Assembly: GCA_963664875.1 (NCBI GenBank)
Contig: OY761611.1
Location: 340,511 to 404,510 of the forward strand
Source of the DNA: Candidatus Kapaibacterium sp.
GTDB lineage: Bacteria; Bacteroidota; Ignavibacteria; Kapaibacteriales; UBA2268
Length of the DNA: 64,000 nucleotides
Reading direction: 5' to 3'
How positions within the stretch are numbered: position 1 is the stretch's first letter; every line of letters begins with the position of its first letter. The notes beneath the pieces are model-generated. The model did no database searches and had not been told where the DNA came from. It saw only the letters and a program-made list of their open reading frames with translations. The position numbers were made by a program, and so were the translations under genes. This document shows, one piece after another, positions 1-64,000 of the stretch.

Positions 1-1229
1 AGCAAAAATGCAAGAATCATACTAAGAATAGCTATTACTATCAAAAAAGTTTCAACCTGACGTTTTGTAGATGCTTCATTTTGCGAAACAGCTATGTTTT
101 TTTCTGTGTCGTGCAATTCGCTAAGAAGACTCAATTTCTTAATTGACTCTGTCTGGATAGCTTGATGGAGTGAATCTCGTAATGTACATTTTTCAAGTAA
201 AACACCATCAGCCAATTCAAATTTCTTCTGTGCTTTTAGAAGCTCATACTTAGTATCTAAAATCAACATCTTTAAATCAGGTGTGTTTTCAGCTTCAGTT
301 AATGCGGTGGCCAAAGAAAAATAGTGCTCAGCAGAATCAATCTGCTGTTTAAAAGAATATATTTTGCTAAAGCGCAACAATGTATTTATCTGCAGATGAT
401 TATCATTAGACACAATTACATCATCTAAGCAATCGAAAAGATAATCAATAGATGTTTCAAAATCTTTCTTTTTGAAATACATATCTGCAAGATTAAACTT
501 GGTGCGTGCAATCTGTCCAATATTATTAGTAGTTTTAAATTGAGCAATGGTTTTAACAAAATATACTTTTGCAGAATCATATTGTTCCATATCTGCAAAT
601 ATCAAAGCCTTATTATTAGATGCAAAAGCAAGGAGTTTAAAATTTTGTAGTTCTATGGCAAGACTGTAAGCATTGTTTATATATTCTATAGCTTTGGAAT
701 GTTGTTTAGTATTCCAATAAACTTTTGCAAGTGTAAAATAGAATTTTAGTTCTAATTCTTTATCTACAATATTTTTTGCTTTTTCTAATCCTTTGAAAGC
801 ATATTTGAAGCTATTATCAAAAGATTCTAAATTGATAAATAAATTACTTAACTGATAATCTGCAATCGCATCTTTGTCAATCATCTCAAGTTCTTCAAAG
901 ACAGCTTGTGACTTTTTCAAATTTGTAAAAGCAGGTAAGTAATTGCCCATTTTGTTTTGAAATATTGCATATTCTAAATCAATTAGAGCAATAAGTGATT
1001 TTTCCTGTGACTTACTAATCTCGCTGTAAGCTTCTTTGTAAAGGATGTAAGCTTCCTCTGCATTATTTCCGGGTAAGCTTTTCAAAAGAGAAATGTATAA
1101 CTCTGTTTTTTCGTTATACGTTTTACTTTTTCTGAGTGCATCGTATAAACTATCAATTTTGTTATTTGCAAAACTAATGCTTATATTTAATGTTGCTATA
1201 AACAGCAGAACGATATATATATTTTTCAT
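1..1229 (-). CDS. TPR-repeat sensor protein, N-terminal part (signal peptide, TPR ectodomain, TM segment); the gene continues beyond the window start and is probably a hybrid histidine kinase like 34578..37799
   Basis: Reverse-strand translation from the ATG at 1229 gives MKNIYIVLLFIATLNISISFANN... with repeated TPR-like helical pairs, ending in a hydrophobic TM stretch (FLIVIAILSMILAFL). Same N-terminal architecture as the 1073-aa TPR-HK-REC protein at 34578. Not in the supplied ORF track because it runs off the window edge. Confidence 0.6.
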   Translation of the reverse strand, partial: MKNIYIVLLFIATLNISISFANNKIDSLYDALRKSKTYNEKTELYISLLKSLPGNNAEEAYILYKEAYSEISKSQEKSLIALIDLEYAIFQNKMGNYLPAFTNLKKSQAVFEELEMIDKDAIADYQLSNLFINLESFDNSFKYAFKGLEKAKNIVDKELELKFYFTLAKVYWNTKQHSKAIEYINNAYSLAIELQNFKLLAFASNNKALIFADMEQYDSAKVYFVKTIAQFKTTNNIGQIARTKFNLADMYFKKKDFETSIDYLFDCLDDVIVSNDNHLQINTLLRFSKIYSFKQQIDSAEHYFSLATALTEAENTPDLKMLILDTKYELLKAQKKFELADGVLLEKCTLRDSLHQAIQTESIKKLSLLSELHDTEKNIAVSQNEASTKRQVETFLIVIAILSMILAFL

Positions 1230-1343
1230 TATCTCACTTGCTGAGTAAAAAAGTATGCTTTGATTTTTGTAGTAGATGACAAATATATATAGATAATTGT
1301 TTGTCAATCTGCTTAAAATATAAACTAATAAAAACTTAACACA

Positions 1344-1814
1344 ATGCCAAAAATCATATCAAATACAATACAATTTCACATAGCTAAATATAATGATTCT
1401 GCTAATAGATTCGAACATCTTCTGCTCAAAAGAGCAAGTAATGCAAAACTATATCCCAATGTATGGCAGGTAGTTACAGGCACAATAGAATCAGGAGAAA
1501 CAGCACTTGCCACGGCAAAAAGAGAATTAGAAGAAGAGACAAAATTATCAACATTAAAAATATGGACTTTGCCTTATATAACGCAATATTTTGATGTAAA
1601 AAATGATGCAATTGGATTAGCTCCTTGCTTTGCGGCGTTAGTCGGAAAAGATAGTCGAGTTATATTATCAAAAGAACACAGTGAATATAAATGGTGTGTA
1701 CTGGAAGAAGCAGTAGATATATTGCCTTTACCATCGCATAAAGAGGCTGCTGAGGTTTTCGAAAAATGTATTTTAGAGAATCATCTTCAAAAAATGTTTG
1801 AAATAACAATATAA
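1344..1814 (+). CDS. NUDIX hydrolase
   Basis: Nudix box GTIESGETALATAKRELEEETKL (GX5EX7REUXEEXGU pattern). Confidence 0.8.
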   Translation: MPKIISNTIQFHIAKYNDSANRFEHLLLKRASNAKLYPNVWQVVTGTIESGETALATAKRELEEETKLSTLKIWTLPYITQYFDVKNDAIGLAPCFAALVGKDSRVILSKEHSEYKWCVLEEAVDILPLPSHKEAAEVFEKCILENHLQKMFEITI

Positions 1815-1819
1815 AAGGT

Positions 1820-2686
1820 TTGCCCGAAATGGAGAAAACGGTTGCGGTCGTCCTGATAACATACAACAGATTAGAATTGCTAAAAGAAGTTTTGGCAGGA
1901 ATTAAAGCTCAAACTTTCCCAATAGATTCCATAATTGTTGTTAATAATGGTTCAACTGACGGCACTAAGGAATGGTTAGAAAGTCTGGATTATATTACAC
2001 TTATCACACAAGATAATGTTGGATCTTCAGGTGGTCAATATACAGGAATAAAAGCAGCTGCAGCAACAGGTGCCGAATGGATATGGACGATGGATGATGA
2101 TGTAGTACCTGCACCGGATTGTTTAAAACAACTGATGTCAATAGAAGGCGATGAGCTTGTTAGAGCTCCGCTTAGATACTCTGTAGATGGGGATGTATTC
2201 TATAATGATGTTTTAAATCTGAATCTTTCTAATCCTTTTTCAAGTATTTGGGATGGCATTTTATCCCAAAAAGACTTAAAAGATAATATTATTCCGGCTG
2301 AAGGAATTACTTTCGAAGGACCTGTGTTCAAAGCAAGCTATGTGGCGGCAGTAGGACTCCCTGAGAAGAAATTCTTTATTTATGCAGATGATACTGATTA
2401 TATGATTAGACTGACTAAAGCAGGTGCAAAATGTGTAATAGTCAGAGATGCTAAATTGCAGCGAAAACTACCTGTACCCAAAATTGATATTGCTTTAAAT
2501 TGGAAGTCATATTATATGGTTAGAAATATAATAGCCATAGACAGGTTGCATGGAGATTTGTTTGTAAGTCTTTTGAGGCCTTTTGCCTATCTATTAAGTT
2601 GGTCAATGAAATGTAAATCAGTTAAAGAACTTAAAACTGTCTTTAAGGCATTTGTTGACGGATATTTATATAAGTCAGATAATTAG
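1820..2686 (+). CDS. Glycosyltransferase family 2
   Basis: N-terminal VVLITYNRLELLKEVL...VVNNGSTDGT and DXD-like MDDDVVP motifs typical of GT2 (GT-A fold). Confidence 0.8.
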   Translation: MPEMEKTVAVVLITYNRLELLKEVLAGIKAQTFPIDSIIVVNNGSTDGTKEWLESLDYITLITQDNVGSSGGQYTGIKAAAATGAEWIWTMDDDVVPAPDCLKQLMSIEGDELVRAPLRYSVDGDVFYNDVLNLNLSNPFSSIWDGILSQKDLKDNIIPAEGITFEGPVFKASYVAAVGLPEKKFFIYADDTDYMIRLTKAGAKCVIVRDAKLQRKLPVPKIDIALNWKSYYMVRNIIAIDRLHGDLFVSLLRPFAYLLSWSMKCKSVKELKTVFKAFVDGYLYKSDN

Positions 2687-2732
2687 AAATAATAAAGGCA
2701 AAGATTATTACGATCTTTGCCTTTGATAAATT

Positions 2733-4565
2733 TTATTCGACTGTAACACTTTTTGCTAAATTACGAGGCTGATCAACATTACATTCCAATTCAACAGCTA
2801 TATAGTAAGCCAATAACTGCAAAGGAATCACTGACAAAATAGGAGTGAGGATTGGCAAAGTTTCAGGTATATAAATCACATGATTAGCAAATCGTTTGAT
2901 ATTTTCATCACCTTCAGTTGCTACTGCAATTATTTTACCTTCTCGAGCTTTAACTACCTCAATGTTATTGATTATTTTATCGTAAATTTCATCTTTCGTC
3001 GCAATAAAGACAACCGGCATATTTTTATCAATCAAAGCGATTGGTCCATGCTTCATTTCAGCAGCAGGGTAACCTTCAGCATGGATATATGAAATTTCCT
3101 TTAGCTTTAAAGCACCTTCCAATGCTACAGGATAATTAACACCTCTGCCGAGATACAAGAAATTTTTAGCTTGAGCATATTGCTTTGCTATTTCTCTTAT
3201 TTTATCAGATTGATCCAATATGTGTTGAATTTTTTCAGGCAAAAGCACAATTTCTTCAGCAATTCGTTTACCTTCACTAAAAGAAAGATTTTTCATTCTA
3301 CCAAGATACAAACCAAACAGAGTCAAAGTCGCAATTTGTGAAGTAAATGCTTTTGTAGAAGCTACTCCAATCTCAGGACCGGCATGAATGTAAATACCGG
3401 CTTCTGTTTCTCTTGCAATTTGGCTGCCGACTGCATTTACAATCCCAAGAGTCATTGCACCTTTACGTTTTGCTTCGACTACTGCAGCTAAAGTATCAGC
3501 AGTTTCTCCGCTTTGAGAAATTGCAAAAAGTACGTCATCTTCTGAAATTACAGGATTTCTATATCTGAATTCAGAAGCATACTCGACCTCTACCGGCACC
3601 TGAGCTAATTGCTCTATAATGTACTCAGCTACTAATCCGGCATGCCACGATGTGCCACAAGCCGTAATGATAATTCTTTTTGCTGATCTAATCTTTTCAA
3701 AAACAGGTCTTAAACCACCTAATTTCACGTTTCCTTCTTCGAGAAGTAATCTACCTCTAAAAGCATCTTGTATTGTATCAGGTTGTTCAAATATTTCTTT
3801 TAACATGAAATGTGAAAAACCACCTTTTTCGATTTGTGATAAATCGAAATCAATTTCATGTATGCTGCTTTTGGTTGCTTTATTGTCAATAGTTTTAGTG
3901 CTGATACCAGTACCGTTTACTATTGCCATTTCGTTATCAGCCAAATATATCACATTTTTAGTATATTGGATTATTGCAGCTGCATCAGAAGCAACTATAT
4001 ATTCTTCGTCCCCAACTCCAATTACAACCGGAGACCCTCTTCGTGCAGTTATTAGCTTATCCGGGCACTCTTTGCACATAACTATTATACCAAATGTACC
4101 ATTTACTTCTGAGAGTGCTAAACGAACTGCTTCTTCCAAATTATTGACTTTTGAGTAAAGCATACCAATAAATGCTGCCAACACTTCAGAATCAGTTTCA
4201 GATTTGAAGGTATATCCGTCTTTTAAAAGTTTTTGTTTCAGTATGTTATAGTTCTCAATAATTCCATTATGTACAATGGAAATATCTCCACTGTTATCAG
4301 AATGAGGATGAGCATTTATATCATTTGGGAAACCATGCGTAGCCCATCTTGTGTGAGCTATGCCTATAGTAGCATTATAAGAAGAAGGATCAAAAGCTTT
4401 TTCAAGTTCAGAAACTTTTCCTCTTTTTTTTGTTGTCAAAATTGAGCCGTTTTCTAAAATAGCAACACCTGCTGAATCATAACCTCTGTATTCCATTCTT
4501 TTTAAGCCTGCCAAAAGCACATTGGCAGCTTCTCGTTTACCTATATATCCAACTATTCCACACAT
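2733..4565 (-). CDS. glmS: Glutamine--fructose-6-phosphate aminotransferase (isomerising)
   Basis: MCGIVGYIG N-terminal Cys nucleophile, two SIS domains, C-terminal ...SVTVE; 610 aa. Confidence 0.95.
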   Translation of the reverse strand: MCGIVGYIGKREAANVLLAGLKRMEYRGYDSAGVAILENGSILTTKKRGKVSELEKAFDPSSYNATIGIAHTRWATHGFPNDINAHPHSDNSGDISIVHNGIIENYNILKQKLLKDGYTFKSETDSEVLAAFIGMLYSKVNNLEEAVRLALSEVNGTFGIIVMCKECPDKLITARRGSPVVIGVGDEEYIVASDAAAIIQYTKNVIYLADNEMAIVNGTGISTKTIDNKATKSSIHEIDFDLSQIEKGGFSHFMLKEIFEQPDTIQDAFRGRLLLEEGNVKLGGLRPVFEKIRSAKRIIITACGTSWHAGLVAEYIIEQLAQVPVEVEYASEFRYRNPVISEDDVLFAISQSGETADTLAAVVEAKRKGAMTLGIVNAVGSQIARETEAGIYIHAGPEIGVASTKAFTSQIATLTLFGLYLGRMKNLSFSEGKRIAEEIVLLPEKIQHILDQSDKIREIAKQYAQAKNFLYLGRGVNYPVALEGALKLKEISYIHAEGYPAAEMKHGPIALIDKNMPVVFIATKDEIYDKIINNIEVVKAREGKIIAVATEGDENIKRFANHVIYIPETLPILTPILSVIPLQLLAYYIAVELECNVDQPRNLAKSVTVE

Positions 4566-4753
4566 ATTTTCAATCTCAATAGTTAATTACGAACAACAAA
4601 GATAATAAAAATTGAGCATATTAAATACTCGATAATTATATTACCCTTTAGCAAATAATTGGTTCTAAAAATATAGGGTAAATTGCTCTTGTATTTATCT
4701 TGAAAGTTTGTTAATTTAGGTTTTTTGAAAATAATTATAAAAAGTATATTATT

Positions 4754-5878
4754 ATGACTGAAAATACCCCATTAATTTTAATAGTAGATGATGTGCCTAA
4801 AAACATTCAGGTTGTTGGCAACATCCTGAGAGAAGAAGGCTACAGAATTGCTTATGCTCTAAATGGGCAAACTGCACTTGAACTTGTAAACAGTAATAGT
4901 TTTGATTTGATTTTGTTAGATGTGATGATGCCTGAAATGGATGGTTTTACTCTTTGTAGCAAAATAAAAGAAATTGAATCATATAAAAATGTTCCAATCA
5001 TATTTTTGACTGCAAAAAACGACCATGCCAGTCTATTGAAAGGATTCGAACTTGGGGGCGTCGATTACGTAACAAAACCTTTCAGAGCCAGAGAACTTAT
5101 TGTTAGAGTAAATACTCATGTACGTCAGAAAACAGAAAATCAGACACTACTTCAATCTGTATCAGATTTTCAGGATTTAAGCGAGAAAAAAGATAAATTT
5201 TTCTCTATCATTGCTCATGATATGCGCAATCCGCTTGCCGCATTCAAATCTATAGCAGAACTTCTTGACAAATCTTTTGATGAAATGACAAGAGAAGATA
5301 TAAGAAGTTACATTGCAACTATAAGAGATAGTGCGGACAGATTATATGATTTATTCCAAAATTTGATGAGTTGGTCTCGTTCCAAAACTAATTCTATTCT
5401 TTATAGCCCTCAAACTATTAGTATAGATTTTGTAATATCTAATGTGATTGATTTAATTCGGATAAGTGCAGACAAAAAAGATATAGAAATCTATACAAAT
5501 TACGATCAGCTTTCAGAAATATATGCTGATGTTAATATGCTATCAACAATCCTTCGCAATCTTATAAGCAATGCCATCAAATTTAGTAATCCGGGTGGCT
5601 TGATAGAAATTGATGTAATAGACGATGAAGAAAAAGTGCTTTTTACTGTAACAGATAGCGGGACAGGTATCCCTAAAGAAAGACTAACAAAATTATTTGA
5701 TTACCACGAAACTAAATCTACGATTGGTACTGCAGGCGAAAAAGGAACAGGACTCGGTTTACTGCTATGTGAAGAGTTTGTATCTAAACACGGTGGAAAA
5801 ATATGGGCTGAAAGTGATTTAGGCAAAGGAACTAAATTCAATTTTACTATACCAAAATCAAATGAAGAGGGCGAATGA
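4754..5878 (+). CDS. Cytoplasmic hybrid sensor histidine kinase (REC-HisKA-HATPase)
   Basis: N-terminal receiver (LIVDD...LDVMMPEMDG), H-box FFSIIAHDMRNPL, HATPase N/G boxes (ISNAIKFS, DSGTGIP, GTGLGL). Confidence 0.85.
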   Translation: MTENTPLILIVDDVPKNIQVVGNILREEGYRIAYALNGQTALELVNSNSFDLILLDVMMPEMDGFTLCSKIKEIESYKNVPIIFLTAKNDHASLLKGFELGGVDYVTKPFRARELIVRVNTHVRQKTENQTLLQSVSDFQDLSEKKDKFFSIIAHDMRNPLAAFKSIAELLDKSFDEMTREDIRSYIATIRDSADRLYDLFQNLMSWSRSKTNSILYSPQTISIDFVISNVIDLIRISADKKDIEIYTNYDQLSEIYADVNMLSTILRNLISNAIKFSNPGGLIEIDVIDDEEKVLFTVTDSGTGIPKERLTKLFDYHETKSTIGTAGEKGTGLGLLLCEEFVSKHGGKIWAESDLGKGTKFNFTIPKSNEEGE

Positions 5879-7353
5879 AACTGTTAAAGTCAGTACCTTT
5901 GCATGTTAAAATTCTGATTGCCTTGGTTTTAGGGGCAATCTGGGGTTCTGTTTTTTCAGTTCAATCCGATGTTTTTATTGCCAATTATGAGAATAACTCC
6001 AATCAATCTGAATCTATAATTGCGGACTGGGACAAAATAGAGATACAAAATTCTGATGTTTCTTATTCGAGAAGTGAAGCAAATAAGTTTTTCAATTATG
6101 TAGGTAAAAATAAACCGATAAATGTTGTAATCTATCAGCAAAACAAAGCAGAGATTTTACTCACAATCGAATCAATAAAGAAAAAAGAAACTTTTGCTAC
6201 ATATTTGAGACCAATAGGTACTCTTTTTATAAAACTTTTAAGTTTTCTGGCAATACCTCTTGTAATCGCCTCATTGATAGTAGGAGCAGCTAGTCTTGAT
6301 AACATTAAGAAATTGGGGAGAATAGGAGGTAGAACCTTTTTATTTTATTTAGCTACTACTACTATAGCTATTGGCATAGGTTTGTCGCTTGCAAATTTGA
6401 TAGCTCCCGGCAAACAAATACCAGATAGTATTAAGTCTGAAATGCTCAGTTCTGCTGATAATAATATAGATGCTGACATAAGCTCAAAAATGGAAATTGA
6501 TTTGTTAGAGTTTGTAGTTGATATAGTACCTAAAAATCCGTTTAAAGCTATGAGTAGCGGCAATATGCTGCAAATTGTGTTCTTTTCTGTAATGTTTGGG
6601 ATAACACTAACTTTTATTGAGAAAGAAAAAAGTAGCGTTGTAATATCATTTTTTTCAGGCGTATCTGATACTATGATTAAAATGGTAGATTTTATTATGT
6701 ATTTGGCACCTTATGGTGTTTTTGCTTTGATAGCAGCCACAATAGCAGATTTCGGGTACGAGATAATATCGACTCTTGTGTGGTATATTTTAACTGTAAT
6801 TCTTGGACTATTTTTGCAAAACTTTTTAGTTTATAATTCTGTCGTAAAATTATTTGGTAGAATTTCTATCAAAAAGTTTTTAAGCGAAATACGAAATGCA
6901 CAAGCAATAGGCTTTAGTACAAGCTCCTCTGCAGCTACTTTACCTGTTACATTCGAGTGTGTTGAGAAAATGGGAGTACCTAAGCAGGTATCCGGGTTTG
7001 TGTTGCCGCTTGGTGCCACTATAAATATGGATGGAACCGCCCTTTACCAAGGAGTTGCTACAGTTTTCATTGCACAGATTTATGGAATGGACTTAGGTCT
7101 AACCGAACAGCTTACTGTAGTTCTGACTGCTGTTTTAGCTTCTATAGGTACTGCTCCTGTGCCGGGAGTAGGCATTATCATGCTGGTTATGATTTTGCAA
7201 TCTGTCAATATTCCACCTGAAGGAATTGCACTGATTATGGGAGTTGATAGATTGCTGGACATGATGCGAACAATTACAAACGTAAGTGGTGATGCAGCAG
7301 TAGCTGTGGCGATTGACGGTATAGAAAGTAAAGGTAAGCAAGCTTTGATATAG
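5875..7353 (+). CDS. Dicarboxylate/amino acid:cation symporter (DAACS/SDF family)
   Basis: Multi-TM protein with conserved DAACS C-terminal core (...GVATVFIAQ..., ...MLVMILQSV..., DRLLDMMRT.NVSGD). ATGA overlap with the upstream kinase. Carries an unusually long hydrophilic insert after TM1. Confidence 0.8.
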   Translation: MKLLKSVPLHVKILIALVLGAIWGSVFSVQSDVFIANYENNSNQSESIIADWDKIEIQNSDVSYSRSEANKFFNYVGKNKPINVVIYQQNKAEILLTIESIKKKETFATYLRPIGTLFIKLLSFLAIPLVIASLIVGAASLDNIKKLGRIGGRTFLFYLATTTIAIGIGLSLANLIAPGKQIPDSIKSEMLSSADNNIDADISSKMEIDLLEFVVDIVPKNPFKAMSSGNMLQIVFFSVMFGITLTFIEKEKSSVVISFFSGVSDTMIKMVDFIMYLAPYGVFALIAATIADFGYEIISTLVWYILTVILGLFLQNFLVYNSVVKLFGRISIKKFLSEIRNAQAIGFSTSSSAATLPVTFECVEKMGVPKQVSGFVLPLGATINMDGTALYQGVATVFIAQIYGMDLGLTEQLTVVLTAVLASIGTAPVPGVGIIMLVMILQSVNIPPEGIALIMGVDRLLDMMRTITNVSGDAAVAVAIDGIESKGKQALI

Positions 7354-7394
7354 ATAAATGCCACAATTGATTTGAATGGCTCTAAAAGAATATA

Positions 7395-7436
7395 AAAAAA
7401 TCGAACAAAAGAAATTGCTCTATTGTTCGATTTTTT
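7395..7436. terminator. Bidirectional rho-independent terminator hairpin between convergent genes
   Basis: Perfect 14-bp inverted repeat aaaaaatcgaacaa/ttgttcgatttttt with A-run and T-run flanks. Confidence 0.7.
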
Positions 7437-7448
7437 CATATTTCAAAG

Positions 7449-8327
7449 TTAGAAGTTACCTTCATGCAAACCTGAAGGTACTTGAATGACTGCATTGTCT
7501 ATTAGGCGCGTTTTTCCTAAGTACACAGCTAAGAGCAGCACAATTTTATCTCCCGGAAGAAATTCGTCAGGTTCATCGAAGTTATCTGCATTGGCTGCAG
7601 CAACATAATCTACTTGAAAAAGATTTTTTTCTCTTATCGTTTTAAGCATAATTGAGTTTATTATCTTTCTTCGTTTTTCACCTTTGCCAATTTCTAATTT
7701 TGCTTCTTCAAGAGCCTGAAATAATGTAGGTGCAACTTCTCTTTCTATTTTAGAAAGATAAGTATTACGAGATGACATAGCCAATCCGTCTGCTTCTCTT
7801 ATTGTAGGTGAGATGATTATTTCGATTGGGAAATTCAAATCACGAACTAATTTCTTGATGACAAGAGTTTGCTGATAATCTTTCTGACCGAATACTGCAA
7901 TATCAGGGAGTGTGCAGTTGAAAAGTTTTGCTACCACTGTTGCTACACCTGAGAAGTGAGTAGGTCGTTTGATACCTTCAAATTTATCTGTAACTCCTTT
8001 TATGTCTATCGAAGAATTGAAACCTATAGGATACATTTCTAATTCATTAGGATAAAAAAGTATATCAGCTCCTGCACTTTCTGATTTTTGACAATCGCTT
8101 TCAAAATCTCTTGGATATTTTGCTAAATCTTCGTGTGGTGCAAACTGAGTTGGATTTACAAATAAAGTAGTGATAACAATATCACTGCGTTTCTTTGCTT
8201 CTTCGATTAGGCTTAAATGACCATTATGCAGATAACCCATTGTTGGCACAACAGCTATTTTTTTGCCTTGTACTTTCTGAGCTATTGAAAAAGCCTGCAT
8301 TTCAGCAACAGTATTTATAATTTTCAT
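7449..8327 (-). CDS. panC: Pantoate--beta-alanine ligase
   Basis: PTMGYLHNGHLSL HIGH-type motif and overall PanC collinearity. Confidence 0.9.
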   Translation of the reverse strand: MKIINTVAEMQAFSIAQKVQGKKIAVVPTMGYLHNGHLSLIEEAKKRSDIVITTLFVNPTQFAPHEDLAKYPRDFESDCQKSESAGADILFYPNELEMYPIGFNSSIDIKGVTDKFEGIKRPTHFSGVATVVAKLFNCTLPDIAVFGQKDYQQTLVIKKLVRDLNFPIEIIISPTIREADGLAMSSRNTYLSKIEREVAPTLFQALEEAKLEIGKGEKRRKIINSIMLKTIREKNLFQVDYVAAANADNFDEPDEFLPGDKIVLLLAVYLGKTRLIDNAVIQVPSGLHEGNF

Positions 8328-8986
8328 TTTAAATCTCTGGAATATATAGTTTCGATATTATTCTGAATTTGAGTACCGGCTCTACCGGCAGTTTTGTCTG
8401 TTATTAGAGCTGGGAAGTTTTTAAAATTTGAAATAGGCAGTTTTGCCAAAAATTCAACAGAATCAGTATAATGATCTTCAAATATAACAGAATTTTCTTC
8501 TACCAATTTTTTGCATATTGATAAATCCTCATAGCCGCAAAAAACTTTAATTGGTTTGATTTTGAAAACCTGTTGTGTAGGACATGTTTCTAATACTTCT
8601 TCAGCGGTGCCGCCATAAGCTCTGGCAAGGCCGCCAACTCCTAATTTTGTACCGCCAAAATATCTTGTTACCACGACCGCAATGTCAGATAAGTTGAATT
8701 TATTGATGGAAAACAGTATTGGTTTTCCTGCCGATCCTGAAGGCTCTCCATCGTCAGAAGATCTAAATTCTAACCCGTCAGCCCCAATTTTGTAGGCAAA
8801 GCAGTTATGTGTAGCATCATAAAACTCTGCTCTTACAGTATCTAAAAAAGCCTCAGCTTCATCTTTACTACGTACATGTTGTACGGTAGCTATAAATTTA
8901 GAACCTTTGATTTTAGTTTCATATCGCTTTGTTTCATAAATGCTTAAATAGAAGTCTTCAGCTTTCAAAATATCAGTATTTATCAT
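8324..8986 (-). CDS. yigZ: IMPACT family protein YigZ (UPF0029)
   Basis: IKGSKFIA...EPSGSAGKPIL...VVTRYFGGTKLGVGGL motifs; ATGA overlap with panC. Confidence 0.8.
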   Translation of the reverse strand: MINTDILKAEDFYLSIYETKRYETKIKGSKFIATVQHVRSKDEAEAFLDTVRAEFYDATHNCFAYKIGADGLEFRSSDDGEPSGSAGKPILFSINKFNLSDIAVVVTRYFGGTKLGVGGLARAYGGTAEEVLETCPTQQVFKIKPIKVFCGYEDLSICKKLVEENSVIFEDHYTDSVEFLAKLPISNFKNFPALITDKTAGRAGTQIQNNIETIYSRDLK

Positions 8987-9016
8987 ATCAATTTTAAGTT
9001 CTTATTATTTAGTGCT

Positions 9017-10132
9017 TTATTTTTGAGATTTTTCAATTATATCGTTGCAGTATTGAATCATCAATTCAGCCGAATCATCCCATGAAAATGATTTTGCCCA
9101 CTGAACGGCTCCTTCCGACAAAGAATCATAGAGTTCTTTGTTTTTTAAGATTTGTATGAGTTTATCTGCTAAATCAGAGATATTACCGTACTCATATAAC
9201 ATTCCGGAAAGACCAGGCTTAACAGAATCTCTTAATCCGGGTACATTCGCAGAAACTGAAGGAGTGCCGCAGGCGTTAGCTTCTATATTTGTGATACCCC
9301 AACCTTCTTTCATAGATGTATTTACAACAATATGAGATTTCGAGAGCAATTCTACTTTTTGATCTTCAGTAACAAATCCCCAAAATGTAGTATCTTCGCT
9401 TATATTTAACTTTTCAGATAGAGCTTTTAGCGAGTCGAGAAAGTCTCCTTTGCCAATTATTTCGAGTTTAGCATTTGGAATATGAGACTTTACTATAGAA
9501 AACGCTTCCAATAAGTGATCCACACTTTTGTATTTCTTTAATCTTCCAAAATAGCAAATAGTGGGAACATTGTTTTTGTGAGCTACAGCCATTGGGAATT
9601 GTTTATGCTCTATCGCATTTGGAACTATGCGGAAATTGGCTTCATCAAATCCTCTTTCGATGAACTCCGATAAAGTGCTTTTTGATACAACTACAAACGG
9701 AGTATTCTTATATGAGACATCAACAAGTTTTTCAGAAAGTAACACGTAAGAAGCTGTCAGAAAATTAGCTTCTCTGTAAATACTTTTCCCAAAAAAATGA
9801 TGGCTTATAGCTAAAAGAGGCTCTTTAACAAATAATGGAGTGTAAAATGGAATTTTATTTATATCATCTATTACTATATCGTACTTGTTTGATTTTCTAA
9901 GCTTAAGATATTCTTTTCTTACTATATAATTGAAGAGAGAGCGACTTCCGCGTCTTATTACTTTGATGCCGTCAATAGTTTCCTCATCGGGGAAACCTGG
10001 AACCCGGCAGGCTAAAAGAGTAACTTCATGACCTTTTTGAACTACCCTTCGGAAGATTTCGTGCATGTGAACTTCTGCACCACCTCCAAATGGATTTTTT
10101 ATATCCTGCCAGTTGATTAGTAAAATTCTCAT
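9017..10132 (-). CDS. Glycosyltransferase family 4 (GT-B)
   Basis: C-terminal EGWGITNIEANACGTPSV...G motif of GT4/GT1 retaining transferases. Confidence 0.8.
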   Translation of the reverse strand: MRILLINWQDIKNPFGGGAEVHMHEIFRRVVQKGHEVTLLACRVPGFPDEETIDGIKVIRRGSRSLFNYIVRKEYLKLRKSNKYDIVIDDINKIPFYTPLFVKEPLLAISHHFFGKSIYREANFLTASYVLLSEKLVDVSYKNTPFVVVSKSTLSEFIERGFDEANFRIVPNAIEHKQFPMAVAHKNNVPTICYFGRLKKYKSVDHLLEAFSIVKSHIPNAKLEIIGKGDFLDSLKALSEKLNISEDTTFWGFVTEDQKVELLSKSHIVVNTSMKEGWGITNIEANACGTPSVSANVPGLRDSVKPGLSGMLYEYGNISDLADKLIQILKNKELYDSLSEGAVQWAKSFSWDDSAELMIQYCNDIIEKSQK

Positions 10133-10254
10133 CAGTAAAGTGTTTCAATATCTATAAAAAACAAATATAAGAAAAAATGGTATCTATTGTGGCATAGCTA
10201 TTGCAAACTTAAACAATAAAACGGAACAAATGATGCTTTGATGGGGGATAAGCT

Positions 10255-11304
10255 ATGAATATTGATATAAAACATAAAATTATAAATTACCGGTGGTGGT
10301 TAAAATTATCAAGATTACCACTATTAGCCACTTTTTTAGTTGCTGTTGTTTTATTAGGTGCATGTGCGCCAATGACAAGCGTACGAAATGGATTAGAACT
10401 TCAATCTAAATTGAGGGATGAAGTAGTTAATGGCAAAACAGCAGAACTTGCTGATGACCAAAATACACAAATTGAGAGTGAAGATTCAAAAAATGATAAA
10501 ATAGCAGAAATTGAAGAATTCGAAAAACTCCTTCAAGAAGCTAAAGTAAATAAAGTCGAGAAACTCAATGCACAAAAGCCAATCAATATAGCAGAAACTT
10601 CGAAAGAACCGGTATTAACTGAAGAATTGGCAGTTGCAGGTGTGCCGTCTCGTGATGATGTTCAAGATGAAACTTTAGAGGCACATCAAAGGCGTCTTTT
10701 AACCTTCAAGGAACAGTTTGATTCTTTTGAAAACAGACATGACAAACTAAAAATGAAAGTAGAGCAAATTGAAGAAGAACTCAAATTTCTTCGCGGTCAG
10801 GTGATTGCTTTAAACAGCAGAAAAGAAACATTTATTGCAGAAACAAAACCTTCTAATAAAGAATCAACAAAAATTATACAGTCTGATGAAAAACTAAATG
10901 CTTCAGCAGACATTCAACAATCAATTGAATCTAAAGATGATACAAAAGAAAAAATGATTCTTGCTGAGCAATTCTATGATAAAGGTAAATATAGAGATGC
11001 AATAGGGGAATACTCAAACCTACTTAAAACTGCTAAAGATGTTAAATCTAAATCAGAAGCAAATTATAAAATTGCTATGTGTCATTATCATTTAAAAGAA
11101 TACGAAAAATCCATTCAGTATTATAATGCTGTCTGTGCTATCTCTGGAGACTTATACAAAGACGATGCGAAGATTCATATTGCAGAAGCAAATATGAAAT
11201 TAGGAAAGATAGACGAAGCCAAAAAGGCATATCAAAATGTATTAGCTGAATATCCAAGAAGCAAGCATATACCAAAAGCAAGAAAAATGCTTCAACAGTT
11301 ATAA
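10255..11304 (+). CDS. Coiled-coil/TPR lipoprotein (YbgF/CpoB-like architecture)
   Basis: N-terminal TM/signal with lipobox-like LLGAC, long charged coiled-coil region, C-terminal TPR pairs (AEQFYDKGKYRDAIGEY..., CHYHLKEYEKSIQYY..., AKKAYQNVLAEYP). Confidence 0.5.
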   Translation: MNIDIKHKIINYRWWLKLSRLPLLATFLVAVVLLGACAPMTSVRNGLELQSKLRDEVVNGKTAELADDQNTQIESEDSKNDKIAEIEEFEKLLQEAKVNKVEKLNAQKPINIAETSKEPVLTEELAVAGVPSRDDVQDETLEAHQRRLLTFKEQFDSFENRHDKLKMKVEQIEEELKFLRGQVIALNSRKETFIAETKPSNKESTKIIQSDEKLNASADIQQSIESKDDTKEKMILAEQFYDKGKYRDAIGEYSNLLKTAKDVKSKSEANYKIAMCHYHLKEYEKSIQYYNAVCAISGDLYKDDAKIHIAEANMKLGKIDEAKKAYQNVLAEYPRSKHIPKARKMLQQL

Positions 11305-11307
11305 AAA

Positions 11308-11330
11308 AAAGCCGTGATTGACACGGCTTT
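11308..11330. terminator. Bidirectional terminator hairpin
   Basis: aaagccgtg-attga-cacggcttt stem-loop preceded by an A8 run and followed by a T-rich run; sits between convergent stop codons. Confidence 0.7.
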
Positions 11331-11334
11331 AAAT

Positions 11335-12135
11335 TTATTTACCACTGAGTAAAACTTTGACGTTATCACCTATTTTTGCATTGAAAATTTGCTCGGCGTT
11401 TGCATTGCGAACAGCAATTTCTAAAAAGCTGTTTGAACCAGTATAAACAAGAGCTTCTTTTTCTGCTACATCGGCAAACTTTTCTTTCAATCCAATAATT
11501 TCAGTCTCTCCGACTGTAAACACTATTTCGTTTAAATCAGCTTCAGTAATCATATTGTCTTTTAAGTTAGTAATTAGATTACCAAATCTGTCGATATGTA
11601 CAATTTCGCCGGTTAGCGAATTATCATCCATGAAAAGCTTTGGCTTTGGAAGAGTATATAGCTTATTGATTTCAAGATGTGAACCTACCTGATGAAGCTC
11701 TTTGCCTGAAGCAATGTGAGCTGAGGTAGGAGCAAATATATCTCTACCGTGAAATGTTTTACTTACTATTTCCAAAAAGTATTCTTTTTTGTCTAAAGAA
11801 ACAGATTCTTCGACAAAATGCTCATTAATCACGTAGCTTAATACACCATTGTTAGGAGCAACAAAATACCTATTTGCTGCTTTGATGGCAATTGGTTGTC
11901 TTTCGGAACCAACGCCCGGATCAACTACGGTTACAAATACTGTACCTTCGGGAAAGAATTTGATTGAGTTGGCTAAAATATAAGCTGCTTGTTTGATGTT
12001 ATGAGGTTCGATTGTATGAGTCATATCAATCAATTTTGCCTCATTACAAATATTGAGAATAACCCCTTTCATCATCGCAACATAAGGGTCAAATAAGCCA
12101 AAATCAGTAGTCAATACTATAGTTGGTGATTGCAT
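11335..12135 (-). CDS. S-adenosyl-L-methionine hydroxide adenosyltransferase family protein (DUF62; the fluorinase/chlorinase-related family)
   Basis: TDFGLFDPYVAMMKGVI N-terminal motif and VVDPGVG. Start chosen at the internal Met (MQSPTIVLTTDFG); the ORF-track start at 12183 would add 16 hydrophobic residues. Confidence 0.7.
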   Translation of the reverse strand: MQSPTIVLTTDFGLFDPYVAMMKGVILNICNEAKLIDMTHTIEPHNIKQAAYILANSIKFFPEGTVFVTVVDPGVGSERQPIAIKAANRYFVAPNNGVLSYVINEHFVEESVSLDKKEYFLEIVSKTFHGRDIFAPTSAHIASGKELHQVGSHLEINKLYTLPKPKLFMDDNSLTGEIVHIDRFGNLITNLKDNMITEADLNEIVFTVGETEIIGLKEKFADVAEKEALVYTGSNSFLEIAVRNANAEQIFNAKIGDNVKVLLSGK

Positions 12136-12211
12136 TAAACTGTTCTCTAAACAATAGTTGATAAAAACTACAATTATAATCAAAAAATAGTAGATGGCAA
12201 GGCAGAAAAAT

Positions 12212-13261
12212 CTACTTTTTGATAATATTCATAATTAAATTTTGGAATATTACTCTGCCATCGCCGGCTGATGTTTTTAATGCTTCATCTGCTTTTGTTA
12301 GTTGAATGAGAGCATTAGCTATTTCCTGATGTTTATATATACGTATAGCTTTTTGATATTGTTGTAAGAAATATGCGTTAACTTTTATTCGTGAGGCTAT
12401 CTCGTAATTATTTAGCCCTTTCGAAGCTAACTCGACCAGTTTCCAGGCTGCTATAAAGAAATTGGTCAAATAAGGAATTATTTTACTGTCTTTGTCATTT
12501 ACAGAAAGTAACCTATCCAGAATAAAGAGTGACTGGTTCAAATTTCTGTCTCCGACAGCATTTTGCAAATCTGCAGCTGTGTAATTTTTGGTAGCACCTA
12601 AGAGGAAATTTACATCATCTTTTGTGATATTTTGCTTATCAGGATAAGATATCACTATCTTATCAACTTCATTGGCAAGATGACGAAGTGATTCGCCACT
12701 TTGAGCGAGCACCATTTGCAAAGCTTCCTGATCTATATTTTTCCCATATTTTTTAAATCTTTGGTAAAGCCAATCAGGAAATTCGTTATCATATTTTTTA
12801 GGGAATTCTATGAAAGCATGATTTTCAAGTAGAAATGGGAAAGGGTATTTAATGCCCTTTGGTGCTTGCGCTTTCATTTTTTTTGAGACGCCAAAAAGTT
12901 TATCGTATCTTGTTTTAAGTATCAAAATTGTATGAGGAGATGGATTCTTGAGATAATTTGAAAGAGCGTTTGTTTCCTGCTTCTTTGATTTTCCTGTAAA
13001 CAGTTTATCTATATTTTTTAGTACAACTACTCTTTTGTCTGACATCATTGGAAAAGATGAACAAATTGATGCAATTTGATCCTGAGTATTTTCTTCTCCG
13101 TCAAGAATGTCGAAATTAAACTTATCATTTTCTGTTTTGACAAGTGAAGAAATCAAGCTGTCGTAGGCTTCATCCAATAAAAATTCTTCCTGCCCGAAAA
13201 GCAGAATAATTGGCGGAAATTGTTTTGAAGACAAAATATTTTGCAAACTAACAATCGGCAT
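12212..13261 (-). CDS. holA: DNA polymerase III delta subunit
   Basis: Length and N-terminal PPIILLFGQEEFLLDEA pattern typical of HolA. Start overlaps the stop of the upstream REC gene (TAATG). Confidence 0.75.
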   Translation of the reverse strand: MPIVSLQNILSSKQFPPIILLFGQEEFLLDEAYDSLISSLVKTENDKFNFDILDGEENTQDQIASICSSFPMMSDKRVVVLKNIDKLFTGKSKKQETNALSNYLKNPSPHTILILKTRYDKLFGVSKKMKAQAPKGIKYPFPFLLENHAFIEFPKKYDNEFPDWLYQRFKKYGKNIDQEALQMVLAQSGESLRHLANEVDKIVISYPDKQNITKDDVNFLLGATKNYTAADLQNAVGDRNLNQSLFILDRLLSVNDKDSKIIPYLTNFFIAAWKLVELASKGLNNYEIASRIKVNAYFLQQYQKAIRIYKHQEIANALIQLTKADEALKTSAGDGRVIFQNLIMNIIKK

Positions 13262-13680
13262 TATTTTTTTCTCTTTGATATTTCGTTAAGTGCTTTGTGG
13301 AATTTTCCGCTGATAATTTTAGCATTTGAAGGTTTTACAATGTAGTCCGCAATTTTAAGTTTTGCTAAACTTATAAATAAATCGCCATAGCTAAGAGCTG
13401 TGCAGGCAATCACCGGTAAATTACGGGTTGCCTCGTTTGAACGTAAAAATTTTAAAGCTGTCAGACCATCCATTACAGGCATTTGCATATCCAGAACAAG
13501 CAAATCAGGTAGGTTATCCTTCATAAGCCCGAAAGCTTCTTGTGGATTAGATGATTCGACAATATTTGCTTGAAAATGTTTTTTTAATATCGAACTAAGT
13601 ATTTTGCGATAAGCAGGATCATCATCTACCAGCATAACTGTAAGATGTGAGTAATCGAAATTAGGAATTTCCAGACTCAT
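13261..13680 (-). CDS. Single-domain response regulator (CheY-like receiver)
   Basis: MLVDDD...LLVLDMQMPVMDG...KP receiver motifs; no output domain. Confidence 0.85.
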   Translation of the reverse strand: MSLEIPNFDYSHLTVMLVDDDPAYRKILSSILKKHFQANIVESSNPQEAFGLMKDNLPDLLVLDMQMPVMDGLTALKFLRSNEATRNLPVIACTALSYGDLFISLAKLKIADYIVKPSNAKIISGKFHKALNEISKRKK

Positions 13681-13690
13681 AGTAGCCTCG

Positions 13691-14575
13691 TTATTTCATA
13701 ACTAAAATTCTCGTCGGTATCTCACCGGCTTCAGCAAATCTAATAAGTGCTTTTATCATTTCCGGTTTAGTGGTTTCGCCTTTTGCAGCAATCAACATAC
13801 CGTGTTTAGTAAAGTAATCTTCTGCGAAAATCATTCCGGGGACTACCTGATTTACCGGCACTCTCATTACTGATTTTTTACCAAAAGATGTTCGTTCTAA
13901 TTCCATCATACGGATAAATGCTTCAACTACTTTTTTATCAAATAAAATGCCTCGCTTTTTGTAGAGATAATTCATAGTATTTGCATATTTATCCTTAGTG
14001 GATTCTAAAAAAGCAGCTGTGCTTGTGTATGGTGCATTAGATGCGTTATTGAAAGTGCGGTCTCTTTGTCTTTTGTAGATAGCATTATGGAAAGTATCTA
14101 CTACCAAAATGATTCTGGCACCTGGATGTATTTCATTTCCCTGAATGTGATTTGGGAAACCACTTCCGTCAAGTTTTTCGTGGTGCTGGCCGATTATTTC
14201 GCAAATTGAATCGAATCCTTTGTAAGGTTCGAGAATTTTAACACTAAGCCCCGGGTGCATAGTATATCTTTTGTATTCAGCCGAACTCATCTCAGATGGA
14301 TATTTGTAAAGTGAAGAATCCATGTAACCAATTTTTCCGATATCGTGTAGCAATCCTGCTATTCTGATTTCAGTAACCATATCTTCGCCCAAACCGAGTT
14401 CCTCAGCAAGCATAGCAGACTTTTCAGATACAAATCTTGAGTGACTGCCTTCGTAGAAGTTTTCTGTGAAAGTTGCAATATTTGATAAAATCTGAATAGT
14501 TTGGAACATTCCTGAAGCTAACTCATCACTAAGCTCTTCTACTAAACTCTCTAATTCTTGTATTCTTTCTTCCAT
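13691..14575 (-). CDS. HD-GYP domain protein (putative c-di-GMP phosphodiesterase) with extra N- and C-terminal regions
   Basis: HDIGKIGY (HD) and HHEKLDGSGFP (HD-GYP signature, GFP variant). Confidence 0.75.
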   Translation of the reverse strand: MEERIQELESLVEELSDELASGMFQTIQILSNIATFTENFYEGSHSRFVSEKSAMLAEELGLGEDMVTEIRIAGLLHDIGKIGYMDSSLYKYPSEMSSAEYKRYTMHPGLSVKILEPYKGFDSICEIIGQHHEKLDGSGFPNHIQGNEIHPGARIILVVDTFHNAIYKRQRDRTFNNASNAPYTSTAAFLESTKDKYANTMNYLYKKRGILFDKKVVEAFIRMMELERTSFGKKSVMRVPVNQVVPGMIFAEDYFTKHGMLIAAKGETTKPEMIKALIRFAEAGEIPTRILVMK

Positions 14576-14716
14576 GATTTATCATTCGCGGCTTTTGTTC
14601 TTTCAAATTTCTATAATATAAGAATAAACGTAAAAAATCTAAATATAAGTTATCCAATTTTTTTAGATTTGTACTTTAATATGTTTAAAACACTCAAGAT
14701 ACAAACAGGGGAAATA

Positions 14717-15925
14717 ATGTCTGAGATTAAAAAAATTGGTATCATCACCAGCGGTGGCGATTGTGGCGGACTTAATGCTGTTATAAACGGTGCTTCTCGT
14801 ATGGCTCATAGCTTAGGTATAGAAGTCGTACTTATTCCCAATGGTTATGCAGGATTATACAATTTAGAAAATATCGAGCCTGTAGTTATTGATTTTGCTC
14901 GTGCTGATAGAATTCATTCCGGTGTTGCCGGCTCTGAAGCGGGTCACTCAAGAGTAAAAATCAGCAAAATTCAGAATCCTGAAAAATATAACATCATCAG
15001 AAAAGGTTTGGAAAAACATAATATTGATGCACTTGTTATCGCCGGGGGCGATGATACTGGTTCTGTAGTGGTAGATCTTATCAAAAATGGAATCAGATGT
15101 ATTCATGTTCCTAAAACTATGGATTTAGATTTGCAGACTTACTCTGTAGGTGGTGATTCTACAATAAACAGAATCTCAAAATTTACTGAAGACTTGAGGA
15201 CTACAGGGCTTACTCATAACCGTACTCTCATAATTGAAGTTTTTGGCAGATATGCAGGGCACACAGCTTTTAGAGGTGGTATCGGAGCTGATGCAGACGC
15301 TGTTCTAATTCCTGAAATCCCTGTTGATTATGGATATTTATATCAGCATTTCAAAAAAACATACATGAACAGACTTCTTGCTTCTGATGTTAAAGGATCA
15401 ACCTATATTATCGTTGCTGCTGAAGGCTTGAGGGACAAAGAAGGCAATTTATTTACAGATGTTTCCATCACTGATTCGTTCGGACATCAAAAACTATCCG
15501 GTATCGGGAGGTATGTTCGTAACCAACTTGAAGCACACATGAAACAAGATCCTGAATGGCAGGAAATGCTTAAAAAGGAAGGTATTTACGTGGAAGATAT
15601 ATATGAATATCCTGAAATTAGAGAAGTAACATTAGGACACTTAGTCCGTGCAGGTCAAACGAGTTCCTACGATGTGACTTTTGGTAAACAGTGTGGCGGA
15701 GGTGCAGTTTTACTACTAACTAAAGGCATTGCCGGAGTTACTGTTGTTGGTATAGAAGGAAAAGAAGTATCATATATACCTACCGAAGAAGCTATAAAAC
15801 AACGATTCGTAGATTTAGAAGATGTTGCTTTCCACGAAAAACTTGGTGTTTGCTTTGGTAGAGAACCTGAAGCATACGAACCTGAAATCAAACAATACTC
15901 CGGCAAAATACACAGATATATGTAA
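14717..15925 (+). CDS. pfk: 6-phosphofructokinase, probably pyrophosphate-dependent
   Basis: GGDCGGLNAVI N-terminus. GGDDTGS (Asp at the position that is Gly in ATP-PFK GGDGS) and PKTMDLD (Lys at the position that is Gly in ATP-PFKs) are both described discriminators of PPi-PFKs. Start taken at MSEIKK (14717, preceded by aggggaa); the track ORF begins further upstream. Confidence 0.8.
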   Translation: MSEIKKIGIITSGGDCGGLNAVINGASRMAHSLGIEVVLIPNGYAGLYNLENIEPVVIDFARADRIHSGVAGSEAGHSRVKISKIQNPEKYNIIRKGLEKHNIDALVIAGGDDTGSVVVDLIKNGIRCIHVPKTMDLDLQTYSVGGDSTINRISKFTEDLRTTGLTHNRTLIIEVFGRYAGHTAFRGGIGADADAVLIPEIPVDYGYLYQHFKKTYMNRLLASDVKGSTYIIVAAEGLRDKEGNLFTDVSITDSFGHQKLSGIGRYVRNQLEAHMKQDPEWQEMLKKEGIYVEDIYEYPEIREVTLGHLVRAGQTSSYDVTFGKQCGGGAVLLLTKGIAGVTVVGIEGKEVSYIPTEEAIKQRFVDLEDVAFHEKLGVCFGREPEAYEPEIKQYSGKIHRYM

Positions 15926-15989
15926 CATCTGATATTGCCAAATAGAATTCTTGTTTTTAAAATAAAAACAGTATTTTTGTGTTATAAAT

Positions 15990-16028
15990 AATAGGCTAAT
16001 TGATTTCTTGGAAATTATTTAGCCTATT
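15990..16028 (+). terminator. Stem-loop (10-bp stem, 19-nt loop) followed by a T-rich run; likely pfk terminator or a 5'UTR element of the J-domain gene
   Basis: aataggctaa ... ttagcctatt inverted repeat followed by tgttttcgctttgttg. Confidence 0.45.
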
Positions 16029-16058
16029 TGTTTTCGCTTTGTTGTTAATTATTACAGA

Positions 16059-17009
16059 TTGAATGGGTTGGCAGATATGGATTTTAAAGATTATTATTCT
16101 ATACTCGGGGTAAACAAGAACGCAACGGATGACGACATAAAAAAAGCATACAGAAAGTTAGCTCAAAAATTTCACCCCGATAAAAACAAAGGCGACAAAA
16201 CTGCCGAAGAAAAATTTAAAGATATAAGCGAAGCCTACGAGGTGCTCAAAGATGCTGATAAGCGTAGGAAATACGACAACTTAGGCAGCTCATGGAACAG
16301 ATATCGTTCGACAGGTTCTAACACAGGATTCAACTGGGCAGATTGGGAAGCCCAAAACAGTAGCGAAAGAAAGAAGAAAACCTCATTTGGTGATATGTTT
16401 GACCAAGGTGGAGGTGGTTTCTATTCGGATTTTTTCGAAAAGATATTCGGCTCAGGTTTTGGCAAAAGTCGTGGCTTCAATCCTACTCCTAAACAAGGAG
16501 AAGACTTTAAAACAGAAGTTGATATCAGCCTCGAAGAAGCATACAAAGGTACTTCCAGAATAATAAAAGTCAATAAAGAAAAGATAGAATTAAAACTCAA
16601 ACAGGGAATTACTGACGGTACAGTACTAAAAATTTCAGGCAAAGGAACTACCGGTAGAAATGGGGGAGCCAACGGTAATTTGCTGATTCAGGTCAATGTA
16701 AAACCGCATCCTGATGTTGAGCAAAAAGAACTTGATTTGTACCAGAACATAATGGTTGATCTCTATACCGCACTTTTAGGTGGAAATATTAAAGTCAAAA
16801 CTTTTACAGGGACGGTGCAGATAAATATTAGTCCTGAAACCCAAACAGGAAAACTATTGAAACTGAAAGGACTTGGGATGCCTGATTATGTATCTGACAA
16901 TAAAGGAGATTTGTATTTAAAAGTTCAGATTCAGTTGCCAGAAAATCTATCTTTAGAAGAAAAGAAACTTTTTGAACAATTAAGAAAAATCAGACAAAAA
17001 ATATCATAG
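16059..17009 (+). CDS. J-domain chaperone, CbpA-like (DnaJ homologue without zinc-finger region)
   Basis: DYYSILGV...[17 protein letters not shown] domain with HPD; G/F-rich linker; DnaJ C-terminal beta domains; no CxxCxGxG repeats. Alternative start at M7 (16077). Confidence 0.8.
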
Positions 17010-17010
17010 A

Positions 17011-17038
17011 AAAGGACTGAATATAACATCAGTCCTTT
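17011..17038. terminator. Bidirectional terminator hairpin
   Basis: aaaggactga-atataaca-tcagtccttt, between convergent genes. Confidence 0.65.
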
Positions 17039-17052
17039 ACCTTGATAAATGT

Positions 17053-17724
17053 TTAGAAATAAACGCCTACGCCTAATTGCACAAAGGACTTTTTGTCTTC
17101 GTCGTCAGCTTTGCCGATAAAATTAGCATAGTTATATTTACCTTCTACATTCAATGTTACAAGTTTGAGATTTACATCAACACCCAGACCTAAACCAAAT
17201 CCAATTCTATTATAAGAAGGAGAATTTGAAAAATCAACGGAAACTATTCCAACAGGAATATCCACGGAACTGTTGATATAATTGTAACCAACTTCACCCA
17301 ACCCGTAAACTCCAATCAAAGATTTGAATAAATAAAGCTGAATGCCCGCATTGATAGGTATGACGTTTGTGCTTTGTTTTAACTTTGCGGTAAACTTGTC
17401 ATCGATAAAGATGTCAATTTCTTTTTCCGGAAATTTGTTCCAAGATAAACTCCCATAAAAATCTGCGTAGTCAGAAAGAGCTACTTTTAGCCGCATACCC
17501 ACAAAATATCCTGCACTCATACCATTATCTTTCAAGCTGGCAAAATTGTCTTCTGCGTCTTTCGTAATAGAAATACCGTTTTGTTTGTTATAAACATCAG
17601 CTAATTTGTCGCTTGGAGTTGATAAGCCTACACGAAAACCAAATTGTACTCCGTCAGAGGCAGATAATTGGTTATATTGGAAAAGTAGCATAAACATAAA
17701 AATAAATGCAACTAGCCTACTCAT
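17053..17724 (-). CDS. Small outer-membrane beta-barrel protein (OMP_b-brl family-like)
   Basis: Signal peptide, alternating amphipathic strands, C-terminal ...GVGVYF with terminal Phe. Confidence 0.6.
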   Translation of the reverse strand: MSRLVAFIFMFMLLFQYNQLSASDGVQFGFRVGLSTPSDKLADVYNKQNGISITKDAEDNFASLKDNGMSAGYFVGMRLKVALSDYADFYGSLSWNKFPEKEIDIFIDDKFTAKLKQSTNVIPINAGIQLYLFKSLIGVYGLGEVGYNYINSSVDIPVGIVSVDFSNSPSYNRIGFGLGLGVDVNLKLVTLNVEGKYNYANFIGKADDEDKKSFVQLGVGVYF

Positions 17725-17842
17725 ATTTCCTTATTCTCCTAAAAGTTGTAATTTTGTTTAAACAAAAGTGTACGAAAATCGTAGCTATTTAGTAAGTTTG
17801 TTCGCAATTTTTGCAAATATGTTTCAAAAATAGAAGAAAAAC

Positions 17843-19801
17843 ATGAAAATTACTAAAATTATATCAGTATTGTCAGCATTTATGCTTGTTAGTTTAGGTG
17901 CTGTAACTCTTCATTCTGAAGAAAACGAAGTAAAGTTTGGTATATTTGGCGGCATTAATTTTAATATGCACAGTCCTGATTTCACGATGCCTTATAATAC
18001 AAATGGTATAAGCAATGTGTTTAATGAAAACAAAACAAGTATAGGTTTGCATTTAGGAGGTCTTATTGACTATGAACTCTCGCAAGGCTATGTTTTGTCA
18101 GGAAGATTAGGCTTCCATTCTGCTAGTGTATTATTTAAAGATAATAGATTGCTTACTTCTGAAATTGGAGCACCCGATACAAGTTTGGCAGGAGAATTAG
18201 ATGCTTCGATTTATTACCTCGAAATATCTCCTATGTTGAAATTCACAGAATTATTGCCTGTCGAAAATCTGTACTTATTGGGCGGAATCGAACTCGGTAT
18301 CCCGATTTCAGCAAAATATGATTTGACTAATAGTGTGAGCACTACAGCGGACGATTTGACTACATACTCCCAAACAAATCAAGATATCGATGGTAAATCT
18401 ATGAGATTGGCAATTGCTCTTGGTGCCGGATATGATTTTGAAATAGGTGATGGTGTTGAGTTGTCTCCTGAAGTATCATTTAGATTACCGCTAACGAAAG
18501 TGTCTTCAAATAATAATTTTGATTCTTGGTCTGTACCTCAGGTAAGAGTAGGCGTATCGCTTACTTTTGGAGGTAAATCCACGAAAGAACCAAATAAACC
18601 TGAGGCCGGTGAACTAAGTGTTGGATTCAACGACGTATCATATTACGATAAAGACGGAAACAAAAAGAAATTAAACGACATTTCTGTTGAAGAAACTGAA
18701 TATCAAGAGCTTTATCCTGTACTTCCTTATGTATTTTGCAGTGAAAATGAATCAATACCGGATAAAAGATACCAAACTATGGCTTCTCAGTCTGCTTCCG
18801 GAGAGTTTAGTTTCTCAGCATTAGAAGCTGACGCGATGACTATAAATATCAATACCTTAGATATTATCGGCAAAAGGATGCAGAATAACAAACAGGCAAG
18901 AGTTAGAATAAATGGTACTCTAGACGGTAAAAATGAAGTTGATTTAGAAGTAGCTAAGCAGAGAGCTGATTTTGCCAAAAACTATATTGTTGTGAATTAT
19001 GGTATCAATCCGGATAGAATAGATGTAACATCGAGCAAAAAACCTGAAAAATTGTCTGCATTAAGCAATCCTGACGGAGTTCAGGAAAACAGAAGAATTG
19101 AATTTTTCAGTTCAAATTCTGAGTTGTTAGAACCAATTATGCTTAGTAAAGATAAAAAACGTGTTGCTTTCCCGCAGCTTATCGAGTTTAACCCTGCTGT
19201 AGTCAGCAGTGCAGGTATCAAAAACTGGGAGTTAAGGGTAATGCAGGCAGGACGGATTGTTAAACAATTTGCAGGTACAGGTGTTCCTCAGCCAATCCAA
19301 TGGAATATAATGCCAAATGATTTGACAGATGCACAAGTGCCTCTTGATTATACTTTGGAAGTAATTGCAAACGATGGCATGGTAAAAACTTCATCTGGGA
19401 CTATTCCTGTTGAATACTATTCGTTTACAAGGAAAAGAACAGAAGATATGCCTGATAAAACAATTTCTAAATATAGTTTAGTTGTTTTTGACTTTGATTC
19501 TCCAAATATCTCAGAAGCAGATAAAAAAATCTTAGAAGATAAAGTTGTTCCTGCAATTACATATAATTCTACCGTACAGATTTACGGATATACTGACAAA
19601 CTTGGAAATGATTCATATAATAAGAAGTTAGCTTTAGAAAGAGCAAACAATGTCAAGAATTTCTTAGAAAGCAAAGTAAAAAATGTTAAATTTGAAGTCT
19701 ATGGAGTTGGAGAATCAGTTGAACTATTCAATAACAATTCTCCAATAGGAAGACAGCTGTCTCGAACAGTGCAAGTTTACGTTGTTACACCCAAAAAATA
19801 A
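17843..19801 (+). CDS. OmpA-family outer-membrane protein (N-terminal beta-barrel plus C-terminal OmpA peptidoglycan-binding domain)
   Basis: Signal peptide; C-terminal IYGYTDKLGNDSYNKKLALERANNVKNFL...VYGVGE OmpA_C motifs. Confidence 0.8.
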   Translation: MKITKIISVLSAFMLVSLGAVTLHSEENEVKFGIFGGINFNMHSPDFTMPYNTNGISNVFNENKTSIGLHLGGLIDYELSQGYVLSGRLGFHSASVLFKDNRLLTSEIGAPDTSLAGELDASIYYLEISPMLKFTELLPVENLYLLGGIELGIPISAKYDLTNSVSTTADDLTTYSQTNQDIDGKSMRLAIALGAGYDFEIGDGVELSPEVSFRLPLTKVSSNNNFDSWSVPQVRVGVSLTFGGKSTKEPNKPEAGELSVGFNDVSYYDKDGNKKKLNDISVEETEYQELYPVLPYVFCSENESIPDKRYQTMASQSASGEFSFSALEADAMTININTLDIIGKRMQNNKQARVRINGTLDGKNEVDLEVAKQRADFAKNYIVVNYGINPDRIDVTSSKKPEKLSALSNPDGVQENRRIEFFSSNSELLEPIMLSKDKKRVAFPQLIEFNPAVVSSAGIKNWELRVMQAGRIVKQFAGTGVPQPIQWNIMPNDLTDAQVPLDYTLEVIANDGMVKTSSGTIPVEYYSFTRKRTEDMPDKTISKYSLVVFDFDSPNISEADKKILEDKVVPAITYNSTVQIYGYTDKLGNDSYNKKLALERANNVKNFLESKVKNVKFEVYGVGESVELFNNNSPIGRQLSRTVQVYVVTPKK

Positions 19802-19818
19802 AAATTAGGGCGAAATGA

Positions 19819-21732
19819 ATGACTCAAGAAATATCAAAATATAAATATCTGAACAATATAGATTCTCCAAAAGATTTAAGAAAACTTCCGGTAGATGCTC
19901 TACCGGAAGTTTGTTCTGAAGTAAGAGACTTCATGATTGATATAATTACCAAAACCGGCGGACATTTTGGTGCAGGTTTAGGAGTTGTTGAGCTGACTGT
20001 AGCTTTGCATTATATTTTTAATACACCTGAAGATAAGATCATTTTTGATGTGGGACATCAAGGTTATCCACATAAAATAATCACCGGTAGGAGAGATCAT
20101 CTTCATACTATACGTCAAAAAGGTGGGCTTTCAGGTTTTTTAAAAAGAAGCGAAAGCGAATACGATTGCTTTGGTGCCGGCCATGCTTCGACGAGTATAT
20201 CAGCTGGCTTAGGTCTTGCAGCTGCAAGAGACATCCTTAAAAAAGATTATAAAGTAGTCTCTGTAATTGGTGATGGTGCAATGACCGGTGGCCTCGCTTT
20301 CGAAGCTATGAATAATTGCGGTGTTCAAAAGCGAGATATGCTTGTTATAATGAATGACAACAATATGTCAATCGATCCAAATGTATCTGCCTTTTCCAAT
20401 TATTTCAATCAACTGTTTGCTTCTTCTACATTCCAATCATTCCGAGATAATGTTTGGAAACTCACAGGTAAAATGGACGAACTTGGTGATAGACTCCGCA
20501 AATATGCTGCAAGATTTGAAGATGGTGTCAAAGCTATCATCACTCCGGGAGTTTTATTTGAAGCATTAGGGTTCAAATATTTTGGTCCTGTCAACGGGCA
20601 CAATATCGTTAAACTTGTAAGATTGCTTAAACAAATTAGAGATGTGAAAGGGCCTGTATTTTTGCATGTTATAACACAAAAAGGCAAAGGTTATGCACCT
20701 GCAGAAAAAGACACTCATTATTTACATGCAATTGGAAAAATTGATCGCGAAACAGGTATTTCTTTAAAGAAAAAAGACGAAAAGAAGCAGCTTAGCTATT
20801 CTGATGTTTTTGGAAATGCCATGGTTGAACTTTGCAAAATGAATCCCAAAGTTACTGCAGTCTCTGCGGCAATGATAGAAGGTACAGGGCTTAATATTCT
20901 CTGTGAAGAAGATCCTAAAAAAGTAATAGATGTAGGCATTGCCGAAGGTCATGCGGTTACTTTTGCAGCAGGAATGGCAGCAGAAGGGATGATTCCTGTT
21001 GTTGCTATTTATTCCACATTTCTCCAAAGAGCCTATGATCATATAATTCATGATTGTGCTATACAAAAAATGCACGTAGTCTTTGCATTAGATAGAGGTG
21101 GAGTAGTCGGAGCTGATGGTCCGACTCATCATGGCACATTTGACTTAGCTTACCTAAGACATATTCCAAATATGGTAGTAGCTGCTCCTAAAGACGAACA
21201 GGAACTTAGAGATTTACTATATTCTGCAGTTTTCAATTATACCAACGGACCTGTTGCTATTCGTTATCCGAGGGGCACAGGAATGGGTGTCAAGTTAAGT
21301 CCTATGAAGTTTATCGAGCTTGGTACTTGGGAAGTCATAGAAAAAGGCTCTGATATAGCAATTCTGGCTGTAGGCAAAACCTTTGCAGAATCAGTAAAAG
21401 CCTTAGATATTTTAAAAGAAAAAGGAATAAGCCCTACACTAATCAATGCAAGATTTATCAAACCTCTTGATAAACTGATGCTAAATGAAGTTGCAAAAAA
21501 TTATAAATATATTCTGACCGTAGAAGATGGCCAAGTGCAAGGTGGCTTTGGTTCTGCTGTAGCAGAGCATTTATTCGAAGAAAATCTAAAAGATACGACA
21601 TTGATTATTCATGGCATTCCTGATAAATTTGTAGAGCATGCAACTCAAGAACAGCTATATAATAGCTTAGGTTTAGATGCACTCGGAATAGCAGAAAAGG
21701 TTCAAAATATAATTAATTCAGATAAAATCTAA
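19819..21732 (+). CDS. dxs: 1-deoxy-D-xylulose-5-phosphate synthase
   Basis: GGHFGAGLGVVELTVALHYIF...DVGHQGYPHKI and downstream transketolase-like domains; 637 aa. Confidence 0.95.
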   Translation: MTQEISKYKYLNNIDSPKDLRKLPVDALPEVCSEVRDFMIDIITKTGGHFGAGLGVVELTVALHYIFNTPEDKIIFDVGHQGYPHKIITGRRDHLHTIRQKGGLSGFLKRSESEYDCFGAGHASTSISAGLGLAAARDILKKDYKVVSVIGDGAMTGGLAFEAMNNCGVQKRDMLVIMNDNNMSIDPNVSAFSNYFNQLFASSTFQSFRDNVWKLTGKMDELGDRLRKYAARFEDGVKAIITPGVLFEALGFKYFGPVNGHNIVKLVRLLKQIRDVKGPVFLHVITQKGKGYAPAEKDTHYLHAIGKIDRETGISLKKKDEKKQLSYSDVFGNAMVELCKMNPKVTAVSAAMIEGTGLNILCEEDPKKVIDVGIAEGHAVTFAAGMAAEGMIPVVAIYSTFLQRAYDHIIHDCAIQKMHVVFALDRGGVVGADGPTHHGTFDLAYLRHIPNMVVAAPKDEQELRDLLYSAVFNYTNGPVAIRYPRGTGMGVKLSPMKFIELGTWEVIEKGSDIAILAVGKTFAESVKALDILKEKGISPTLINARFIKPLDKLMLNEVAKNYKYILTVEDGQVQGGFGSAVAEHLFEENLKDTTLIIHGIPDKFVEHATQEQLYNSLGLDALGIAEKVQNIINSDKI

Positions 21733-21791
21733 TATTTTGTTTGGAATTTATGAAGATTATCCGTAATTTTGAATTCTACTGTTGAGGCAAT

Positions 21792-21864
21792 GATCCCGTA
21801 GCTCAGCCGGTAGAGCATTTGACTTTTAATCAAAGGGCCACAGGTTCAAGTCCTGTCGGGATCA
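21792..21864 (+). tRNA. tRNA-Lys(TTT): tRNA-Lys (anticodon UUU), copy 1 of 3
   Basis: 73-nt cloverleaf: acceptor gatcccg/cgggatc, D-arm agctcagccggtagagc, anticodon stem tttga/tcaaa with loop cuUUUaa, T-arm ggttcaagtcc. Confidence 0.9.
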
Positions 21865-21921
21865 CAGTTCTTTAAAATAGAATATTATATAACAGCATAA
21901 TATCAACAATCACTGAATAAT

Positions 21922-21994
21922 GATCCCGTAGCTCAGCCGGTAGAGCATTTGACTTTTAATCAAAGGGCCACAGGTTCAAGTCCTGTCGGGATCA
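21922..21994 (+). tRNA. tRNA-Lys(TTT): tRNA-Lys (UUU), copy 2, identical sequence
   Basis: Exact 73-nt repeat of copy 1; 57-nt spacer. Confidence 0.9.
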
Positions 21995-22036
21995 CAAAGT
22001 CGATTTTTGTTTTTGATGTATATATAATATTCTTAC

Positions 22037-22109
22037 GATCCCGTAGCTCAGCCGGTAGAGCATTTGACTTTTAATCAAAGGGCCACAGGTTCAAGTCCTG
22101 TCGGGATCA
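22037..22109 (+). tRNA. tRNA-Lys(TTT): tRNA-Lys (UUU), copy 3, identical sequence
   Basis: Exact 73-nt repeat; 42-nt spacer. Confidence 0.9.
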
Positions 22110-22111
22110 CA

Positions 22112-22143
22112 AAGCTTAAGATATATTCTTAAGCTTTTTTTTT
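22112..22143 (+). terminator. Rho-independent terminator of the tRNA cluster
   Basis: aagcttaaga-tatat-tcttaagctt perfect 10-bp stem followed by T9. Confidence 0.8.
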
Positions 22144-22174
22144 ACCTATCTGTGCTTAAAGAGAGAGGTATTCT

Positions 22175-22783
22175 ATGAAAATTGGTATATATGGGGGAAG
22201 TTTTAATCCCATTCATAATGCACATATTCAAATGGCAAAATGTTTTTCAGAGCAAATGAAGCTCGACAAATGCATTTTTGTTCCTAATCGAATTTCTCCA
22301 TTCAAAACAGAAGAAAATGTCATAGAATCGATATTTCGCCTTGAAATGGTAAATATTGCAGTAGAAGGATTTGATAAGTTTGAAGTCTCAGATTTTGAAC
22401 TAACCAATTCGCAGGAAATATCATATACATACTTGACTCTTGAACATTATAGAAATATTTTCCCGAATGATGAGCTGTTTTTGCTAATCGGATTAGATAA
22501 TGCTGTTAATTTTGACAAATGGAAAAATTGGGAGCTTATACTCAATTATGTTTCTCTTTGTATAGTTGATAGACCGGAGATAGCAGACAAGGAAGGGAAA
22601 GAGAAAATAATAAAGGCTCTCTCAAATAAATCGAAAGAGCCTCATTGGGTCAGTGCACCACTAATGGAGATTTCATCATCTATAATACGCTCTAAAGTTG
22701 CAAAAGGTTTCAAAATAAATGAGCTTGTTCCAAAAAAAGTTGAAGAATATATTTACAAGCATAATTTATATTCTAATATTTAG
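22175..22783 (+). CDS. nadD: Nicotinate-nucleotide adenylyltransferase
   Basis: GIYGGSFNPIHNAH (H/TxGH nucleotidyltransferase motif) and NadD-like length. Confidence 0.85.
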   Translation: MKIGIYGGSFNPIHNAHIQMAKCFSEQMKLDKCIFVPNRISPFKTEENVIESIFRLEMVNIAVEGFDKFEVSDFELTNSQEISYTYLTLEHYRNIFPNDELFLLIGLDNAVNFDKWKNWELILNYVSLCIVDRPEIADKEGKEKIIKALSNKSKEPHWVSAPLMEISSSIIRSKVAKGFKINELVPKKVEEYIYKHNLYSNI

Positions 22784-23687
22784 AAACATTGTAGTCCGCA
22801 AGACCGCCTTCAATATTGATAATTATTACAGCCGTGCCGGAATTATCAGATTTGGAGTAGTAATAATTACCTTTATCTTCAAACCCGTCAAAATTGAAAG
22901 AACTCAATGCAGAATTTGTAAATATTTTACAATTTGATTCTTTTGGAATGCTAATATTTATATCTGAGACTCCGCTTTTGATATTTACTGTACAAGAATC
23001 AGACTGATTACCTAACACCAAATCAAAATCAGAAGCTCCCATGTTTAGGTTTAATGTTTTGACTGGAATATTTTTCAAATCAAAATCAGCATCACTTGCA
23101 CCAATGTTAAAATGCAAATCCCATTCTGTTTTATTATCCAACAAAATTTTGGCTTCGTTCGTAAAATTCAAATCTTTTAACTCTGTAACCTGGTCATAAG
23201 AAAAGTCAATAACCAGAGCAGAATCACTATTCACTGAGCTATTGCATTTAGAAGATTCAGTATAGGTTTTTGCTTTGAAGTACTTATTTTCAGAATCGAA
23301 ATCTGTTATTTCAAATGAGCCTGCTCCACCATTAAAGTTGAGTATTGCTTTCGAAATATCGGAATGCTTTTCAACAGAATAATAACTCTCAGTATTTACA
23401 GAAGATAATTTGTGTTCGACTTTTTCGGAAATTTCCTCGACAGCAGAAACACCTGAAGAGAAAATACGCATTACTATGAGTGCAAGGAAAACAGCAGAAA
23501 ATGATGCTAAAATTCTTTTCCACATCTCAGAGATGCTAAGCATAGAAATGCCAAATATTATCAAAAGTGCCGGCCAAAATAAGTTTGAGGATATATTAGA
23601 AAAATCTACAAATCCAAAATTTGATAAAAGGACTGAGATGCCTAAACTAATAAAAAATACACCCCAAAAAAGAGAAGAGGTTTTCAT
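22773..23687 (-). CDS. LiaF-like / DUF4097-type membrane-anchored stress-response protein
   Basis: Two N-terminal TM helices followed by a Ser/Asn/Asp-rich repetitive beta-rich C-terminal domain; ATGA-coupled to the upstream PspC-domain gene. Confidence 0.5.
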   Translation of the reverse strand: MKTSSLFWGVFFISLGISVLLSNFGFVDFSNISSNLFWPALLIIFGISMLSISEMWKRILASFSAVFLALIVMRIFSSGVSAVEEISEKVEHKLSSVNTESYYSVEKHSDISKAILNFNGGAGSFEITDFDSENKYFKAKTYTESSKCNSSVNSDSALVIDFSYDQVTELKDLNFTNEAKILLDNKTEWDLHFNIGASDADFDLKNIPVKTLNLNMGASDFDLVLGNQSDSCTVNIKSGVSDINISIPKESNCKIFTNSALSSFNFDGFEDKGNYYYSKSDNSGTAVIIINIEGGLADYNVSKY

Positions 23688-24079
23688 ATATTTCGTTCCC
23701 CAATTTGATTTTCAGATTTGATGTTCTTATACAGTAGAGCTGTTCCCAGACCAAGAAGGATTAGTGCAAAATAAATTTGTGAATCGATATCAGGAATTAT
23801 ATAGTCCAACAAAAACAAAACTCCTAAAGAAATGAGAATATACGCTAAAACATTTCTTGAATTGCGTGGAGTGCCTGAAATAACTTCTCTTCTGACTACA
23901 ACTCCGTAATCAGCTACAATCCATAACAAAATATATGCAATTATGCCTAAACCACCTGTAAATACTGCAAGAATGAACACTATTCTCACGAGGACTACAT
24001 CAATATTGAAATAGTCGGACAATCCGGAACAGACACCGGCAATCATTCTTTTCGGTCTGTTTCTAAAAAAACGTTCCAT
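23684..24079 (-). CDS. PspC-domain membrane protein
   Basis: RNRPKRMIAGVCSGLSDYFNIDVVLVRIVFILAVFTGGLGIIAYILLWIV is a canonical PspC domain. Confidence 0.8.
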   Translation of the reverse strand: MERFFRNRPKRMIAGVCSGLSDYFNIDVVLVRIVFILAVFTGGLGIIAYILLWIVADYGVVVRREVISGTPRNSRNVLAYILISLGVLFLLDYIIPDIDSQIYFALILLGLGTALLYKNIKSENQIGERNI

Positions 24080-24142
24080 TTTTTTGCCTCCAATAAGTAA
24101 GTTTAATAGTATATACGGTATTATTGGAGTGGGGTTACTGAC

Positions 24143-27100
24143 TTATTTCAAAAATTTTACCATTGCACCATAATTTTTATCAACCTTAAACCCAATTTTT
24201 TTAAGGAAATCTTGAATTTCGAAGTGCGTTTTTACAACTTCTATATCTTTTTGTTTCAGTCTCTCAAAAAATACTTCAAGCATACTGCTTCCAAGTCCTA
24301 AACCTTTTAGTTCCTGTACTATAACAGTACCGTCAAGAAATACAGTGTTTTTATCTATCTCTTTGAAGCTCAAACCACCAACTAATCTATCATACTTGTC
24401 TTGCATCACATAGTATCTGTATCCTTCTCCGTATTTCATCGTGTAGTTTTCTTTATGGAATAATCTATAAAGTAAACCTATTTCAGAAGGTTTGAAAGTT
24501 TCATAAATGAAGTAATTATTCTTACCTGCATCTACAATTTTTGTCTTTATAGTATTGCCAAATATATTATCAGTATAGTCATAAGCTAACTGTTTTGGTA
24601 TCAATTGATAAGGAAATACCATTTTACTAAATACTAATTTGTCGTTTTTGTTAGTAAGATTAAATTGTAAGTCTGATAATTCATTTAGCTCTGTGACATC
24701 TGTATAATCTCTTAAGTCTATAATTTTCAACAGCCTGTCAAAGGCATTTCTTATTTCGATAGAATGATTTCGAAAATATGTGTGCCTGAAGAAGTAGTAT
24801 CTATTGTAATCAGAAACCTGATTAAGTTCATATTTGTCAAAAAATGTAAAAATAGTATCTATAGTTGCTTCAGGGGTAGCTGCATCATTAAGGAATTGCC
24901 AGTTAATAAAATTGTCAATTGCATTTGATAATATCATTGGAATAAAGCACTTAGGATAATCTTTAAGATACTTTTTCAATTCGTAGAGTAACTGATTTCT
25001 GCCATCAACAAAATCATATTTTTGAAAATCTGATTCAAGTTCTTTTAAGAAGTTAAGTCCCTCTTTTTCGCCTAATACTTCCATAATGGAATCAAAAATC
25101 CAATTCAAATCGAGGTGACCGGAAATCCAAGAATAATGAGATATAGTCTTTTTATAGAAATTTTTATAAAATGGCAAAATCAGAGAAATAGGAGAAGAGT
25201 AATAGACCCAGCCGTTTAGCGATAGCAGTCTGCCGGCATCCATATAGTCTTTATTGGGTAATATTACATTAGACATTGAAATGAACCCCGGAATTATTTT
25301 TTTTCCGCTATTTCTCCAGCCCATCAAAATAGATTTCATTGAGTACACAAATATTTTTTGTAATTGTGATAAATCCGCCTTCTTGTCAGCAGATAAAATC
25401 TCATTAGACAAAATTCTGATATGTCCCCAAGCTGTCAACTCATCATGGTAAATAACTGATCTTATACTCAATTCAGGGCGGGCACAACCTAATTTTGGCA
25501 AGACTTTAGAACCATAAGGATAAGACGAGATTATCATCAGCCAAAAAACTGTTTCCAGATTCCTACGCGATTTTAAATTTTCGTTGATAACTAATTGAAA
25601 ATCAAAACGTTCTCCATTTTTAGTATTGACACACATCCTAAAAATATTATTCTCGTGTGTGTGTGTTATATTTGAAATCCATATACCATACTCAGTTAAA
25701 TCATCAAGACAAAATTCATGCTTATCAAAAGCAAGCATTACTGATTGCTTCAAAAAAGTCGTAGTTGTCAAAATAGAAAACAGCTGAGATTTTGCTTTTT
25801 CGGGAACTCCATCGTCAAATGTAATTTTCTTTTTCCACTCATTTTTATCTTCTACTCGGAAAGCATTTTGGATTTTTTTCTCATAGTATTCCGAAACTTC
25901 AATAAAGTACTTATGAGCTATTTCAGATATTTTCTCATCGTCATCATGCATCATCCAATTTACCAATTCACTTCTGACCGGTTCGTAATAGTGTCCATAT
26001 TTTTTTACAAATTGCACAAGCAACCTGAAAATATTCTCAAACTGTTTCACTAAAAGTCTATTTACCGGCCATTTGAGTTGAGTTCGATAAATAAATAGCC
26101 TTTGTCTTAGGGTTTCTAATCTCCTTTTTTCAAATTTATGAGAGGTAATTTTAGCAATATATTCTTCATTGAGGAATGAAAAACCGGATTCCAAAAACGT
26201 GAAATACCCCGATGAGTGAAATGCGAAAGCATCATGAGTTAACAAAATCATATATGCTCGACACCTTATGTTTTCAATAGGGTGATACGCAAGTGATTCT
26301 AACCTAAGCTTGATGAGTTCTATTAAGTTAGAGTCTGTATTGCTTATTAGTAGCTCAATATTAGTAAGAGCAGTCTGATTGTCATTAGATTTATCTGCAA
26401 CAATCAAAGAATAATTTGCAATCAGCTCAGCAAGACCGGGAGATTTGAAGTTTTCGCTACTTGACTTACTGCTGTTTGATATAAGAGGTAGTTTTACTCT
26501 TTTATGGAAATATTTTAAATCAACTTCCCAAATTTCTTTGACAGGAGAAAAGTCTCGAAAAGGCTGATTCCCAGCCCAAAGCAATGGTTGTTTAGCAAGT
26601 ATATCAAAATCTAAATTATTTGTTTCATGCGTGTAAATCAGATTTCCGATTTGATAACAATTTTCATCTGTTTTTCTGCAAATCAGCTCTCTGTTATTTA
26701 CTCTGTCGTATATTGAGTTTTGACGTATGAGTATATCACTTTCTAAAATTCCGAGATCTCTGTAAAACCATCTTGGTATTCTTATATAAAAGCCCTGCAT
26801 CTTAAGATCAACAAAGTTTCGTTCATAACATGAATCTATAAGTGATTGATAATTCTTTAGAATAAGCTTTCTATTTAAAGTCTGCTTGGCAGTAATTTCT
26901 CCATTCTTTGCGTTAAAATCTTGTTCAAGTATTTTGAAATTGACTATTCGCTCATATTTTGCAAGTGATTTATTAGCTACCATAATCAACTTATGACAGT
27001 AGTCATGCAAATCTGATTTGGAGAGTCCGATTATTAGCTCGTCTTTAAAATCAGGAACAATAAAAAGAATATTATAAGGTTTTCCGTCGCCTACGAGAAA

Positions 27101-28684
27101 CACTCTTTTGATGCCGGGCACACCTTCGAACTTGCTTTCTACATTTCTCGGAGCAACAGTTTGTCCTTTGTTGTTTTTATAAATATCTTTTACTCTGTCG
27201 ATAATTTGGAAATGTCCTAATTTATCCTTGACAAAGATGTCACCAGTAGCAATATGGTAGTCATTTTCATTATTTTGAGGATACTCTATGACAGATTCAG
27301 GAGGAGCATCTTCCAAATATTTCGCCACATAATGTCCGGATATTGACATTTCGCCATTATCTGCAAGTTTCGGATAAATACCGGGAAGAGCTATTCCTGT
27401 AGAGTTTGCTACGTATTCGCCGGGAGGAGTCATTGTAATTCCACCCGTGGCTTCGGTCATTCCAAATCCGCTGGATAGTTTAATATTATATTTATTGAAA
27501 AACTTAAATACTTTTGGATCTAAATACCCGGCTGCAGATAGTCCCCATTTCAATTTTTTTCCAAGTACATTGCTTATTGCTTCTTCCGGAGCAATTCTAT
27601 GTTTGTCCATCATTAACATTATGTTGTCATAAGCTTGCTGCCAACGCAAAGGAATACTTATGAATATTGTCGGGTTTACAGTTGGGAATAATTTGAATAG
27701 AGTAGAGCCTGAAGGCGAACCTGTAAATGTATAAGTACCATTCCAATAGATGGTTCCCAAAAGTTCCAAATATCTGCCGAAAGTATGGAATAACGGCAAG
27801 TATGAGAGCATCACTTCTTTATCACCGATAAAGGGAACAGAAGCACCTCTGGCAAATCTTTTAGAGACAAGGGAATAATTGCTGAAAGAGATACCTTTGG
27901 GCTGACCGGTTGAGCCGGAAGTGAACATAACTGTTGACACTTCATTTGTATTGATAGATTCATATTTACTTATGCATTCTTCTATTTCATCAAGTGTAAG
28001 TTCTGAAGTAGCAACAGATAAATTGAGACAATTAAATAGTTCAACGTTGGAAAAAACTTTTGTAGTAAATATTTCAAGATTATTATTAATATCTTTTCTC
28101 AACTCATCAAGTAGTTTCAGTCTTTCTAATTTGTCAGTTACGGCTATATCAATTTGAAGCGTTTTAAAGATAGAGAGCAATTCGGATTTTGACGAATTTA
28201 TATTGATGGGAGTAACAAAGATTCCATGCATCAGGCAACTTAGATCAGTTAGGGCAGAGTACACACCATTATCACAAAATATTGCTACTCGTGGTCTTTT
28301 GCTTTTTTGTAAAAGTGCAGCGGCTATAGATCTGGTTAAATCATAAACTCTTTCATAAGAAAATTTTTGAGAAGGAGTAGCCCCCATATCCCTAAACAGA
28401 ATAGCATCCTTATTTCTATATAAACGTTGCTTAAACATATCAAGCAACGAATAATTAGATTTTTGTATTAGTTCGAAAGCACGTTCAGCCAATAAATATC
28501 TATCTTCTATATTTTGAACGTATTTAAGAAATGTTACACGAAATACTAAATCGAGCAATTCAAAGATTATATCAGCATCTTTGCCATGATATTCGAAATA
28601 GAATCGTTTTATAGTTTCGAAATGTTTTTTTAAATAACCATCGTAGTTTTTTGCTTCTTTCAAAATATCTCTAATGTCAGGCAT
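24143..28684 (-). CDS. Giant tripartite protein: AMP-forming acyl-CoA synthetase/adenylation (ANL) domain, ~700-aa unassigned middle region, C-terminal GNAT N-acyltransferase
   Basis: ANL motifs MFTSGSTGQPKG (A3), GFGMTEATGG (A5), ATGDIFVKD...IDRVKD (A7/A8). C-terminal GNAT motif A VIVQELKGLGLGSSML and ...FLKKIGFKV. 1513 aa, no signal peptide. Confidence 0.7.
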   Translation of the reverse strand: MPDIRDILKEAKNYDGYLKKHFETIKRFYFEYHGKDADIIFELLDLVFRVTFLKYVQNIEDRYLLAERAFELIQKSNYSLLDMFKQRLYRNKDAILFRDMGATPSQKFSYERVYDLTRSIAAALLQKSKRPRVAIFCDNGVYSALTDLSCLMHGIFVTPININSSKSELLSIFKTLQIDIAVTDKLERLKLLDELRKDINNNLEIFTTKVFSNVELFNCLNLSVATSELTLDEIEECISKYESINTNEVSTVMFTSGSTGQPKGISFSNYSLVSKRFARGASVPFIGDKEVMLSYLPLFHTFGRYLELLGTIYWNGTYTFTGSPSGSTLFKLFPTVNPTIFISIPLRWQQAYDNIMLMMDKHRIAPEEAISNVLGKKLKWGLSAAGYLDPKVFKFFNKYNIKLSSGFGMTEATGGITMTPPGEYVANSTGIALPGIYPKLADNGEMSISGHYVAKYLEDAPPESVIEYPQNNENDYHIATGDIFVKDKLGHFQIIDRVKDIYKNNKGQTVAPRNVESKFEGVPGIKRVFLVGDGKPYNILFIVPDFKDELIIGLSKSDLHDYCHKLIMVANKSLAKYERIVNFKILEQDFNAKNGEITAKQTLNRKLILKNYQSLIDSCYERNFVDLKMQGFYIRIPRWFYRDLGILESDILIRQNSIYDRVNNRELICRKTDENCYQIGNLIYTHETNNLDFDILAKQPLLWAGNQPFRDFSPVKEIWEVDLKYFHKRVKLPLISNSSKSSSENFKSPGLAELIANYSLIVADKSNDNQTALTNIELLISNTDSNLIELIKLRLESLAYHPIENIRCRAYMILLTHDAFAFHSSGYFTFLESGFSFLNEEYIAKITSHKFEKRRLETLRQRLFIYRTQLKWPVNRLLVKQFENIFRLLVQFVKKYGHYYEPVRSELVNWMMHDDDEKISEIAHKYFIEVSEYYEKKIQNAFRVEDKNEWKKKITFDDGVPEKAKSQLFSILTTTTFLKQSVMLAFDKHEFCLDDLTEYGIWISNITHTHENNIFRMCVNTKNGERFDFQLVINENLKSRRNLETVFWLMIISSYPYGSKVLPKLGCARPELSIRSVIYHDELTAWGHIRILSNEILSADKKADLSQLQKIFVYSMKSILMGWRNSGKKIIPGFISMSNVILPNKDYMDAGRLLSLNGWVYYSSPISLILPFYKNFYKKTISHYSWISGHLDLNWIFDSIMEVLGEKEGLNFLKELESDFQKYDFVDGRNQLLYELKKYLKDYPKCFIPMILSNAIDNFINWQFLNDAATPEATIDTIFTFFDKYELNQVSDYNRYYFFRHTYFRNHSIEIRNAFDRLLKIIDLRDYTDVTELNELSDLQFNLTNKNDKLVFSKMVFPYQLIPKQLAYDYTDNIFGNTIKTKIVDAGKNNYFIYETFKPSEIGLLYRLFHKENYTMKYGEGYRYYVMQDKYDRLVGGLSFKEIDKNTVFLDGTVIVQELKGLGLGSSMLEVFFERLKQKDIEVVKTHFEIQDFLKKIGFKVDKNYGAMVKFLK

Positions 28685-28727
28685 AAAAAATTCCTATGGT
28701 AGTTAGGAAATAAATACTTAGATTATA

Positions 28728-28747
28728 ATCGAGAAAAATGTCTCGAT
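28728..28747. promoter_or_regulatory. Inverted repeat ATCGAGA-n6-TCTCGAT in the divergent intergenic region
   Basis: 7-bp perfect IR located ~40 nt upstream of the 24143..28684 start and ~200 nt upstream of the divergent ACL-like genes; candidate operator. Confidence 0.3.
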
Positions 28748-28951
28748 ATAATTTACTAAGCAGTGTAAACTCTTATTGTAGATACTTATTTAGCCAGATA
28801 ATATTGCTAAACAGTTTTACGATTGCAATATAACAAAGCTATTAAATATCATAAATAATAAAATAAAGACTTTTCTAATATCTCGCAAACACAGAAATTA
28901 AAAATGTCCTTATGGGCAATAAATAAAAATCATAAAAATAAAGGTAATGTT

Positions 28952-30214
28952 ATGCAAATTTCCGGATTGAGATACGGCTCTCGTTTGCTAAATCTGGTTG
29001 AATTTCCATACGCAGATTTTCTTACCGGTAGTTCTACTAAAGAAGAAATTCAATCTATGCTCGACAAAAACGGTAAGGTTGTTATCAAACCTCAGTTTTC
29101 AGGTGGAGTAGGCAAAAAAGGTAAAGCCGGTCTTGTAAAAATAGTTGATAACATTCATGATGCTTTCAGAGCAAAAGAGCAACTTTACTTTGCTGAACAT
29201 ACACACGGAAATAAAACTATAAGAGCAAATGGCGTAACTTTCGAAGAGTTTATCCCTTCGGAAGTTGAGTTATATTTTTCAATAACTAATTCCACTATAG
29301 AGAGAAAGCCAATTTTCACAATCACACCGAATGGTGGTGTTGATATAGAAGATTTGCCGGCAGAAAAGAAAAACGTTACTTGGATAGATCCTCTTATTGG
29401 TATCAAATCTTTTGATATTACAAATGCTCTAAATGATTTGAACTGTCCTTTGGAATTTATTTCTCCTTTGGTACAATATCTACCAAAATTATGGGATTTG
29501 TACAGCAATTATGGTGTATCTACACTTGAAATAAATCCTATAAGAATGAAAAGGGTCGGATCCTCATATGTTCCTGTTGCGTGCGACCTCAAAGTTGCAT
29601 TCGATCAAGATAGCCCTGATTGGAAACGCGTCGAACTTCCAATGTCAATTTTTCAATCAGAAACTACTGAATTCGAATCTGAAATCAATAAATTGAGAAC
29701 ATATCAAGGGCAGAGCGACGTTGTTGAGCTTAATGCCAATGGTTCTATTATTCCGTTTATGTTTGGTGGTGGTGCTAACTCCGCTGCTACTGAAACTTTA
29801 GGCAGCCGTGCAATTTTCGCTTCAGATTTTGGTGGCAACCCACCTTATGAAAAAATGTATGAAATATCTAAAATCGTCTTCAAGCACTGGTTAGACAAAG
29901 CTAACACACTTTTGCTAATCGGAGGGAAGGCAAACAACACTGATATTTATGTAACATTCAAAGGCATTTTTGATGCACTCAGAGACCATATTGCAGAGCA
30001 TGGCAATAAGCCAATTTACACTGTAATTGGAAGAGGTGGTCCAAACCTTATACAAGGTATGTATTACGGTAAAGATATTTTAGATACTATGAAATTGCCT
30101 TATAAAATGTTCGGGTTTGATTCTTCTATGATACAGACTTTAGAATATGCCAAACGTATTGACGAATGGTGGGGCAAAGAAGGCAAGGCAGATTACATAA
30201 AAAAACATATGTAA
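28952..30214 (+). CDS. ATP-citrate lyase family, small (AclB/SucC-like, ATP-grasp) subunit
   Basis: Collinear with the succinyl-CoA synthetase beta / ACLY N-terminal module: VIKPQFSGGVGKKGKAGLVKIV, LEINPIRM, FMFGGGANSAATETLG, LLLIGGKANNTD. Start at MQISGLRY (28952); the track ORF starts at 28904. Confidence 0.7.
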   Translation: MQISGLRYGSRLLNLVEFPYADFLTGSSTKEEIQSMLDKNGKVVIKPQFSGGVGKKGKAGLVKIVDNIHDAFRAKEQLYFAEHTHGNKTIRANGVTFEEFIPSEVELYFSITNSTIERKPIFTITPNGGVDIEDLPAEKKNVTWIDPLIGIKSFDITNALNDLNCPLEFISPLVQYLPKLWDLYSNYGVSTLEINPIRMKRVGSSYVPVACDLKVAFDQDSPDWKRVELPMSIFQSETTEFESEINKLRTYQGQSDVVELNANGSIIPFMFGGGANSAATETLGSRAIFASDFGGNPPYEKMYEISKIVFKHWLDKANTLLLIGGKANNTDIYVTFKGIFDALRDHIAEHGNKPIYTVIGRGGPNLIQGMYYGKDILDTMKLPYKMFGFDSSMIQTLEYAKRIDEWWGKEGKADYIKKHM

Positions 30215-30256
30215 TCTATAATTTTTAGTATTAGAAATTAAATAACGGAATAAACC

Positions 30257-32980
30257 ATGACTCAATTGCAAACCAAACCCTTTCCATATTATGTAGGGGT
30301 TTACTCTCTCGAAGAATTAGTCAATAAAGACTCAAGAGTGTGTGTCATAAATATATTAGGCGGCGAAAGCCGAAAAGTTACTCCTGTTTCTCATGAATAT
30401 AGCAATGGCAATGTAGTTGCCGGTGTTCAATATGGCAGAAGAGGTGAATTAGAAACAAAAAAAGGTAATATACCTGTTTTCCGCTCTATCAGAGATGTAA
30501 TGGATAACGGAATTACATTTGATGTTGGTGTTATCTATTTACCTCCAAGTGCTGTAAGCCAAGCAGTAGCTGAATTAGTAAATTTCAATCCTGACTTGAA
30601 ACGCATAGTAATTGTTACAGAAAAAGTGTCTTCTTATGATTCTATGGCAATTCGTGTTATTTGCCAGGAAGCCGGTGTTGATGTGATTGGCTGTAACTGT
30701 TTGGGTGTTGCAAACGTTTGGGACCATGTTCGTGTTGGTGGAGCTCTTGGTGGTGACAAGCCGGAAGAAACATTGCGTCCGGGTTCTGTTGCAATTCACT
30801 CCAACTCAGGTAACTTCACAACTACCATATCAGAATATCTAAGAACTGCCGGATTTGGTATTTCAACTGCAGTTTCATCAGGTAAAGATGTATATATACA
30901 TTTTGCACTTCCTGAATTTTTGTTTGCCGCTCAGAATGATCCGCGTACTAAAGCAATAGCTCTGTATGTAGAGCCGGGTGGATATTATGAAAAACAAGCT
31001 TTGGATTGGATAGAAGAAAGAAGATTTGCTTTCAATAAACCTATTGTTGTTTGCGTAACCGGAAGATGGAAAAAAGATTTGCAAAGATCTTGCGGACACG
31101 CTGGAGCTCTCGCAGGTGGCGGTGACGATGCAATAAGTAAAGAGCAATGGTTTGATGATTACTTTGGCGTGGGTGTCTTTGATCCTGAAAATCCTGTAGT
31201 AAGCAAACGTGGTGTTCGTATTGCTTCTATTCAAGATTTTCCTAAGGCAATGCACGCAGTGTATGCTAAGATTGATGAAAAACCTGACTTCGATGCAACA
31301 GGTGACTTGTCTTTGAAATTATGGATAAGTGACAACGTAGTAAAAGTTCCAAAAGAATTAGATTTACAAGTTGTTCAGGCAATTGAACCATATAACAAAC
31401 AGATTCTTGAACAGAACAAACAAATAGGTGCGAATTATCTAAGACAGAGCATGGCTGATAAATCAGGTGCTTCCCGTATGGATAAGAAAACTCAGGTAGC
31501 ACATCTACATGGAAAATCTATATTAGATTTGTCTAAATATTCTATAGAAGAGAATTTGTACTTCTCGTTGGCTAAAATTTTGCCTGATCAAGATGATGTT
31601 AATTCAATAAATATTCTCTTAAATCTCTTTTTGCAGGTAGAATCACATCAAATAGCTAATCTACAATATGCAAAAGGAAATGATTGTACGCCAAATGCAT
31701 TTATGGCTTCTCAGTTAGCTGCTATTAGTAATAAACCACTACTTGCAAATATTGCTAATTATAGCGCTATGCTAATAGATGTAATAAGAGAAAACGGTAT
31801 AGATACTAATACTAAAGATTTAGGTTCTTTGCTCAATAACTTTATAGAAGAAAAGATACTTACAGATGATGCTTTAGAAAATGAAGCTGCTGATATTTTA
31901 GAAAAAGAGATTTTGAAATCTAAAAAGCAATGTATTTCCCTCAATGTCATTCAGCATATATTGAAATATGCAGCAGATAAAAAGAAAAATATCAGAAACA
32001 AGTACGAGTTTTTATTATCTGGCATGTCGCTATGTATCTTCTGGAAGCCTATGTTAGAAAAACGTATTACCAGAGATGTAGCTGAAAATGCACTCAGTTA
32101 TTTTTATAGTGTTGCACAATTAGTTGCTTTTTCGGTTACTGATGCCGACAGCAATAAAATGTGGAAAGAACTGACTGCCGGCAAAATCAAAAATATTACT
32201 AATAGTTTCACAGATAATGTATTTAAGATACTTTTCAACAGAGTACCAAAACCTGAAGAGTTGACCGAATTGAAATATCTTGTTGGACTCACTTTGACAA
32301 ATGGTCCGGGTACTATCTCTGCAAAGGGAGCAAAAGAAACAGTATCTGCAAGAAACTATATTCCAACTGCTTACGTAGGATTTTTAGTTAATACAGGTCT
32401 TGCTCATGGTGGTAATGGTTTCGAAGCTGTAGAGTTTTTGTTAAACAATTTCAAAGATTCTGATCTTAAGAATCCGGGCGATAAAAACCATGAAATTGAT
32501 TTAGCTACTATAGCAAAAAATGCTGCTAAAGAATACAGAAAATTCAAAAAACTCGAAAAAGAAAGTGGAAAAATGAACTACGCAAAAATCCCTTGCGTTA
32601 ATCATCCTGTTTTCAAAGGTAATGATGTAAATATTGATCCTCGCGAAGATTTCGTAAGAAAAGAACTCGAACAATCAAATATTTATAACATTTTCTTGGA
32701 TTTCTACCACAAACTTGTTGTTGAGTTATTCAATGAAGGTGCAACTAAAAACGTATTCTGTGTCAATGTTGATGCAGTTATTTCAGTCATTGCACTCAAA
32801 CTTGTTTGGAATGATTTACAAAAAGGAACACTTTCCAAAAAACAAGTCCAGGATCTTGTATTTATTTTATTCCTAATTGGTAGAGCTGTGGGTGTATCTG
32901 CGGAAATAGCAGACCACAGGGATCGTGGTCAGGATATGGACTGTAGAACTCCACAATCAGCACTGGGATTTGTACTGTAA
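30257..32980 (+). CDS. ATP-citrate lyase family, large subunit (SucD-like CoA-binding domain with phospho-His, plus citrate-synthase/citryl-CoA-lyase-like C-terminal domain), with ~250-300 extra residues between the modules
   Basis: CoA-binding/SucD-like N-terminus with SCGHAGALAGGGDD (active His loop, cf. GHAGA). C-terminal part matches the ACLY citryl-CoA-lyase module by eye: LTLTNGPGTISAKGA, CVNHPVFKGNDVNIDPRED, FCVNVDAVISV, FLIGRAVGVSAEIADHRDRG. Confidence 0.7.
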   Translation: MTQLQTKPFPYYVGVYSLEELVNKDSRVCVINILGGESRKVTPVSHEYSNGNVVAGVQYGRRGELETKKGNIPVFRSIRDVMDNGITFDVGVIYLPPSAVSQAVAELVNFNPDLKRIVIVTEKVSSYDSMAIRVICQEAGVDVIGCNCLGVANVWDHVRVGGALGGDKPEETLRPGSVAIHSNSGNFTTTISEYLRTAGFGISTAVSSGKDVYIHFALPEFLFAAQNDPRTKAIALYVEPGGYYEKQALDWIEERRFAFNKPIVVCVTGRWKKDLQRSCGHAGALAGGGDDAISKEQWFDDYFGVGVFDPENPVVSKRGVRIASIQDFPKAMHAVYAKIDEKPDFDATGDLSLKLWISDNVVKVPKELDLQVVQAIEPYNKQILEQNKQIGANYLRQSMADKSGASRMDKKTQVAHLHGKSILDLSKYSIEENLYFSLAKILPDQDDVNSINILLNLFLQVESHQIANLQYAKGNDCTPNAFMASQLAAISNKPLLANIANYSAMLIDVIRENGIDTNTKDLGSLLNNFIEEKILTDDALENEAADILEKEILKSKKQCISLNVIQHILKYAADKKKNIRNKYEFLLSGMSLCIFWKPMLEKRITRDVAENALSYFYSVAQLVAFSVTDADSNKMWKELTAGKIKNITNSFTDNVFKILFNRVPKPEELTELKYLVGLTLTNGPGTISAKGAKETVSARNYIPTAYVGFLVNTGLAHGGNGFEAVEFLLNNFKDSDLKNPGDKNHEIDLATIAKNAAKEYRKFKKLEKESGKMNYAKIPCVNHPVFKGNDVNIDPREDFVRKELEQSNIYNIFLDFYHKLVVELFNEGATKNVFCVNVDAVISVIALKLVWNDLQKGTLSKKQVQDLVFILFLIGRAVGVSAEIADHRDRGQDMDCRTPQSALGFVL

Positions 32981-33007
32981 ATTCCTTAATCTGAATTGTT
33001 AAATTTA

Positions 33008-33044
33008 AAAGGCTGCATATTTCCAATAAGAAAATGCAGCCTTT
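33008..33044. terminator. Bidirectional terminator hairpin
   Basis: aaaggctgcat-[15-nt loop]-atgcagccttt, between convergent genes. Confidence 0.7.
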
Positions 33045-33071
33045 TCTTTAAGGCAGATACTTTAAAATGTT

Positions 33072-34385
33072 TTATCTTTTTATTCTGATTGCTTTTACCG
33101 GCCAATCTACATTCTCATCTGTAACTTCATATATTTCAATGACTCCTTTGTCTTTCAAAATATTTACAAGAGCATAAGTTGGACCTGTTGCATAACCTTT
33201 GTTAGCCAAAATTCTGGTAACAAATGATCTGAGACCAAGATATTGGAAATTATCACTATTAGCTGTAATAGTTTCAGACTTATCCAATTCTTTTAACAAT
33301 TGTTCTTCAGTGATAATCCTGTCGCCTTCGTTGCTGTCGTCGTTCATAGACTGATTAAGATTGATTTTGCCTAATACTTTCAATCCTATACGAGATTCTG
33401 TATTCAATTCACCTAATTTAAAATCAGAACCTTCGAAAGCCTCTATCGTTGCTTCTCGTATAGCTTCCTGTTCTGTTATGCTAAATCTAAATTCGTCGAT
33501 TCCTGACTCAGCATTGCTGATAATCAGCATTAAATCATGGTGGAGTTCTTCTGCAGTTCTTAGTTCGTCAATAGAAAAATAGATATTATGAGCAACTTTA
33601 TTTCTAATAGAGAATAATTCCCGCCATTTTTTTTCAAATTGCTTATCCTGAAATGCTGTTTTGAAAAACTTATTATAGTTTGTTTGCAAATCATTTTTCA
33701 ATTTGAATAAGTCTTCCGGGGAGGAAGCAAGCATTATTTTATTTACTATGCTCTCTTGCTTATTAAATCCTGCTACATGTTTGTAAATAACTTCTCCTAA
33801 GTCATTAAAATCTATGAGAGAAACATCTAAATCAACAAATCCGGAAAAGAGATTTTCGTTTTCTTTTCTAACTTTAATTTTATCAATGAGTTGCTTAGGA
33901 AAGTTAGTGTTCCACCAATTAACTCCGATTTTGAGGGTAAAAAATTTGACTATATATCTTCTCAGAGCATTTTCAACTTCATTTACAAGTGGGTAAATAT
34001 CAACGGCAATTTTTGCAGAAACATCGTCTTTTAAAATTTTCAAATTAGAGAAAGATAGTTTTGCTTTTAAATGTTTTATTAGCTTAAATCTAAATTTTTC
34101 CAATTGCTCAAAGTTTGAGCTCCAAACATTTAGTAAAAAAGCTGAGTCAATCAAATCATTTAATGTATTGCTTGTATCAACGGATTGTATAATCACATCA
34201 ATTCCGGTCCCTTTGTCGTGAATTCTAAACTGTTTTTTTGCATAATTAGATTGATCTTCGGGTGTTTCCCATAAAGATTCCATAAATAAAAGACCGTGTA
34301 CCATGGAGCTCTCAGTTGAAATTTCAGCATTACCATATTTATCAATTGCCAGAATTTCAAAGTTTAAAGGGATGTCGTTATTCAT
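33072..34385 (-). CDS. Hypothetical protein with Rx4H HEPN-like motif (possible Abi/defence-associated RNase)
   Basis: No TM/signal; motif ELFSIRNKVAHNIYF fits the HEPN Rx4-6H signature as in Abi_2/Swt1-type HEPN domains; the rest is unassigned. Orphan gene bracketed by a terminator and a promoter region. Confidence 0.4.
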   Translation of the reverse strand: MNNDIPLNFEILAIDKYGNAEISTESSMVHGLLFMESLWETPEDQSNYAKKQFRIHDKGTGIDVIIQSVDTSNTLNDLIDSAFLLNVWSSNFEQLEKFRFKLIKHLKAKLSFSNLKILKDDVSAKIAVDIYPLVNEVENALRRYIVKFFTLKIGVNWWNTNFPKQLIDKIKVRKENENLFSGFVDLDVSLIDFNDLGEVIYKHVAGFNKQESIVNKIMLASSPEDLFKLKNDLQTNYNKFFKTAFQDKQFEKKWRELFSIRNKVAHNIYFSIDELRTAEELHHDLMLIISNAESGIDEFRFSITEQEAIREATIEAFEGSDFKLGELNTESRIGLKVLGKINLNQSMNDDSNEGDRIITEEQLLKELDKSETITANSDNFQYLGLRSFVTRILANKGYATGPTYALVNILKDKGVIEIYEVTDENVDWPVKAIRIKR

Positions 34386-34577
34386 ATTACCTCTGTAGTA
34401 TATAATAAATAAAGTAAATATACAAAATATTAGCTACATAAATGAAAACATGTGAACAATTATTCGCTCTATCCGTATTGTATTAAAGTCAAATATTGGT
34501 ATTTAATCTCAACTGTTTTGATTATATTGGCTATCCGTCAGATTTGTTCGATACTTCTAAATAAACGATAAATATTT

Positions 34578-37500
34578 ATGCGCAATAGATACTTTATATC
34601 ACTTTTGTTATTTTTTCTAAGCAGTATATATGCATACAGTAAAGAAGCAGATACATTATCCGGTAGTCAGAGCAAAGAAATAATTGAAGAGCACATTATA
34701 TCTAACCCCAAAAGTATTATTCAGGAAGTATTGCGAAATACTGAATCAGTAGAATCATTATCTCTGCAAAAAAAAATTATTCTTGCAAAAGCCTTTTATT
34801 ATAACAATCAAAACTCACAATCCAAAAGACTTTTAAAAAACATCTTAGATTCCAGTAGTGTTGGTAATCCTGTAAATTTAGAAGCTAAACACTTCCTAGC
34901 AAGTGTATTTTATCGAGAAAATGATCTAAAAAATGCTCTCAAGTTTGCTTTAGAGTCAAAGGATAAAATAACCAATGAGAATATGAAAGCAGAGTCAAAT
35001 AATACTCTCGGTTGTATCTATTATCAGCTTAAAGACTATAATTCGGCATTAGAATATTTTAAAGCAGCAGCTCTTATTCAAAAGCAGAAAAATGATTTCA
35101 AAGGTTTGTCTATCACTTACAATAATATGGGTTCTTTGTATTATGAAATAGAGAACTACTCAAAAGCGATTGAATTCTTAGACTATGCTTATTTACTAAA
35201 AACTAAATATGCAAATTTAGAAGATTTGATATCTACTGTCAATAATCTGATTGTGGTTTATAGAGATGCCGGCTTGTCTGAAAAAGCCTTCGAGTATCAA
35301 AATAAACTTATAGATTTGAAAGACTCTCTTTTTACTCAAAGACAGTCCAAAAAAAAAGAGATGATGCAGTCAGTCATAGACAGCACCACAACTTTGATAT
35401 CCGAAGCTATGCAACAAATGCAAAAATTGGAATCGGAAAAAAAAGAATCTCTTCAGCAGGCTCTTAAACACAAAGAAAAGTCTGAAATCAACGAATCCGC
35501 TTTAGAAGATTTAGAATTAGACTATATACTAAATCTTCAGCAGATGAAAGACAAAGAAATTGAGCTCCTCAAACAAGATAATCAAATCAAGGAATTAGCT
35601 TTAACTCAGCAACAAGATTCAATATTGCTACAATCAAAAGCTAATCGATTATTGATGATGGAAAATCAGAAAAAGCAATTGGAGCTGATGAATCAAAAAA
35701 ATATTATAACTTTAGCAGATAAAGAAAGAAAACTGATGGAACAGCAGAAGGCAGCTAAAGAAAGATATATGCTATTGCTTATTTTAGGTCTATTATCATT
35801 CGGATTGATTGCTTTGGTTCTTTACACAAAGTTTAAACACAATCAGAAGATAAACAAACTTCTTGGTGAAAAGAACTACGAATTATCTGAAACGAATAAA
35901 AAGCTAAAAGAATCGCAATATTTTTTGAAAGAAAGCAATACAAGGTTTTCAACCATTTTTCACAGTAGCCCAATACCTTCAACTCTAACAGTATTTCCTT
36001 CAGGATTGTTTCTTGACGCAAATCAAGCATTTTTAAACCTGTTTTCTATAGATAGATCTGATTTGGAAGGAGTATCTCTTAAAGACGTTCCTCTTTGGGA
36101 AAATCCATTACAAAGAGAAGAGCTTATTGCTACATTGAGCAACCGAAAGAAAGTAGAAGGCGTTGAAATGGATTTGAAGGATTTGAAAGGGAATGTATTA
36201 CATACTCTTGTTTTTTCAGAAGTTATTGAAATAAACAATGCTCCTCGAATTCTTACTGTTATCCAAAACATAACTGATAGAAAAAAAGCTGAACACGCTT
36301 TGCAATCTGCAAAAGAAGCTGCAGACTCGGCAAACAGACTGAAGTCAGAATTTTTAGCAAATATGTCACACGAAATCAGAACCCCTATGAATTCGATTCT
36401 TGGGTTTAGTGATTTGTTGAAAAACAGAATTACTACTCCGCAAGAAAAGGAATATGCTGAAGCTATCATCTCTTCCGGGAAAAATTTATTGGTATTGATA
36501 AATGATATACTTGATTTGTCAAAAATTGAAGCAGGACGCTTAGAACTCATATATGATTCTACAAACTTAAAAGAACTTGGCAACGAAATTAAACAGTTGT
36601 TTTCTATAAAATGCCTTCAAAAAGACATTGATTTCAGTTACAATTATAACTCAGAACTTCCTGAAAGTTTCATACTTGACGAAACTCGTGTAAGACAGGT
36701 TTTAGTAAATTTGGTTGGCAATGCTGTTAAATTTACTTCCACAGGCGGCGTGTATTTGAATATTTCAGGAGAATATGCTATACAGAAAGGCAGAATGAAT
36801 TTAATTGTTTCTGTGAAAGATACAGGAATAGGCATTCCTAAAGAACAGCAAAATCAAGTTTTTGAAGCATTTCATCAACAAAAAGGTCAGTCCAACAGAA
36901 TATTTGGTGGTACGGGACTTGGCTTGTCGATTTCTAAAAAACTTATTGAAATGATGGGTGGGAAAATATCGTTGATTTCGGAAGAGCAGTCCGGATCAGA
37001 GTTTATTTTTACGATTCCAAATGTAGAAATATCAAAAGTAGTCCAAAGAAAATCTAATTCTTTTGAAGACTTTCCTTTTGCTAATTATCAATTTGAAGAT
37101 CAATCAATATTGGTCGTTGATGATAATGAACTAAACCGAATTCTACTCAAAGAGTATGTTCGAGATACCGGCTTGATTGTATATGAAGCTGGGAATGGTG
37201 ATGATGCAATCAAAATGACTGCTAAAATGAATCCAAATTTAGTGCTCATGGATTTGAAAATGCCAATAATTGACGGTTTCGATGCCACGAAAACAATCAA
37301 AAGAGATGAAAATATTAAGCATATTCCAATAGTGGCTCTTACAGCTTCGGCAATGAAAAGTGATGAGATGAAGATTTCTGAAACAGGATTTGATGATTAT
37401 CTGCGTAAACCTGTGAATAAAAATGACTTATATAAAGTGCTTTTAGCATTTCTTAAGTACAAAGAGCTCGAATCTGACAACACTAATGAATTTGAAGTAG

Positions 37501-37799
37501 AAAATGTTCAAAATCTCGAAGAAATTGGCAATGATGCTTTAAGTGGATTGATTAACGAACTGGAACTAAAGCATTTAGCTAATGCAGAAAGGTTAAGTAA
37601 AGTGCTGAAGATAGGTGCTGTTCAAGAATTTGCAGATGAACTAAGTCAATTAGCTGAAAAATATCAGGCACAGTTTTTAAATATTTTTGCTGAAGATTTG
37701 AAACATAGGGCAAATACACTTGATCTATTGGGCATTAGAGAAAAGTTAGCAGAGTTGCCAGAAATTAGCGGTAAACTGAAAGAGCAAATATCAGGCTAA
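34578..37799 (+). CDS. Hybrid sensor histidine kinase/response regulator with periplasmic TPR ectodomain (signal/TPR - TM - PAS-like - HisKA - HATPase - REC - C-terminal HPt-like)
   Basis: Signal peptide, TPR pairs, coiled coil, TM (LLILGLLSFGLIALVLY), H-box FLANMSHEIRTPMN, HATPase boxes, receiver (VVDDN...LMDLKMPIIDG). Confidence 0.85.
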   Translation: MRNRYFISLLLFFLSSIYAYSKEADTLSGSQSKEIIEEHIISNPKSIIQEVLRNTESVESLSLQKKIILAKAFYYNNQNSQSKRLLKNILDSSSVGNPVNLEAKHFLASVFYRENDLKNALKFALESKDKITNENMKAESNNTLGCIYYQLKDYNSALEYFKAAALIQKQKNDFKGLSITYNNMGSLYYEIENYSKAIEFLDYAYLLKTKYANLEDLISTVNNLIVVYRDAGLSEKAFEYQNKLIDLKDSLFTQRQSKKKEMMQSVIDSTTTLISEAMQQMQKLESEKKESLQQALKHKEKSEINESALEDLELDYILNLQQMKDKEIELLKQDNQIKELALTQQQDSILLQSKANRLLMMENQKKQLELMNQKNIITLADKERKLMEQQKAAKERYMLLLILGLLSFGLIALVLYTKFKHNQKINKLLGEKNYELSETNKKLKESQYFLKESNTRFSTIFHSSPIPSTLTVFPSGLFLDANQAFLNLFSIDRSDLEGVSLKDVPLWENPLQREELIATLSNRKKVEGVEMDLKDLKGNVLHTLVFSEVIEINNAPRILTVIQNITDRKKAEHALQSAKEAADSANRLKSEFLANMSHEIRTPMNSILGFSDLLKNRITTPQEKEYAEAIISSGKNLLVLINDILDLSKIEAGRLELIYDSTNLKELGNEIKQLFSIKCLQKDIDFSYNYNSELPESFILDETRVRQVLVNLVGNAVKFTSTGGVYLNISGEYAIQKGRMNLIVSVKDTGIGIPKEQQNQVFEAFHQQKGQSNRIFGGTGLGLSISKKLIEMMGGKISLISEEQSGSEFIFTIPNVEISKVVQRKSNSFEDFPFANYQFEDQSILVVDDNELNRILLKEYVRDTGLIVYEAGNGDDAIKMTAKMNPNLVLMDLKMPIIDGFDATKTIKRDENIKHIPIVALTASAMKSDEMKISETGFDDYLRKPVNKNDLYKVLLAFLKYKELESDNTNEFEVENVQNLEEIGNDALSGLINELELKHLANAERLSKVLKIGAVQEFADELSQLAEKYQAQFLNIFAEDLKHRANTLDLLGIREKLAELPEISGKLKEQISG

Positions 37800-39635
37800 T
37801 TTTTTAAAAGATATTATCTTTAAAAGTTTTACAAGTTCTTCCTCAAATTCCTTATTATTACCAGGCAAAGGGTTTATCAGAGTAACCGAACCGCTTTTAT
37901 TATACCAAATATCAAATACTAATTCTAAACTGCTTTTACCAAAGGTGTATCTTTCGCATGCAGGAAGATGTTTTATTTTGTGAACTGAGTAGTCTTGGGT
38001 TATGCAGTGTTTTACTGCATAGTATATATTTATCAATGCGTTATCTGATTCTTCTAAATCTTTGTGCAGATCTTCAGTTTCGCTATAATCAAGAAAAGAC
38101 TCTTTTATTTGATAGTTTGTTTCTTTCTGCACTCCATATTCTAATTGTGTACCCGGCAGTAGCGTAGGAGCATTGAAAGCAAATAGAGTCGAAGATGCTC
38201 TCGTTATAGCTGTATAAACCCATCTAAAATATGCCTCATGACTATATCCGTTAACTGATGTAAAATCGACAAAGACATTTTGCCATTCACCGCCCTGAGC
38301 CTTATGACAGGTAATTGCATAAGCGTACTTGACTCGCAGGCAGTTGAAATAGGGATCAACTTTAATGAAATCTATAAACTTTTTGCTTCCGGGTTTTAGC
38401 TGAGGAAATCTGGATTTAAAATCGTAGTATAAAGCTAACTTTTCCTCATAGCTCATATCTCGTTCCAATGAATCTAAAATTGGTTCGTAAATTTTACATT
38501 CTAATATCTTTTCTCTTCCGTTTTCATCAGTAAATTCAAGTAATACATCTCGAAATATAAGATTGACTTTTTTTACACCGCTGTAGGTATAGATTGGAAT
38601 TGACTTAGATTCAGTATAAAGTGAAACCTTCAAGACTTTTCCAATTTCTCCATTCATCAAATCTATATCTCCATAGTAAACGTTATTTAAAACGATAACT
38701 CTGTCATCTTCTCCTATGGTATTCCTATTCGGAAAGAAGTGGTTTCTTATTCGATTATTATACTCTTTAACCATTTTATTGGAGTAAGCTATAATCATTA
38801 CATCGTCAGATATTTCGTGCTGGGAAACTTCAAGATAAGTACCAAGGAATGTCTCTTTTGTAAGGACACGTATGTCTTTTCTGTTGTCCAATATTTCTAA
38901 CTTATCGAAATCTTTATTTATTATGGCATTCCTTACGGAAGTTGCAGTTTCAAGCAGCGCAGAGTCTTCTTTTTGTCTTACCACATCTGTTAATTCTGAG
39001 GTATTTGCTTCTAAGAAGAAATGTTCTTTTAAGTAATCTGAATTTAATGCAGGAGATAAAAGATTTTTGACAGGAGGGAGCTGTGCCGGATCACCAACAA
39101 AAATAATTTTATTGCTATATCCTATATACTGCAACAAATCATTCAAAAGCGACCCCGAACCAAAGGACATAAGCTCATTACCAAGTGAAATGTCAGGTAT
39201 CATTGAGGCTTCATCAATTATGTATAAAGCTTCTCTTGTGATATTTCGTCTTATTTCAAAATAATATCGCAAAGAATCTAATGAATCAGTTCCGGCAGAT
39301 GATTCTTTAACAAAACCAACTTGATAAATACTTCTGTGTATTGTGGAAGCTTTATAGCCTGTCTTTTCACTAATCACTCTTGCAGCTTTTCCTGTAGGTG
39401 CCATAAAAATAGTCTCTATTCCTAGAGCATCTAAGTAATCGGCAATACCTTTCAGTAGAAAAGTTTTGCCTGTGCCGGCATAACCTCTCAGAATAAAAAC
39501 TTGTTTTGGACTTTCCAAAAAATTGGTAATTTCTTCTACCGCAGCAGATTGGGAAGGAGTAAGCTTAAATTTATATGTTTCTTGTAGTGTTAGCATAGGT
39601 CTTACTAAAATAGACAAAATTATTGAGTGTCTCAA
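37791..39635 (-). CDS. SF1B DNA helicase, RecD/Pif1/TraA-like, with ~130-aa C-terminal extension
   Basis: Walker A GYAGTGKTF, Walker B IIDEASM, FVGDPAQLPPV, SH3-like insert, motif VI AYAITCHKAQGGEWQNVFV; 614 aa. Confidence 0.75.
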   Translation of the reverse strand: MRHSIILSILVRPMLTLQETYKFKLTPSQSAAVEEITNFLESPKQVFILRGYAGTGKTFLLKGIADYLDALGIETIFMAPTGKAARVISEKTGYKASTIHRSIYQVGFVKESSAGTDSLDSLRYYFEIRRNITREALYIIDEASMIPDISLGNELMSFGSGSLLNDLLQYIGYSNKIIFVGDPAQLPPVKNLLSPALNSDYLKEHFFLEANTSELTDVVRQKEDSALLETATSVRNAIINKDFDKLEILDNRKDIRVLTKETFLGTYLEVSQHEISDDVMIIAYSNKMVKEYNNRIRNHFFPNRNTIGEDDRVIVLNNVYYGDIDLMNGEIGKVLKVSLYTESKSIPIYTYSGVKKVNLIFRDVLLEFTDENGREKILECKIYEPILDSLERDMSYEEKLALYYDFKSRFPQLKPGSKKFIDFIKVDPYFNCLRVKYAYAITCHKAQGGEWQNVFVDFTSVNGYSHEAYFRWVYTAITRASSTLFAFNAPTLLPGTQLEYGVQKETNYQIKESFLDYSETEDLHKDLEESDNALINIYYAVKHCITQDYSVHKIKHLPACERYTFGKSSLELVFDIWYNKSGSVTLINPLPGNNKEFEEELVKLLKIISFKKLA

Positions 39636-39784
39636 AGAAAAGTAGTCATAGTTATATAATAGGTATTTTTATGGATTGTAAGAGTCATATATGAATATAA
39701 TAGCAAAATGTTATAATAAATATTTATTATTATCGTATGGAACTATAGAAGATATTTTTATTCTCCAAGAGCAGGGAGTTAATC

Positions 39785-40222
39785 ATGAATAACGCAAAAC
39801 CAAAATTTATAGTCGGGAAACACATTTTTCGCATGAGAGATATTGTCGTTCTCGAAAAACTAGCTGATGGTTCTATAAAGCTTTTTATTAAACATGTAGG
39901 CAATGAAAAAATCACTGTAGAGCAGGGTGCTGACAAAATATGGCACTATTACAAGGAACAATGCAAAAGTATAAAGTCAGACACTGATTTTTCTGATGTA
40001 GAATTTATAAAAGTTGGTAATAAAATTATTCAACTAAGGAATGTGGCAGCATTTTGTTTCAGAGATCCGAGCGTTTTCGAAATTATAACAAAATTGGGAG
40101 CAGGTTTATCTGAATCATTACCTATTGAAATCAATTTGATTGAACCGGAATACAGAGAGAAATTTAAAGAGTTTGTGAGAGATAATACTCTTAATTCCGA
40201 ATTCGGAGCATGTGAAGAATAA
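39785..40222 (+). CDS. Hypothetical protein (145 aa)
   Basis: ORF with agggag RBS 8 nt upstream and a terminator immediately downstream; no recognisable motif. Confidence 0.5.
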   Translation: MNNAKPKFIVGKHIFRMRDIVVLEKLADGSIKLFIKHVGNEKITVEQGADKIWHYYKEQCKSIKSDTDFSDVEFIKVGNKIIQLRNVAAFCFRDPSVFEIITKLGAGLSESLPIEINLIEPEYREKFKEFVRDNTLNSEFGACEE

Positions 40223-40226
40223 GAAA

Positions 40227-40251
40227 AGGGGCTTTTGATAAGCCCCTCTTT
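40227..40251. terminator. Bidirectional terminator hairpin
   Basis: aggggctt-ttgat-aagcccct followed by ctttgatttt. Confidence 0.65.
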
Positions 40252-40268
40252 GATTTTATATCTTATTT

Positions 40269-40769
40269 TTATTCTTCGTCAAATAAATCTTCTTCTGTAT
40301 AAGGAGCACTTATACAAAGGTCAACTAAAGCATCTTCCGCAAACCAGAAAGTCAATCCAATATCATCAAATGAATACTGTTCTGTGTTAGCTATTTCGTC
40401 ATCATCGCCATCAATTACTTCAGTCTCTAACAATGGTTCTAAAGCTTCTTCTTCTGAAATTTCGCTGTATTTAGATACTAATTCAAATATCTCTTCTCTA
40501 TTTAAATCGAAAAGATTTTTGCCATCTAAAATAGCTTTATCAGGATAGATACTCAAACCTAAAAAGTTGTTGTTGAAATGTTCGAAAATAAAAGAAACAG
40601 CCTCTTCTTCATAAGTATATTCAACTGTTGTCAAAAGGGCATTTTCTTCCATTTCAGTTTTGTCTTCCCAAACTTCAGAAGGTTTGCCAAATTTTTCTTC
40701 GATTTGGTCTTTATCCCAATCAAAGCTAATTCCGGAAAAAGATTCTCCGATTTTCAAAATATAATCCAT
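40269..40769 (-). CDS. Hypothetical highly acidic protein (~166 aa from MDYILKIG)
   Basis: Asp/Glu-rich (C-terminal ...YTEEDLFDEE), no TM. Start placed at the internal Met; the track ORF extends to 40820. Confidence 0.45.
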   Translation of the reverse strand: MDYILKIGESFSGISFDWDKDQIEEKFGKPSEVWEDKTEMEENALLTTVEYTYEEEAVSFIFEHFNNNFLGLSIYPDKAILDGKNLFDLNREEIFELVSKYSEISEEEALEPLLETEVIDGDDDEIANTEQYSFDDIGLTFWFAEDALVDLCISAPYTEEDLFDEE

Positions 40770-41049
40770 AGTACACCTACAGTGATTGTTCGCAAAATGC
40801 TTACTTATTCTTATTAACAAAGATAATAATATTATTCAAATCAAAACAAAAAATATGTTTCTACAGTAAATAGTCCAAAATATCCAATATGCTTAAAAAT
40901 ATGGAAGAGTGTGATAATAATAGGGGGTAAGAATATAAAATGGTATAAAAACTAATATATAAGTATTAAAGAAAAGGGGGTATGCAATAAAATAAAATAT
41001 AAATACAATCTTTTCGTAAATTGTATTTTTTACAAGCAGAGAAAATAAA

Positions 41050-43242
41050 ATGGCAATTTTAAGATTTAAAGCCTTAGATATGGCTTGGAATAGAACTGCA
41101 AAAGATATAGTAGCACCAAAAAATCTTACATCTGAGTATTTTGGTATCAATGTGTTTGATAAAAAAAAGATGGAAAAATATCTTTCGAGAGAAGCTTACA
41201 ACCATGTTATTGATTCTATAGAAAACGGTACACCGATTGACAGAAAAATGGCTGATTTGATTGCGGTGGGTATGAAAGCGTGGGCTTTAGACAGAGGAGT
41301 TACGCATTTTACTCACTGGTTCCAACCTTTGACAGGGGGTACTGCTGAAAAACACGATGCTTTTATAGATAGAGCTAACGATGGCTCTGTTGTTGAAATG
41401 TTTTCCGGAGAATCTTTAGCACAGCAAGAACCGGATGCATCTTCTTTTCCTCATGGTGGGATTAGAAATACTTTCGAAGCGAGGGGCTATACTGCATGGG
41501 ATCCCTCATCTCCGGCATTTATAATAGGAAACACTCTAAGCATACCAACTATATTTATCTCCTACACAGGCGAATCATTAGATCATAAAACACCACTGCT
41601 AAAATCTTTGCAGGCAATAGATAAAGCTGCTTCGGAGGTTGCAAGGTTTTTTGATAGAGATGTCAAAAAAGTTCAGGCTAATCTTGGGTGGGAGCAAGAG
41701 TATTTTCTGGTTGACGAAGCACTTTATCAAGCCAGACCGGATTTGGCACTTACAGGAAGAACTTTGATGGGGCATTCTTCTGCAAAAGACCAACAGTTGG
41801 ATGACCATTATTTTGGTTCTATTCCGGAAAGAGTAAAATCTTTTATGGTTGAACTCGAAATAGAGTCTTACAAATTAGGGATTCCTCTTAAAACTCGCCA
41901 CAACGAGGTAGCACCTAACCAGTACGAGGCTGCTCCATACTATGAAGAATGTAATCTTGCAGTAGATCATAATGCATTATTTATGGATTTAATGCAAAAA
42001 TTATCAAGAAGACACAATTTTAAAGTTCTATTTCACGAGAAGCCATTTAAAGGTATCAATGGTAGTGGCAAACACAATAACTGGTCACTTACGACAGATA
42101 CAGGCATCATTTTGCACAAACCCGGTAAAACTCCAAAAGGAAATATGCAATTTTTGACTTTTCTGGTGAATACAATTAAGGCAGTCCACGATAATCAGGA
42201 TTTATTGAGAGCAAGTATATCTTCTGTATCAAATGCTCATAGATTAGGAGCAAATGAAGCCCCACCGGCAATAATGTCATGCTTTTTAGGAGATGAAGTA
42301 TGTAAAATGTTGGAGCAAATAGAATCTCAGGTTAGTGATAAAAAAATGACTCCCGATGAGAAAACTGCACTAAAATTAGATGTAGGTAAGATTCCGGAGA
42401 TACTTCTCGATAACACAGACAGAAACAGAACTTCTCCTTTCGCATTTACCGGAAACAGATTTGAATTTCGTGCTGTAGGTAGTTATGCTAATTGTGCTTC
42501 TCCCATGGTTGTTCTAAATACTGCTGTTGCAGCACAACTAACTAAATTTAAAAATGAAGTAGATGCTCTTGTTGAAAAAGGTGTAAAAAAAGACGAAGCA
42601 TTATTCCAGATGATAAGGAAAACATATCTTGAGTCTAAACGAATCGTCTTTGAAGGTGACGGATACAGTGAAAAATGGGTAGAAGAAGCTGAGAGAAGAG
42701 GATTGTCAAACATTACCAATGTACCTGAAGCTTTGAAGTATTATGCTTCGAGCGAAGCTAAAGAGCTGTTTACAAAAATGAATATTTTTACTGAAAGAGA
42801 AGTCGAAAGTAGATTAGACGTAATGCTCGAAGATTACACTATGAAAGTACAAATCGAATCGAGAGTCTTGGGTGATTTGGCTCTAAATCATATCGTACCG
42901 ATTGCAGTGCTCTATCAAAACAGATTGTTGGAAAATATCCATTATTTAAAAAATATTACAGACTCTTACAATGACTTCCAGTCACTTGCAGGTAATCGTA
43001 TGAATCTAATCAGAGAGATATCCGCACATATTATCGAAATCAAGAAGGGTGTAAACGAGATGATTGAGGCGAGGAAACTTGCAAATGTTATCCAAGATGC
43101 TTATGAAAAAGCTTCTGCTTACTCAAAAGAAGTTTTCCCTTTCCTTGATGCAATAAGATACCATATAGACAAATTAGAACTGATTGTGGACGATGAGATT
43201 TGGCCTTTGCCAAAATATAGAGAACTTCTATTTATAAGCTAA
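41050..43242 (+). CDS. glnN: Glutamine synthetase type III
   Basis: 730-aa GS with the characteristic type III N-terminal region (MAILRFKALDM...HFTHWFQPLTGGTAEKHD) and GS catalytic domain; the length matches GS-III (~730 aa). Confidence 0.9.
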   Translation: MAILRFKALDMAWNRTAKDIVAPKNLTSEYFGINVFDKKKMEKYLSREAYNHVIDSIENGTPIDRKMADLIAVGMKAWALDRGVTHFTHWFQPLTGGTAEKHDAFIDRANDGSVVEMFSGESLAQQEPDASSFPHGGIRNTFEARGYTAWDPSSPAFIIGNTLSIPTIFISYTGESLDHKTPLLKSLQAIDKAASEVARFFDRDVKKVQANLGWEQEYFLVDEALYQARPDLALTGRTLMGHSSAKDQQLDDHYFGSIPERVKSFMVELEIESYKLGIPLKTRHNEVAPNQYEAAPYYEECNLAVDHNALFMDLMQKLSRRHNFKVLFHEKPFKGINGSGKHNNWSLTTDTGIILHKPGKTPKGNMQFLTFLVNTIKAVHDNQDLLRASISSVSNAHRLGANEAPPAIMSCFLGDEVCKMLEQIESQVSDKKMTPDEKTALKLDVGKIPEILLDNTDRNRTSPFAFTGNRFEFRAVGSYANCASPMVVLNTAVAAQLTKFKNEVDALVEKGVKKDEALFQMIRKTYLESKRIVFEGDGYSEKWVEEAERRGLSNITNVPEALKYYASSEAKELFTKMNIFTEREVESRLDVMLEDYTMKVQIESRVLGDLALNHIVPIAVLYQNRLLENIHYLKNITDSYNDFQSLAGNRMNLIREISAHIIEIKKGVNEMIEARKLANVIQDAYEKASAYSKEVFPFLDAIRYHIDKLELIVDDEIWPLPKYRELLFIS

Positions 43243-43283
43243 AAATAAGATCAGCTTATGTAATGTGTAACCTATTTATATAT

Positions 43284-43327
43284 AAGCAGAATGGTATATT
43301 ATAAAAGCTACCATTCTGCTTTTTTAT
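43284..43327. terminator. Bidirectional terminator hairpin
   Basis: aagcagaatggta-[12-nt loop]-taccattctgctt followed by T-run. Confidence 0.75.
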
Positions 43328-43328
43328 T

Positions 43329-45263
43329 CTAATCTTTTTTGAGTCTTATTCTTATCGAACGGTTCAAAAATCTCCCAACAGGTGATGAATTTGAAAATCT
43401 TGAAGAATCAACTGTTTCTTCGAATTTTAAAATCTTTGGATATGATATACTTTCCATATATCTCTTAGCATTAGATGCTCGCATTTTGGTTAAAACTGCG
43501 TTTCTGCTTTCTGTTCCGGTACTATCAGTACTTCCTGAAATTTGAATAGTCATGTTTTCAGGTAGGAATCTTACAAGTTCTCTTAATGTTTGTTTTGCAA
43601 TATTAGAAAGTTCAGCAGAGTTATAGTCGAAAGTAAGAACTGCAAGGAAATTATCAGTACGCAAATCAAACATATTTACTTTCATACTTTCTTTTTTTAT
43701 ACTGAAAGTAGTATCAGATTTAGTGTCATCAAGATATTTTATTTCATAGGTAAAATACTCGTCATAGATGTCTGATGGAATTATGTAAGTAAATAGCATA
43801 TCTTTTGAGCTTGTTCTGTACTGTTGATATTTGTCTTCAACTTTGATTCTTGAAGGGAATAATATATGTCCTGTATCAGGAATAATTTTCGTATAACCTT
43901 TTACATTATTTAGATAAAAGTCAGAAACAAAATTAGTCAAGATATCGCCTTTTATAATTATGTCAACTCTTCTGTTTTCTTCTTTTCCTGTATCATAAGT
44001 TTCATTTGAAAATATCTGTTTTTTAGAAACACTGATACGATTATTATCAATTCCATTCTTCTCGAAGAAGTGAGTTATAGCATCAAGTCTTTTTTTCTTT
44101 AAAGTGGTAGTATCCGCTTCATCTGTAGAACTATAAGCTATGATGTCTATTGATGTTTTACTATTTGATGATAGTATATCCAAAATATCAAACAGGATGT
44201 TACGATGCATAGATATAGGTTCGGAATAGCTATCCAAAGAATTATCCTTAACTAAATAACTACTTGGAATCTCATTACTGTGTTTGTCAAAAAACACTGA
44301 GGTAACTTTAGGACTGGTGCATAAAAGCTCATTACCTTTTTCGATACTGAAGTCATGTAATATTTTATCAAAACCAATTTTGGGTTTCAAATTTTCTTCA
44401 ATAACAGGAATAAATGTTGCCGAATCTTTAACAGGTGATTTTTGATATTCTTGGTTAAATTGTTGTAGCTGTTCTTCTTTTCGTGAAAATAAATCAAATT
44501 CGTAGCCCAACATAAAATTGATTGAATAATGCTTCCAATCTAAATCTTTTACAATATTACTAAAGCAATAGTCTATTTGGATAGATTGGGTAAAGTGGTT
44601 AAAATTGCCTGCCTTGAGATAATTTTTTAAGCCTAATACCAGTCCAAAACCCGGATTATATCTCTCAGGAATATCGCCGGCTGATAAGCCAACTAAAAGT
44701 AAAGAATTTCCCATATATTCAAGCATATATCCATCGGGTGAGACAGCTTCTTTATTTTGTTCAAATGTACTGATATATGGAATATATAGCTTTGTGCCGG
44801 CTGTAAGTTTAAGGGGGCCATCAATAAAATCTTTTTCGAGCAGATAGTTAATTCCAAATCCGATTTCTATATTTTTTATCTGAGAAATTAGATTGTATCT
44901 GCTTATGACATCTTGTAATTTATCTGTCTCAGTGTTATACATGCGGTACATTTCGTCGAAACTCAAAGTAGTCGATCTATCTGCATATGTTGTAGATAGG
45001 TACAAATCGAAAGTAGTCGAAATTTTATAATTGAAGTCCAGAGAAGCAAGAAATCCGAAGTTCAATTTATCATTGTAAGTGCCGCAATTATACATGCCTT
45101 CAAAAGAATTAAAGTCTGCATCATGCACATTGAGTAGAGTTCCAAAGTTGAAACCAACTGAGAAATTATTTTTGTATATTTCCGCAGAATTTGATAATGT
45201 TACACAAAATAATAATAGGCAAAGAGTAAAATAAGATTTCAACAGATTAACTCGCAATAACAT
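43329..45263 (-). CDS. OmpA-family outer-membrane protein with large N-terminal beta-barrel region
   Basis: Signal peptide; C-terminal OmpA_C-like motifs (FDYNSAEL..., NAVLTKMRASNAKRYM, ...RFLNRSIRIRL). Confidence 0.7.
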   Translation of the reverse strand: MLLRVNLLKSYFTLCLLLFCVTLSNSAEIYKNNFSVGFNFGTLLNVHDADFNSFEGMYNCGTYNDKLNFGFLASLDFNYKISTTFDLYLSTTYADRSTTLSFDEMYRMYNTETDKLQDVISRYNLISQIKNIEIGFGINYLLEKDFIDGPLKLTAGTKLYIPYISTFEQNKEAVSPDGYMLEYMGNSLLLVGLSAGDIPERYNPGFGLVLGLKNYLKAGNFNHFTQSIQIDYCFSNIVKDLDWKHYSINFMLGYEFDLFSRKEEQLQQFNQEYQKSPVKDSATFIPVIEENLKPKIGFDKILHDFSIEKGNELLCTSPKVTSVFFDKHSNEIPSSYLVKDNSLDSYSEPISMHRNILFDILDILSSNSKTSIDIIAYSSTDEADTTTLKKKRLDAITHFFEKNGIDNNRISVSKKQIFSNETYDTGKEENRRVDIIIKGDILTNFVSDFYLNNVKGYTKIIPDTGHILFPSRIKVEDKYQQYRTSSKDMLFTYIIPSDIYDEYFTYEIKYLDDTKSDTTFSIKKESMKVNMFDLRTDNFLAVLTFDYNSAELSNIAKQTLRELVRFLPENMTIQISGSTDSTGTESRNAVLTKMRASNAKRYMESISYPKILKFEETVDSSRFSNSSPVGRFLNRSIRIRLKKD

Positions 45264-45293
45264 ATTTGTTCCAATAATAAATATAAGAAATAA

Positions 45294-46724
45294 ATGATAG
45301 TCAAAAAAGATAAAGAATCAATTCTTGATTATGAAAAAGATGCTTCAAATCTTCATGGTAGTACTGATATTGTCTTTTTACCTAATGACACTTTAGATGT
45401 GGTAAAAGTCTTAGATTTTGCAAAAAATAATCATAGAACTATTGCAATATCAGGCAGTAGAACTGGACTAACAGGAGGTTGTGTTCCTGAGAATGATATA
45501 GTAATTTCATTGCAAAATATGAATAGGATCATTGAGATTAATACTGAACAGATGTATGCCTGGTTAGAACCCGGTGTGATTATTGAAGAGTTCCATGCAG
45601 AGTTAGAGAAGTATGGACTGTTTTATCCACCAAATCCAACGGAAACAAGCAGCAGCATCGGTGGGAATGTAGCGAATAACGCAAGTGGGTCGCGAGCTTT
45701 TAAGTATGGCAATACACGACCGTTTGTTACCGAAATGGAGCTTGTACTAAGTTCAGGAGAAATAGTTCATCTCGATGGTTCAGTGCAGGACGATGTTTTT
45801 AGCATCTCTACAGAGGACAAAAACTATTCTTTCCCAATTCAAGATGTCAGAATTCCTCACAAAAAAAATAGTGCCGGATACTTTTCGAGAAGAGGGATGA
45901 GAGATTTTGATTTATTTATCGGAAGCGAAGGTACTTTAGGTATCGTAACAAAAATCAAAGTAAATCTTATAAAAAAACCGGAACAGAGAGTCTCTCTACT
46001 TGCATTTTTTGATAGTTACGACGGGCTTTTCAACTTTGTTGAAGAAGCTCGTGGAAAATCTAATGCAGATGATTCTATTTTAGATTCGAACTTAATTGAA
46101 TTTTTGGACTGCACAGCTTTAGAAATGACTGATGCCGCTTATCCTATGGAAACTAAGGGTGCGATTTGGATTGAACAATATTGCGAAAACGAACAAATAA
46201 AAGATGAAATACTAAGCACTTGGTATGAGCTTATACAGAAATATTCAACTTTGTACGAAGATACATACTTAGCGTATGATGCGATTACCGAAAGGAAAAT
46301 TGCCGAATTACGGCATAAAGTCCCACAAGGAGTAACCGAATTTATCGCTCAACACGGATTTAGTAAAATGGGTACAGATACAGCTGTTCCTGACAAAAAC
46401 TGCAGAGAATTATTCGAGTATGGTTGCAGAATATGCATGGAGAGAGGAATTAAGCATGTTGTTTGGGGGCACATAGGTAATTCTCATCTTCACATAAATG
46501 TTCTTCCTAAATCAGCAGAAGAATATGAAAAAGCTACAGAGGCTTTCGACTTAATTTTAGACAAATCTCTCGAGTTTGGAGGTACAATCTCAGGAGAACA
46601 TGGCATAGGGAAAATCAAGAAAAAGCATTTTCATAAAATGTATAAAGACGAATTAGCCTATTTCAGGCAAATAAAGCAGATATTCGATCCAAATGGAATA
46701 CTTAGCCCCGGCAACTTATTTTAA
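45294..46724 (+). CDS. FAD-linked oxidase (GlcD/D-lactate dehydrogenase-like, FAD_binding_4 + FAD-oxidase C-terminal domain)
   Basis: IAISGSRTGLTGGCVP, ...GSEGTLGIVTK..., C-terminal GGTISGEHGIGKIKK. Confidence 0.8.
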   Translation: MIVKKDKESILDYEKDASNLHGSTDIVFLPNDTLDVVKVLDFAKNNHRTIAISGSRTGLTGGCVPENDIVISLQNMNRIIEINTEQMYAWLEPGVIIEEFHAELEKYGLFYPPNPTETSSSIGGNVANNASGSRAFKYGNTRPFVTEMELVLSSGEIVHLDGSVQDDVFSISTEDKNYSFPIQDVRIPHKKNSAGYFSRRGMRDFDLFIGSEGTLGIVTKIKVNLIKKPEQRVSLLAFFDSYDGLFNFVEEARGKSNADDSILDSNLIEFLDCTALEMTDAAYPMETKGAIWIEQYCENEQIKDEILSTWYELIQKYSTLYEDTYLAYDAITERKIAELRHKVPQGVTEFIAQHGFSKMGTDTAVPDKNCRELFEYGCRICMERGIKHVVWGHIGNSHLHINVLPKSAEEYEKATEAFDLILDKSLEFGGTISGEHGIGKIKKKHFHKMYKDELAYFRQIKQIFDPNGILSPGNLF

Positions 46725-46730
46725 AAAAGA

Positions 46731-47819
46731 CTATTTCTTAGGAAATACTACTTCATATTTGAAAAACTGATTTGCACGGCAATCAATATTGTCGTGCAGA
46801 TTATTTATCTTTATTATCTTTTTGACAATAGCGAGACCTAATCCTAGGCCTTGTTGTTCAAATTGTTTTCTGCCTATCTGAATATTGCCTAAATAGCGAT
46901 TATTATCTTTATCCATTCCTATACCTTCGTTAAATACAGAAAAATGGTAGCCATCTTTCTGTTCGTCTAATGTAATTTTGATTTTATTTCCTAAGGAAGA
47001 GAACTTAAAAGCATTTTCGATTAGCTCAGTAGCCAAGTTAACAAAATGCTTATGGCATATAGGTAAAGATACATCAGAAATGAAAGAGCTCACATCCTCC
47101 AATCTGTTATTTGCTCCTGCCACATTTTTAATAATCTCGGACAGCAGTACATTAGATTCGTTTACAGGTACAGCTATGTCTTTTAGAAGAGAGTCGTCTC
47201 CGAGTTCTAATTTTTCTAATTCTATGTAAAGTTCAAATTTGTTTATCAAAGATTCTATACGGTTAGAAGATTGCAAAATTATAGATAAAAAATTGTCAAT
47301 ATCATCTTGGTCCATTTCAGAAAAACTTGATTGAAGAAGCTGCACTGTCATTTTGATTCCATTTAGTGGAGTTCGCAATTCATGAGGGATGATGACTGCA
47401 ATATCTTGTTTGAATTTATCTAAAATAGCTTTTATTGGTTCTTTTATTTTTGAATGTTTAGAGAGTCTTGTTTCAATTGTATCAAAAAGTTGCTGTGGAG
47501 TAAATGGTTTAGTCAGAAAGTCGTCAGCTCCTTCGTTCATGCCCATAATTCTGTCAGTGTATTCTGATTTGGCAGACAAGAAAATAAATGGAATGTCCGA
47601 AGTCATAGGATTGGCGTACAATTCTTTAAGAACTGCATAGCCATCCATTATGGGCATCATAATATCACATATTATAAGATCCGGCAGGATTTCTAATGCC
47701 TTTTCGACACCTATTTGACCATTTTCAGCAGCAAATACTAAATAATTTTCCGTTTCGAGAAGTTCGACTATATTCTCTATAACAGCCTTTTCGTCTTCTA
47801 TTACCAAAATTTTAGTCAT
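46731..47819 (-). CDS. Cytoplasmic hybrid sensor histidine kinase (REC-HisKA-HATPase), paralogue of 4754..5878
   Basis: KILVIEDE...ICDIMMPIMDG receiver; IPHELRTPLNGI H-box; HATPase boxes. Confidence 0.85.
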   Translation of the reverse strand: MTKILVIEDEKAVIENIVELLETENYLVFAAENGQIGVEKALEILPDLIICDIMMPIMDGYAVLKELYANPMTSDIPFIFLSAKSEYTDRIMGMNEGADDFLTKPFTPQQLFDTIETRLSKHSKIKEPIKAILDKFKQDIAVIIPHELRTPLNGIKMTVQLLQSSFSEMDQDDIDNFLSIILQSSNRIESLINKFELYIELEKLELGDDSLLKDIAVPVNESNVLLSEIIKNVAGANNRLEDVSSFISDVSLPICHKHFVNLATELIENAFKFSSLGNKIKITLDEQKDGYHFSVFNEGIGMDKDNNRYLGNIQIGRKQFEQQGLGLGLAIVKKIIKINNLHDNIDCRANQFFKYEVVFPKK

Positions 47820-47877
47820 TTAGAGAATTCCAAATATAATATTACACATAATTATAGAAGTATATTACAATCAAATA

Positions 47878-50616
47878 TTATCTATAAATTGGATAATTTC
47901 TTTTCTCTAACATCAAATCTTTTAGTTGAGAGGCATTTGCAGAGAATTTGAGATAAAAACCTCTGTTAAATCCTAATGGTATCCATTGAAAATAAAGATT
48001 CCAACAGTGAATGTTTTTATTAAAAGTTAGAGTAGGAACGTTTAGGTTCATCTTTACAAAGTCATAGCCACCTGAGACACTAAGTTTCCATGTTTTTGTC
48101 AAATCAACATTAAAGGATGCGTTAAGATAGCATTTATTTAGTTTATCTTCAAGTAGATTATTGTTATAAGCTATTTGAAAGTTTAAAGATGTTGAAAATG
48201 GGAAGCTGAGATTGGAATAACCCGGAGATGAATCTCCATAAAGATCAAATGTACCTGTTTCGTTTTGTTGTCTTTTAGAAAATCTGGAATTATAATTGAC
48301 TTCATCTTGGCTTTCATCATTAGAGACTGTATCACTTATTTCTGAACCGTCATCGAAAATATCTCGATTATCCCTTTTAGAACTATTGTCAGAAAACGAA
48401 AAATTTGTACTAAGGGTTAAGCTTGCCTGATTGAGTCGAATAGGAAATTTATTATTATTCCAAAGATAGCTGTTAATAGGGGCAAGAGAATAATTTGTTT
48501 CAATCGTTTCGTAAGGACTAAAGGAAGCATTTCCGTTAAGCGATATCTTTCTGGAACCGAACTGAATAGCATCCGAATTCCACGATAAAGAGAAATCACT
48601 TAACCTCATAGAATCTTTGGCGAAATCGAAAGAAAAACCTGTGCTCATTCTAAGCAGTTGCACATTCAAATCATCTAATGTATCACCCTGTGCAATTTTC
48701 ATCTCGAAAGTGTGATTATCGCTGTAGCGCAATGTCTTCGACATGCGAGAAGATGCTAAACCGCCATCAGCAAGATATTTGGAATAAATTACTTCCTTTC
48801 CTGTTTTATAGTTAAAGTATCTGCCAAACGAGTTACTATTAGAAGATTGGTCAGGAGTATAAGAAAAAGACAAACTAGGCTCAAAAGTATGCCTAAATGC
48901 TTTAGCACCAACCCAATCCGGTTTAATAAAAAACAAAAAAGGATTGTTTTCATCGACTATACCGAATACTTTTGTTTTAGCAGAAAGAGATAAAGAATAT
49001 CTATAATCAGTGAAAAAGCCTTTTTTATATTCATCTTTAATAGTTGAGTCTGAGGAATTCATTTCTCTGGTTAGTTGTCTGAAATAATTGTTTGCAGAAA
49101 ATGATAGACTTGGTGTTATAGTAAAAAATCCAACTTTGGGGTTAATTGAAATACTTGGTCTGTGTTCGATAACTTTTTTATAAGTGAAAGTAGTATCGTT
49201 AGGAATAGAATCTATAGCAGATAAGCGAATATCTCTGTTATCCCAATAACGAGCGTTAGCAGTATATCTCAAAGAGAGGCCTTCTAAAACTCCCGGGAGC
49301 TTTGGAAGTATATTATTAGCATTGAAAGACAAAGGAATATTTTGTGTGTATGAACCTGTGACTATATTAAAATCGCGAGTATATGAGGCAGAAAATCTAT
49401 GTCCGTTATCAAATGTTTTACTATAAGATGCTGATGATTTCATTTCCTGCTGGACTCTCTGATTAATGTTAGTTGATGTGAGAGTATTGAAACCTGTGGA
49501 AGCAAAATTAAGATCGAATGTTGCATATTCAGTTGGGTTGAATGTATGTCTGTGATTGAATATGACTTCATAAGCCGTGCTATAAACATCATCCGTATTT
49601 TTGACACGCCCGTATGATAAATTTAATTTACCATTGAATCTGTCCTTAAGTACCCATCTGGTTTCATTCATTAGCATAAAACCAGCTCTTGAGTATAGAT
49701 TCGTAGTTAATTTGGTATCCCAATAGTCAGAGGCTGCCCAGTAATAACCAAGTTCTTCGAAAACAACACCTCTTTGGTTAGAAAAGAAAAAAGAAGGGAT
49801 AATAATACCTGATCTTCTTCCGGATTGTGATGGAAAAAACAGACCAAATGGTATGGGAAGAATGGGCATATCTTCTACGTACAGTACAACATCTTCAAGC
49901 AAAATCCTGTCATCAGGTATTATTTTCATTTTACCGGATGCAAAATGGAAGTGAGGCATTGGATCGTCGCAGGTAGTATATTTACCGTCTTGAACATACA
50001 TACAGTTTTCAGAAACCCGTTTTATTTTGTTACCAAAATAGAAACCTTCTTCCATTTCTGTTTCACCTTCGCTGATTGTTCCGCGTTTAGTTTTGAAGTT
50101 GAAATTTATCTTTTTACCTGTAAATTTTTCTCCGTTATCGTCGAACTGTGGAATGCCTGTAACGTTTCCCGCAGAATCAATAGTTGGCTGAGCAATTAGC
50201 TTGTAATCTTCCATATAAAGCTCAATAATTTCAGCTTCGAGCTTTTGATTGCCGTAATCTAAAGTTGATTTGCCTCTAATTCTCATTTTTTTTGTCGGAA
50301 AATTGAATACTACGGAATCTCGTCCATAGTATGTTACATTCGTATCCAAAGAAGAATTCTTATTAGGTAATCTTTCTAATACAAGAGAAGCATCAGTTAT
50401 TGTGCTAATTGAGTCTTTAAGCAGAGTATCCTGATTGGAGAGAAGAGAATCCGAATCTGTCTTTATGCTGTCTTGAATAACTGATATATTCCTATTAGAT
50501 ATCTGACTGTTTGCAGATAAAGATAGGAGTATAAAAAACATAATAAACAATATATGTAAGTATTTATTCGCCTTTTTTGTCATCAGTGTATTCTTTAGCT
50601 TAATCATAGAGTACAA
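47878..50616 (-). CDS. lptD: LPS-assembly outer-membrane protein LptD (OstA)-like
   Basis: Signal peptide, OstA-like N-terminal beta-jellyroll pattern (YGNQKLEAEIIELYMEDYKLIAQ, ...YTTCDD), ~900-aa beta-barrel with terminal aromatic residues. Confidence 0.5.
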   Translation of the reverse strand: MYSMIKLKNTLMTKKANKYLHILFIMFFILLSLSANSQISNRNISVIQDSIKTDSDSLLSNQDTLLKDSISTITDASLVLERLPNKNSSLDTNVTYYGRDSVVFNFPTKKMRIRGKSTLDYGNQKLEAEIIELYMEDYKLIAQPTIDSAGNVTGIPQFDDNGEKFTGKKINFNFKTKRGTISEGETEMEEGFYFGNKIKRVSENCMYVQDGKYTTCDDPMPHFHFASGKMKIIPDDRILLEDVVLYVEDMPILPIPFGLFFPSQSGRRSGIIIPSFFFSNQRGVVFEELGYYWAASDYWDTKLTTNLYSRAGFMLMNETRWVLKDRFNGKLNLSYGRVKNTDDVYSTAYEVIFNHRHTFNPTEYATFDLNFASTGFNTLTSTNINQRVQQEMKSSASYSKTFDNGHRFSASYTRDFNIVTGSYTQNIPLSFNANNILPKLPGVLEGLSLRYTANARYWDNRDIRLSAIDSIPNDTTFTYKKVIEHRPSISINPKVGFFTITPSLSFSANNYFRQLTREMNSSDSTIKDEYKKGFFTDYRYSLSLSAKTKVFGIVDENNPFLFFIKPDWVGAKAFRHTFEPSLSFSYTPDQSSNSNSFGRYFNYKTGKEVIYSKYLADGGLASSRMSKTLRYSDNHTFEMKIAQGDTLDDLNVQLLRMSTGFSFDFAKDSMRLSDFSLSWNSDAIQFGSRKISLNGNASFSPYETIETNYSLAPINSYLWNNNKFPIRLNQASLTLSTNFSFSDNSSKRDNRDIFDDGSEISDTVSNDESQDEVNYNSRFSKRQQNETGTFDLYGDSSPGYSNLSFPFSTSLNFQIAYNNNLLEDKLNKCYLNASFNVDLTKTWKLSVSGGYDFVKMNLNVPTLTFNKNIHCWNLYFQWIPLGFNRGFYLKFSANASQLKDLMLEKRNYPIYR

Positions 50617-50783
50617 AAATAAAGATATTTTGCTTAAATATCAGAATTTATATATTCACTATACGTAAACTTGAATGTTTAGTTTTTTAGCACAAAAATC
50701 AAGCTGAGGCATTTCTTCGGTTCAAGTTTTAACGGATTATGCCGATAACAATTTAGTATATATATACTCAAAGGAATTGGTTT

Positions 50784-53700
50784 GTGAGTTTGAGGTATTA
50801 CATATTTGTTTTACTTTTTTTTGCTGTGAAGTTTGTATCGTTACAAGCTTTCGATAAAAATGCGGGCAATTGGAATAACGACGTCCTTTTTTTATACAAA
50901 ACAAAAAATGCCAACTACTGGATTTGTCGTGATAAAATTGTTTATGATTCATACAAGATAGTAAAACATAGTGAAGATAGTCTCAAAATTGAAGGTTTTT
51001 CGAGCTCGATATCTTTTGAAAATATCAACGATAATTATGCTATTCATCAAATAGAAAGCAAAAATAAGAATGCGAACTTTAGAGAGACCTGCGACACACT
51101 CATATTTGAAGATTTTTATAACGAAATAGATTTGAGATTATACCATAAAAATGAAGTTCTTGCTTTTGACTTTTTATGCAATATCCACTCCAATCCAAAT
51201 GATATATCAATATCAATACCGGAAGACTACAGTATAACTAACTCAGGTAGTAAGATAAATCTCATAGAGAATGAAAGTGGATTTGCCTTGATATTAGACT
51301 CTTTGAATACCTACACCAATTACAATACTTCTATTGCCTCAAATTTTTACTTAGACAGTAAGAAGATAAAAATAAATACAGAAGCCAATAAATATGATTC
51401 TTATGTGATTGATCCTATAGTTTTCTCCACTTTTCTTGGTGGCTCTTCTTACGAATATGCCAGAGATGTAGTCAGTAATCAACAAAGTATATATGTTGTC
51501 GGATATTCTGCATCAAAGAATTTCCCTATAAAAGAAGGTGCTTATACGGAATACATAAAAGAAAGCGAGGCAGGAGAAATTGACATAATAGTCAGCCGAT
51601 TCAATAGAAACGGATCAGAATTGCTTTCGAGTACGTATTTTGGATCCTATTTTAATGATTATGCTGAAGCTATATGTTTAGATTCCAATTCTAATGTTTA
51701 TATCACAGGATATTTTGTTTCTAATTCGACCTTTCCATATACTCTAAATGGCATTGATACCACACTTGAAGCAGGTTATGAAGGTTTTGTAGCTTGTTTT
51801 GATAGTAGCCTGTCAGTTTTACGCTATTGTACTCTTATCAGTGGAGAATCAGATGATTTTCCTCAAAATATTTATTATAATCATCAAACAAGAAGTATAG
51901 ATGTTGCAGGATATACTTACTCGAAAGAGACATTCCCAATATCAGATACTAAGCACATAAATTATAAATCCGAGAAAGCTGATGGCTTTTATTTGTCTTT
52001 ATCTCCCGATTTGTCTAAAATAAATAGTTCAATTATTTGGGGTGGCAAAGACGATGACTTTTGCCATGATTTTGCATTTGATTCCAATAAAATTATAGCT
52101 ATAGGTTATAGCTTATCCAATGATTATCCACTATTATCTGAAGATGCCACATACCTGCAAAAAAGAGATTCGATCAATGGAGATGCATATATAAGTAAAT
52201 TCGATAAAACAAATCTTCGATTGGAAAAATCAATAATACTAAGCGGTATAAAAAAAGATATAGCATATACTATATCAAGTTTCAATGACACAACATTCTC
52301 GATAGCTGGCTATACAGAATCTATTGATTTTCCGGTTACTTCAAATGCCTACGATAATATTTACAGCAACGGAATAAGTCTATCTAAGGGTGATGCTTTT
52401 GTTACTAAAATAAATAATGATTTAGTACCAAAATATATCAGCTATTATGGTGGAGGGGAGACCGATAGAGCATTTGATTGTGGACACGACAGTAAAGGAA
52501 ACACATACATAATTGGTTCTACTTATTCAATAGATCTACCAATAAAAGGGCCATTTATTAACGACAGCTTTGCTGACACAAGTAGCAATTCTGATGCTTT
52601 TGTAGCAAAAATAAGTAGCGATGGTCAAAATTTACTTTATTCTACTTATTTAGGTGGTTCGAAGATTGATATAGCCCGTGCCTTATTTGTCGAGAAAAGT
52701 GACTACACGATTGTTACAGGTTGGACTTCCTCAGCTGATTTTCCTGTCAGCGAAGCTGCTTTTGATACAACTCACAACAATAACAACTTAGCTGACATCT
52801 TTTTATTTAAATTTTTGCCTTCAAGAATTGAATTTGACAAAGGAAATTTACTTACACTTTGTAATGTTGATACTATTGAGATAAGTACCGAGCTTTATGA
52901 TTTCGATGAGATAGATACTCTTTATTGGATGCCGGATTATAACATTTCTTCAATATATTCACTCAATACTGTATTATATCCTGATTCGAGTACTATTTAT
53001 ACTTTGTTTGTTCGGGACACAACCGGCTTTTTAGATTCCGCTTCTATAGATATAAGAATAATAGAGTTTCCTGATAAAATGATTTCGGGGCCGACTAAAG
53101 TGAAGCCGGATATAGAATATCAATATTCAGCAGAGTATAAAGAATTGATATCCTATCACTGGGTTGTGAATGCCGGAGAAGTTATCGAAGGCAATGATTC
53201 TAACTCAGTTACAATTAAATGGACTAATCCTGATGAAGGAAGTATTCAAGTTTTTTATAATACCGATTTTGGTTGTAGAGACTCTTCAAATATTGTTTAT
53301 ACAGTATATGATACAATAATTAAACCTCATATTAAACCAATAACCAAAACAAAAGTATGCAAGGGGCAGCCTGTGATATTTGATGCAGGAGCCGGATATA
53401 AAGTATATCAATGGTCAACCGGTTCTACTGCAAGATTTGATACAGTATTTTCTGCAGGTTTGTACTGGGCTGTTCTCAAGGATTATGATAATGTAATTCA
53501 CTTTACTGATACTGTGTTTGTTACGCTCCTTCCACTGCCGCAGATACCTTCAATTGTTGCAGAAAGCAATAAACTAACTTCTACAGAAGAAGATTTAGGC
53601 TATCAGTGGTATCTTGATGGTTTACCAATTGAAAATACAAACTCAAAAACATACTTTGCGAAAGAAAGTGGATATTATCAGGTTGAACTAATCAATAAAA

Positions 53701-53990
53701 ACGATTGCAAAAACAAGTCTGATTCCTTGTATGTAACAGTAAGCAGTGTCATAGATGTAGGTAAGGATTTTGAGTATTATATATATAATGAGATACTCGA
53801 ATTCAGAGCTGAATATGATTGTGATATAGTTATTTATGATATTACCGGGAGACAAGTGTTAAGTAAGTATTTTGCAAGAAGTACGAATATTGATTTACAC
53901 AATCTGAGCGGTGGAGTCTATTATGTTGAAATTAAGCCATTGACAAAAGCAATGACTTATCCCCATGTATTCAAATTTATAAAATATTAA
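50784..53990 (+). CDS. Secreted beta-propeller-repeat (SBBP-like) protein with Cys-containing Ig-like repeats and T9SS C-terminal sorting domain
   Basis: Signal peptide; repeated ...GxxDAFVAK...LxYSTYLGG... units; C-terminal ...YDITGRQV...GVYYVEI... Por/T9SS CTD. Confidence 0.75.
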   Translation: MSLRYYIFVLLFFAVKFVSLQAFDKNAGNWNNDVLFLYKTKNANYWICRDKIVYDSYKIVKHSEDSLKIEGFSSSISFENINDNYAIHQIESKNKNANFRETCDTLIFEDFYNEIDLRLYHKNEVLAFDFLCNIHSNPNDISISIPEDYSITNSGSKINLIENESGFALILDSLNTYTNYNTSIASNFYLDSKKIKINTEANKYDSYVIDPIVFSTFLGGSSYEYARDVVSNQQSIYVVGYSASKNFPIKEGAYTEYIKESEAGEIDIIVSRFNRNGSELLSSTYFGSYFNDYAEAICLDSNSNVYITGYFVSNSTFPYTLNGIDTTLEAGYEGFVACFDSSLSVLRYCTLISGESDDFPQNIYYNHQTRSIDVAGYTYSKETFPISDTKHINYKSEKADGFYLSLSPDLSKINSSIIWGGKDDDFCHDFAFDSNKIIAIGYSLSNDYPLLSEDATYLQKRDSINGDAYISKFDKTNLRLEKSIILSGIKKDIAYTISSFNDTTFSIAGYTESIDFPVTSNAYDNIYSNGISLSKGDAFVTKINNDLVPKYISYYGGGETDRAFDCGHDSKGNTYIIGSTYSIDLPIKGPFINDSFADTSSNSDAFVAKISSDGQNLLYSTYLGGSKIDIARALFVEKSDYTIVTGWTSSADFPVSEAAFDTTHNNNNLADIFLFKFLPSRIEFDKGNLLTLCNVDTIEISTELYDFDEIDTLYWMPDYNISSIYSLNTVLYPDSSTIYTLFVRDTTGFLDSASIDIRIIEFPDKMISGPTKVKPDIEYQYSAEYKELISYHWVVNAGEVIEGNDSNSVTIKWTNPDEGSIQVFYNTDFGCRDSSNIVYTVYDTIIKPHIKPITKTKVCKGQPVIFDAGAGYKVYQWSTGSTARFDTVFSAGLYWAVLKDYDNVIHFTDTVFVTLLPLPQIPSIVAESNKLTSTEEDLGYQWYLDGLPIENTNSKTYFAKESGYYQVELINKNDCKNKSDSLYVTVSSVIDVGKDFEYYIYNEILEFRAEYDCDIVIYDITGRQVLSKYFARSTNIDLHNLSGGVYYVEIKPLTKAMTYPHVFKFIKY

Positions 53991-54043
53991 ATTCCTGCAT
54001 TCGTATAATTTATATATTAAATAACGATAGCAAGGAACATAAT

Positions 54044-54283
54044 ATGCCTGAACCTAAACCAATAATGACAAAACCAATCAAAGAAACACCTGCAATAGGC
54101 AAAAATTGGTGGTGTACTTGTGGTCAATCTGAAAATCAACCTTATTGTGACGGCAAACATAAGAATTACCCGGGATATTCACCGCTTATGTTTGAGATAC
54201 TCGAAGAAAAAGAAGTGTGGCTCTGTACTTGTAAAAAAACATCAAAGCCGCCTTATTGCGATGGTGCACATAAGAAACTTTAA
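54044..54283 (+). CDS. CDGSH iron-sulfur domain protein (two CDGSH motifs)
   Basis: CTCGQSENQPYCDGKH and CTCKKTSKPPYCDGAH. Confidence 0.8.
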   Translation: MPEPKPIMTKPIKETPAIGKNWWCTCGQSENQPYCDGKHKNYPGYSPLMFEILEEKEVWLCTCKKTSKPPYCDGAHKKL

Positions 54284-54327
54284 AATTCAGAAAAACCAAC
54301 CGATACTCTCAGTTGGTTTTTCGCATT

Positions 54328-54885
54328 TTAGTCTTTCCATTTGATTCCGCAGCCAACACTTGGTATTTGTGTAGGGGAAATGGATTTGTCTTGCAATATG
54401 AGTTGCAGAACATCATCTAAAGTGTCGCCGGTAGCATAGGTATCATTGTTTGGACGGGAATCGTCAAACTGACCTCTATAAACTAAGGACATATCTTGGT
54501 CATAGACAAAAATATCAGGTGTGCAAGCTGCCCCGTAAGCTTTAGCAGTTTCCTGAGTTTCGTCGTATAAATATGGGAATCTATACCCTAAGTTTTTAGC
54601 TATCGCCACCATGTTTTCAGGAGAGTCATCAGGATACTTTTCAGCATCATTTGGGTTGATTGCAATAAACTTTATTCCTGTTTCTAAGTATTTGTTTACC
54701 AAAGCAACAAGTGCTTTATTGATGTTTTTAACATAAGGACAATGATTGCAGATAAACATGATGACTGTACCTTTCTCTCCTTTAAGTTCATCCAAATCTT
54801 GGAAGACATTTTTACATGGATTAAAGAGAGAAAAATGTGGAGCTTTAGAGCCGAGATCGACCATTTTTGATGCAGTTTCAGCCAT
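54328..54885 (-). CDS. Thioredoxin-fold thiol-disulfide oxidoreductase (AhpC/TSA-like)
   Basis: CxxC motif FICNHCPYV in a thioredoxin-like context. Confidence 0.65.
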   Translation of the reverse strand: MAETASKMVDLGSKAPHFSLFNPCKNVFQDLDELKGEKGTVIMFICNHCPYVKNINKALVALVNKYLETGIKFIAINPNDAEKYPDDSPENMVAIAKNLGYRFPYLYDETQETAKAYGAACTPDIFVYDQDMSLVYRGQFDDSRPNNDTYATGDTLDDVLQLILQDKSISPTQIPSVGCGIKWKD

Positions 54886-54903
54886 GGGATTTACTCCTGA
54901 TTG

Positions 54904-55752
54904 TTATGAATAATATTTTGTTCTCAATTTAGCAGAAGAGATGTAAGGAGATTGTTGTTGTTTTAGTGTAAATATCACTAATAGCAGTAGAATGATTGTT
55001 GTCAAAATCGAACTTTCGATACCGAACTTACTTATAAAAAACGAATCAAGTAAGAAATTATTAAGTGGATATTCAATAGTAAAAAAGTTTAGGTCAATAT
55101 TATTGCCACTGATAGCGGAATTAAGAAAGAATTGCTGACTAATATTCCAAAAAAAATGAAATATGGTAGGATATAATATGTTTTCTGTCTTCAGATACAA
55201 AACACTTAAAAAAATACCGGCAAGAAATATATTAAGTGCTGCAATTGACTCAATTCCGGGATTAGAAAAATGAGCTAATGAAAAAGCAATTGAAGACAGT
55301 AAAATGATGGGTGTTTTATTGTATCTATTAGCTAAAAAACCAAAAATAAAGCCTCGAAATACTAATTCTTCGAAAAAAGACAATATAAGCAGTATAAGCG
55401 TCATATCTAAGAAGTAAGAATCAAACTTGAATTGAGGATTTTGTGTAATATCAGCTCCTGCCAAATAAAGCAACCCAAGTAGTAGTATAAAAATCGGAAG
55501 TGGTGAAATAACTATGAATACCATCCTGGAAAAAGTAAAAGAATCAAAGCTCAGAAAGAAACTTTTTGCTTCACTTTTGTATATTAAAGGACTAACTAAA
55601 AGTCCCGGGATAAAAAGGGATACTGCTACATCGGTATAAATCAATTCAAATATTTGGATAGAATCAATAATAGCATAAAATATAATGGCTAACACAAAGT
55701 AAAGTGTTAGCCATAACAATGTATGATAGAGATAAATATATTTATCCTTCAT
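54904..55752 (-). CDS. CPBP family intramembrane metalloprotease (CAAX protease/Abi family)
   Basis: EELVFRGFIFGF (EExxxR), FSLAHF (FxxxH), HFFWN (HxxxN) on a polytopic membrane protein. Confidence 0.8.
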   Translation of the reverse strand: MKDKYIYLYHTLLWLTLYFVLAIIFYAIIDSIQIFELIYTDVAVSLFIPGLLVSPLIYKSEAKSFFLSFDSFTFSRMVFIVISPLPIFILLLGLLYLAGADITQNPQFKFDSYFLDMTLILLILSFFEELVFRGFIFGFLANRYNKTPIILLSSIAFSLAHFSNPGIESIAALNIFLAGIFLSVLYLKTENILYPTIFHFFWNISQQFFLNSAISGNNIDLNFFTIEYPLNNFLLDSFFISKFGIESSILTTIILLLLVIFTLKQQQSPYISSAKLRTKYYS

Positions 55753-55936
55753 TGCTTATTTTTGTGATATGTTCCTGAATATAGGCTTGCATTTTTTGTT
55801 CAACTTCTTCGTGTTGCTCGCCTGTAATCATGTAATTAAGTTGCGGACAATAAGAAGCATATTCAGATTCTGCACGTCTTCGGATTAATATTTCATAATC
55901 GAAAGTATTTTGGCTTTTAGAGATTTCAAAACTCAT
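55742..55936 (-). CDS. Small HicB-like (UPF0150) family protein
   Basis: 64 aa; FDYEILIRRRAESEYASYCPQLNYMITGEQHEEVEQKMQAYIQEHI matches the HicB-like RNase-H-fold N-domain pattern; 11-nt overlap with the CPBP gene start. Confidence 0.4.
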   Translation of the reverse strand: MSFEISKSQNTFDYEILIRRRAESEYASYCPQLNYMITGEQHEEVEQKMQAYIQEHITKISNEG

Positions 55937-55966
55937 TTTAGTTCCTTATATTTTGTTTTTTGAAAT

Positions 55967-57907
55967 TTGCAAAATAGACTACTAATACTAAAAAAAATTT
56001 TCTATTTGAGTAGGTCAAATTTGAATATATCTAAAAATATCAAAAAAGCTTTAAAAATTGAAACGAAAGTTCTAATAAAAAAGCTTTTCTATAAAGCTAT
56101 TTCTATAATCAGTGATTTTTTCAAAGAGTTGTCTGATAAGAAAAGAACTACTTATGAATTGTTCCATAATTTAGAACTCTTTGAATTAGAATTGATTTCG
56201 TTGGACTTTGTTGAATATGATGCTGAGTGGGTCAAAAAAACTTTACAATGTGAAATTAACATTTTTGGAAAAAACATAGCTTTAGAGCTACTCGACGGTA
56301 AAACAGCAGAGTTTTGCAAACATCAAAATCAAATATTGTTAAAATACATAAAGAGTGATTTTAAGTATTTTAACTGGGATAAAGACTATATAAGTGGCTA
56401 TCAATGGGATGGTACTTTATGGCACAAAAAAATAAGATATGGTAACTTTCGAGGTGCAGATATAAAAGTACCTTGGGAAATAGGCAGATTGCAATTTCTT
56501 TTGCCGTTAGCAATTCAAAGTACAAAATCTGAAGACTCATCGAAATCTGAAAATATTAAAGAAATAATTTTCTCATTCATTGTGGCAAACCCTCCAAGGT
56601 TCGGTACTCAATGGATGACCTCTATGGATATTGCAATTAGAGCAATAAATTTGCTCTTAACTCTCAATGTCCTTTACAGGAGTGCTCAGAATATCTTTGA
56701 TAAAGAAGAAGAGATGTTGGTACTTAGTTATTTAGTGCAACATGGGCTACATATAGAAAATAATCTTGAGTATAGTCAGGGAATGAGAGGAAATCATTAC
56801 TTTGCTAATATCATTGGTATATTAGTATGTGCTGTAATGATCAAAAAATACCCGCAAAGAGAAGCAAAAATAGAGGAATACACAAAAGAGTTATTGAAAG
56901 AAGTACGTTACCAATTTGGAAATGATGGTGTTAACTTTGAAGCTTCGATACCTTATCACTTCTTTGTCTTTGAGATGTTTGAATTTGCCATGAATCTGCT
57001 AAATCAAGCAGAGAAAGAACTAAATCTTAGTTTGGCAAAATCTTATCATGAACTAACGCAACTTTATGCTCAGATTAAATCAGCATCTTCCGGACTGATT
57101 TATTTTAATCACATACCTCAGATTGGTGATAATGACGGCGGGTATCTTTATAACACCTTTCCCACAGATGATATATCAGAAATAAAGAACGGAGTACTGA
57201 AACGTTTGAATTTTGATAATAATCAAATTGGATATAACTTTTATCAAAATTCAGGAATTTATAGCAACAATCGAGAGCTTTATTATTTTGTTTCCAGATG
57301 TGGTAAGATTGGACAAAATGGAAAAGGTGGTCACGATCACAATGACCACACTTCATTTGAATTATACGTTAAAGGTAGGCAGGTAATAGTAGATCCGGGC
57401 ACATATAATTACACAGCTTATTTTGATGAACGTAATAAATATAGATCTGCTCAATATCATAATATTTTTGCACCATTAAACGAAGAGCAAAACTTATTTG
57501 ATAACATAAGCAAAGATGATCTGTTTTGGATAAGGGAAGAAAGGACTAAAGGTAAAATAATTCAATCAGATTCGGCAAAATATGTGGCAACTCATGAGGC
57601 ATACCATGCTGTTTGTATAAGAGATGTCAGATTTGAGGACAAAAAATTGTATTTTAGTGATACTATTGAAAAATCAGGGAACAAGATACTACGTTTGTTT
57701 TTTGCTCCCGGACTCGAAATAAAGTATGATGAAGATAGTTTTCTAGTGATCGGTGATAAAACTTTAGCAAGGATAAAGTGTATCAATCAAGGGAGAGTCG
57801 TAGAATATGATTACTCAAAATCATACTTCTATAAAGAAAAAGCATTTGCTCTTGAATTTATGACACATGAGAAAAATCTGGAATGGATAATAGAGATTTT
57901 GGATTAG
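55967..57907 (+). CDS. Heparinase II/III-like family polysaccharide lyase-like protein
   Basis: C-terminal GKGGHDHNDHTSFELYVKGRQVIVDPGTYNYT motif of the Hepar_II_III domain. Confidence 0.65.
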   Translation: MQNRLLILKKIFYLSRSNLNISKNIKKALKIETKVLIKKLFYKAISIISDFFKELSDKKRTTYELFHNLELFELELISLDFVEYDAEWVKKTLQCEINIFGKNIALELLDGKTAEFCKHQNQILLKYIKSDFKYFNWDKDYISGYQWDGTLWHKKIRYGNFRGADIKVPWEIGRLQFLLPLAIQSTKSEDSSKSENIKEIIFSFIVANPPRFGTQWMTSMDIAIRAINLLLTLNVLYRSAQNIFDKEEEMLVLSYLVQHGLHIENNLEYSQGMRGNHYFANIIGILVCAVMIKKYPQREAKIEEYTKELLKEVRYQFGNDGVNFEASIPYHFFVFEMFEFAMNLLNQAEKELNLSLAKSYHELTQLYAQIKSASSGLIYFNHIPQIGDNDGGYLYNTFPTDDISEIKNGVLKRLNFDNNQIGYNFYQNSGIYSNNRELYYFVSRCGKIGQNGKGGHDHNDHTSFELYVKGRQVIVDPGTYNYTAYFDERNKYRSAQYHNIFAPLNEEQNLFDNISKDDLFWIREERTKGKIIQSDSAKYVATHEAYHAVCIRDVRFEDKKLYFSDTIEKSGNKILRLFFAPGLEIKYDEDSFLVIGDKTLARIKCINQGRVVEYDYSKSYFYKEKAFALEFMTHEKNLEWIIEILD

Positions 57908-57908
57908 T

Positions 57909-59270
57909 ATGAAATTAGCAGGGAACTTAGATAAGATTGCGTGGACCATAATTGACAAAGCCCTATTTGTCTTTTTTGCTGTAGTTGTACTTAAACTGAT
58001 AATGAGTTCAATTTCGATATCCGATTGGGGAGTTTTCCAACAGCTTATTCAAATTCATACTTTTATATTTGTGATTATAGATGGTTTGGCACTCCAAAGT
58101 GTAATTCAATACGGTCAAGATAAAAATACAGCTCCATTTGTAAATACAGTATCGATGGTATTGATTCTAATTATTTCCCTTTTTGCTTCCTTAATAGCTT
58201 TTGTTTTCCAAAATCAGATAGCGTGGCTGATGGGCGAAGACAGATATCTAATTATACTTAACTTATTGCCTTTAATGATATTTGCAATGATACCAAGGTT
58301 TATGAGTATCAAATTTTTATACAGAGATTTGAATTATAGAAATCTTTTTGTAACTAACCTAAGTTATTTTGGTGTAATTACTTTGATTGTTATATATATA
58401 AAATCAAATCAGTTTTCAAATCTAAGTGAAGTATTTGACGACAAAGTCATATTTGACATAGATTCTTTATTTAACATATATTTTTATTCTGCTATAGTAA
58501 GCTCAGCTGTCGGTTATATCCTAACAAGACATAGCTGGAAATTCTCTTTGAAAAAATCCATTACGATAAGACAAATTCTCAATTTTAACACCCCAATAGC
58601 TTTTAGTTCTGTACTGCATTCTATGCCTAAACTTTTAGATGTTCTAATCATACAGTTTACATTAGGCAAAAATTCAGGAGCAGATGTTGTAGGAATTTAT
58701 AGTGGTGCTAAAATGTTGATGAGAGGTTTCGAAGATTTAACATCAGCAATTTATGGTATAATTTATCCGTTATCGAGGAAATATATAGCAAGAGGTGAAC
58801 TGGAAAATGCAAAAGTGCTAATAACAAAGGCAATCTCTTTTATGTTATTGTTTTTTATATTTATATCTTTGATGCTATATACAGGATTGTTTGATGGAAT
58901 AATAAACTCTATCCTACCTGAAAAATATAAGATTGATTCGGAGCTAATGAATCTACTGGTTGCGTTCAAGATACTTGTAATTGCCGGAATTGCCTTACCG
59001 TTTACAACTATTGCCGGTATTATAAATGCAGATGATAAACCAATGGTAGTTGTAAAAATAACTCTAATCTCTGTATTATTATCTGTTATAACTTTTGGCT
59101 TGTTTGGTTTCCTGGAAATGACACAGCTTATTCCGCTCGGACTTGTAGCCTTTTATAGCAGTATTGCAATAAGCTATATTTTCTATCTAAGAAAACATTA
59201 CAATGTGCAGTTACTTCAATATTTCAGAGCAATACCGGATACTTGGCATTATATTAAAAATAAGATATGA
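57909..59270 (+). CDS. Polysaccharide biosynthesis/MOP-superfamily flippase (Wzx-like)
   Basis: 453 aa, ~12-14 TM helices, typical Wzx length; 1-nt gap after the upstream heparinase-like gene. Confidence 0.5.
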   Translation: MKLAGNLDKIAWTIIDKALFVFFAVVVLKLIMSSISISDWGVFQQLIQIHTFIFVIIDGLALQSVIQYGQDKNTAPFVNTVSMVLILIISLFASLIAFVFQNQIAWLMGEDRYLIILNLLPLMIFAMIPRFMSIKFLYRDLNYRNLFVTNLSYFGVITLIVIYIKSNQFSNLSEVFDDKVIFDIDSLFNIYFYSAIVSSAVGYILTRHSWKFSLKKSITIRQILNFNTPIAFSSVLHSMPKLLDVLIIQFTLGKNSGADVVGIYSGAKMLMRGFEDLTSAIYGIIYPLSRKYIARGELENAKVLITKAISFMLLFFIFISLMLYTGLFDGIINSILPEKYKIDSELMNLLVAFKILVIAGIALPFTTIAGIINADDKPMVVVKITLISVLLSVITFGLFGFLEMTQLIPLGLVAFYSSIAISYIFYLRKHYNVQLLQYFRAIPDTWHYIKNKI

Positions 59271-59327
59271 TTGTAACAATTATTTCTTATTTTAGTCTCT
59301 ATAATAATACAATTTATAGAGGCTCTC

Positions 59328-62300
59328 ATGAAATATATATACTATTTACTAATATCTGTTTTCTTGCCTACTTTTGCTTTCTCACAAAGTCTTTTTATTC
59401 AAAATACTGAGGGATCTACTACTATAGATACGAAGTCTTTTGAATATTACTTACAACGAGATGGAATATCAAGCCACTTCGAAAAGATTTATATTGAGAA
59501 CAAACCAATAGAAATGATTTTGACTCTTAATACATCTCTTTTTGAAAACACTATTCTGAAGACAAATCACACACATAAATTTCAAATCCCAAAGAATATA
59601 TATTTGACAGGTAAAGTCAAAAACATAGACAGTTCATTTGTATCCTTATCCGTTTTTCAAGATAAACTTTTTGGATTGATAGAAATAGACAATAACGCAT
59701 ATATCGCTACGGAAATCGAGAACGGAAAATTTGTTTTTACCAAAGTTGACAAAGAAGCAAATATTATCAAAGATTTTTGCAAAAATGAACTACTTCAGGA
59801 AAATTTGGAATTCGAAAATGAGATATTGCATTTATACCACACACATGAAAAAGATAAGAGCAATACAGATATTAAACTATCAAATAAAAGGACTATCAAA
59901 GTTGCCTTAGAATCAGACTTTGAATTCTTTTCGATTATGGGAAATGACAGTGTTTACGTTGCTGAATATATATTGGGACTTTGGGCAACCGTAAATTCAA
60001 TATATGAGAGAGATGCCAATGTAAGAGTCTCTGTGCCTTTTCTTAATATTTGGACAGTAGATGATCCTTATCCGGGAAGCAATGCATCAACTCTTTTGAA
60101 TCAGTTTAAAGACTATTGGAAACAAAATGACCCTTACTCTGATAGATCTGTGGCTTCTTTAATATCAGGGCATATTGGTCAGGGTGGATTGGCATGGGTA
60201 GGTCAGCTTTGCAATGAACAATGGGGCTACTCATTTATGACGCTACATGGTAACTATATATATCCACGTAACGATTACTTTTGGGATTTACATGTTACTT
60301 CACACGAATTAGGTCACAATGTTGGATTAGTTCATACGCATAACTGCAACTGGGAGCCTCCGATTGATTCTTGTTACGAGGCAGAAAGTGGTAATTGCTT
60401 TACTCAGACAGTACCTACTGTTGGAACAATTATGAGCTATTGTCACTTAAAAGCTGGTGCCTCTGTTGATTTACATTTCCATTCAAGGTGTGTACCGATT
60501 GTTCAGGCAGCAGTGCAGCAAGCATTGTGTACTCCAATGACAGATACTCCTTCCTTGACGTTGCCAAATAATTACACAACTTGCAATAATACCAGCGTTG
60601 AAATAGGAGCTGATGCTACAGGTGGTACGCCGCCTTATAGCTATTTATGGATTAAAGGCAGTAATATACAAAGGTATGACACAAACTTTACTAAAGTTAA
60701 TCCTCAGAATAATGAAATGTATGTACTTAGAGTAAGAGATGCAAATAACTATGAGGTTTTTGATACTACAATTGTTTATGTAACTCCTGCGCCGGAAGCT
60801 AATATAGTCGGTGATGCTGCTGTTTGTGAAGACAAATTGCACTATTATTATACTAAATATGATAATGATTACACTTACAAATGGTATGTAGATGGGGCAG
60901 AGGCTTTAAATTCTGATACAATGAATTATATGGAACTTATCTGGTATGAACCGGGCGTAAAAACTCTGAAGGTAGTTGTTAGCCAAAGGGTAGGTGTTTG
61001 TGTAGATTCATCAGTTTTTAAAGTAGATGTCTTAGAAATGGGGATAGATTCCATTGCCGGCCCCAAGATAGCTTGTCAATATTCGAGAGTTGATTACTCA
61101 ACAAGCGATAACGATGAACTTTACTATTTTTGGAAAGTGATGGGAGCTACGAAAAAAACAGCTAATGAAAATAGCTGCAGCATTAGTTTGGACACGTTAG
61201 GATTTGCTACAATCAGACTAATTGCTCAACATAAAGTCTCTGGCTGTCTTGATTCCGTTGATTATCATGTTGAAGTCTTACCACAACCTGTAGCAGAAAT
61301 AATCTGTCCGGATACTTTGTGTGAGTATTCAGAAGTAATTGTAACAACTCCTATGCCTGAATTCGATGTACATAATACATGGAGCATCACAAATGGTAAG
61401 ATAATACTTCAGAACGATTCTACATTGATTTTTTCTACTTATAGAAAAGGGATTATCAATATTGGACTGAAATCAGAAAATTTCAATGGCAGCTGTATAG
61501 ATAGTGTTAATAAGGTGATTGACATAATCGAAATCAATGCACCTGAGATACAAGCTCTAAAAGAGACCGTCTGCGTAGGTGAGATTTGTGAATTATATAC
61601 AGATTTTATTGACATGTACAACTACTATTGGTCTGCTAATTCATCAATAATATTGAATCAGGATAAAGGAGATTGTGATTTAAGATTTTTAGAACCTGGC
61701 AAACATCAAGTCAGGTTGATTATTGAACATAAAGATTTTCTATGCCGAGATACTTCTTATTTTGAAATAAATGTTATTCAAGGCCCTGAAGTATCTCAGA
61801 TAGATGGTGAAAAGACTGTTTGCCGACAATCCATATACATGTATAAAGTCAATATAGATAATACATTGAAATATAAATGGATTGCGACAGACGGCAACTT
61901 GATGACAAGTGATGATAAATTCTATGTTGAAGTGGAATGGTATGGACAAAATCCTCGTCTTGAATTGATTGTAGAATCACAATCAACAGGATGTGAATCA
62001 ACACGTTCACTCAATATTGAATATTATGAAGAAGCTGTTATTGATATACAAGGTTCACAATATATATGCAATTACGATAAAGAATATGAATATGTGATTG
62101 TTGCTGACCAAAATCAGCAGTTTTCTATCGAAATTACAGGCGGCAATATAATTAAAGAAGAAGGAAATAAGTTGCTTGTTAAATGGTTAGAATCAAGTAT
62201 CGAGAAATATCTTATAATAAATACTCAAATCGATGCTAATGGATGTGAATATTCATATCCATTCAAAATAAGTGATAATATTGCAGATAATTACCAAATT

Positions 62301-63491
62301 GTGGGCGAAGAGACGCTTTGTTATAATTCGCCTTATGAGTATAAGATAGATAACTATAGAAATATAGAAGAAATCTACTGGTTTTACAATGGTAATGAAA
62401 TTTCTAATAATCTTGATTTGATACTCAATATAAAAGAAGAAGGTACTTTGCAGGCAGATTTGTATTTCTTAGATTCTTGTTTTGTGTCTATTACAAAACA
62501 ACTTATTATTGAACCAACTTCCGGAGCTTTGAAAATCGTAGGTACTGAAACATCTTGCTTTGAATGCGTCGAAGAATATGTTATTGAATCAGAGCCAAAT
62601 GCGATTGATTTCAATGTAGAAGTAGAAAATGGAAATGTGATAAAACAAAATAAGAATAAAATTCAAATTCAATGGGAAAATAAAGACTCTGGTAAAATAG
62701 TTGTAACTCCTACAGAAAATGGCAAATGTAATATTTCAGATACTTTGATAGTAGCTTTATCGACAGATCCAAATGTTGTGTTTGATATTCCTTCGGTTTT
62801 CTGTGTAGGCGATACTTTGATGTTAGAAACCACTAATTTGAACTATTCTGTTTTATGGGATTCAAAATTTGGAATTGTTAAAGATAGAAATTCGCACAAA
62901 ACCTTCATTTTTTGGTCAAATCCGGGCGAAGATACTGTAAGTTTGATAAAAACCTTAGGAGAAGAATCCTGGACATATAATAAAGCTATAACAATTAAGT
63001 CAAAACCGAATAAACCTGACTTTTCAATTGAGCAAGATGAGGCAACTTCTACGGTCTGCAGTATTGATGATAATTCAAATTGTGAGATACAGTGGTATTA
63101 TAATGGAGAAAAGATTTCCGGAGCTAATCAACTTACCTTACCTTTGACAAAAACAGGTTATTACAGAGTTGAACATATCTCAGAGTATGATTGTAGTGAA
63201 ATTTCTGATGCAAAATACTTCGAAAAAACGAGTGTAAGCGAAGAGTTACCTTCACAAAGTCAAACAATTATGATTTCTCCAAATCCTACTTCCGGTAGTT
63301 TGAATATAGAATCTACAGAAACAATAAGAACTCTTGAAATATTCGATGTCCTTGGTGTTATGTTGATGAAGATTGAGAATAGTGCTGATATTTATCAGAA
63401 TCAGATTGATTTGAGCAGTTATTCCAGTGGTATTTATTATATTAGCATAAATGATGGAGCCCACAGATTACCGGTTATTATTTCGAAATGA
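59328..63491 (+). CDS. Secreted zinc metalloprotease (HExxHxxGxxH, reprolysin/M12B-like) with ~8 tandem Cys-containing Ig-like repeats and T9SS C-terminal sorting domain
   Basis: Signal peptide; HELGHNVGLVHTHNC zinc site; repeated ~85-aa units (I.G....C....Y.Y......Y.W...G...........W...G.........GC); C-terminal ...LEIFDVLGVMLMKIEN...GIYYISI... T9SS CTD. Confidence 0.75.
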   Translation: MKYIYYLLISVFLPTFAFSQSLFIQNTEGSTTIDTKSFEYYLQRDGISSHFEKIYIENKPIEMILTLNTSLFENTILKTNHTHKFQIPKNIYLTGKVKNIDSSFVSLSVFQDKLFGLIEIDNNAYIATEIENGKFVFTKVDKEANIIKDFCKNELLQENLEFENEILHLYHTHEKDKSNTDIKLSNKRTIKVALESDFEFFSIMGNDSVYVAEYILGLWATVNSIYERDANVRVSVPFLNIWTVDDPYPGSNASTLLNQFKDYWKQNDPYSDRSVASLISGHIGQGGLAWVGQLCNEQWGYSFMTLHGNYIYPRNDYFWDLHVTSHELGHNVGLVHTHNCNWEPPIDSCYEAESGNCFTQTVPTVGTIMSYCHLKAGASVDLHFHSRCVPIVQAAVQQALCTPMTDTPSLTLPNNYTTCNNTSVEIGADATGGTPPYSYLWIKGSNIQRYDTNFTKVNPQNNEMYVLRVRDANNYEVFDTTIVYVTPAPEANIVGDAAVCEDKLHYYYTKYDNDYTYKWYVDGAEALNSDTMNYMELIWYEPGVKTLKVVVSQRVGVCVDSSVFKVDVLEMGIDSIAGPKIACQYSRVDYSTSDNDELYYFWKVMGATKKTANENSCSISLDTLGFATIRLIAQHKVSGCLDSVDYHVEVLPQPVAEIICPDTLCEYSEVIVTTPMPEFDVHNTWSITNGKIILQNDSTLIFSTYRKGIINIGLKSENFNGSCIDSVNKVIDIIEINAPEIQALKETVCVGEICELYTDFIDMYNYYWSANSSIILNQDKGDCDLRFLEPGKHQVRLIIEHKDFLCRDTSYFEINVIQGPEVSQIDGEKTVCRQSIYMYKVNIDNTLKYKWIATDGNLMTSDDKFYVEVEWYGQNPRLELIVESQSTGCESTRSLNIEYYEEAVIDIQGSQYICNYDKEYEYVIVADQNQQFSIEITGGNIIKEEGNKLLVKWLESSIEKYLIINTQIDANGCEYSYPFKISDNIADNYQIVGEETLCYNSPYEYKIDNYRNIEEIYWFYNGNEISNNLDLILNIKEEGTLQADLYFLDSCFVSITKQLIIEPTSGALKIVGTETSCFECVEEYVIESEPNAIDFNVEVENGNVIKQNKNKIQIQWENKDSGKIVVTPTENGKCNISDTLIVALSTDPNVVFDIPSVFCVGDTLMLETTNLNYSVLWDSKFGIVKDRNSHKTFIFWSNPGEDTVSLIKTLGEESWTYNKAITIKSKPNKPDFSIEQDEATSTVCSIDDNSNCEIQWYYNGEKISGANQLTLPLTKTGYYRVEHISEYDCSEISDAKYFEKTSVSEELPSQSQTIMISPNPTSGSLNIESTETIRTLEIFDVLGVMLMKIENSADIYQNQIDLSSYSSGIYYISINDGAHRLPVIISK

Positions 63492-64000
63492 TACCAATAA
63501 GTATAGAAGATATTAGAGATGAGCGATTAGATGTATATAGAAATATAAGGTCTAATCGTTCTGCATTATTAGTAGAAAACCGCACAATATGCGAAGGTAA
63601 AATACTATTAGAGCAAGCACTATTAACCGGTGCGGATATTCAATCTATCTTGCTTTCTAAAGATATGTTTGATATCTTCAGAGAACAATTAAGTACAGAA
63701 ACTGTAATTTATATTGCAGAAAAAGACATAATAGATGAAGTAGCAGGATACAAACTAAGAAAATCTATATTGTTTGACCTATCATTCAGTTATAGCTTCT
63801 TAAAAGAAGACGAGTTACCGGAGCAACTAATATTTCTAAACGGAATAATAAATTTTGAGAATGTAGGTTCGATTATTCGCAATGCAACGGCTTTTGGCTT
63901 CAAAGACATTATATTTGATTCGAAAACATGCAGCCCGTTTTATCCTCGTTCGATTGTAGTTTCTCGAGGTAGTGTTTTTCATTCAAAGGTTTATCAATGC
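63488..64000 (+). CDS. TrmH/SpoU-family RNA 2'-O-methyltransferase (5' part; gene runs off the window)
   Basis: ATGA overlap with the upstream stop; N-terminal substrate-binding domain then SPOUT motif LIFLNGIINFENVGSIIRNATAFG. Confidence 0.65.
   Translation, partial: MIPISIEDIRDERLDVYRNIRSNRSALLVENRTICEGKILLEQALLTGADIQSILLSKDMFDIFREQLSTETVIYIAEKDIIDEVAGYKLRKSILFDLSFSYSFLKEDELPEQLIFLNGIINFENVGSIIRNATAFGFKDIIFDSKTCSPFYPRSIVVSRGSVFHSKVYQC

Follow-up and report, generated by a model that had tools for sequence, protein, structure and literature searches.

The gene at positions 24143..28684 of the window (the 64,000-nucleotide stretch of DNA that was analysed) encodes a genuine fusion of 1513 amino acid (AA) residues in one polypeptide, with an N-terminal adenylate-forming (ANL) domain, a structured middle region and a C-terminal GNAT acyltransferase domain. 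It represents a widespread protein family without known function. From its sequence features, we tentatively propose that the protein may be an AMP-forming acyl-CoA synthetase fused to its own Pat/AcuA-like GNAT acyltransferase regulator, which would operate at the acetyl-CoA/citrate node. This proposal draws its support from the obligate architecture, the invariant ANL motifs, the complete GNAT domain, the degenerate kinase motifs of the middle region, the citrate-node gene context, the precedent of AMP-forming CoA ligases controlled by GNATs and the lack of a transmembrane segment.

Reading frame and distribution of the fusion

The ORF lies on the minus strand, a detail to be added to the original prediction, which had its coordinates and length right; it runs uninterrupted from an ATG start codon to a stop codon after residue 1513, and the plus-strand translation of the same interval contains many stops (Table 1). 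The motifs quoted in that prediction are all present in the translation, namely TSGSTGQPKG (AA 255-264), GFGMTEATGG (AA 406-415), ATGDIF (AA 479-484) and IDRVKD (AA 495-500) of the ANL domain, and QELKGLGLGSSML and FLKKIGFKV of the GNAT domain, both within the last ~60 AA.

Table 1 Parts of the fusion gene and its divergent neighbours in the window
Feature	Position	Strand	Comment
Whole ORF	24143..28684	-	ANL, beta domain, HEAT-like solenoid, kinase-like fold, helical bundle, GNAT
N-terminal extension, AA 1-86	28427..28684	-	moderately conserved in the family; precedes Pfam AMP-binding match
ANL adenylate-forming domain, AA 87-622	26819..28426	-	N-lobe AA 87-446, C-lobe AA 506-622
K600 codon, motif (E/I)T(P/A)K	26885..26887	-	putative A10 catalytic lysine
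Small beta-rich domain, AA 623-745	26450..26818	-	
HEAT-like alpha-helical solenoid, AA ~749-986	25727..26440	-	
Protein-kinase-like fold, AA ~990-1190	25115..25717	-	approximate boundaries
C-terminal helical bundle, AA ~1191-1362	24599..25114	-	extends kinase-like C-lobe
GNAT acyltransferase domain, AA ~1365-1513	24146..24592	-	
Intergenic region, 219 bp	28685..28903		between fusion gene and divergent ATP-citrate-lyase-like operon
ATP-citrate-lyase beta-like subunit	28904..30214	+	ATP-grasp and ACL citrate-binding domain; divergent neighbour
ATP-citrate-lyase alpha-like subunit, 907 AA	30257..32980	+	CoA-binding, CoA-ligase and weak citrate-synthase-like domain

Homology search returned >2600 database matches, of which >100 are full-length (~1530 AA) with 40-43% identity to the 1513-AA protein. 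In another assembly publicly available for this genome, an A-run at window position 28364 is 1 nt shorter and splits the gene into 115 and 1362 AA, as might be expected if an assembly or sequencing error had joined two or three genes, a risk raised in the original prediction. However, the homologs, which include hundreds of full-length proteins from independent assemblies and phyla, all agree with the frame of the window and not with the split version, and the indel falls at AA ~107, within the ANL domain and not at a domain junction. Since the full-length architecture is conserved in independent assemblies, the frameshift artefact was rejected, its probability being practically nil.

Full-length relatives (1470-1710 AA) are present in several hundred species of several phyla, mainly in Kapabacteria, Ignavibacteria, Zixibacteria, Bacteroidales, Aminicenantes and Krumholzibacteria, and their source genomes are all MAGs. 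All three parts are retained in members with identities as low as 21-25%, with AMP-binding, AMP-binding_C_3 and GNAT found in six of six members at 21-24%; of two short matches inspected, one proved to be a fragment at the edge of a contig and the other to lie on a contig with a frameshift. The tripartite architecture is obligate. Source annotations do not go beyond generic labels, for example 'GNAT family N-acetyltransferase' or, from JGI, 'long-chain acyl-CoA synthetase'. As the original prediction had supposed, literature search gave no paper on the fusion and no characterised ANL-X-GNAT protein, and none of the five types that two published reviews list for bacterial GNAT lysine acetyltransferases contains an AMP-forming synthetase or kinase-like domain (PMC6456759, PMC8556138).

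The ANL and GNAT domains

Pfam searches recovered both end domains as originally assigned, with AMP-binding (AA 87-446, 148 bits, cutoff 29.9) and AMP-binding_C_3 (AA 506-622, 47 bits, cutoff 20.8) at the N-terminus and a marginal match to Acetyltransf_1 (GNAT; AA 1419-1499, 23.3 bits, cutoff 20.7) at the C-terminus, and no domain match in AA 623-1418. Conservation within the protein is highest in the ANL domain, whose catalytic motifs are intact: motifs A3, A5, A7 and A8 are invariant or almost so, with T255, P262, K263, E411, T413, G414, G415, T480, D482 and K499 invariant across the whole family. K600 is almost invariant and is followed by the invariant R605; we infer it to be the A10 catalytic lysine, and it is a candidate site for regulatory acylation.

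The best NCBIfam and PDB sequence matches of the ANL domain are long-chain acyl-CoA synthetases (COG1022/FadD11/ACSL) and the CAR adenylation domain, with which it has the AMP-binding_C_3 type of C-lobe in common, although its scores lie far under all NCBIfam equivalog cutoffs (e.g. 117 bits versus 950 for FadD11) and the fusion carries ~890 additional C-terminal residues compared to the COG1022/FadD11/ACSL ligases. Its A4 motif, LPLFHTFGR..E, resembles LPLAHxFER..E of ACSL. Acs enzymes carry an acetate-gating Trp at the A5 position where the fusion (FGMTE) has Gly. Given this Gly and the FadD11/long-chain/CAR-like character of the domain, which is neither Acs- nor PrpE-like, a simple conversion of acetate to acetyl-CoA for citrate synthase is disfavoured. 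The same character also counts against the proposed synthetase-regulator fusion.

The GNAT domain is complete; AA 1367-1377, a low-confidence linker, connect it to the preceding part. Most members retain motif A, R-x-x-G-x-(G/A/S); in the window's own clade its Arg is replaced by Leu, a deviation that speaks against the regulator proposal. The nearest structures are the protein acetyltransferases Naa40, Gcn5 and Naa50/80.

Comparison with the Pat/YfiQ/PatZ enzymes (type I/II), which the original prediction had drawn, is apt as an analogy. These are likewise large multidomain proteins, in which a big N-terminal acyl-CoA-synthetase-related domain is fused to a small C-terminal GNAT, and they are functionally linked to acyl-CoA synthetases and to the acetyl-CoA level (PMC6456759, PMC8556138). 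The synthetase-like domain of Pat, however, is NDP-forming, belongs to the succinyl-CoA-ligase superfamily and is catalytically dead, whereas all motifs of the AMP-forming ANL domain are intact; unlike Pat, the 1513-AA fusion gave no match to Pfam CoA_binding, ATP-grasp or Succ_CoA_lig, and it has both a kinase-like and a HEAT module, neither of which is present in Pat. GNAT lysine acetyltransferases have AMP-forming CoA ligases as their classic targets (PMC8556138, PMC4053389, PMC11619455), and AcsA of B. subtilis is held in a stable, inhibitory complex with the GNAT AcuA (PMC11255334). By analogy, the fusion could be a covalent version of such pairings (AcsA-AcuA, Acs/Pat, PrpE/Pat and FadD/MtPat), in which the GNAT acylates the catalytic lysine of an AMP-forming CoA ligase. 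These pairs differ in being separate polypeptides, in having Acs-type instead of ACSL/FadD11-like ligases and in lacking the ~740-AA intervening scaffold.

The middle region

The middle region, described in the original prediction as devoid of recognisable motifs, is indeed blank in Pfam but resolves into a small beta-rich domain, a HEAT-like solenoid, a protein-kinase-like fold and a helical bundle. This structured multi-domain content rules out a linker or a duplicated ANL lobe. Among 1.84 billion representative proteins the region was found in 234 clusters only, practically always as residues ~780-1400 of proteins of 1470-1710 AA, and it is exclusive to the ANL-middle-GNAT architecture. The beta-rich domain is the best conserved part outside the ANL domain (P637, W639, G680, Y684, W703 and N706), and W1262 and T1302 of the helical bundle are invariant. 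Weak Pfam HEAT matches of the solenoid were obtained from divergent homologs, and in Foldseek the solenoid and kinase-like domain together align to the PI3K/VPS34 helical and kinase module.

The kinase-like domain, with the family signature SPxN(V/I)xVPxxD(Y/F)xxGxR, looks like a pseudokinase or an atypical nucleotide binder as judged from its residues. It shares 6-14% identity with Bud32/PRPK, RIO and APH/choline-kinase-like kinases, from which it differs in its position between helical repeats of a larger enzyme and in that the canonical nucleotide-binding and catalytic motifs are not conserved. G1066 is invariant, W1123 and D1146 are almost invariant and N1139 is mostly conserved; together with the basic R1016 in an N-lobe beta strand, the last two would suit an active atypical kinase or ATPase (Bud32, RIO or APH-type) that phosphorylates a metabolite or a neighbour enzyme, for example isocitrate dehydrogenase (IDH) in AceK fashion, IDH being encoded directly downstream in many Bacteroidales loci. 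Such an enzyme, uniting three chemistries in one protein, is very improbable: the glycine-rich loop, beta3 Lys, HRD Asp and DFG Asp are not conserved across the family (the HRD Asp position is Phe in the window protein and variable in other members, as is the DFG position), and profile search of the PDB at the sequence level found no kinase. Canonical kinases have an N-to-D spacing of roughly 13 residues, against 7 in this domain.

Gene context and proposed function

Citrate synthase, aconitase, IDH or ATP-citrate lyase (ACL), confirmed with Pfam and NCBIfam, is encoded ≤8 kb from the fusion gene in 60 of 161 loci and directly adjoins it in 49 (27 and 22 of 81 genome loci; 33 and 27 of 80 metagenome loci). 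At least eight distinct arrangements, varying by lineage, were seen; the link is present in 20/66 lineage clusters at 70% identity, and citrate synthase adjoins the gene in 4/9 very divergent members. In Bacteroidales, citrate synthase neighbours come with aconitase and IDH. No other specific gene family recurs beside the fusion gene across lineages, and no PrpB or PrpD was seen among the neighbours. The context suggests that the enzyme may act where acetyl-CoA and citrate meet in central metabolism. About 60-65% of loci have no citrate-node neighbour, and no sirtuin- or AcuC-type deacylase recurs nearby; both observations count against the proposed regulator. In the 2-methylcitrate pathway, prpE, encoding an ANL acyl-CoA synthetase, similarly lies beside prpC of the citrate-synthase family, and PrpE is controlled through Pat-dependent acylation of its own catalytic lysine; unlike in that pairing, the neighbours of the fusion score as bona fide citrate synthases, and its ANL domain is not PrpE-like.

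Of the two products originally considered, synthetase-linked protein acylation is favoured because citrate synthase, aconitase, IDH and ACL are what recurs beside the fusion gene, whereas N-acyl amino acids or lipoamino acids find no support in gene context. For the latter, the GNAT would transfer an ANL-activated fatty or other acid to an amino acid or amine, such as glutamate derived from 2-oxoglutarate. The closeness of the ANL domain to long-chain/FadD11-type ligases, echoed in the JGI label, would agree with this, as would substrate channelling between donor-making and donor-using domains in one chain and the position of the glutamate precursor at the end of the oxidative TCA branch (citrate synthase, aconitase and IDH). 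We consider it unlikely, given that the GNAT matches generic GNAT models only and none of the N-acyl-amino-acid-synthase or OlsB-type families, that no transmembrane segment is predicted in the 1513-AA protein, that no lipid, transporter/export or amino-acid biosynthesis partner recurs among the examined loci, and that no role would remain for the scaffold and kinase-like fold, which comprise ~740 conserved residues.

Protein acylation might also occur in trans, the GNAT acylating lysines of the neighbour-encoded citrate synthase, ACL or IDH, with the donor made locally by the ANL domain and the target docked by the HEAT and kinase-like module. Protein docking is a typical job of HEAT solenoids and pseudokinases. 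The same gene context, the citrate-synthase-fold domain that citrate synthase and ACL have in common, and the structural proximity of the GNAT to protein acetyltransferases are consistent with this, and ICDH of M. tuberculosis is acetylated by a GNAT (PMC6456759). It is nevertheless rather doubtful: acetyl-CoA is abundant, so that covalent attachment of a fully catalytic ANL domain would be unexplained, the acceptor is not predictable from GNAT fold similarity, and most loci lack a citrate-node neighbour.

In the preferred reading, the fusion would be a soluble, self-contained enzyme whose beta domain, HEAT-like solenoid and degenerate kinase-like fold hold the ANL and GNAT domains together. 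The ANL domain would adenylate a carboxylic acid and then form the acyl-CoA, its affinity lying with fatty-acid-type ligases rather than acetate-specific Acs. The GNAT would bind the acyl-CoA and acylate a lysine, most likely K600, whether in cis or inside an oligomer, which may switch the synthetase off once acyl-CoA builds up. The pseudokinase and HEAT module may serve as a scaffold or ligand sensor that sets GNAT activity, by analogy with the NDP-forming synthetase-like, cAMP, ACT and NADP domains of known bacterial lysine acetyltransferases. Acyl-CoA supply and control would thereby be kept in step with citrate synthase or ACL, a link that rests on gene context and whose direction we infer. 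The conserved D1146 and mostly conserved N1139 leave room for nucleotide chemistry, of which this mechanism has no need.

The 1513-residue protein and its terminal domains

The ORF listing of the window gave a 1513-aa ORF with an ATG start, whose minus-strand translation is unbroken and contains every motif quoted in the original prediction, while the plus-strand translation is interrupted by many stop codons. Word-indexed searching of 5.8 billion proteins gave over 2600 matches. Of these, the best 120 are nearly all 1505-1575 aa in length, with 96-100% query coverage, 40-43% identity and generic names only. Relatives were present in at least 488 species in a scan with one genome per species, and the 80 best species-level relatives all came from MAGs (80/80), labelled as Kapaibacterium/Kapabacteria, Chlorobiota, Ignavibacteria, Zixiibacteriota, Bacteroidales/Bacteroidota, Aminicenantes/Acidobacteriota, Krumholzibacteriota, Fibrobacteraceae and a few bins with other labels. 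In a public 1.8-Mb contig of the same genome (ena:ERZ21862665:ctg8777l), A4 replaces the A5 run of the window at codon ~107, and the gene is consequently annotated there in two parts, of 115 and 1362 aa. At this run, all homologs align with the reading frame of the window; judged by this alignment, the error sits in the other assembly, where its effect is to split the gene and not to fuse it, and the public A4 run probably reflects a homopolymer error of long-read sequencing. An origin of the ORF from genes joined by a frameshift was ruled out by the conserved full-length architecture, the sole indel found falling inside the ANL domain, and the probability of such an artefact is virtually nil. 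An apparent 2051-aa variant in one locus (L115) proved to be an ORF-calling artefact in high-GC DNA. A scan of the locus for promoters and terminators performed no better than shuffled sequence.

Positions of the features discussed (aa, residues of the 1513-aa protein; otherwise nucleotides of the window, or of the named locus)
Feature	Position	Strand	Description
Target ORF	24143-28684	-	1513 aa
A5 run	28364		A4 in ena:ERZ21862665:ctg8777l
AMP-binding, PF00501	aa 87-446		148.4 bits, cutoff 29.9
AMP-binding_C_3, PF23562	aa 506-622		ACSL-type C-lobe; 47.3 bits, cutoff 20.8
Small beta-rich domain	aa ~623-745		AlphaFold2
All-helical solenoid	aa ~749-986		AlphaFold2
Alpha/beta bilobal (kinase-like) domain	aa ~990-1190		AlphaFold2
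Further helical bundle	to aa ~1362		AlphaFold2
Complete GNAT, after short low-confidence linker	aa ~1365-1513 (24146-24592)		AlphaFold2
Acetyltransf_1 (GNAT), PF00583	aa 1419-1499		23.3 bits, cutoff 20.7
ACL-like first gene	28904-30214	+	ATP-grasp and ACL citrate-binding domain
ACL-like second gene	30257-32980	+	907 aa, alpha-like; CoA-binding, CoA-ligase, weak partial citrate-synthase-domain match
PspC-domain gene	23684-24079	-	Envelope stress
LiaF/DUF4097-like gene	22773-23687	-	Envelope stress
HEPN (Swt1/HepT-like) gene	33072-34385	-	437 aa
PIF1/UvrD-like helicase gene	37791-39635	-	614 aa; TBP-TOTE 'conflict system' domain
Outer-membrane protein gene	17843-19801	+	~650 aa; C-terminal OmpA, N-terminal beta-barrel match
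Outer-membrane protein gene	43329-45263	-	~650 aa; C-terminal OmpA
Small CBS-domain and CoA_binding_2 genes	L168:4904-5763, L170:8089-8532		Two very divergent members

The proposed AMP-forming ANL domain at the N-terminus is borne out by a Pfam match far above the gathering threshold, and the proposed C-terminal GNAT by a complete GNAT in the structural model and an above-threshold, marginal match to PF00583. Among 36 diverse members, the core motifs A3 (TSGSTGQPKG), A5 (GFGMTEATGG), A7 (TGD) and the A8 hinge (DRVKDIYK) are invariant or nearly so; K600, which we infer to be the A10 lysine of the C-lobe, varies hardly at all, and R605 not at all. The invariant positions of the family cluster in the ANL catalytic motifs, followed in degree of conservation by the beta domain directly after the ANL. 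The nearest NCBIfam models to this part are FadD11, long-chain fatty-acid-CoA ligases and the adenylation domain of carboxylic acid reductases, of which FadD11 scored best at 116.7 bits against an equivalog cutoff of 950, all 25 of the listed models remaining far below cutoff. No Acs/PrpE model was among these 25 best matches, no Acs structure was among the PDB sequence matches at E<=1e-10, and the closest solved ANL structures matched at E~1e-17 at best. By these comparisons the domain looks like a fatty-acid-type rather than an acetate-type ligase. The phosphopantetheine carrier that follows the adenylation domain in NRPS-like or carrier-dependent ANL systems is missing here: downstream of the ANL, no PP-binding Pfam match was obtained and no four-helix carrier domain directly follows in the AlphaFold2 models.

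At the C-terminus, Foldseek against the PDB retrieved Gcn5 and serotonin N-acetyltransferase, and motif A of the GNAT is kept in most family members. In the window clade it reads LKGLGLGSS, with Leu where the family consensus has Arg/Gln, and the three closest relatives of the window protein (P0001-P0003) show no GNAT in precomputed Pfam annotation. This GNAT is as conserved among clade members as the remainder of the protein, and its acyl-CoA binding may be altered. One reading originally given to the tethering of an acyl-activating enzyme to a GNAT was an N-acyl small-molecule synthase. The GNAT matches only generic Pfam models (PF00583, PF14542, PF13508 and PF13673), with no match to the dedicated N-acyl amino acid synthase or OlsB-GlsB-type families, and no hydrophobic segment of membrane-spanning length was found in the protein, which together make this synthase decidedly unlikely.

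Predicted fold of the middle region and co-occurrence of the domains

The absence of any recognisable motif between the ANL and the GNAT held true for sequence searches, as Pfam (no match in aa 623-1418), NCBIfam, phmmer against the PDB and a profile against the PDB detected nothing, but not for structure. Two AlphaFold2 predictions built on a 42-sequence alignment (aa 621-1513, mean pLDDT 85, pTM 0.75; aa 741-1365, mean pLDDT 89.3, pTM 0.87) resolved the region into successive domains, and Foldseek against the PDB matched it to the helical and kinase module of VPS34/PI3K, Bud32/PRPK, RIO2, several eukaryotic protein kinases and one phosphotransferase. Taken together, the models and matches point to a protein-kinase-like fold flanked by helical repeats, and weak Pfam HEAT matches were obtained in the solenoid of divergent homologs. 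A mere linker or a duplicated ANL lobe was ruled out by these confident models. The protein belongs to both the ANL and the GNAT superfamily, with a predicted protein-kinase-like fold in between.

Catalytic motifs were mapped by laying the family alignment on the predicted secondary structure, and not by superposition. On this mapping, the glycine-rich loop is absent, the conserved Lys of the third N-lobe strand (beta3) is missing from the consensus HYDLQL, and the HRD/Brenner Asp five residues before the conserved Asn is replaced by Phe in the window protein and by variable residues in others; the residue at the DFG position is variable across the family, and a profile of the region found no kinase among PDB sequences. 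AceK-type kinase and regulatory domains were not found in the protein either. Conserved instead are a mostly retained Arg (R1016) in the strand before HYDLQL, a family-specific signature, SPxN(V/I)xVPxxD(Y/F)xxGxR, and, down to members at 21-25% identity, nearly invariant D1146 and W1123 and invariant G1066. D1146 may serve as a metal ligand. We infer from this pattern that the domain is probably either an atypical ligand binder or a pseudokinase. That it is an atypical kinase with real activity, for which the conserved Asp could speak, is highly improbable.

Only 234 clusters among 1.84 billion representatives matched aa 741-1365 in an exhaustive phmmer search at E<=1e-3, falling to 164 at <=1e-10 and 87 at <=1e-30; in the long matches, the region occupies residues ~780-1400 of proteins 1470-1710 aa in length. 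AMP-binding, AMP-binding_C_3 and GNAT were all present in each of six members taken from among the most divergent (21-24% identity). Two short matches that might have represented natural split versions, with the ANL apart from the middle region and GNAT, turned out to be a fragment at a contig edge and a long-read contig with a frameshift, respectively. The ANL, the kinase-shaped module and the GNAT co-occur obligately, and the middle region is confined to this architecture.

Association of the gene with enzymes of the citrate node

In the window, the gene is divergent from a two-gene ATP-citrate-lyase (ACL)-like operon, with 219 bp between them. Neither ACL-like gene matches the NCBIfam ACL models, the best hits being succinyl-CoA ligase subunits, distant and far below cutoff; this unusual pair may encode an ACL that has diverged, or else an enzyme of the citryl-CoA synthetase/lyase type. 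ORFs were called and clustered in 80 species-representative loci, where, leaving aside the target and the promiscuous response-regulator/histidine-kinase superfamily, the neighbour families seen most often were isocitrate dehydrogenase (IDH, 15), citrate synthase (14), aconitase (13) and the ACL subunits (7 and 6). Their identities were confirmed by Pfam and NCBIfam, the citrate synthases, of two different types, exceeding equivalog/subfamily cutoffs, and the same picture emerged from an independent set of 80 metagenome loci. At least one of these enzymes lies within 8 kb in 27/81 loci and in 33/80 metagenome loci, and directly adjacent in 22 and 27, respectively. Each locus has on average 7.7 flanking ORFs; were genes placed at random among the ~3500 of a genome, adjacency would by our estimate be expected in well under 1% of loci and presence in the flanks in ~2%.

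The arrangement itself varies. ACL is divergent upstream in the window clade and convergent downstream in L009; citrate synthase is divergent upstream in four loci (L011, L025, L085 and L101), convergent downstream in two (L112 and L118) and co-directional upstream in three (L063, L106 and L122). Many Bacteroidales have citrate synthase and aconitase divergent from the target and IDH following it (citrate synthase <- aconitase <- / -> target -> IDH), and IDH alone follows in L077, L145 and L160. When target proteins were clustered, a citrate-node neighbour was found in 10/41 lineage clusters at 60% identity and 20/66 at 70%. Citrate synthase was also nearby in four of nine fetched contigs of members at only 21-25% identity, being divergent at a distance of 108 nt, co-directional 45 nt upstream, convergent 16 nt downstream and one gene away, respectively. 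The gene is linked, statistically and in multiple lineages, to enzymes interconverting acetyl-CoA plus oxaloacetate and citrate. Acylation in trans of citrate synthase, ACL or IDH, the enzymes encoded beside it, is an unlikely alternative reading of the protein.

Other recurrent neighbours, such as transporters, envelope proteins and glycosyltransferases, are heterogeneous and each confined to single lineages, leaving the gene otherwise solitary, as expected of a self-contained multidomain system. The PspC-domain and LiaF/DUF4097-like genes on the same strand, 63 nt downstream of the target, keep this synteny only within the 75%-identity Kapaibacterium clade and are thus probably unrelated to the function of the enzyme. 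In two very divergent members, small CBS-domain and CoA_binding_2 genes stand beside citrate synthase and the target, recalling AcuB, the CBS protein of the Bacillus acu system; they did not recur as partners in the 161 loci.

Proposed function and relation to known systems

Lysine acylation by GNATs is a paradigmatic way in which bacteria regulate their acyl-CoA synthetases, and to our knowledge every described case uses separate proteins. The regulatory domains known on GNATs are NDP-forming synthetase-like, cAMP, ACT and NADP modules. The best-established ANL-GNAT relation is regulatory: Pat, AcuA, KatA and MtPat acylate Acs and other AMP-forming CoA ligases at the catalytic lysine (PMC8556138; PMC4053389, PMC11619455). 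The complex of AcsA with AcuA is stable and inhibitory (PMC11255334), and Pat joins an acyl-CoA-synthetase-like sensor to a GNAT (PMC6456759, PMC8556138). These precedents, combined with Rosetta-stone logic, favour a covalently fused ligase-regulator pair. PrpE and mycobacterial FadDs are further targets of GNAT acylation. We therefore lean, tentatively, towards a ligase fused to its own GNAT regulator, in which the pseudokinase/HEAT module would act as scaffold or sensor and the whole would operate at the acetyl-CoA/citrate node; acylation of the A10 lysine by the fused GNAT, which would inactivate the ligase in the manner of Pat or AcuA, is a candidate function. The main caveat to a fused ligase-regulator is the fatty-acid-type rather than acetate-type character of the ANL.

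Unlike Pat/YfiQ of types I and II, whose NDP-forming synthetase-like domain comprises CoA-binding, ATP-grasp and CoA-ligase parts, the large domain here is AMP-forming and the protein has no such Pfam match at E<=1, so that it does not belong to the Pat/YfiQ family. On sequence comparison it is likewise not an Acs/PrpE, an AceK or an N-acyl-amino-acid synthase. Reviews divide bacterial GNAT lysine acetyltransferases into five types, none with this architecture (PMC6456759, PMC8556138), and full-text literature searches gave no description of it, in agreement with the original remark that no ANL-X-GNAT of this size is known to have been characterised. The protein would represent a multidomain GNAT/ANL regulatory system whose architecture was previously undescribed in the literature searched. 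A more speculative and somewhat doubtful extension is that the family forms an unrecognised class of regulators of bacterial metabolism, equivalent to a 'type VI' of multidomain GNATs. Its catalytically active acyl-CoA synthetase, its acyltransferase and its pseudokinase/HEAT sensor-scaffold would then operate as a single unit, reading the acid/ATP/CoA state, writing lysine acylation on itself and on citrate synthase or ACL, and gating the entry or exit of TCA-cycle carbon in FCB-group bacteria and Acidobacteriota.

The family would be a naturally occurring, covalently joined form of the ligase-acyltransferase pair and the first in which a kinase-like fold connects the partners, the strong genomic link to citrate-making and citrate-cleaving enzymes being its third distinction. 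It is found in hundreds of species, most of them uncultured, that abound in sediments, sludge and soils. Its function, once known, could show how these bacteria gate acetyl-CoA flux, and would provide a compact model of ANL-GNAT communication and replace the generic annotation 'GNAT family N-acetyltransferase'.

Elsewhere in the window, the HEPN protein and the helicase flank a large TPR-PAS hybrid histidine kinase, a stretch that could be a small defence island. An FCB-group (Kapabacteria-like) genome fits with the presence of the two outer-membrane proteins that end in OmpA domains, of several T9SS-sorted proteins (Por_Secre_tail), of a type III glutamine synthetase and of LptD_2.

What the first reader, a model, noticed from the sequence alone, without database searches (positions are those of the whole stretch)
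24143..32980. Divergent juxtaposition of an acetyl-CoA-generating (ACL-like) pair and the giant ANL-GNAT enzyme, sharing a 219-bp control region with an inverted repeat
The ANL-X-GNAT gene (minus strand) and the AclB/AclA-like genes (plus strand) are transcribed divergently from one AT-rich 219-bp intergenic region (28685-28903). That region contains the perfect inverted repeat ATCGAGA-n6-TCTCGAT (28728-28747). This head-to-head arrangement, with a shared operator-like palindrome, suggests the two could be co-regulated. One unit would make an acyl-CoA from an organic acid (citrate to acetyl-CoA, or a related reaction). The other would activate acyl groups and transfer them via a GNAT. Together they could form a self-contained acyl-donor supply and acyl-transfer module, for example for lipoamino-acid or protein acylation. 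This is the best candidate in the window for an undescribed multi-gene system. The flanking genes (PspC/LiaF-like envelope-stress pair on one side, HEPN-like orphan on the other) are unrelated, so the unit looks like a three-gene cassette.
Basis: inference. Interest (0 to 1): 0.65.

Follow-up and report, generated by a model that had tools for sequence, protein, structure and literature searches.

The report
Giant acyl-transfer enzyme beside citrate enzymes
A 1513-residue uncharacterised bacterial enzyme (acid-activating, kinase-like and acetyltransferase parts) sits next to ATP-citrate-lyase-like genes here and next to other citrate-cycle entry genes in distant bacteria, so it probably acts on that metabolic junction, but the three genes are not a fixed cassette.

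Summary
The gene layout is real. A 1513-aa ANL–X–GNAT gene (minus strand) lies head-to-head with an AclB-like/AclA-like pair, in a Candidatus Kapaibacterium genome.

- **Palindrome:** it is present, but a bare 7-bp inverted repeat arises in 42% of shuffles. It is found only in the two closest relatives. It is the core of a leader hairpin or operator 44-63 nt upstream of the giant gene's ATG. It is absent from a distant locus (L165) with the same divergent layout.
- **Not a fixed cassette:** the pair lies next to the giant in about 4 of 39 giant lineages, in two different arrangements. It lies next to the giant in 0 of 80 ACL-centred metagenome loci.
- **Recurrent link to the citrate node:** the giant family has a fixed ~1530-aa architecture and occurs in FCB-group phyla, Acidobacteria and others. 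It repeatedly neighbours citrate synthase (two subfamilies), aconitase, isocitrate dehydrogenase (two types), PEP carboxylase, fumarase and the methylaspartate pathway, in more than six arrangements (15 of 39 lineages).
- **New structural detail:** the 'X' region contains a protein-kinase-like fold. The ANL catalytic motifs are intact.
- **The ACL-like pair** is a highly conserved fusion of citryl-CoA-synthetase-like and citrate-synthase-like modules, resembling the postulated 'type II' ACL.

Best reading: an uncharacterised acyl-activating, acyl-transferring enzyme tied to the acetyl-CoA/citrate node, probably regulatory. Its target is unknown.

The parts
24143..28684 (-). Giant ANL–X–GNAT gene, 1513 aa. 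It belongs to a fixed-architecture family of ~1500-1600 aa.
   Evidence: ORF. Pfam/NCBIfam domains. Full-length homologues at ~40% identity across phyla. The middle region occurs only in this architecture: 256 hits among 1.84 billion representatives.
26819..28426 (-). ANL (adenylate-forming, long-chain acyl-CoA-synthetase-like) domain, residues 87-622
   Evidence: Pfam AMP-binding plus AMP-binding_C_3. Best NCBIfam matches are FadD11 and long-chain fatty-acid CoA ligases, all below their cut-offs. Core motifs TSGSTGxPKG, GFGMTEATGG, TGD, DRVKDIYK and the A10 lysine are conserved in 84 family members.
25715..26818 (-). Small beta domain plus alpha-helical solenoid, residues ~623-990. No Pfam family matches.
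   Evidence: AF2 model of residues 620-1513: pLDDT 85.6, pTM 0.72. No Pfam hit even at E<=1 in 20 members. Foldseek top hit is VPS34 helical-plus-kinase, E 2e-4.
24980..25702 (-). Protein-kinase-like fold domain, residues ~995-1235. N1139 is invariant and D1146 nearly so; no canonical HRD catalytic Asp is evident.
   Evidence: AF2 sub-model of residues 985-1365: pLDDT 89.9, pTM 0.87. All top 50 Foldseek PDB hits are kinase-fold proteins; the best are Bud32/PRPK, target TM 0.6-0.68, rmsd ~3.8 A over ~238 columns; 109 hits at E<=1e-3. Residue conservation.
24146..24586 (-). C-terminal GNAT acyltransferase domain, residues ~1367-1513
   Evidence: Pfam Acetyltransf_1/7/10/CG in 18-20 of 20 members. 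Foldseek hits to GNATs including GCN5, Ard1, NatD, PatZ 9it0 and MsPat 4orf.
28685..28903 (.). Divergent intergenic region. It extends to 28951 if the AclB-like gene starts at codon 17.
   Evidence: 79% column identity with L001/L002. No Rfam family above noise. The sigma-70 scan is uninformative: 58 sites against 47.9 expected.
28717..28760 (-). 44-nt imperfect palindrome whose core is ATCGAGA-n6-TCTCGAT (28728-28747). It is a leader hairpin or operator 44-63 nt upstream of the giant's ATG.
   Evidence: The core CGAGA-n6-TCTCG is conserved in L001 and L002 without compensatory changes. It is absent from L165, L081 and L082.
28691..28709 (-). Second small hairpin, TTCCTA-n7-TAGGAA, 7-25 nt upstream of the giant's ATG. 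It covers an AGGA Shine-Dalgarno-like element.
   Evidence: Five pairs are invariant in the three relatives.
28904..30214 (+). AclB-like subunit (ATP-grasp plus citrate-binding domain). The likely true start is 28952.
   Evidence: Pfam ATP-grasp_2 60.7 bits and Citrate_bind 60.7 bits, both above their cut-offs. It directly precedes the AclA-like gene in every locus that extends far enough upstream (77 loci).
30257..32980 (+). AclA-like subunit, 907 aa. Residues 1-300 are succinyl-/citryl-CoA-synthetase-alpha-like, with phospho-His H281. Then comes a conserved linker. Residues ~509-893 form a full-length citrate-synthase-like module (31781-32935).
   Evidence: Closest solved chain is the Hydrogenobacter citryl-CoA synthetase small subunit 6hxq_A. 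hhalign against citrate synthases: 68% probability, E 4.7e-5, with the His/His/Asp motifs aligned. Homologues are 62-73% identical across phyla with constant length 907-908.

Best explanation
The locus holds two separate units that are functionally related but not a fixed cassette.

(1) aclB-like and aclA-like form a two-gene operon. It encodes a highly conserved ATP-grasp/CoA-ligase enzyme fused to a complete citrate-synthase-like module. [quoted passage not shown] It would interconvert citrate + ATP + CoA with acetyl-CoA + oxaloacetate.

(2) The divergent 1513-aa gene belongs to an uncharacterised family with a fixed architecture: a catalytically intact long-chain-acyl-CoA-synthetase-like adenylating domain, a beta domain, a helical solenoid, a protein-kinase-like domain, a helical bundle and a GNAT.

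Shown: across phyla this gene is repeatedly placed beside genes for enzymes that make, cleave or convert citrate or feed oxaloacetate.

Inferred: the protein activates a carboxylic acid to an acyl-adenylate or acyl-CoA in its ANL domain and passes the acyl group through its GNAT domain to an amine acceptor. The acceptor is most likely lysines of citrate-node enzymes, in a Pat/PatZ-like regulatory logic with a built-in acyl-CoA generator. The kinase-like domain would bind nucleotide or the target. The effect would be to couple carboxylate/acyl-CoA supply to flux through citrate. Where citrate synthase and the ACL-like enzyme coexist, it could also prevent a futile cycle.

The palindrome is a clade-specific leader hairpin or operator of the giant gene, not a shared operator.
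For: Gene layout and domains.

Family breadth and fixed architecture.

Intact ANL motifs in 84 members.

Kinase-like fold.

GNAT structural neighbours include the protein acetyltransferases PatZ, MsPat, GCN5, Ard1 and NatD.

Recurrent neighbourhoods (enzyme identities above NCBIfam cut-offs):
- About 21 Bacteroidales loci read CS< ACN< | GIANT> IDH>, with IDH mostly 31-213 bp downstream on the same strand.
- CS of a different subfamily appears in four other arrangements (L015, L017, L028, L034/L046).
- A eukaryote-type IDH plus CS lies upstream in L017.
- PEP carboxylase lies directly upstream in L064.
- Glutamate mutase, methylaspartate ammonia-lyase and class I fumarase lie on either side of the giant in 6 Aminicenantes/Acidobacteria loci.
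- A fumarase C fusion and a pyruvate-carboxylase subunit lie nearby in L168.
- The ACL-like pair is divergent in the window, L001, L002 and L165, and convergent in L081 and L082. L082 reads CS< GIANT> <AclA <AclB.

At 60% identity clustering, 15 of 39 giant lineages have such a neighbour and 4 of 39 have the ACL-like pair. My rough estimate for a single-copy gene landing next to a given gene by chance is about 0.1% per lineage.

ACL-like identity.
Against: No experiment or expression data bears on this, and the acyl substrate and acceptor are unknown.

More than half of the giant lineages show no citrate-node gene within the flanks. The immediate neighbours outside the named cases are heterogeneous (L083, L164, L166, L167).

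The list of 'citrate-node' families was partly assembled after seeing the neighbours. Only the ACL and CS counts are clean tests.

The four ACL-adjacent lineages lie close together in the giant tree, so they may descend from one ancestral adjacency.

From the ACL side the link is invisible: 0 of 80 loci.

The kinase-like domain lacks an obvious HRD catalytic Asp.

The GNAT fold cannot by itself distinguish protein acceptors from small-molecule acceptors.

Pat-type enzymes carry an NDP-forming synthetase-like domain, not an ANL-type one.
Confidence: 0.45

Rival explanations
1. Small-molecule biosynthesis. The giant makes an N-acylated metabolite, such as an N-acyl amino acid, lipoamino acid or N-acyl-glutamate-type compound. 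The ANL domain activates a fatty or other carboxylic acid. The GNAT transfers it to an amine derived from the citrate → 2-oxoglutarate → glutamate branch. The kinase-like domain phosphorylates a substrate or product, as small-molecule kinases of this fold do. This is.
For: The ANL domain is most similar to long-chain fatty-acid CoA ligases and FadD11.

Small-molecule GNATs (serotonin N-acetyltransferase, AAC(6')) and a small-molecule kinase (corramycin phosphotransferase 8agy) are among the fold hits.

The Bacteroidales CS-ACN-IDH branch and the Aminicenantes glutamate-mutase cluster both centre on 2-oxoglutarate and glutamate.

L017 has a short-chain fatty-acid transporter upstream. L083 lies 3.7 kb from a plsX-fab cluster.
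Against: No lipid-export, membrane-anchoring or other biosynthetic partner genes recur near the giant.

Neighbours such as the ACL-like pair, CS and PEP carboxylase point to the acetyl-CoA/oxaloacetate entry step rather than to glutamate.

All ANL family matches are far below their curated cut-offs, so the substrate class is not established.
Confidence: 0.25
2. Self-regulating acyl-CoA synthetase. The protein's real job is carboxylate activation, for example acetate or a fatty acid to its CoA ester feeding citrate synthase. The GNAT acetylates the protein's own catalytic A10 lysine in cis, as AcuA does to AcsA and Pat does to Acs. The kinase-like and helical region is a sensor or scaffold.
For: The ANL motifs, including the A10 lysine, are invariant.

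GNAT control of ANL enzymes through that lysine is well established (AcuA–AcsA, Pat–Acs; PMC11255334 and PMC4053389 were found, abstracts only read).

An enzyme that produces acetyl-CoA would plausibly be placed next to CS.
Against: About 750 residues of strongly conserved extra domains seem excessive for an autoinhibitory switch.

The A10 region (TPKGSFNRK) is of the long-chain type, not the PxxxxGK motif recognised by Pat/AcuA (the motif comparison is from my own knowledge).

Placement beside ACL, which itself makes acetyl-CoA, is not explained.
Confidence: 0.12
3. Coincidental or merely inherited adjacency. The giant and the ACL-like pair are functionally unrelated. They lie together in this clade by descent. 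The other citrate-node neighbours reflect a few lineage-specific syntenies plus post hoc selection of 'related' families.
For: The pair accompanies the giant in only 2 of 80 genome loci, and the giant accompanies the pair in 0 of 80 ACL-centred loci.

The largest block, ~21 Bacteroidales loci, is a single lineage.

Immediate neighbours elsewhere are heterogeneous.

In L083 both genes are in one genome but apart.

The palindrome is clade-specific.
Against: ACL adjacency recurs at 40-43% giant identity in two different arrangements.

CS adjoins the giant in five or more distinct arrangements, involving two CS subfamilies and two non-orthologous IDH types. That pattern is expected from selection for proximity, not from inheritance.

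15 of 39 lineages is far above any random expectation (the expectation is my rough estimate).
Confidence: 0.18

Closest known systems
Pat/PatZ (YfiQ)-type bacterial protein lysine acetyltransferases
   Same: A large multidomain protein with a C-terminal GNAT, fused to an acyl-CoA-synthetase-related domain. Such enzymes control central-metabolic enzymes. The PatZ GNAT (9it0) is among the structural hits.
   Different: Pat's large domain is of the NDP-forming (succinyl-CoA-synthetase-like) type and is non-catalytic; that statement is from my own knowledge. Here the domain is an AMP-forming ANL domain with every catalytic motif intact. A kinase-like domain is also inserted. No sequence homology exists outside the GNAT.
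[quoted passage not shown]
   Same: The two-gene order is aclB then aclA. The components are an ATP-grasp plus citrate-binding subunit, and a CoA-binding/CoA-ligase subunit with a phospho-His, fused to a citrate-synthase-family module carrying the His/His/Asp motifs. The closest solved chain is the citryl-CoA synthetase small subunit 6hxq_A. The type II concept is described in PMC3522073, PMC5459899 and PMC6783814.
   Different: The AclA-like protein is 907 aa, against 617 aa for Chlorobium AclA (6hxj_B). Its C-terminal ~600 residues match no solved ACL, CCL or CS chain by sequence or profile. It scores below every NCBIfam cut-off. It occurs in heterotrophic lineages (Kapabacteria, Ignavibacteria, Acidobacteria, KSB1) and not only in autotrophs. 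It was not compared with the reference type II sequences (Mmc1_3638/3639).
AcuA–AcsA and Pat–Acs systems (a GNAT that acetylates the catalytic lysine of an ANL enzyme)
   Same: They pair an ANL acyl-CoA synthetase with a GNAT in one functional unit at the acetyl-CoA node.
   Different: Those are separate proteins with no kinase-like or helical module. Here the two are fused, about 750 residues apart, and the ANL domain is of the long-chain type.
AceK (isocitrate dehydrogenase kinase/phosphatase) and PknG–OdhI/GarA control of the TCA cycle
   Same: These are kinase-fold proteins dedicated to regulating TCA-cycle enzymes. In Bacteroidales the giant is followed directly by IDH on the same strand.
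   Different: This is a resemblance of logic only, recalled from my own knowledge. No AceK or PknG chain appears among the 50 listed fold hits, and the canonical catalytic loop is not evident.

Membership tests
ANL superfamily (adenylate-forming acyl-CoA synthetases) | AMP-binding N-domain plus C-terminal subdomain above Pfam thresholds | tested here: met
   PF00501 148 bits (cut-off 29.9) and PF23562 47 bits (cut-off 20.8); found in 20 of 20 family members.
ANL superfamily (adenylate-forming acyl-CoA synthetases) | Core motifs: A3 P-loop, A5, A7 TGD, A8 hinge and the A10 catalytic lysine | tested here: met
   TSGSTGxPKG, GFGMTEATGG, TGD, DRVKDIYK and TPKGSFNRK are conserved across 84 sequences.
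ANL superfamily (adenylate-forming acyl-CoA synthetases) | Assignment to a substrate-defined subfamily (e.g. FadD, Acs) | tested here: not met
   All 73 NCBIfam matches are far below their cut-offs; the best is FadD11 at 117 bits against a cut-off of 950.
GNAT acyltransferases | GNAT fold and family match | tested here: met
   PF00583 23.3 bits against a cut-off of 20.7 in the window protein, stronger in homologues. Foldseek GNAT hits have target TM 0.6-0.7.
Pat/PatZ class I protein acetyltransferases | NDP-forming acyl-CoA-synthetase-like domain fused to a GNAT | tested here: not met
   The fused synthetase domain is AMP-forming (ANL). No CoA_binding, Succ_CoA_lig or ATP-grasp_5 match occurs in the giant.
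Pat/PatZ class I protein acetyltransferases | Acetylation of protein lysines | not testable with these tools
   Needs biochemistry or an acetylome.
Protein-kinase-like fold | Bilobal kinase fold | tested here: met
   Sub-model pLDDT 89.9. The top 50 PDB hits are all kinase-fold proteins; Bud32/PRPK reach target TM 0.6-0.68.
Protein-kinase-like fold | Catalytic residues: beta3 Lys, HRD Asp, Asn, DFG Asp | tested here: inconclusive
   N1139 is invariant and D1146 nearly so, 7 residues apart. No conserved Asp lies where HRD would be, and the beta3 Lys is not invariant (E in the window protein). No structure-based alignment was available.
ATP-citrate lyase (AclAB) | Beta subunit with ATP-grasp and citrate-binding domains | tested here: met
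   PF08442 60.7 bits and PF16114 60.7 bits, both above their cut-offs.
ATP-citrate lyase (AclAB) | Alpha subunit with CoA-binding and CoA-ligase domains and a phospho-histidine | tested here: met
   PF02629 and PF13607 match. GHAGA H281 is invariant in 16 sequences.
ATP-citrate lyase (AclAB) | C-terminal citryl-CoA-lyase/citrate-synthase module with catalytic His, His and Asp | tested here: inconclusive
   hhalign against citrate synthases: 68% probability, E 4.7e-5, with AHGGNG, NHPVF and NVDA aligned. However, PF00285 scores 26.2 against a cut-off of 27, the citryl-CoA lyase NCBIfam model scores 31 against 212, and no solved chain matches this half.
ATP-citrate lyase (AclAB) | ATP- and CoA-dependent citrate cleavage | not testable with these tools
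   Needs an enzyme assay.
'Type II' ACL (Hugler & Sievert 2011; Mmc1_3638/3639, Endoriftia) | Orthology to the reference type II sequences | not tested
   The reference sequences were not obtainable with these tools. Only the published descriptions were read. The more distant loci L139-L163 (41-54% identity) may be that group.
Divergent operon pair with a shared operator | Head-to-head arrangement conserved among relatives | tested here: inconclusive
   It is present in the window, L001, L002 and L165. It is convergent in L081 and L082. The pair is absent from the other ~80 giant loci.
Divergent operon pair with a shared operator | Operator sequence conserved wherever the arrangement is conserved, or repeated in a regulon | tested here: not met
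   The motif occurs only in the window, in L002 and, as a core, in L001. It is absent from the L165 spacer. There is no other copy in the window.

The most novel reading that the evidence does not exclude
The giant is a previously unrecognised kind of metabolic regulator. A single polypeptide converts a signal carboxylate into its acyl-CoA (ANL domain) and writes that acyl group (GNAT), possibly together with a phosphate or nucleotide (kinase-like domain), onto the enzymes that make or cleave citrate. It would thereby set the direction of carbon flow at the acetyl-CoA/oxaloacetate/citrate junction in FCB-group bacteria, Acidobacteria and relatives. In organisms such as the one behind L082, which encode citrate synthase and an ACL-like enzyme on either side of it, it would prevent a futile ATP-burning cycle.
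Probability: 0.25. Interest if true: 0.85.

Novelty: new variant of a known kind. Interest (0 to 1): 0.6.

Why it matters
Three points would matter if the link is real.

- **A candidate for TCA-cycle control.** How bacteria outside the model Proteobacteria, Firmicutes and Actinobacteria control entry into the TCA cycle is largely unknown. This includes how organisms that hold both a citrate synthase and an ATP-dependent citrate-cleaving enzyme avoid futile cycling. A large conserved enzyme that sits beside these genes in many phyla is a concrete, testable candidate.
- **A new layout for acyl transfer.** An acyl-activating domain, a kinase-like domain and a GNAT fused in one protein would extend the known range of bacterial acyltransferase architectures.
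- **An unassayed enzyme family.** The ACL-like pair is 62-73% identical across phyla and is mostly annotated only as 'CoA-binding protein'. It occurs in many heterotrophs. This bears on using 'ACL' genes as markers of reductive-TCA autotrophy in metagenomes.

Tried and rejected
- **Sigma-70 promoter and terminator scan of 23600-34600:** 58 sites against 47.9 expected, uninformative.
- **Rfam scan of the spacer:** only noise, E 0.3-0.9 and far below gathering scores.
- **Search for further copies of the palindrome:** none in the window beyond a 2-mismatch site inside the aclB-like ORF. Among 166 loci the 6-bp core occurs only in L002 and at three unrelated positions.
- **Covariation in the leader hairpins:** 0 compensatory pairs in three sequences, so there is no power to tell RNA structure from a protein-binding site.
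- **Pfam on the middle region at E<=1:** nothing consistent.
- **PDB sequence search on the middle region:** nothing.
- **Literature searches for an ANL–GNAT or ANL–kinase–GNAT fusion, and for ACL in Kapabacteria:** no paper on either family. The Ignavibacterium album genome paper reports no ACL of any type in that strain.
- **Citrate synthase, aconitase and IDH:** none are encoded in the 64-kb window.
- **PspC/LiaF or the HEPN gene as conserved partners:** rejected. They are found only in L001/L002, or in no locus at all.
- **A distant 1600-aa branch member (L167):** no citrate-node neighbour.
Full report
**1. What is in the sequence**

Pfam gives these domains:
- Giant protein: AMP-binding (residues 87-446), AMP-binding_C_3 (506-622) and a C-terminal GNAT (1419-1499).
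- 436-aa protein: ATP-grasp_2 plus the ATP-citrate-lyase citrate-binding domain.
- 907-aa protein: CoA_binding, Succ_CoA_lig and a sub-threshold citrate-synthase match.

The window has about 33% G+C. The closest public relatives are two Candidatus Kapaibacterium MAGs, L001 and L002. Identity to them is 75% for the giant, 93% for the AclB-like protein and 88-89% for the AclA-like protein.

The repeat ATCGAGA-n6-TCTCGAT is at 28728-28747.

Two corrections to the observation:
- Homologues of the AclB-like protein are 419-422 aa and align from residue ~12-17. The in-frame ATG at 28952 is therefore the likelier start, and the spacer is about 267 bp.
- PspC and a LiaF-like gene follow the giant on the same strand after 63 bp and are syntenic in L001/L002. 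The downstream edge of the 'cassette' is therefore not established.

**2. The palindrome**

- A perfect 7-bp inverted repeat with a 0-12 nt spacer appears in 42% of dinucleotide-preserving shuffles of the spacer. The window as a whole carries 0.53 such repeats per 219 bp. As a bare observation it is not beyond chance.
- Demanding at least 3 G/C per arm lowers the frequency to 1.8%, but that criterion is post hoc.
- No second copy exists in the window.
- The repeat is the core of a 44-nt imperfect palindrome (28717-28760), 44-63 nt upstream of the giant's ATG. Read as the giant's leader RNA, the region folds at -25.8 kcal/mol against -15.6 ± 2.9 for shuffles (z = -3.5, 0 of 200 as good). A second hairpin (28691-28709) covers an AGGA element 10 nt before the ATG.
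- The core CGAGA-n6-TCTCG and the second hairpin are conserved in L001 and L002, in a spacer that is 79% identical overall, but without any compensatory change.
- The motif is absent from the spacer of L165, a distant locus with the same divergent layout, and from L081 and L082.
- Rfam and the promoter scan add nothing.

Conclusion: this is a plausible cis-element of the giant gene, specific to this clade. It is not evidence for a shared operator.

**3. Is the three-gene unit conserved?**

From the giant's side, a scan of one genome per species found 538 relatives. Of the best 80 loci (36-75% identity, up to 10 kb of flank), only L001 and L002 carry the ACL-like pair. Those two share the whole neighbourhood with the window: Dxs, NadD, LiaF and PspC.

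From the ACL side, a metagenome scan gave 80 loci (41-70% identity).
- The AclB-like gene directly precedes the AclA-like gene wherever the contig allows.
- None of the 80 has the giant nearby.

So this is not a conserved cassette.

The adjacency does recur, however. Contig-length coincidences between the two homologue lists led to two further loci, and sampling a further homologue on a long contig led to a third:
- L081, giant 43% identical: GIANT> <AclA <AclB.
- L082, giant 40% identical: CS< GIANT> <AclA <AclB.
- L165, giant 41% identical: AclA< AclB< | GIANT>, the same divergent layout as the window with a 134-bp spacer.

In L083 both genes are in one 4.2-Mb genome but apart.

**4. What the giant gene keeps as neighbours**

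I clustered all ORFs of the 80 loci and then ran targeted tblastn on 87 loci. Gene identities come from Pfam, and the CS, ACN and IDH calls are above their NCBIfam cut-offs. The arrangements found were:

| Loci | Arrangement |
|---|---|
| ~21 Bacteroidales loci | CS< ACN< \| GIANT> IDH>. CS is PRK14032-type, aconitase is mitochondrial-type, and IDH is the prokaryotic NADP type, mostly 31-213 bp downstream on the giant's strand |
| L015 | CS< GIANT> |
| L017 | SCFA-transporter> IDH> CS> x> GIANT> |
| L034, L046 | GIANT> CS< |
| L028 | CS 2.6 kb upstream |
| L082 | CS< GIANT> <AclA <AclB |
| L064 | PEP carboxylase directly upstream |
| 6 Aminicenantes/Acidobacteria loci | Glutamate mutase (MutE, MutL), methylaspartate ammonia-lyase and a class I fumarase/mesaconase-type enzyme, on either side of the giant |
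| L011 | Fumarase 2.6 kb downstream |
| L168 | cNMP-binding–fumarase C fusion and a pyruvate-carboxylase/OAD subunit |

In L015, L017, L028, L034 and L082 the CS belongs to a different subfamily (PRK09569, citrate (Si)-synthase) from the Bacteroidales one. In L017 the IDH is a non-orthologous, eukaryote-type enzyme.

Counts:
- Forty of the 87 loci have such a neighbour within the available flanks.
- After single-linkage clustering of the giants at 60% identity, 15 of 39 lineages do, and 4 of 39 have the ACL-like pair.
- My rough expectation for one single-copy gene to fall within about three genes of another by chance is 0.1-0.2% per lineage. CS alone, in at least 6 lineages and at least 5 arrangements, is far above that.

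Caveats:
- The family list was partly built after seeing the data.
- The four ACL-adjacent lineages are neighbours in the giant tree and may share one ancestral adjacency.
- Immediate neighbours elsewhere are heterogeneous (L083, L164, L166, L167).

The displacement of one CS or IDH type by another while proximity is kept is the strongest sign of selection for the link.

**5. What the giant protein is**

- The family is about 1500-1600 aa and alignable end to end at ~40% identity. It occurs in MAGs labelled Kapabacteria, Ignavibacteria, Bacteroidales, Zixibacteria, Krumholzibacteriota, Fibrobacteres, Calditrichota, Acidobacteria/Aminicenantes and others.
- The 750-residue middle region finds only 256 proteins among 1.84 billion representatives. 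Almost all have it at the same position in proteins of the same length; the shorter hits appear to be fragments. The architecture is therefore fixed.
- No Pfam family and no PDB sequence covers the middle region.
- The ANL domain keeps all core motifs, including the A10 lysine, in 84 sequences. It is probably a working adenylating enzyme. It resembles long-chain acyl-CoA ligases, but only far below family cut-offs.
- An AF2 model of residues 620-1513 (pLDDT 85.6, pTM 0.72) shows a beta domain, a helical solenoid, an alpha/beta domain, a helical bundle and the GNAT.
- In Foldseek the helical-plus-kinase part of VPS34 is the top hit, with Bud32, PRPF4B and mTOR also present. GNAT hits include PatZ, MsPat, GCN5, Ard1 and NatD.
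- A sub-model of residues 985-1365 (pLDDT 89.9, pTM 0.87) gives only kinase-fold proteins among its top 50 hits. Bud32/PRPK reach target TM 0.6-0.68 and rmsd about 3.8 A. There are 109 hits at E<=1e-3.
- N1139 is invariant and D1146 nearly so; together they could be the metal-binding Asn and Asp. No HRD-type Asp is evident, and the beta3 Lys is not invariant.

Literature searches found no description of this family or architecture.

**6. What the ACL-like pair is**

- The 907-908-aa protein is 62-73% identical across Ignavibacteria, Melioribacteraceae, Acidobacteria, KSB1, Calditrichota and Phycisphaerae. Sources usually name it 'CoA-binding protein' or 'succinyl-CoA synthetase alpha subunit/citrate synthase'.
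- Its first 300 residues are closest to the Hydrogenobacter citryl-CoA synthetase small subunit, 6hxq_A (E 2.6e-33 by phmmer, 1.6e-40 by profile). The phospho-histidine H281 is invariant.
- The C-terminal ~600 residues match no solved chain by sequence.
- Profile-profile comparison aligns residues 509-893 with nearly the whole of citrate synthase (columns 65-415 of 439). Probability is 68% and E is 4.7e-5. AHGGNG, NHPVF and NVDA lie on the catalytic His, His and Asp motifs.
- The 'extension' is thus a conserved linker plus a full-size citrate-synthase-like module, in place of the shorter lyase module of type I AclA (617 aa in 6hxj_B).
- This fits published descriptions of fused CCS-CCL and 'type II' ACL (PMC5459899, PMC3522073, PMC6783814). 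I could not compare it with the reference sequences, and no member has been assayed as far as the searched literature shows.
- In 8-9 metagenome loci a CS-like gene lies convergent to the pair.
- Whether the enzyme cleaves citrate, or works as an ATP-yielding citrate synthase as described for Desulfobacter (my own knowledge), is open.

**7. Mechanism**

| Status | Statement |
|---|---|
| Shown | Domain content; intact ANL motifs; kinase-like fold; fixed architecture; recurrent placement beside citrate-node genes |
| Inferred | The protein activates a carboxylate and transfers the acyl group through its GNAT |
| Inferred | The neighbourhoods tie this activity to the acetyl-CoA/oxaloacetate/citrate junction |

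I favour a regulatory protein acyltransferase, Pat-like in logic but with its own acyl-CoA generator and a kinase-like module. It would act on CS, ACL, ACN or IDH. L082, with CS on one side and the ACL-like pair on the other, suggests control of a potential futile cycle. Overall confidence is about 0.45: roughly 0.7 that the functional tie is real and roughly 0.35 for the protein-acylation mechanism.

Rivals:
- A small-molecule N-acyl transferase using a TCA-derived amine: 0.25.
- A self-acetylating acyl-CoA synthetase: 0.12.
- Coincidental or merely inherited adjacency: 0.18.

**8. Verdict**

- **Observation:** real, except that the bare palindrome is not statistically remarkable and the unit's boundaries are looser than stated.
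- **Interpretation:** partly supported. There is a functional link between the giant and acetyl-CoA/citrate metabolism, and the ACL adjacency recurs. There is no conserved three-gene cassette and no shared operator.
- **Novelty:** the parts are of known kinds (ANL, kinase fold, GNAT; an ACL-like enzyme). The fused architecture and its link to the citrate node are undescribed. I rate this a new variant of a known kind, with interest 0.6.

Noticed in passing
window 22773-24079 (-): PspC (131 aa) and a LiaF/DUF4097-like gene (304 aa) lie directly downstream of the giant on the same strand, with a 63-bp gap. They keep that position in L001 and L002, so they may be co-transcribed with the giant. 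In L083 a PspA gene lies 1.4 kb downstream of the giant.
   Followed up: partly
window 33072-34385 (-): A 437-aa ORF has a marginal Swt1-like HEPN match (28.9 bits against a cut-off of 27.5) and no NCBIfam family. It is absent from the corresponding position in L001 and L002, so it looks like a recent insertion next to the aclA-like gene.
   Followed up: partly
window 28904-28952: The AclB-like ORF probably starts at the second in-frame ATG (codon 17, 28952), which has AAGG 7 nt upstream. Homologues are 419-422 aa and align from residue ~12-17.
   Followed up: partly
L107, L111, L113, L114, L116-L119 (just downstream of the AclA-like gene): In one metagenomic lineage the ACL-like pair is followed by a convergent citrate-synthase-like gene, 25-33% identical to a Bacteroidales CS. 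This is another pairing of a citrate-forming with a citrate-cleaving candidate.
   Followed up: no
L051, L060, L063, L065, L066, L073: In Aminicenantes/Acidobacteria MAGs a glutamate mutase (MutE, MutL), methylaspartate ammonia-lyase and class I fumarase/mesaconase-type cluster lies next to the giant. It is upstream and divergent in four loci, and downstream on the same strand in two.
   Followed up: partly
L008, L014, L034, L075 (upstream, divergent); L009 (downstream): A UbiD-family (prFMN-dependent) decarboxylase of ~640-690 aa is a recurrent immediate neighbour of the giant in one Bacteroidales/Bacteroidota group. In L034 citrate synthase lies on the other side.
   Followed up: no
L168 14787-16649 and 20040-20599: In a Zixibacteria contig a fumarase C fused to a cyclic-nucleotide-binding domain lies 2.2 kb downstream of the giant. 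A pyruvate-carboxylase/oxaloacetate-decarboxylase alpha-type gene lies 7.4 kb downstream.
   Followed up: no
window 34578-37799 (+): A large hybrid sensor kinase (TPR repeats, PAS, HisKA, HATPase_c and receiver; 1073 aa) lies two genes beyond the aclA-like gene. Histidine kinases or response regulators also occur near the giant in several other loci (L006, L039, L058, L061, L062, L069, L072, L074). They are too common for this to count as a link.
   Followed up: no
P0001 vs P0388 (the window's own giant protein in public records): The same gene is recorded both as a 1362-aa product (later start) and as the 1513-aa product. The N-terminal 150 residues are conserved in homologues, so the long form is probably right.
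   Followed up: partly
L082 20478-23061 and 19129-20013: In L082 the AclB-like gene is preceded by a universal stress protein gene. A PAS histidine kinase plus a sigma-54-activator response regulator lie just beyond. These are possible regulators of the ACL-like operon in that organism.
   Followed up: no

Follow-up and report, generated by a model that had tools for sequence, protein, structure and literature searches.

The window, a 64,000-nucleotide stretch of DNA from Candidatus Kapaibacterium sp., contains a two-gene locus that is moderately likely to encode a heteromeric citrate-cleaving enzyme that depends on ATP and CoA and represents a third architecture, beside AclAB and CcsAB plus Ccl. 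Sequence comparison suggests that the lyase module of its large subunit comprises two cores in one chain, an N-terminal degenerate copy (aa 428-648) and a C-terminal, putatively catalytic copy (aa 649-897). What the enzyme acts on, which reaction it catalyses and in which direction in the cell, and how it oligomerises are presented here as predictions.

Both genes are real. We found the two open reading frames of the original prediction at 28904..30214 (436 aa) and 30257..32980 (907 aa), on the forward strand, as are all features below, and separated by 42 nt. The first encodes a small (beta), CcsB/AclB-like subunit. Homologue alignments, including that of Geobacter metallireducens Gmet_0305, begin at about residue 17 of this frame, and the N-terminus of Gmet_0305 (MQLTGLKYG) aligns with MQISGLRYG of the window protein. 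The probable start is therefore M17, so that the gene would span 28952..30214 (420 aa) rather than the mechanical reading frame that opens at 28904. The second gene encodes the large subunit, in which a CcsA-like module, a linker and a citrate-synthase-like module with two lyase cores follow one another. More than 2800 homologues of the large subunit were found; the best 120 of these range from 896 to 935 aa, with 117 falling at 905-910 aa, and show 61-100% identity. The pair is kept at all 34 loci with upstream DNA, and occurs in more than ten lineages, among them Kapaibacteria, Ignavibacteriae, KSB1, Calditrichota, Acidobacteria and Anaeromyxobacter. Apart from the partner gene, the surrounding genes differ between loci. 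Among divergent members, the neighbours of the pair include PEP carboxylase and sdh/frd genes in a Geobacter-type locus, the sdhAB genes in a Phycisphaerales MAG and a citrate synthase gene in an Acidobacteria MAG. A Variovorax member is flanked by a class II aldolase and an MFS transporter. Within the 64,000-nt window, we found no rTCA markers beyond the pair itself.

The small subunit consists of an ATP-grasp nucleotide-binding domain (aa 44-213 of the 436-aa frame; 29033..29542; Pfam PF08442, ATP-grasp_2, 1.9e-16, 60.7 bits against a cut-off of 29.5) and an ACL-type citrate-binding domain (aa 255-414; 29666..30145; PF16114, Citrate_bind, 1.7e-16, 60.7 bits against a cut-off of 26.8), both matches exceeding the curated cut-offs. 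The motifs FGGNP, GGKANNTD and GRGGPN sit in the citrate-binding domain. Human ACLY residues G309, N346, T348 and R379, which we take from the 3MWD work to be citrate-site residues, align with G, N, T and R residues within these motifs; none of the four positions varies in 41 of 41 sequences of the small subunit, Geobacter and Variovorax members included. The best PDB match is 6HXQ_B, the large subunit of citryl-CoA synthetase (2.8e-36), whose citrate loops correspond nearly residue for residue (DIGGNPP/DFGGNPP, TANNT/KANNT).

The large subunit begins, as predicted, with a SucD-like region that carries a phosphohistidine loop. This CoA-binding and CoA-ligase (SucD/CcsA-like) module (aa 21-301; 30317..31159) matches the NCBIfam succinate--CoA ligase alpha model at 7.4e-40, far below that model's equivalog cut-off, and three Pfam domains (CoA_binding, Succ_CoA_lig and Ligase_CoA) match across aa 45-293. 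The loop, QRSCGHAGALA, contains the phosphohistidine H281 (31097-31099); both H281 and a catalytic-type glutamate, E239 (30971-30973), are invariant in 53 sequences. The best PDB match of aa 22-296 is 6HXQ_A, the small subunit of citryl-CoA synthetase (2.6e-33). A flexible linker of about 70 aa follows (aa 336-405; 31262..31471), modelled mostly at low confidence (predicted pLDDT <50 at aa 350-365, 367-379 and 385-403). Its motifs PDF..GDLSLK.W and PY..Q are conserved, its mean identity to the window protein within the family is 64%, and it aligns with the linker of a sister family of about 690 aa.

The citrate-synthase-like module opens with a beta hairpin (aa 406-427; 31472..31537; modelled strands at aa 406-408 and 415-417), to which the corresponding hairpin segment of the ~690-aa relatives can be aligned. 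From there a weak match to Pfam Citrate_synt extends (PF00285; aa 396-492, profile positions 3-100), scoring 26.2 bits, just under the cut-off of 27. The putative catalytic core itself (aa 649-897; 32201..32947) is matched by the NCBIfam citryl-CoA lyase model NF004869 (aa 650-897, 1.4e-7, under cut-off) and aligns by hhalign with a real citrate synthase (L044) over 186-193 columns at 27% identity (E ~1e-4). Profile alignment to citrate synthase pairs TNGPGT/DHESGN, CVNHPVF/GYGHAIL and VNVDAV/PNVDAQ, bearing out three motif pairings first made by eye. Seven residues of the core, N682, H717, H783, R796, D839, R876 and R897, are invariant in the 53 sequences, which come from many lineages; the last six align with citrate synthase H274, H320, R329, D375, R401 and R421. 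N682 stands at the position of citrate synthase H238 and ACLY H900, which makes the oxaloacetate/citrate pocket different, and an invariant threonine takes the place of citrate synthase N242.

Directly after the hairpin, a 221-aa extension is inserted (aa 428-648; 31538..32200), which is missing as one block from relatives of 686-694 aa and from a 265-aa protein (P0136). Profile comparison indicates that this extension repeats the citryl-CoA-lyase core in tandem, in a degenerate, non-catalytic form. When aligned by hhalign with an independent CCL-core profile from the sister family, it scored 44.0 (E 1.3e-5, 208 collinear columns), compared with 16.1±2.7 (maximum 23.2) for shuffles and 13.9 for the reversed profile; against the protein's own catalytic copy the score was 32.2, compared with 15.2±2.6 for shuffles and ~13 for reversed profiles. 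The extension is closer to its own family's lyase core (E 1.3e-5) than to the N-terminal region of citrate synthase (E 0.1-0.4). It measures 219-221 aa in all 53 sequences, and its mean identity to the window protein is 43%, versus 68% for the catalytic copy. The structure model places it confidently, with helix lengths that mirror those of the catalytic copy.

These results revise the earlier description of roughly 300 extra residues at about 340-620: the extra length is real, but it is divided between the linker and the insertion and does not form one stretch. They also remove the suggestion that the extension is something new, since it is a degenerate lyase core and no new domain. The other option offered, a more complete citrate-synthase-like domain, fares better. 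In the model of the C-terminal 578 aa (pLDDT 80, pTM 0.83), the two lyase cores together are predicted to give a fold like that of a full-length citrate synthase, and the best Foldseek matches are full-length citrate and 2-methylcitrate synthases, such as 3HWK, 1IXE and 6CSC, at E 1e-7 and with target TM values of up to 0.69; Foldseek does not separate these two groups. No CCL or ACLY chain appears among the 50 matches listed. With these synthases the window protein shares the six aligned catalytic-type residues, and its extra helical region lies between hairpin and core, the place at which citrate synthase has sequence absent from the short lyases; it differs from them in its marginal sequence similarity, in the asparagine at the H238 position and in its fusion to an ATP-dependent ligase.

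An ACL-like enzyme of two subunits had been predicted, and the pair is one, although its scores place it outside canonical AclA/AclB. ACL from Chlorobium limicola (6HXJ) and Methanothrix (6HXI) and human ACLY show the same order of parts, with a large subunit composed of a CoA-binding/phosphohistidine module and a C-terminal citrate-synthase-homology module; the whole-chain model matches 6HXJ_B and human ACLY collinearly in Foldseek, and Citrate_bind and the ACLY citrate-site residues are present. It is nonetheless scarcely credible that the pair is an ordinary AclB/AclA enzyme with a known, trivial insertion. Every ACL chain scores below citryl-CoA synthetase (61 bits for Chlorobium AclA and 55 for AclB, versus 118 and 129), and no ACL-, CCS- or CCL-specific curated model was passed (PF24948, 43.5 against a cut-off of 83; NF004869, 31 against 212). 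With aa 320-907 as query, phmmer retrieved only 358 matches at E up to 0.001 from 1.84 billion representatives, apparently all members or fragments of this family and its sister, and reached no ordinary ACL or citrate synthase. The window large subunit has 907 aa, compared with ~617 aa in ACL, because of the extra 221-aa block, itself a second lyase core; we found no report of a duplicated core in ACL in the limited literature covered, outside which Verschueren 2019 lies. The window enzyme also differs from ACL in retaining the citrate synthase H274 equivalent (H717) while carrying asparagine at the H900 position.

The original suggestion of a CCS/CCL-like enzyme fits better, as the best solved sequence match of both subunits is the Hydrogenobacter thermophilus system (CcsA/CcsB, 6HXQ, plus Ccl, 6HXP). 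Besides the nearly identical citrate loops, an AHGG motif is common to Ccl and the window lyase core, which align weakly. In H. thermophilus, however, three separate proteins include a single 268-aa lyase, whereas in the window the lyase is fused through the linker to the CcsA-like subunit and its core occurs twice, one of the copies being dead. The ~690-aa "CcsA-Ccl fusion" sister family (Spirochaetes DG_61, Phycisphaerae SM23_30, Desulfomonilia and Fibrobacteria MAGs) is 37-40% identical across the common parts and shares linker motifs and the motifs TNGPG, HGGNG, NHPVF/GHPVF, DPRE and NVDA. It wholly lacks aa 428-648 and so has a single lyase core; its function is likewise predicted. It is probably the fused Planctomycete "aclA" that Thiel et al. 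2017 (PMC5459899) placed between CCS/CCL and a proposed type II ACL.

From these comparisons we propose that the ATP-grasp domain of the small subunit would bind ATP and its ACL-type domain citrate, that H281 of the large subunit would be phosphorylated and would hand the phosphate to citrate, and that CoA attack would then yield citryl-CoA, as in citryl-CoA synthetase and ACL. In the citrate-synthase-like module, H717, H783 and D839 would serve as the H274, H320 and D375 equivalents, and the dead copy may take the structural place of the second lyase protomer of an ACL/CCL oligomer. The module could instead be non-catalytic, with a scaffold or allosteric role and cleavage in the ligase part, or the pair could be an acyl-CoA synthetase lacking lyase activity. 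Whether the corresponding module of human ACLY is catalytic is disputed, an allosteric and catalytically non-essential role having been argued (PMC10115795), and the N-terminal copy here is clearly non-catalytic. We nevertheless regard these readings as very unlikely: the seven invariant residues and the 68% versus 43% identity are the pattern expected from selection on catalysis.

The same chemistry might also act on a hydroxy-tricarboxylate or dicarboxylate other than citrate, 2-methylcitrate and homocitrate being examples. The invariant H238-to-Asn and N242-to-Thr changes alter the acid pocket of the lyase module, 2-methylcitrate synthases are among the top Foldseek matches, NCBI names some members "citrate/2-methylcitrate synthase", and the Variovorax neighbours fit this reading. 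Yet Foldseek does not tell citrate from methylcitrate synthases, no prpB/prpD-type neighbours were seen at the loci examined, and the citrate loops are those of citryl-CoA synthetase. With the citrate-site equivalents invariant and the citrate synthase catalytic residues kept, the different substrate proposed originally is left without support, and we consider it unlikely.

As to direction, the pair could work mainly in synthesis as an ATP-conserving citrate synthase of anaerobic or facultative heterotrophs, joining acetyl-CoA and oxaloacetate to citryl-CoA in the citrate-synthase-like module and releasing citrate and ATP through the CCS-like part. Moller et al. in 1987 reportedly proposed such a role for Desulfobacter postgatei ACL. 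The full citrate synthase catalytic triad, H274 equivalent included, is retained, and hosts include acetate oxidisers that respire metals and nitrate, Geobacter and Anaeromyxobacter among them. The ACL reaction is near equilibrium, at about -8 kJ/mol (PMC13147460 Table 1). Against this stand the hosts with a normal citrate synthase, one of them encoded beside the pair, and the Geobacter evidence, and we give the synthetic role a low probability. Gmet_0305/Gmet_0306 of G. metallireducens GS-15 are orthologues identical in lengths and architecture, with no structural difference; identity to the Gmet_0306-type protein (P0122) is 52% across the full large subunit and 41% when only aa 320-907 are compared. 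PEP carboxylase and the extra frd/sdh genes beside the Geobacter pair, together with growth of G. metallireducens on formate and Fe(III) with CO2 fixation, fit the reductive direction. Unlike G. metallireducens, G. sulfurreducens needs acetate, and according to the iAF987-linked paper it lacks an ATP-dependent citrate lyase. The Gmet_0306 transcript value was low, at 6.4, in the first Dataset S5 column, which is taken to be the acetate-grown sample on the assumption that the four columns keep the caption order acetate, benzoate, toluene, phenol. The family had been partly noticed: the Geobacter orthologues were flagged as "uncharacterized" in 2009 and entered the 2014 iAF987 metabolic model as ATP-citrate lyase, by annotation only. 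We found no enzymology of the two proteins in the literature, including the 2009 and 2014 papers.

We therefore continue to favor a citrate-cleaving enzyme of a third architecture. The direction and role proposed for it in the cell are predictions, given that heterotrophs make up most of the hosts and that an ordinary citrate synthase is present in at least some of them. The family, with its predicted function, is widespread, and in its large subunit the lyase core occurs a second time in degenerate form. Surveys that look for the reverse Krebs cycle through standard marker genes will probably overlook this form of the enzyme.

The two open reading frames originally predicted at 28904-32980 are present at exactly those positions, both on the forward strand and separated by 42 nt: gene 1, which encodes the small subunit (28904..30214, 436 aa), and gene 2, which encodes the large subunit (30257..32980, 907 aa). 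Judging from alignments of homologues and the published start of Gmet_0305, translation of gene 1 most likely begins at M17 (position 28952). A scan for promoters and terminators found nothing over background. The gene 1 product contains an ATP-grasp_2 domain (PF08442, aa 44-213) and the citrate-binding domain of ATP-citrate lyase (ACL; PF16114, aa 255-414), each with a score exceeding its curated Pfam gathering cut-off. The gene 2 product matches the Pfam CoA_binding, Succ_CoA_lig and Ligase_CoA families over aa 45-293; this ligase module carries the phosphohistidine loop QRSCGHAGALA, and both the phosphohistidine, H281, and E239, the glutamate of a conserved (V/I)E(P/I)GG motif, are invariant. 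Further along the chain, a match to Citrate_synt (PF00285; aa 396-492 on profile positions 3-100) was sub-threshold at 26.2 bits versus 27, and a weak NCBIfam citryl-CoA-lyase match (aa 650-897, 1.4e-7) lay far below the model cut-off.

This architecture resembles that of ACL: the ATP-grasp subunit has an ACL-type citrate-binding domain (PF08442, PF16114) with invariant citrate-site equivalents, and a CoA-binding/ligase module with a phosphohistidine loop is followed, in one chain, by a citrate-synthase-homology module. Unlike ACL, which has one lyase core per large subunit, the 907-aa chain has two; prokaryotic ACL large subunits are only ~610-630 aa long (6HXJ_B, 617 aa; 6HXI_B, 631 aa). When we compared each subunit with all PDB sequences, the top match for both was the citryl-CoA synthetase (CCS) of Hydrogenobacter thermophilus (6HXQ_A, 2.6e-33; 6HXQ_B, 2.8e-36), which outscored every ACL chain, whether for the small subunit (Methanothrix ACLY-A, 1.8e-23; human ACLY, ~2e-19; Chlorobium AclB, 8.8e-14) or for the large one (Chlorobium AclA, 4.9e-16). 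The pair scored 43.5 bits on PF24948, short of the cut-off of 83, and so falls outside that ACL profile; no ACL model appeared among its NCBIfam matches; and the family passed none of the ACL-, CCS- and CCL (citryl-CoA lyase)-specific curated models tested. Because CCS scores above the ACL chains and no ACL-specific curated model is passed, we place the pair outside canonical AclB/AclA, which bears out the earlier suspicion of a non-canonical ACL, and we reject the reading of the locus as an ordinary ACL of the AclB/AclA type that carries a trivial insertion. The pair is also distinct from the CcsAB plus Ccl system: although both ligase subunits are closest in sequence to CcsA and CcsB, here the lyase is joined to the CcsA-like subunit and present in two copies, whereas Ccl is a separate polypeptide of ~260 aa.

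The nature of the extension emerged from comparison with a sister family of shorter proteins. A phmmer search with aa 320-907 against 1.84 billion representative proteins returned 358 proteins at E <= 0.001; the best 150 of these were members of this family or of the sister family, or fragments thereof, and did not reach ordinary citrate synthases or ACLs. The shorter relatives included proteins of 686-694 aa (P0139, P0283) and one of 265 aa (P0136), which is probably a fragment, given that its contig measures 1,035 bp and that it groups with the 686-aa P0283. The ~690-aa sister family, CcsA-Ccl fusions with a single lyase core, yielded 652 matches at E<1e-20, is uncharacterised, and occurs in MAGs of Spirochaetes, Phycisphaerae, Desulfomonilia, Fibrobacteria and Chitinivibrionales. 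It is probably the same as the fused Planctomycete 'aclA' that Thiel et al. (PMC5459899) placed between CCS/CCL and a proposed type II ACL; that type was proposed by Hugler and Sievert (2011) with sequences from Magnetococcus and the tubeworm symbiont Endoriftia.

In a multiple alignment, the 907-aa and 690-aa proteins differ by a single block, aa 428-648, which directly follows the beta hairpin at the N-terminus of the lyase module and is flanked on both sides by sequence that aligns with the 690-aa proteins (the linker, aa 336-405, and the catalytic core). In profile-profile comparisons, this insert matched an independent profile of the 690-aa family's CCL core with a score of 44.0 (80.7% probability, E 1.3e-5) over 208 collinear columns; column shuffles scored 16.1±2.7 (maximum 23.2) and the reversed profile 13.9. 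The insert also matched the catalytic half of its own family (aa 649-897; score 32.2, E 7.8e-4, 198 collinear columns), with shuffles at 15.2±2.6, the reversed control at ~13 and block-20 shuffles at up to 28.5. Likewise, a series of ten helices is matched between the two halves in the AlphaFold model, with lengths of ~10, 13, 12, 12, 19, 12, 12, 15, 20 and 13 residues in one half and ~10, 13, 9, 10, 17, 21, 12, 15, 18 and 29 in the other. The N-terminal copy has no catalytic motif, its mean identity to the window protein is 43% as against 68% for the catalytic copy, and its length is constant at 219-221 aa in all 53 aligned sequences. Low conservation, absent motifs and fixed length together form the pattern expected for a structural pseudo-domain. 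From these comparisons, we conclude that the extension is a degenerate tandem duplicate of the citryl-CoA-lyase core. This duplicated core, for which we found no earlier description, is the most interesting element of the locus.

We next consider the fold. The model of the full-length large subunit (pLDDT 76) has a disordered linker at ~aa 350-403 followed by a confident, all-helical region at aa 405-890, and its PDB matches are collinear ACL chains (including 6HXJ_B and 6QFB), CCS and SCS-alpha. In a separate model of aa 330-907 (pLDDT 80, pTM 0.83), all of the 50 best-listed matches were full-length citrate and 2-methylcitrate synthases, led by 3HWK_A (E 1.1e-7, TM 0.69 normalised to the 366-aa target), and CCL and ACLY chains were absent from these 50. 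Because the best matches are full-length synthases, the model favours a more complete citrate-synthase-like domain, one of the options that the original prediction had offered for the extra stretch. A test of whether the N-terminal region of citrate synthase might likewise derive from a decayed lyase core, made with a single citrate synthase sequence, was not significant (E 0.09-0.5), nor did an hmmsearch of the C-terminal profile against PDB sequences give a significant match, the best relevant one being CCL 6HXP at E 0.083. The relationship to citrate synthase is therefore drawn from hhalign, the weak Pfam and NCBIfam matches and the fold search.

To assign residue equivalences, we aligned the family profile by hhalign (E ~1e-4, 27% identity, 186-193 columns) to a genuine citrate synthase whose gene adjoins the pair in an Acidobacteria MAG (L044). 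We use the pig citrate synthase numbering (H238, N242, H274, H320, R329, D375, R401, R421); the interval of 36 residues from H238 to H274 was checked against L044 itself. H274 corresponds to window H717 (GLAHGGNG), H320 to H783 (CVNHPVF), R329 to R796 (DPR), D375 to D839 (VNVDAV), R401 to R876 (GRAVG) and R421 to R897 (CRTP), and all six residues are invariant in 53 sequences. Thus the large subunit shares with citrate synthase (PF00285) the full fold and the equivalents of H274, H320, D375 and the substrate arginines. It differs in that it misses the Pfam gathering score and in that two positions of the oxaloacetate site are replaced: the equivalent of H238, which is H900 in ACLY, is an invariant asparagine, N682 (TNGPG), and that of N242 is T686. 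In the small subunit, the four residues of human ACLY that presumably form the citrate site of PDB 3MWD (G309, N346, T348 and R379) correspond to the G, N, T and R of FGGNP, ANNT and GRGGPN. All 41 family members compared, the Geobacter and Variovorax proteins among them, keep these four residues unchanged; the equivalent of ACLY F347 is an asparagine, the same as in CCS.

Since the equivalents of both the active site and the citrate site are kept, we favour citrate as the predicted substrate and a C-terminal lyase core that would be catalytically competent. The substitutions N682 and T686 make another hydroxy-acid a possible substrate; against this, the small-subunit citrate site speaks for citrate. 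A citrate-synthase-like module that serves purely as a scaffold is unlikely, given that its active-site residues are invariant. On balance, the locus probably encodes an ATP-dependent citrate-cleaving enzyme of a new structural variant. The observation behind the first reading of the locus was thus real, and its interpretation was right in part only.

In the mechanism that we propose for this citrate-cleaving enzyme, the ATP-grasp domain would bind ATP and H281 would become phosphorylated; citrate, bound by the small subunit through its citrate-binding domain, would then be phosphorylated and subsequently thioesterified with CoA to give citryl-CoA. We infer that the degenerate lyase copy fills, within the same chain, the position of the partner protomer with which the lyase fold of ACL and CCL oligomers is completed. 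Such an intrachain partner predicts a dimer of heterodimers, not the ACL tetramer. It is also possible that the pair works physiologically in the opposite, citrate-forming and ATP-yielding direction: many of the hosts are anaerobic respirers, and the reaction is near equilibrium, at -8 kJ/mol (PMC13147460).

Database searches with the large subunit give more than 2800 relatives. Among the best 120, lengths run from 896 to 935 aa (905-910 aa in 117) and identities from 61 to 100%; where names are attached, as in a few cases, they read 'CoA-binding protein', 'hypothetical protein' or 'succinyl-CoA synthetase alpha subunit/citrate synthase'. Species-representative genomes yielded 36 loci, every one from a MAG; the closest, at 88-89% identity, are from Candidatus Kapaibacterium, which assigns the window to a Kapaibacteria-like member of the Bacteroidota, and the remainder carry the labels Ignavibacteriae, Melioribacteraceae, KSB1, Calditrichaeota, Bacteroidota/'Cytophagia', Anaeromyxobacter and a deltaproteobacterium. 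Full-length but more distant members are known from cultured bacteria, among them Geobacter metallireducens GS-15 (ABB30551.1), G. hydrogenophilus and Variovorax sp. CF079. A gene 1 homologue (65-94% identical) lies directly upstream of gene 2 in all 34 loci with upstream DNA, and no neighbour beyond the pair is conserved across lineages in the loci compared; these findings indicate that the pair is a self-contained two-gene unit. Apparent fusions of both genes in two high-GC Anaeromyxobacter MAGs (1339 aa, L023:6696-10715; 1358 aa, L029:3765-7841) were rejected: gene 1 is read there in another frame, and the long ORF arises as an artefact when the gene 2 frame runs on upstream through high-GC DNA.

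No ACL gene is reported in the genome papers of Ignavibacterium album and Melioribacter roseus, and that of I. album finds CCS/CCL and type II ACL genes absent too; neither isolate is among the family matches found here. The family is thus patchily distributed, and the usual marker searches would not recognise it. On one related chromosome, OW818654.1, the pair has an IS110-family transposase as its close downstream neighbour (L005:11424-12389). Together with the high cross-phylum identity of the family (60-70%) and the lateral acquisition that a Geobacter paper infers for the cluster neighbouring the pair, this fits horizontal spread of the pair.

Genes related to the TCA cycle adjoin the pair at some loci of divergent family members. 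On a Geobacter-type contig (L038:5355-8153 and 12839-16893), the pair is flanked by a PEP carboxylase gene on one side and, on the other, by a block comprising a CBS-domain gene, frdA/sdhA, sdhB and a CCG-domain gene; sdhA and sdhB follow it in a Phycisphaerales-labelled MAG (L045:8225-10878); and the citrate synthase of the Acidobacteria MAG, a canonical 436-aa protein, is encoded beside it on the reverse strand (L044:10781-12091). The Variovorax pair sits between genes for a class II aldolase and an MFS transporter. The pair described here sits amid housekeeping genes, and the 64-kb window contains none of the reductive TCA (rTCA) markers sought (2-oxoglutarate:ferredoxin oxidoreductase, PFOR and fumarate reductase). 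Forward-strand genes in the window encode a sodium:dicarboxylate symporter (SDF; 5875..7353), phosphofructokinase (14558..15925), a type III glutamine synthetase (41050..43242) and two large secreted proteins with T9SS C-terminal sorting domains (50784..53990 and 59328..63491), one of them a reprolysin-type metalloprotease. This gene content is in keeping with a Bacteroidota/Kapaibacteria host.

Divergent from the pair is a reverse-strand gene for a 1513-aa protein (24143..28684) with an N-terminal AMP-binding acyl-CoA-ligase module (aa 87-622), a C-terminal GNAT acetyltransferase domain (aa ~1419-1500) and a middle of ~800 aa that gave no family match. It belongs to a large family (1505-1575 aa) found in Kapabacteria, Zixibacteria, Bacteroidales and Chloroflexota and named only 'GNAT family N-acetyltransferase'. 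A public call of this ORF in the same genome (L037:3888-8428; ENA ERZ21862665 ctg8777l) gives 1362 aa plus a separate upstream 115-aa gene; the 1513-aa ORF is probably correct, because homologues from Kapaibacterium match it along its whole length (residues 1-1513, 75% identity). The gene adjoins the pair in all Kapaibacterium loci, in a deltaproteobacterial MAG (L036:10953-15677) the pair is followed directly by a full-length homologue of 27% identity, and further members possibly share contigs with ACL-like matches (13,909, 35,962 and 62,141 bp); its linkage to the pair is confined to these cases. From this co-location, the protein and the pair may be functionally linked through acetyl-CoA or acyl-CoA. 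Downstream of the pair lie reverse-strand genes for a 437-aa protein with a Swt1-like HEPN domain (33072..34385; PF18731, 1.5e-6) and for a PIF1/AAA_30/UvrD_C helicase with a terminal TBP-TOTE domain 'of the TOTE conflict systems' (37791..39635); both may be defence-related, and neither is conserved beside the pair in other lineages. Between them, a forward-strand gene (34578..37799) encodes a 1073-aa hybrid sensor kinase with N-terminal TPR, a long coiled-coil-like segment, PAS, HisKA/HATPase and receiver domains, of which related loci hold only weak partial homologues.

Our literature search found no enzymology for any family member. In the iAF987 model, Gmet_0305 and Gmet_0306 of G. metallireducens together carry the reaction 'ACITL, ATP-citrate lyase', and the same paper shows that this species grows on formate and Fe(III) with CO2 fixation; G. 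sulfurreducens needs acetate and is said to be without an ATP-dependent citrate lyase (PMC3998878). The family is so far known only from unnamed or misnamed sequences, for which sources use 'CoA-binding protein', 'hypothetical' or 'citrate/2-methylcitrate synthase', and from this one model-level assignment. If the prediction is true, the pair provides a concrete, testable enzyme for the growth of G. metallireducens on formate and CO2.

The family is highly conserved across thousands of genomes and MAGs from more than 10 lineages, though it passes none of the specific curated models tested. The rTCA cycle is diagnosed by ATP-dependent cleavage of citrate, and rTCA surveys target aclAB or ccsAB/ccl. 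A tandem-duplicated lyase core with a citrate-synthase-like fold in one chain offers a concrete system for studying how the folds of citrate synthase and citryl-CoA lyase are related. Speculatively, and in our estimation improbably, the family could represent either a present-day parallel of the proposed origin of citrate synthase from an ancestral citryl-CoA lyase or an intermediate on that path: duplication of the core and decay of one copy would have converted a lyase module that works as an oligomer into a pseudo-dimer within one chain, similar to citrate synthase and with the ATP-dependent ligase still attached. In this scenario, the enzyme could be freely reversible, and many anaerobic heterotrophs could use it to synthesise citrate while conserving ATP or as a hidden switch for rTCA and anaplerosis. 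Were that so, rTCA potential would be far wider than surveys of aclAB or ccs/ccl markers report, in lineages including Kapaibacteria, Ignavibacteriae, Acidobacteria, KSB1, Calditrichota, Myxococcota and Geobacter. More generally, if the pair is a working or reversible citrate-cleaving enzyme, it would revise where rTCA-type carbon fixation, anaplerosis and ATP-conserving citrate synthesis are possible; the family could widen the known distribution of rTCA-type metabolism, and this is directly testable.
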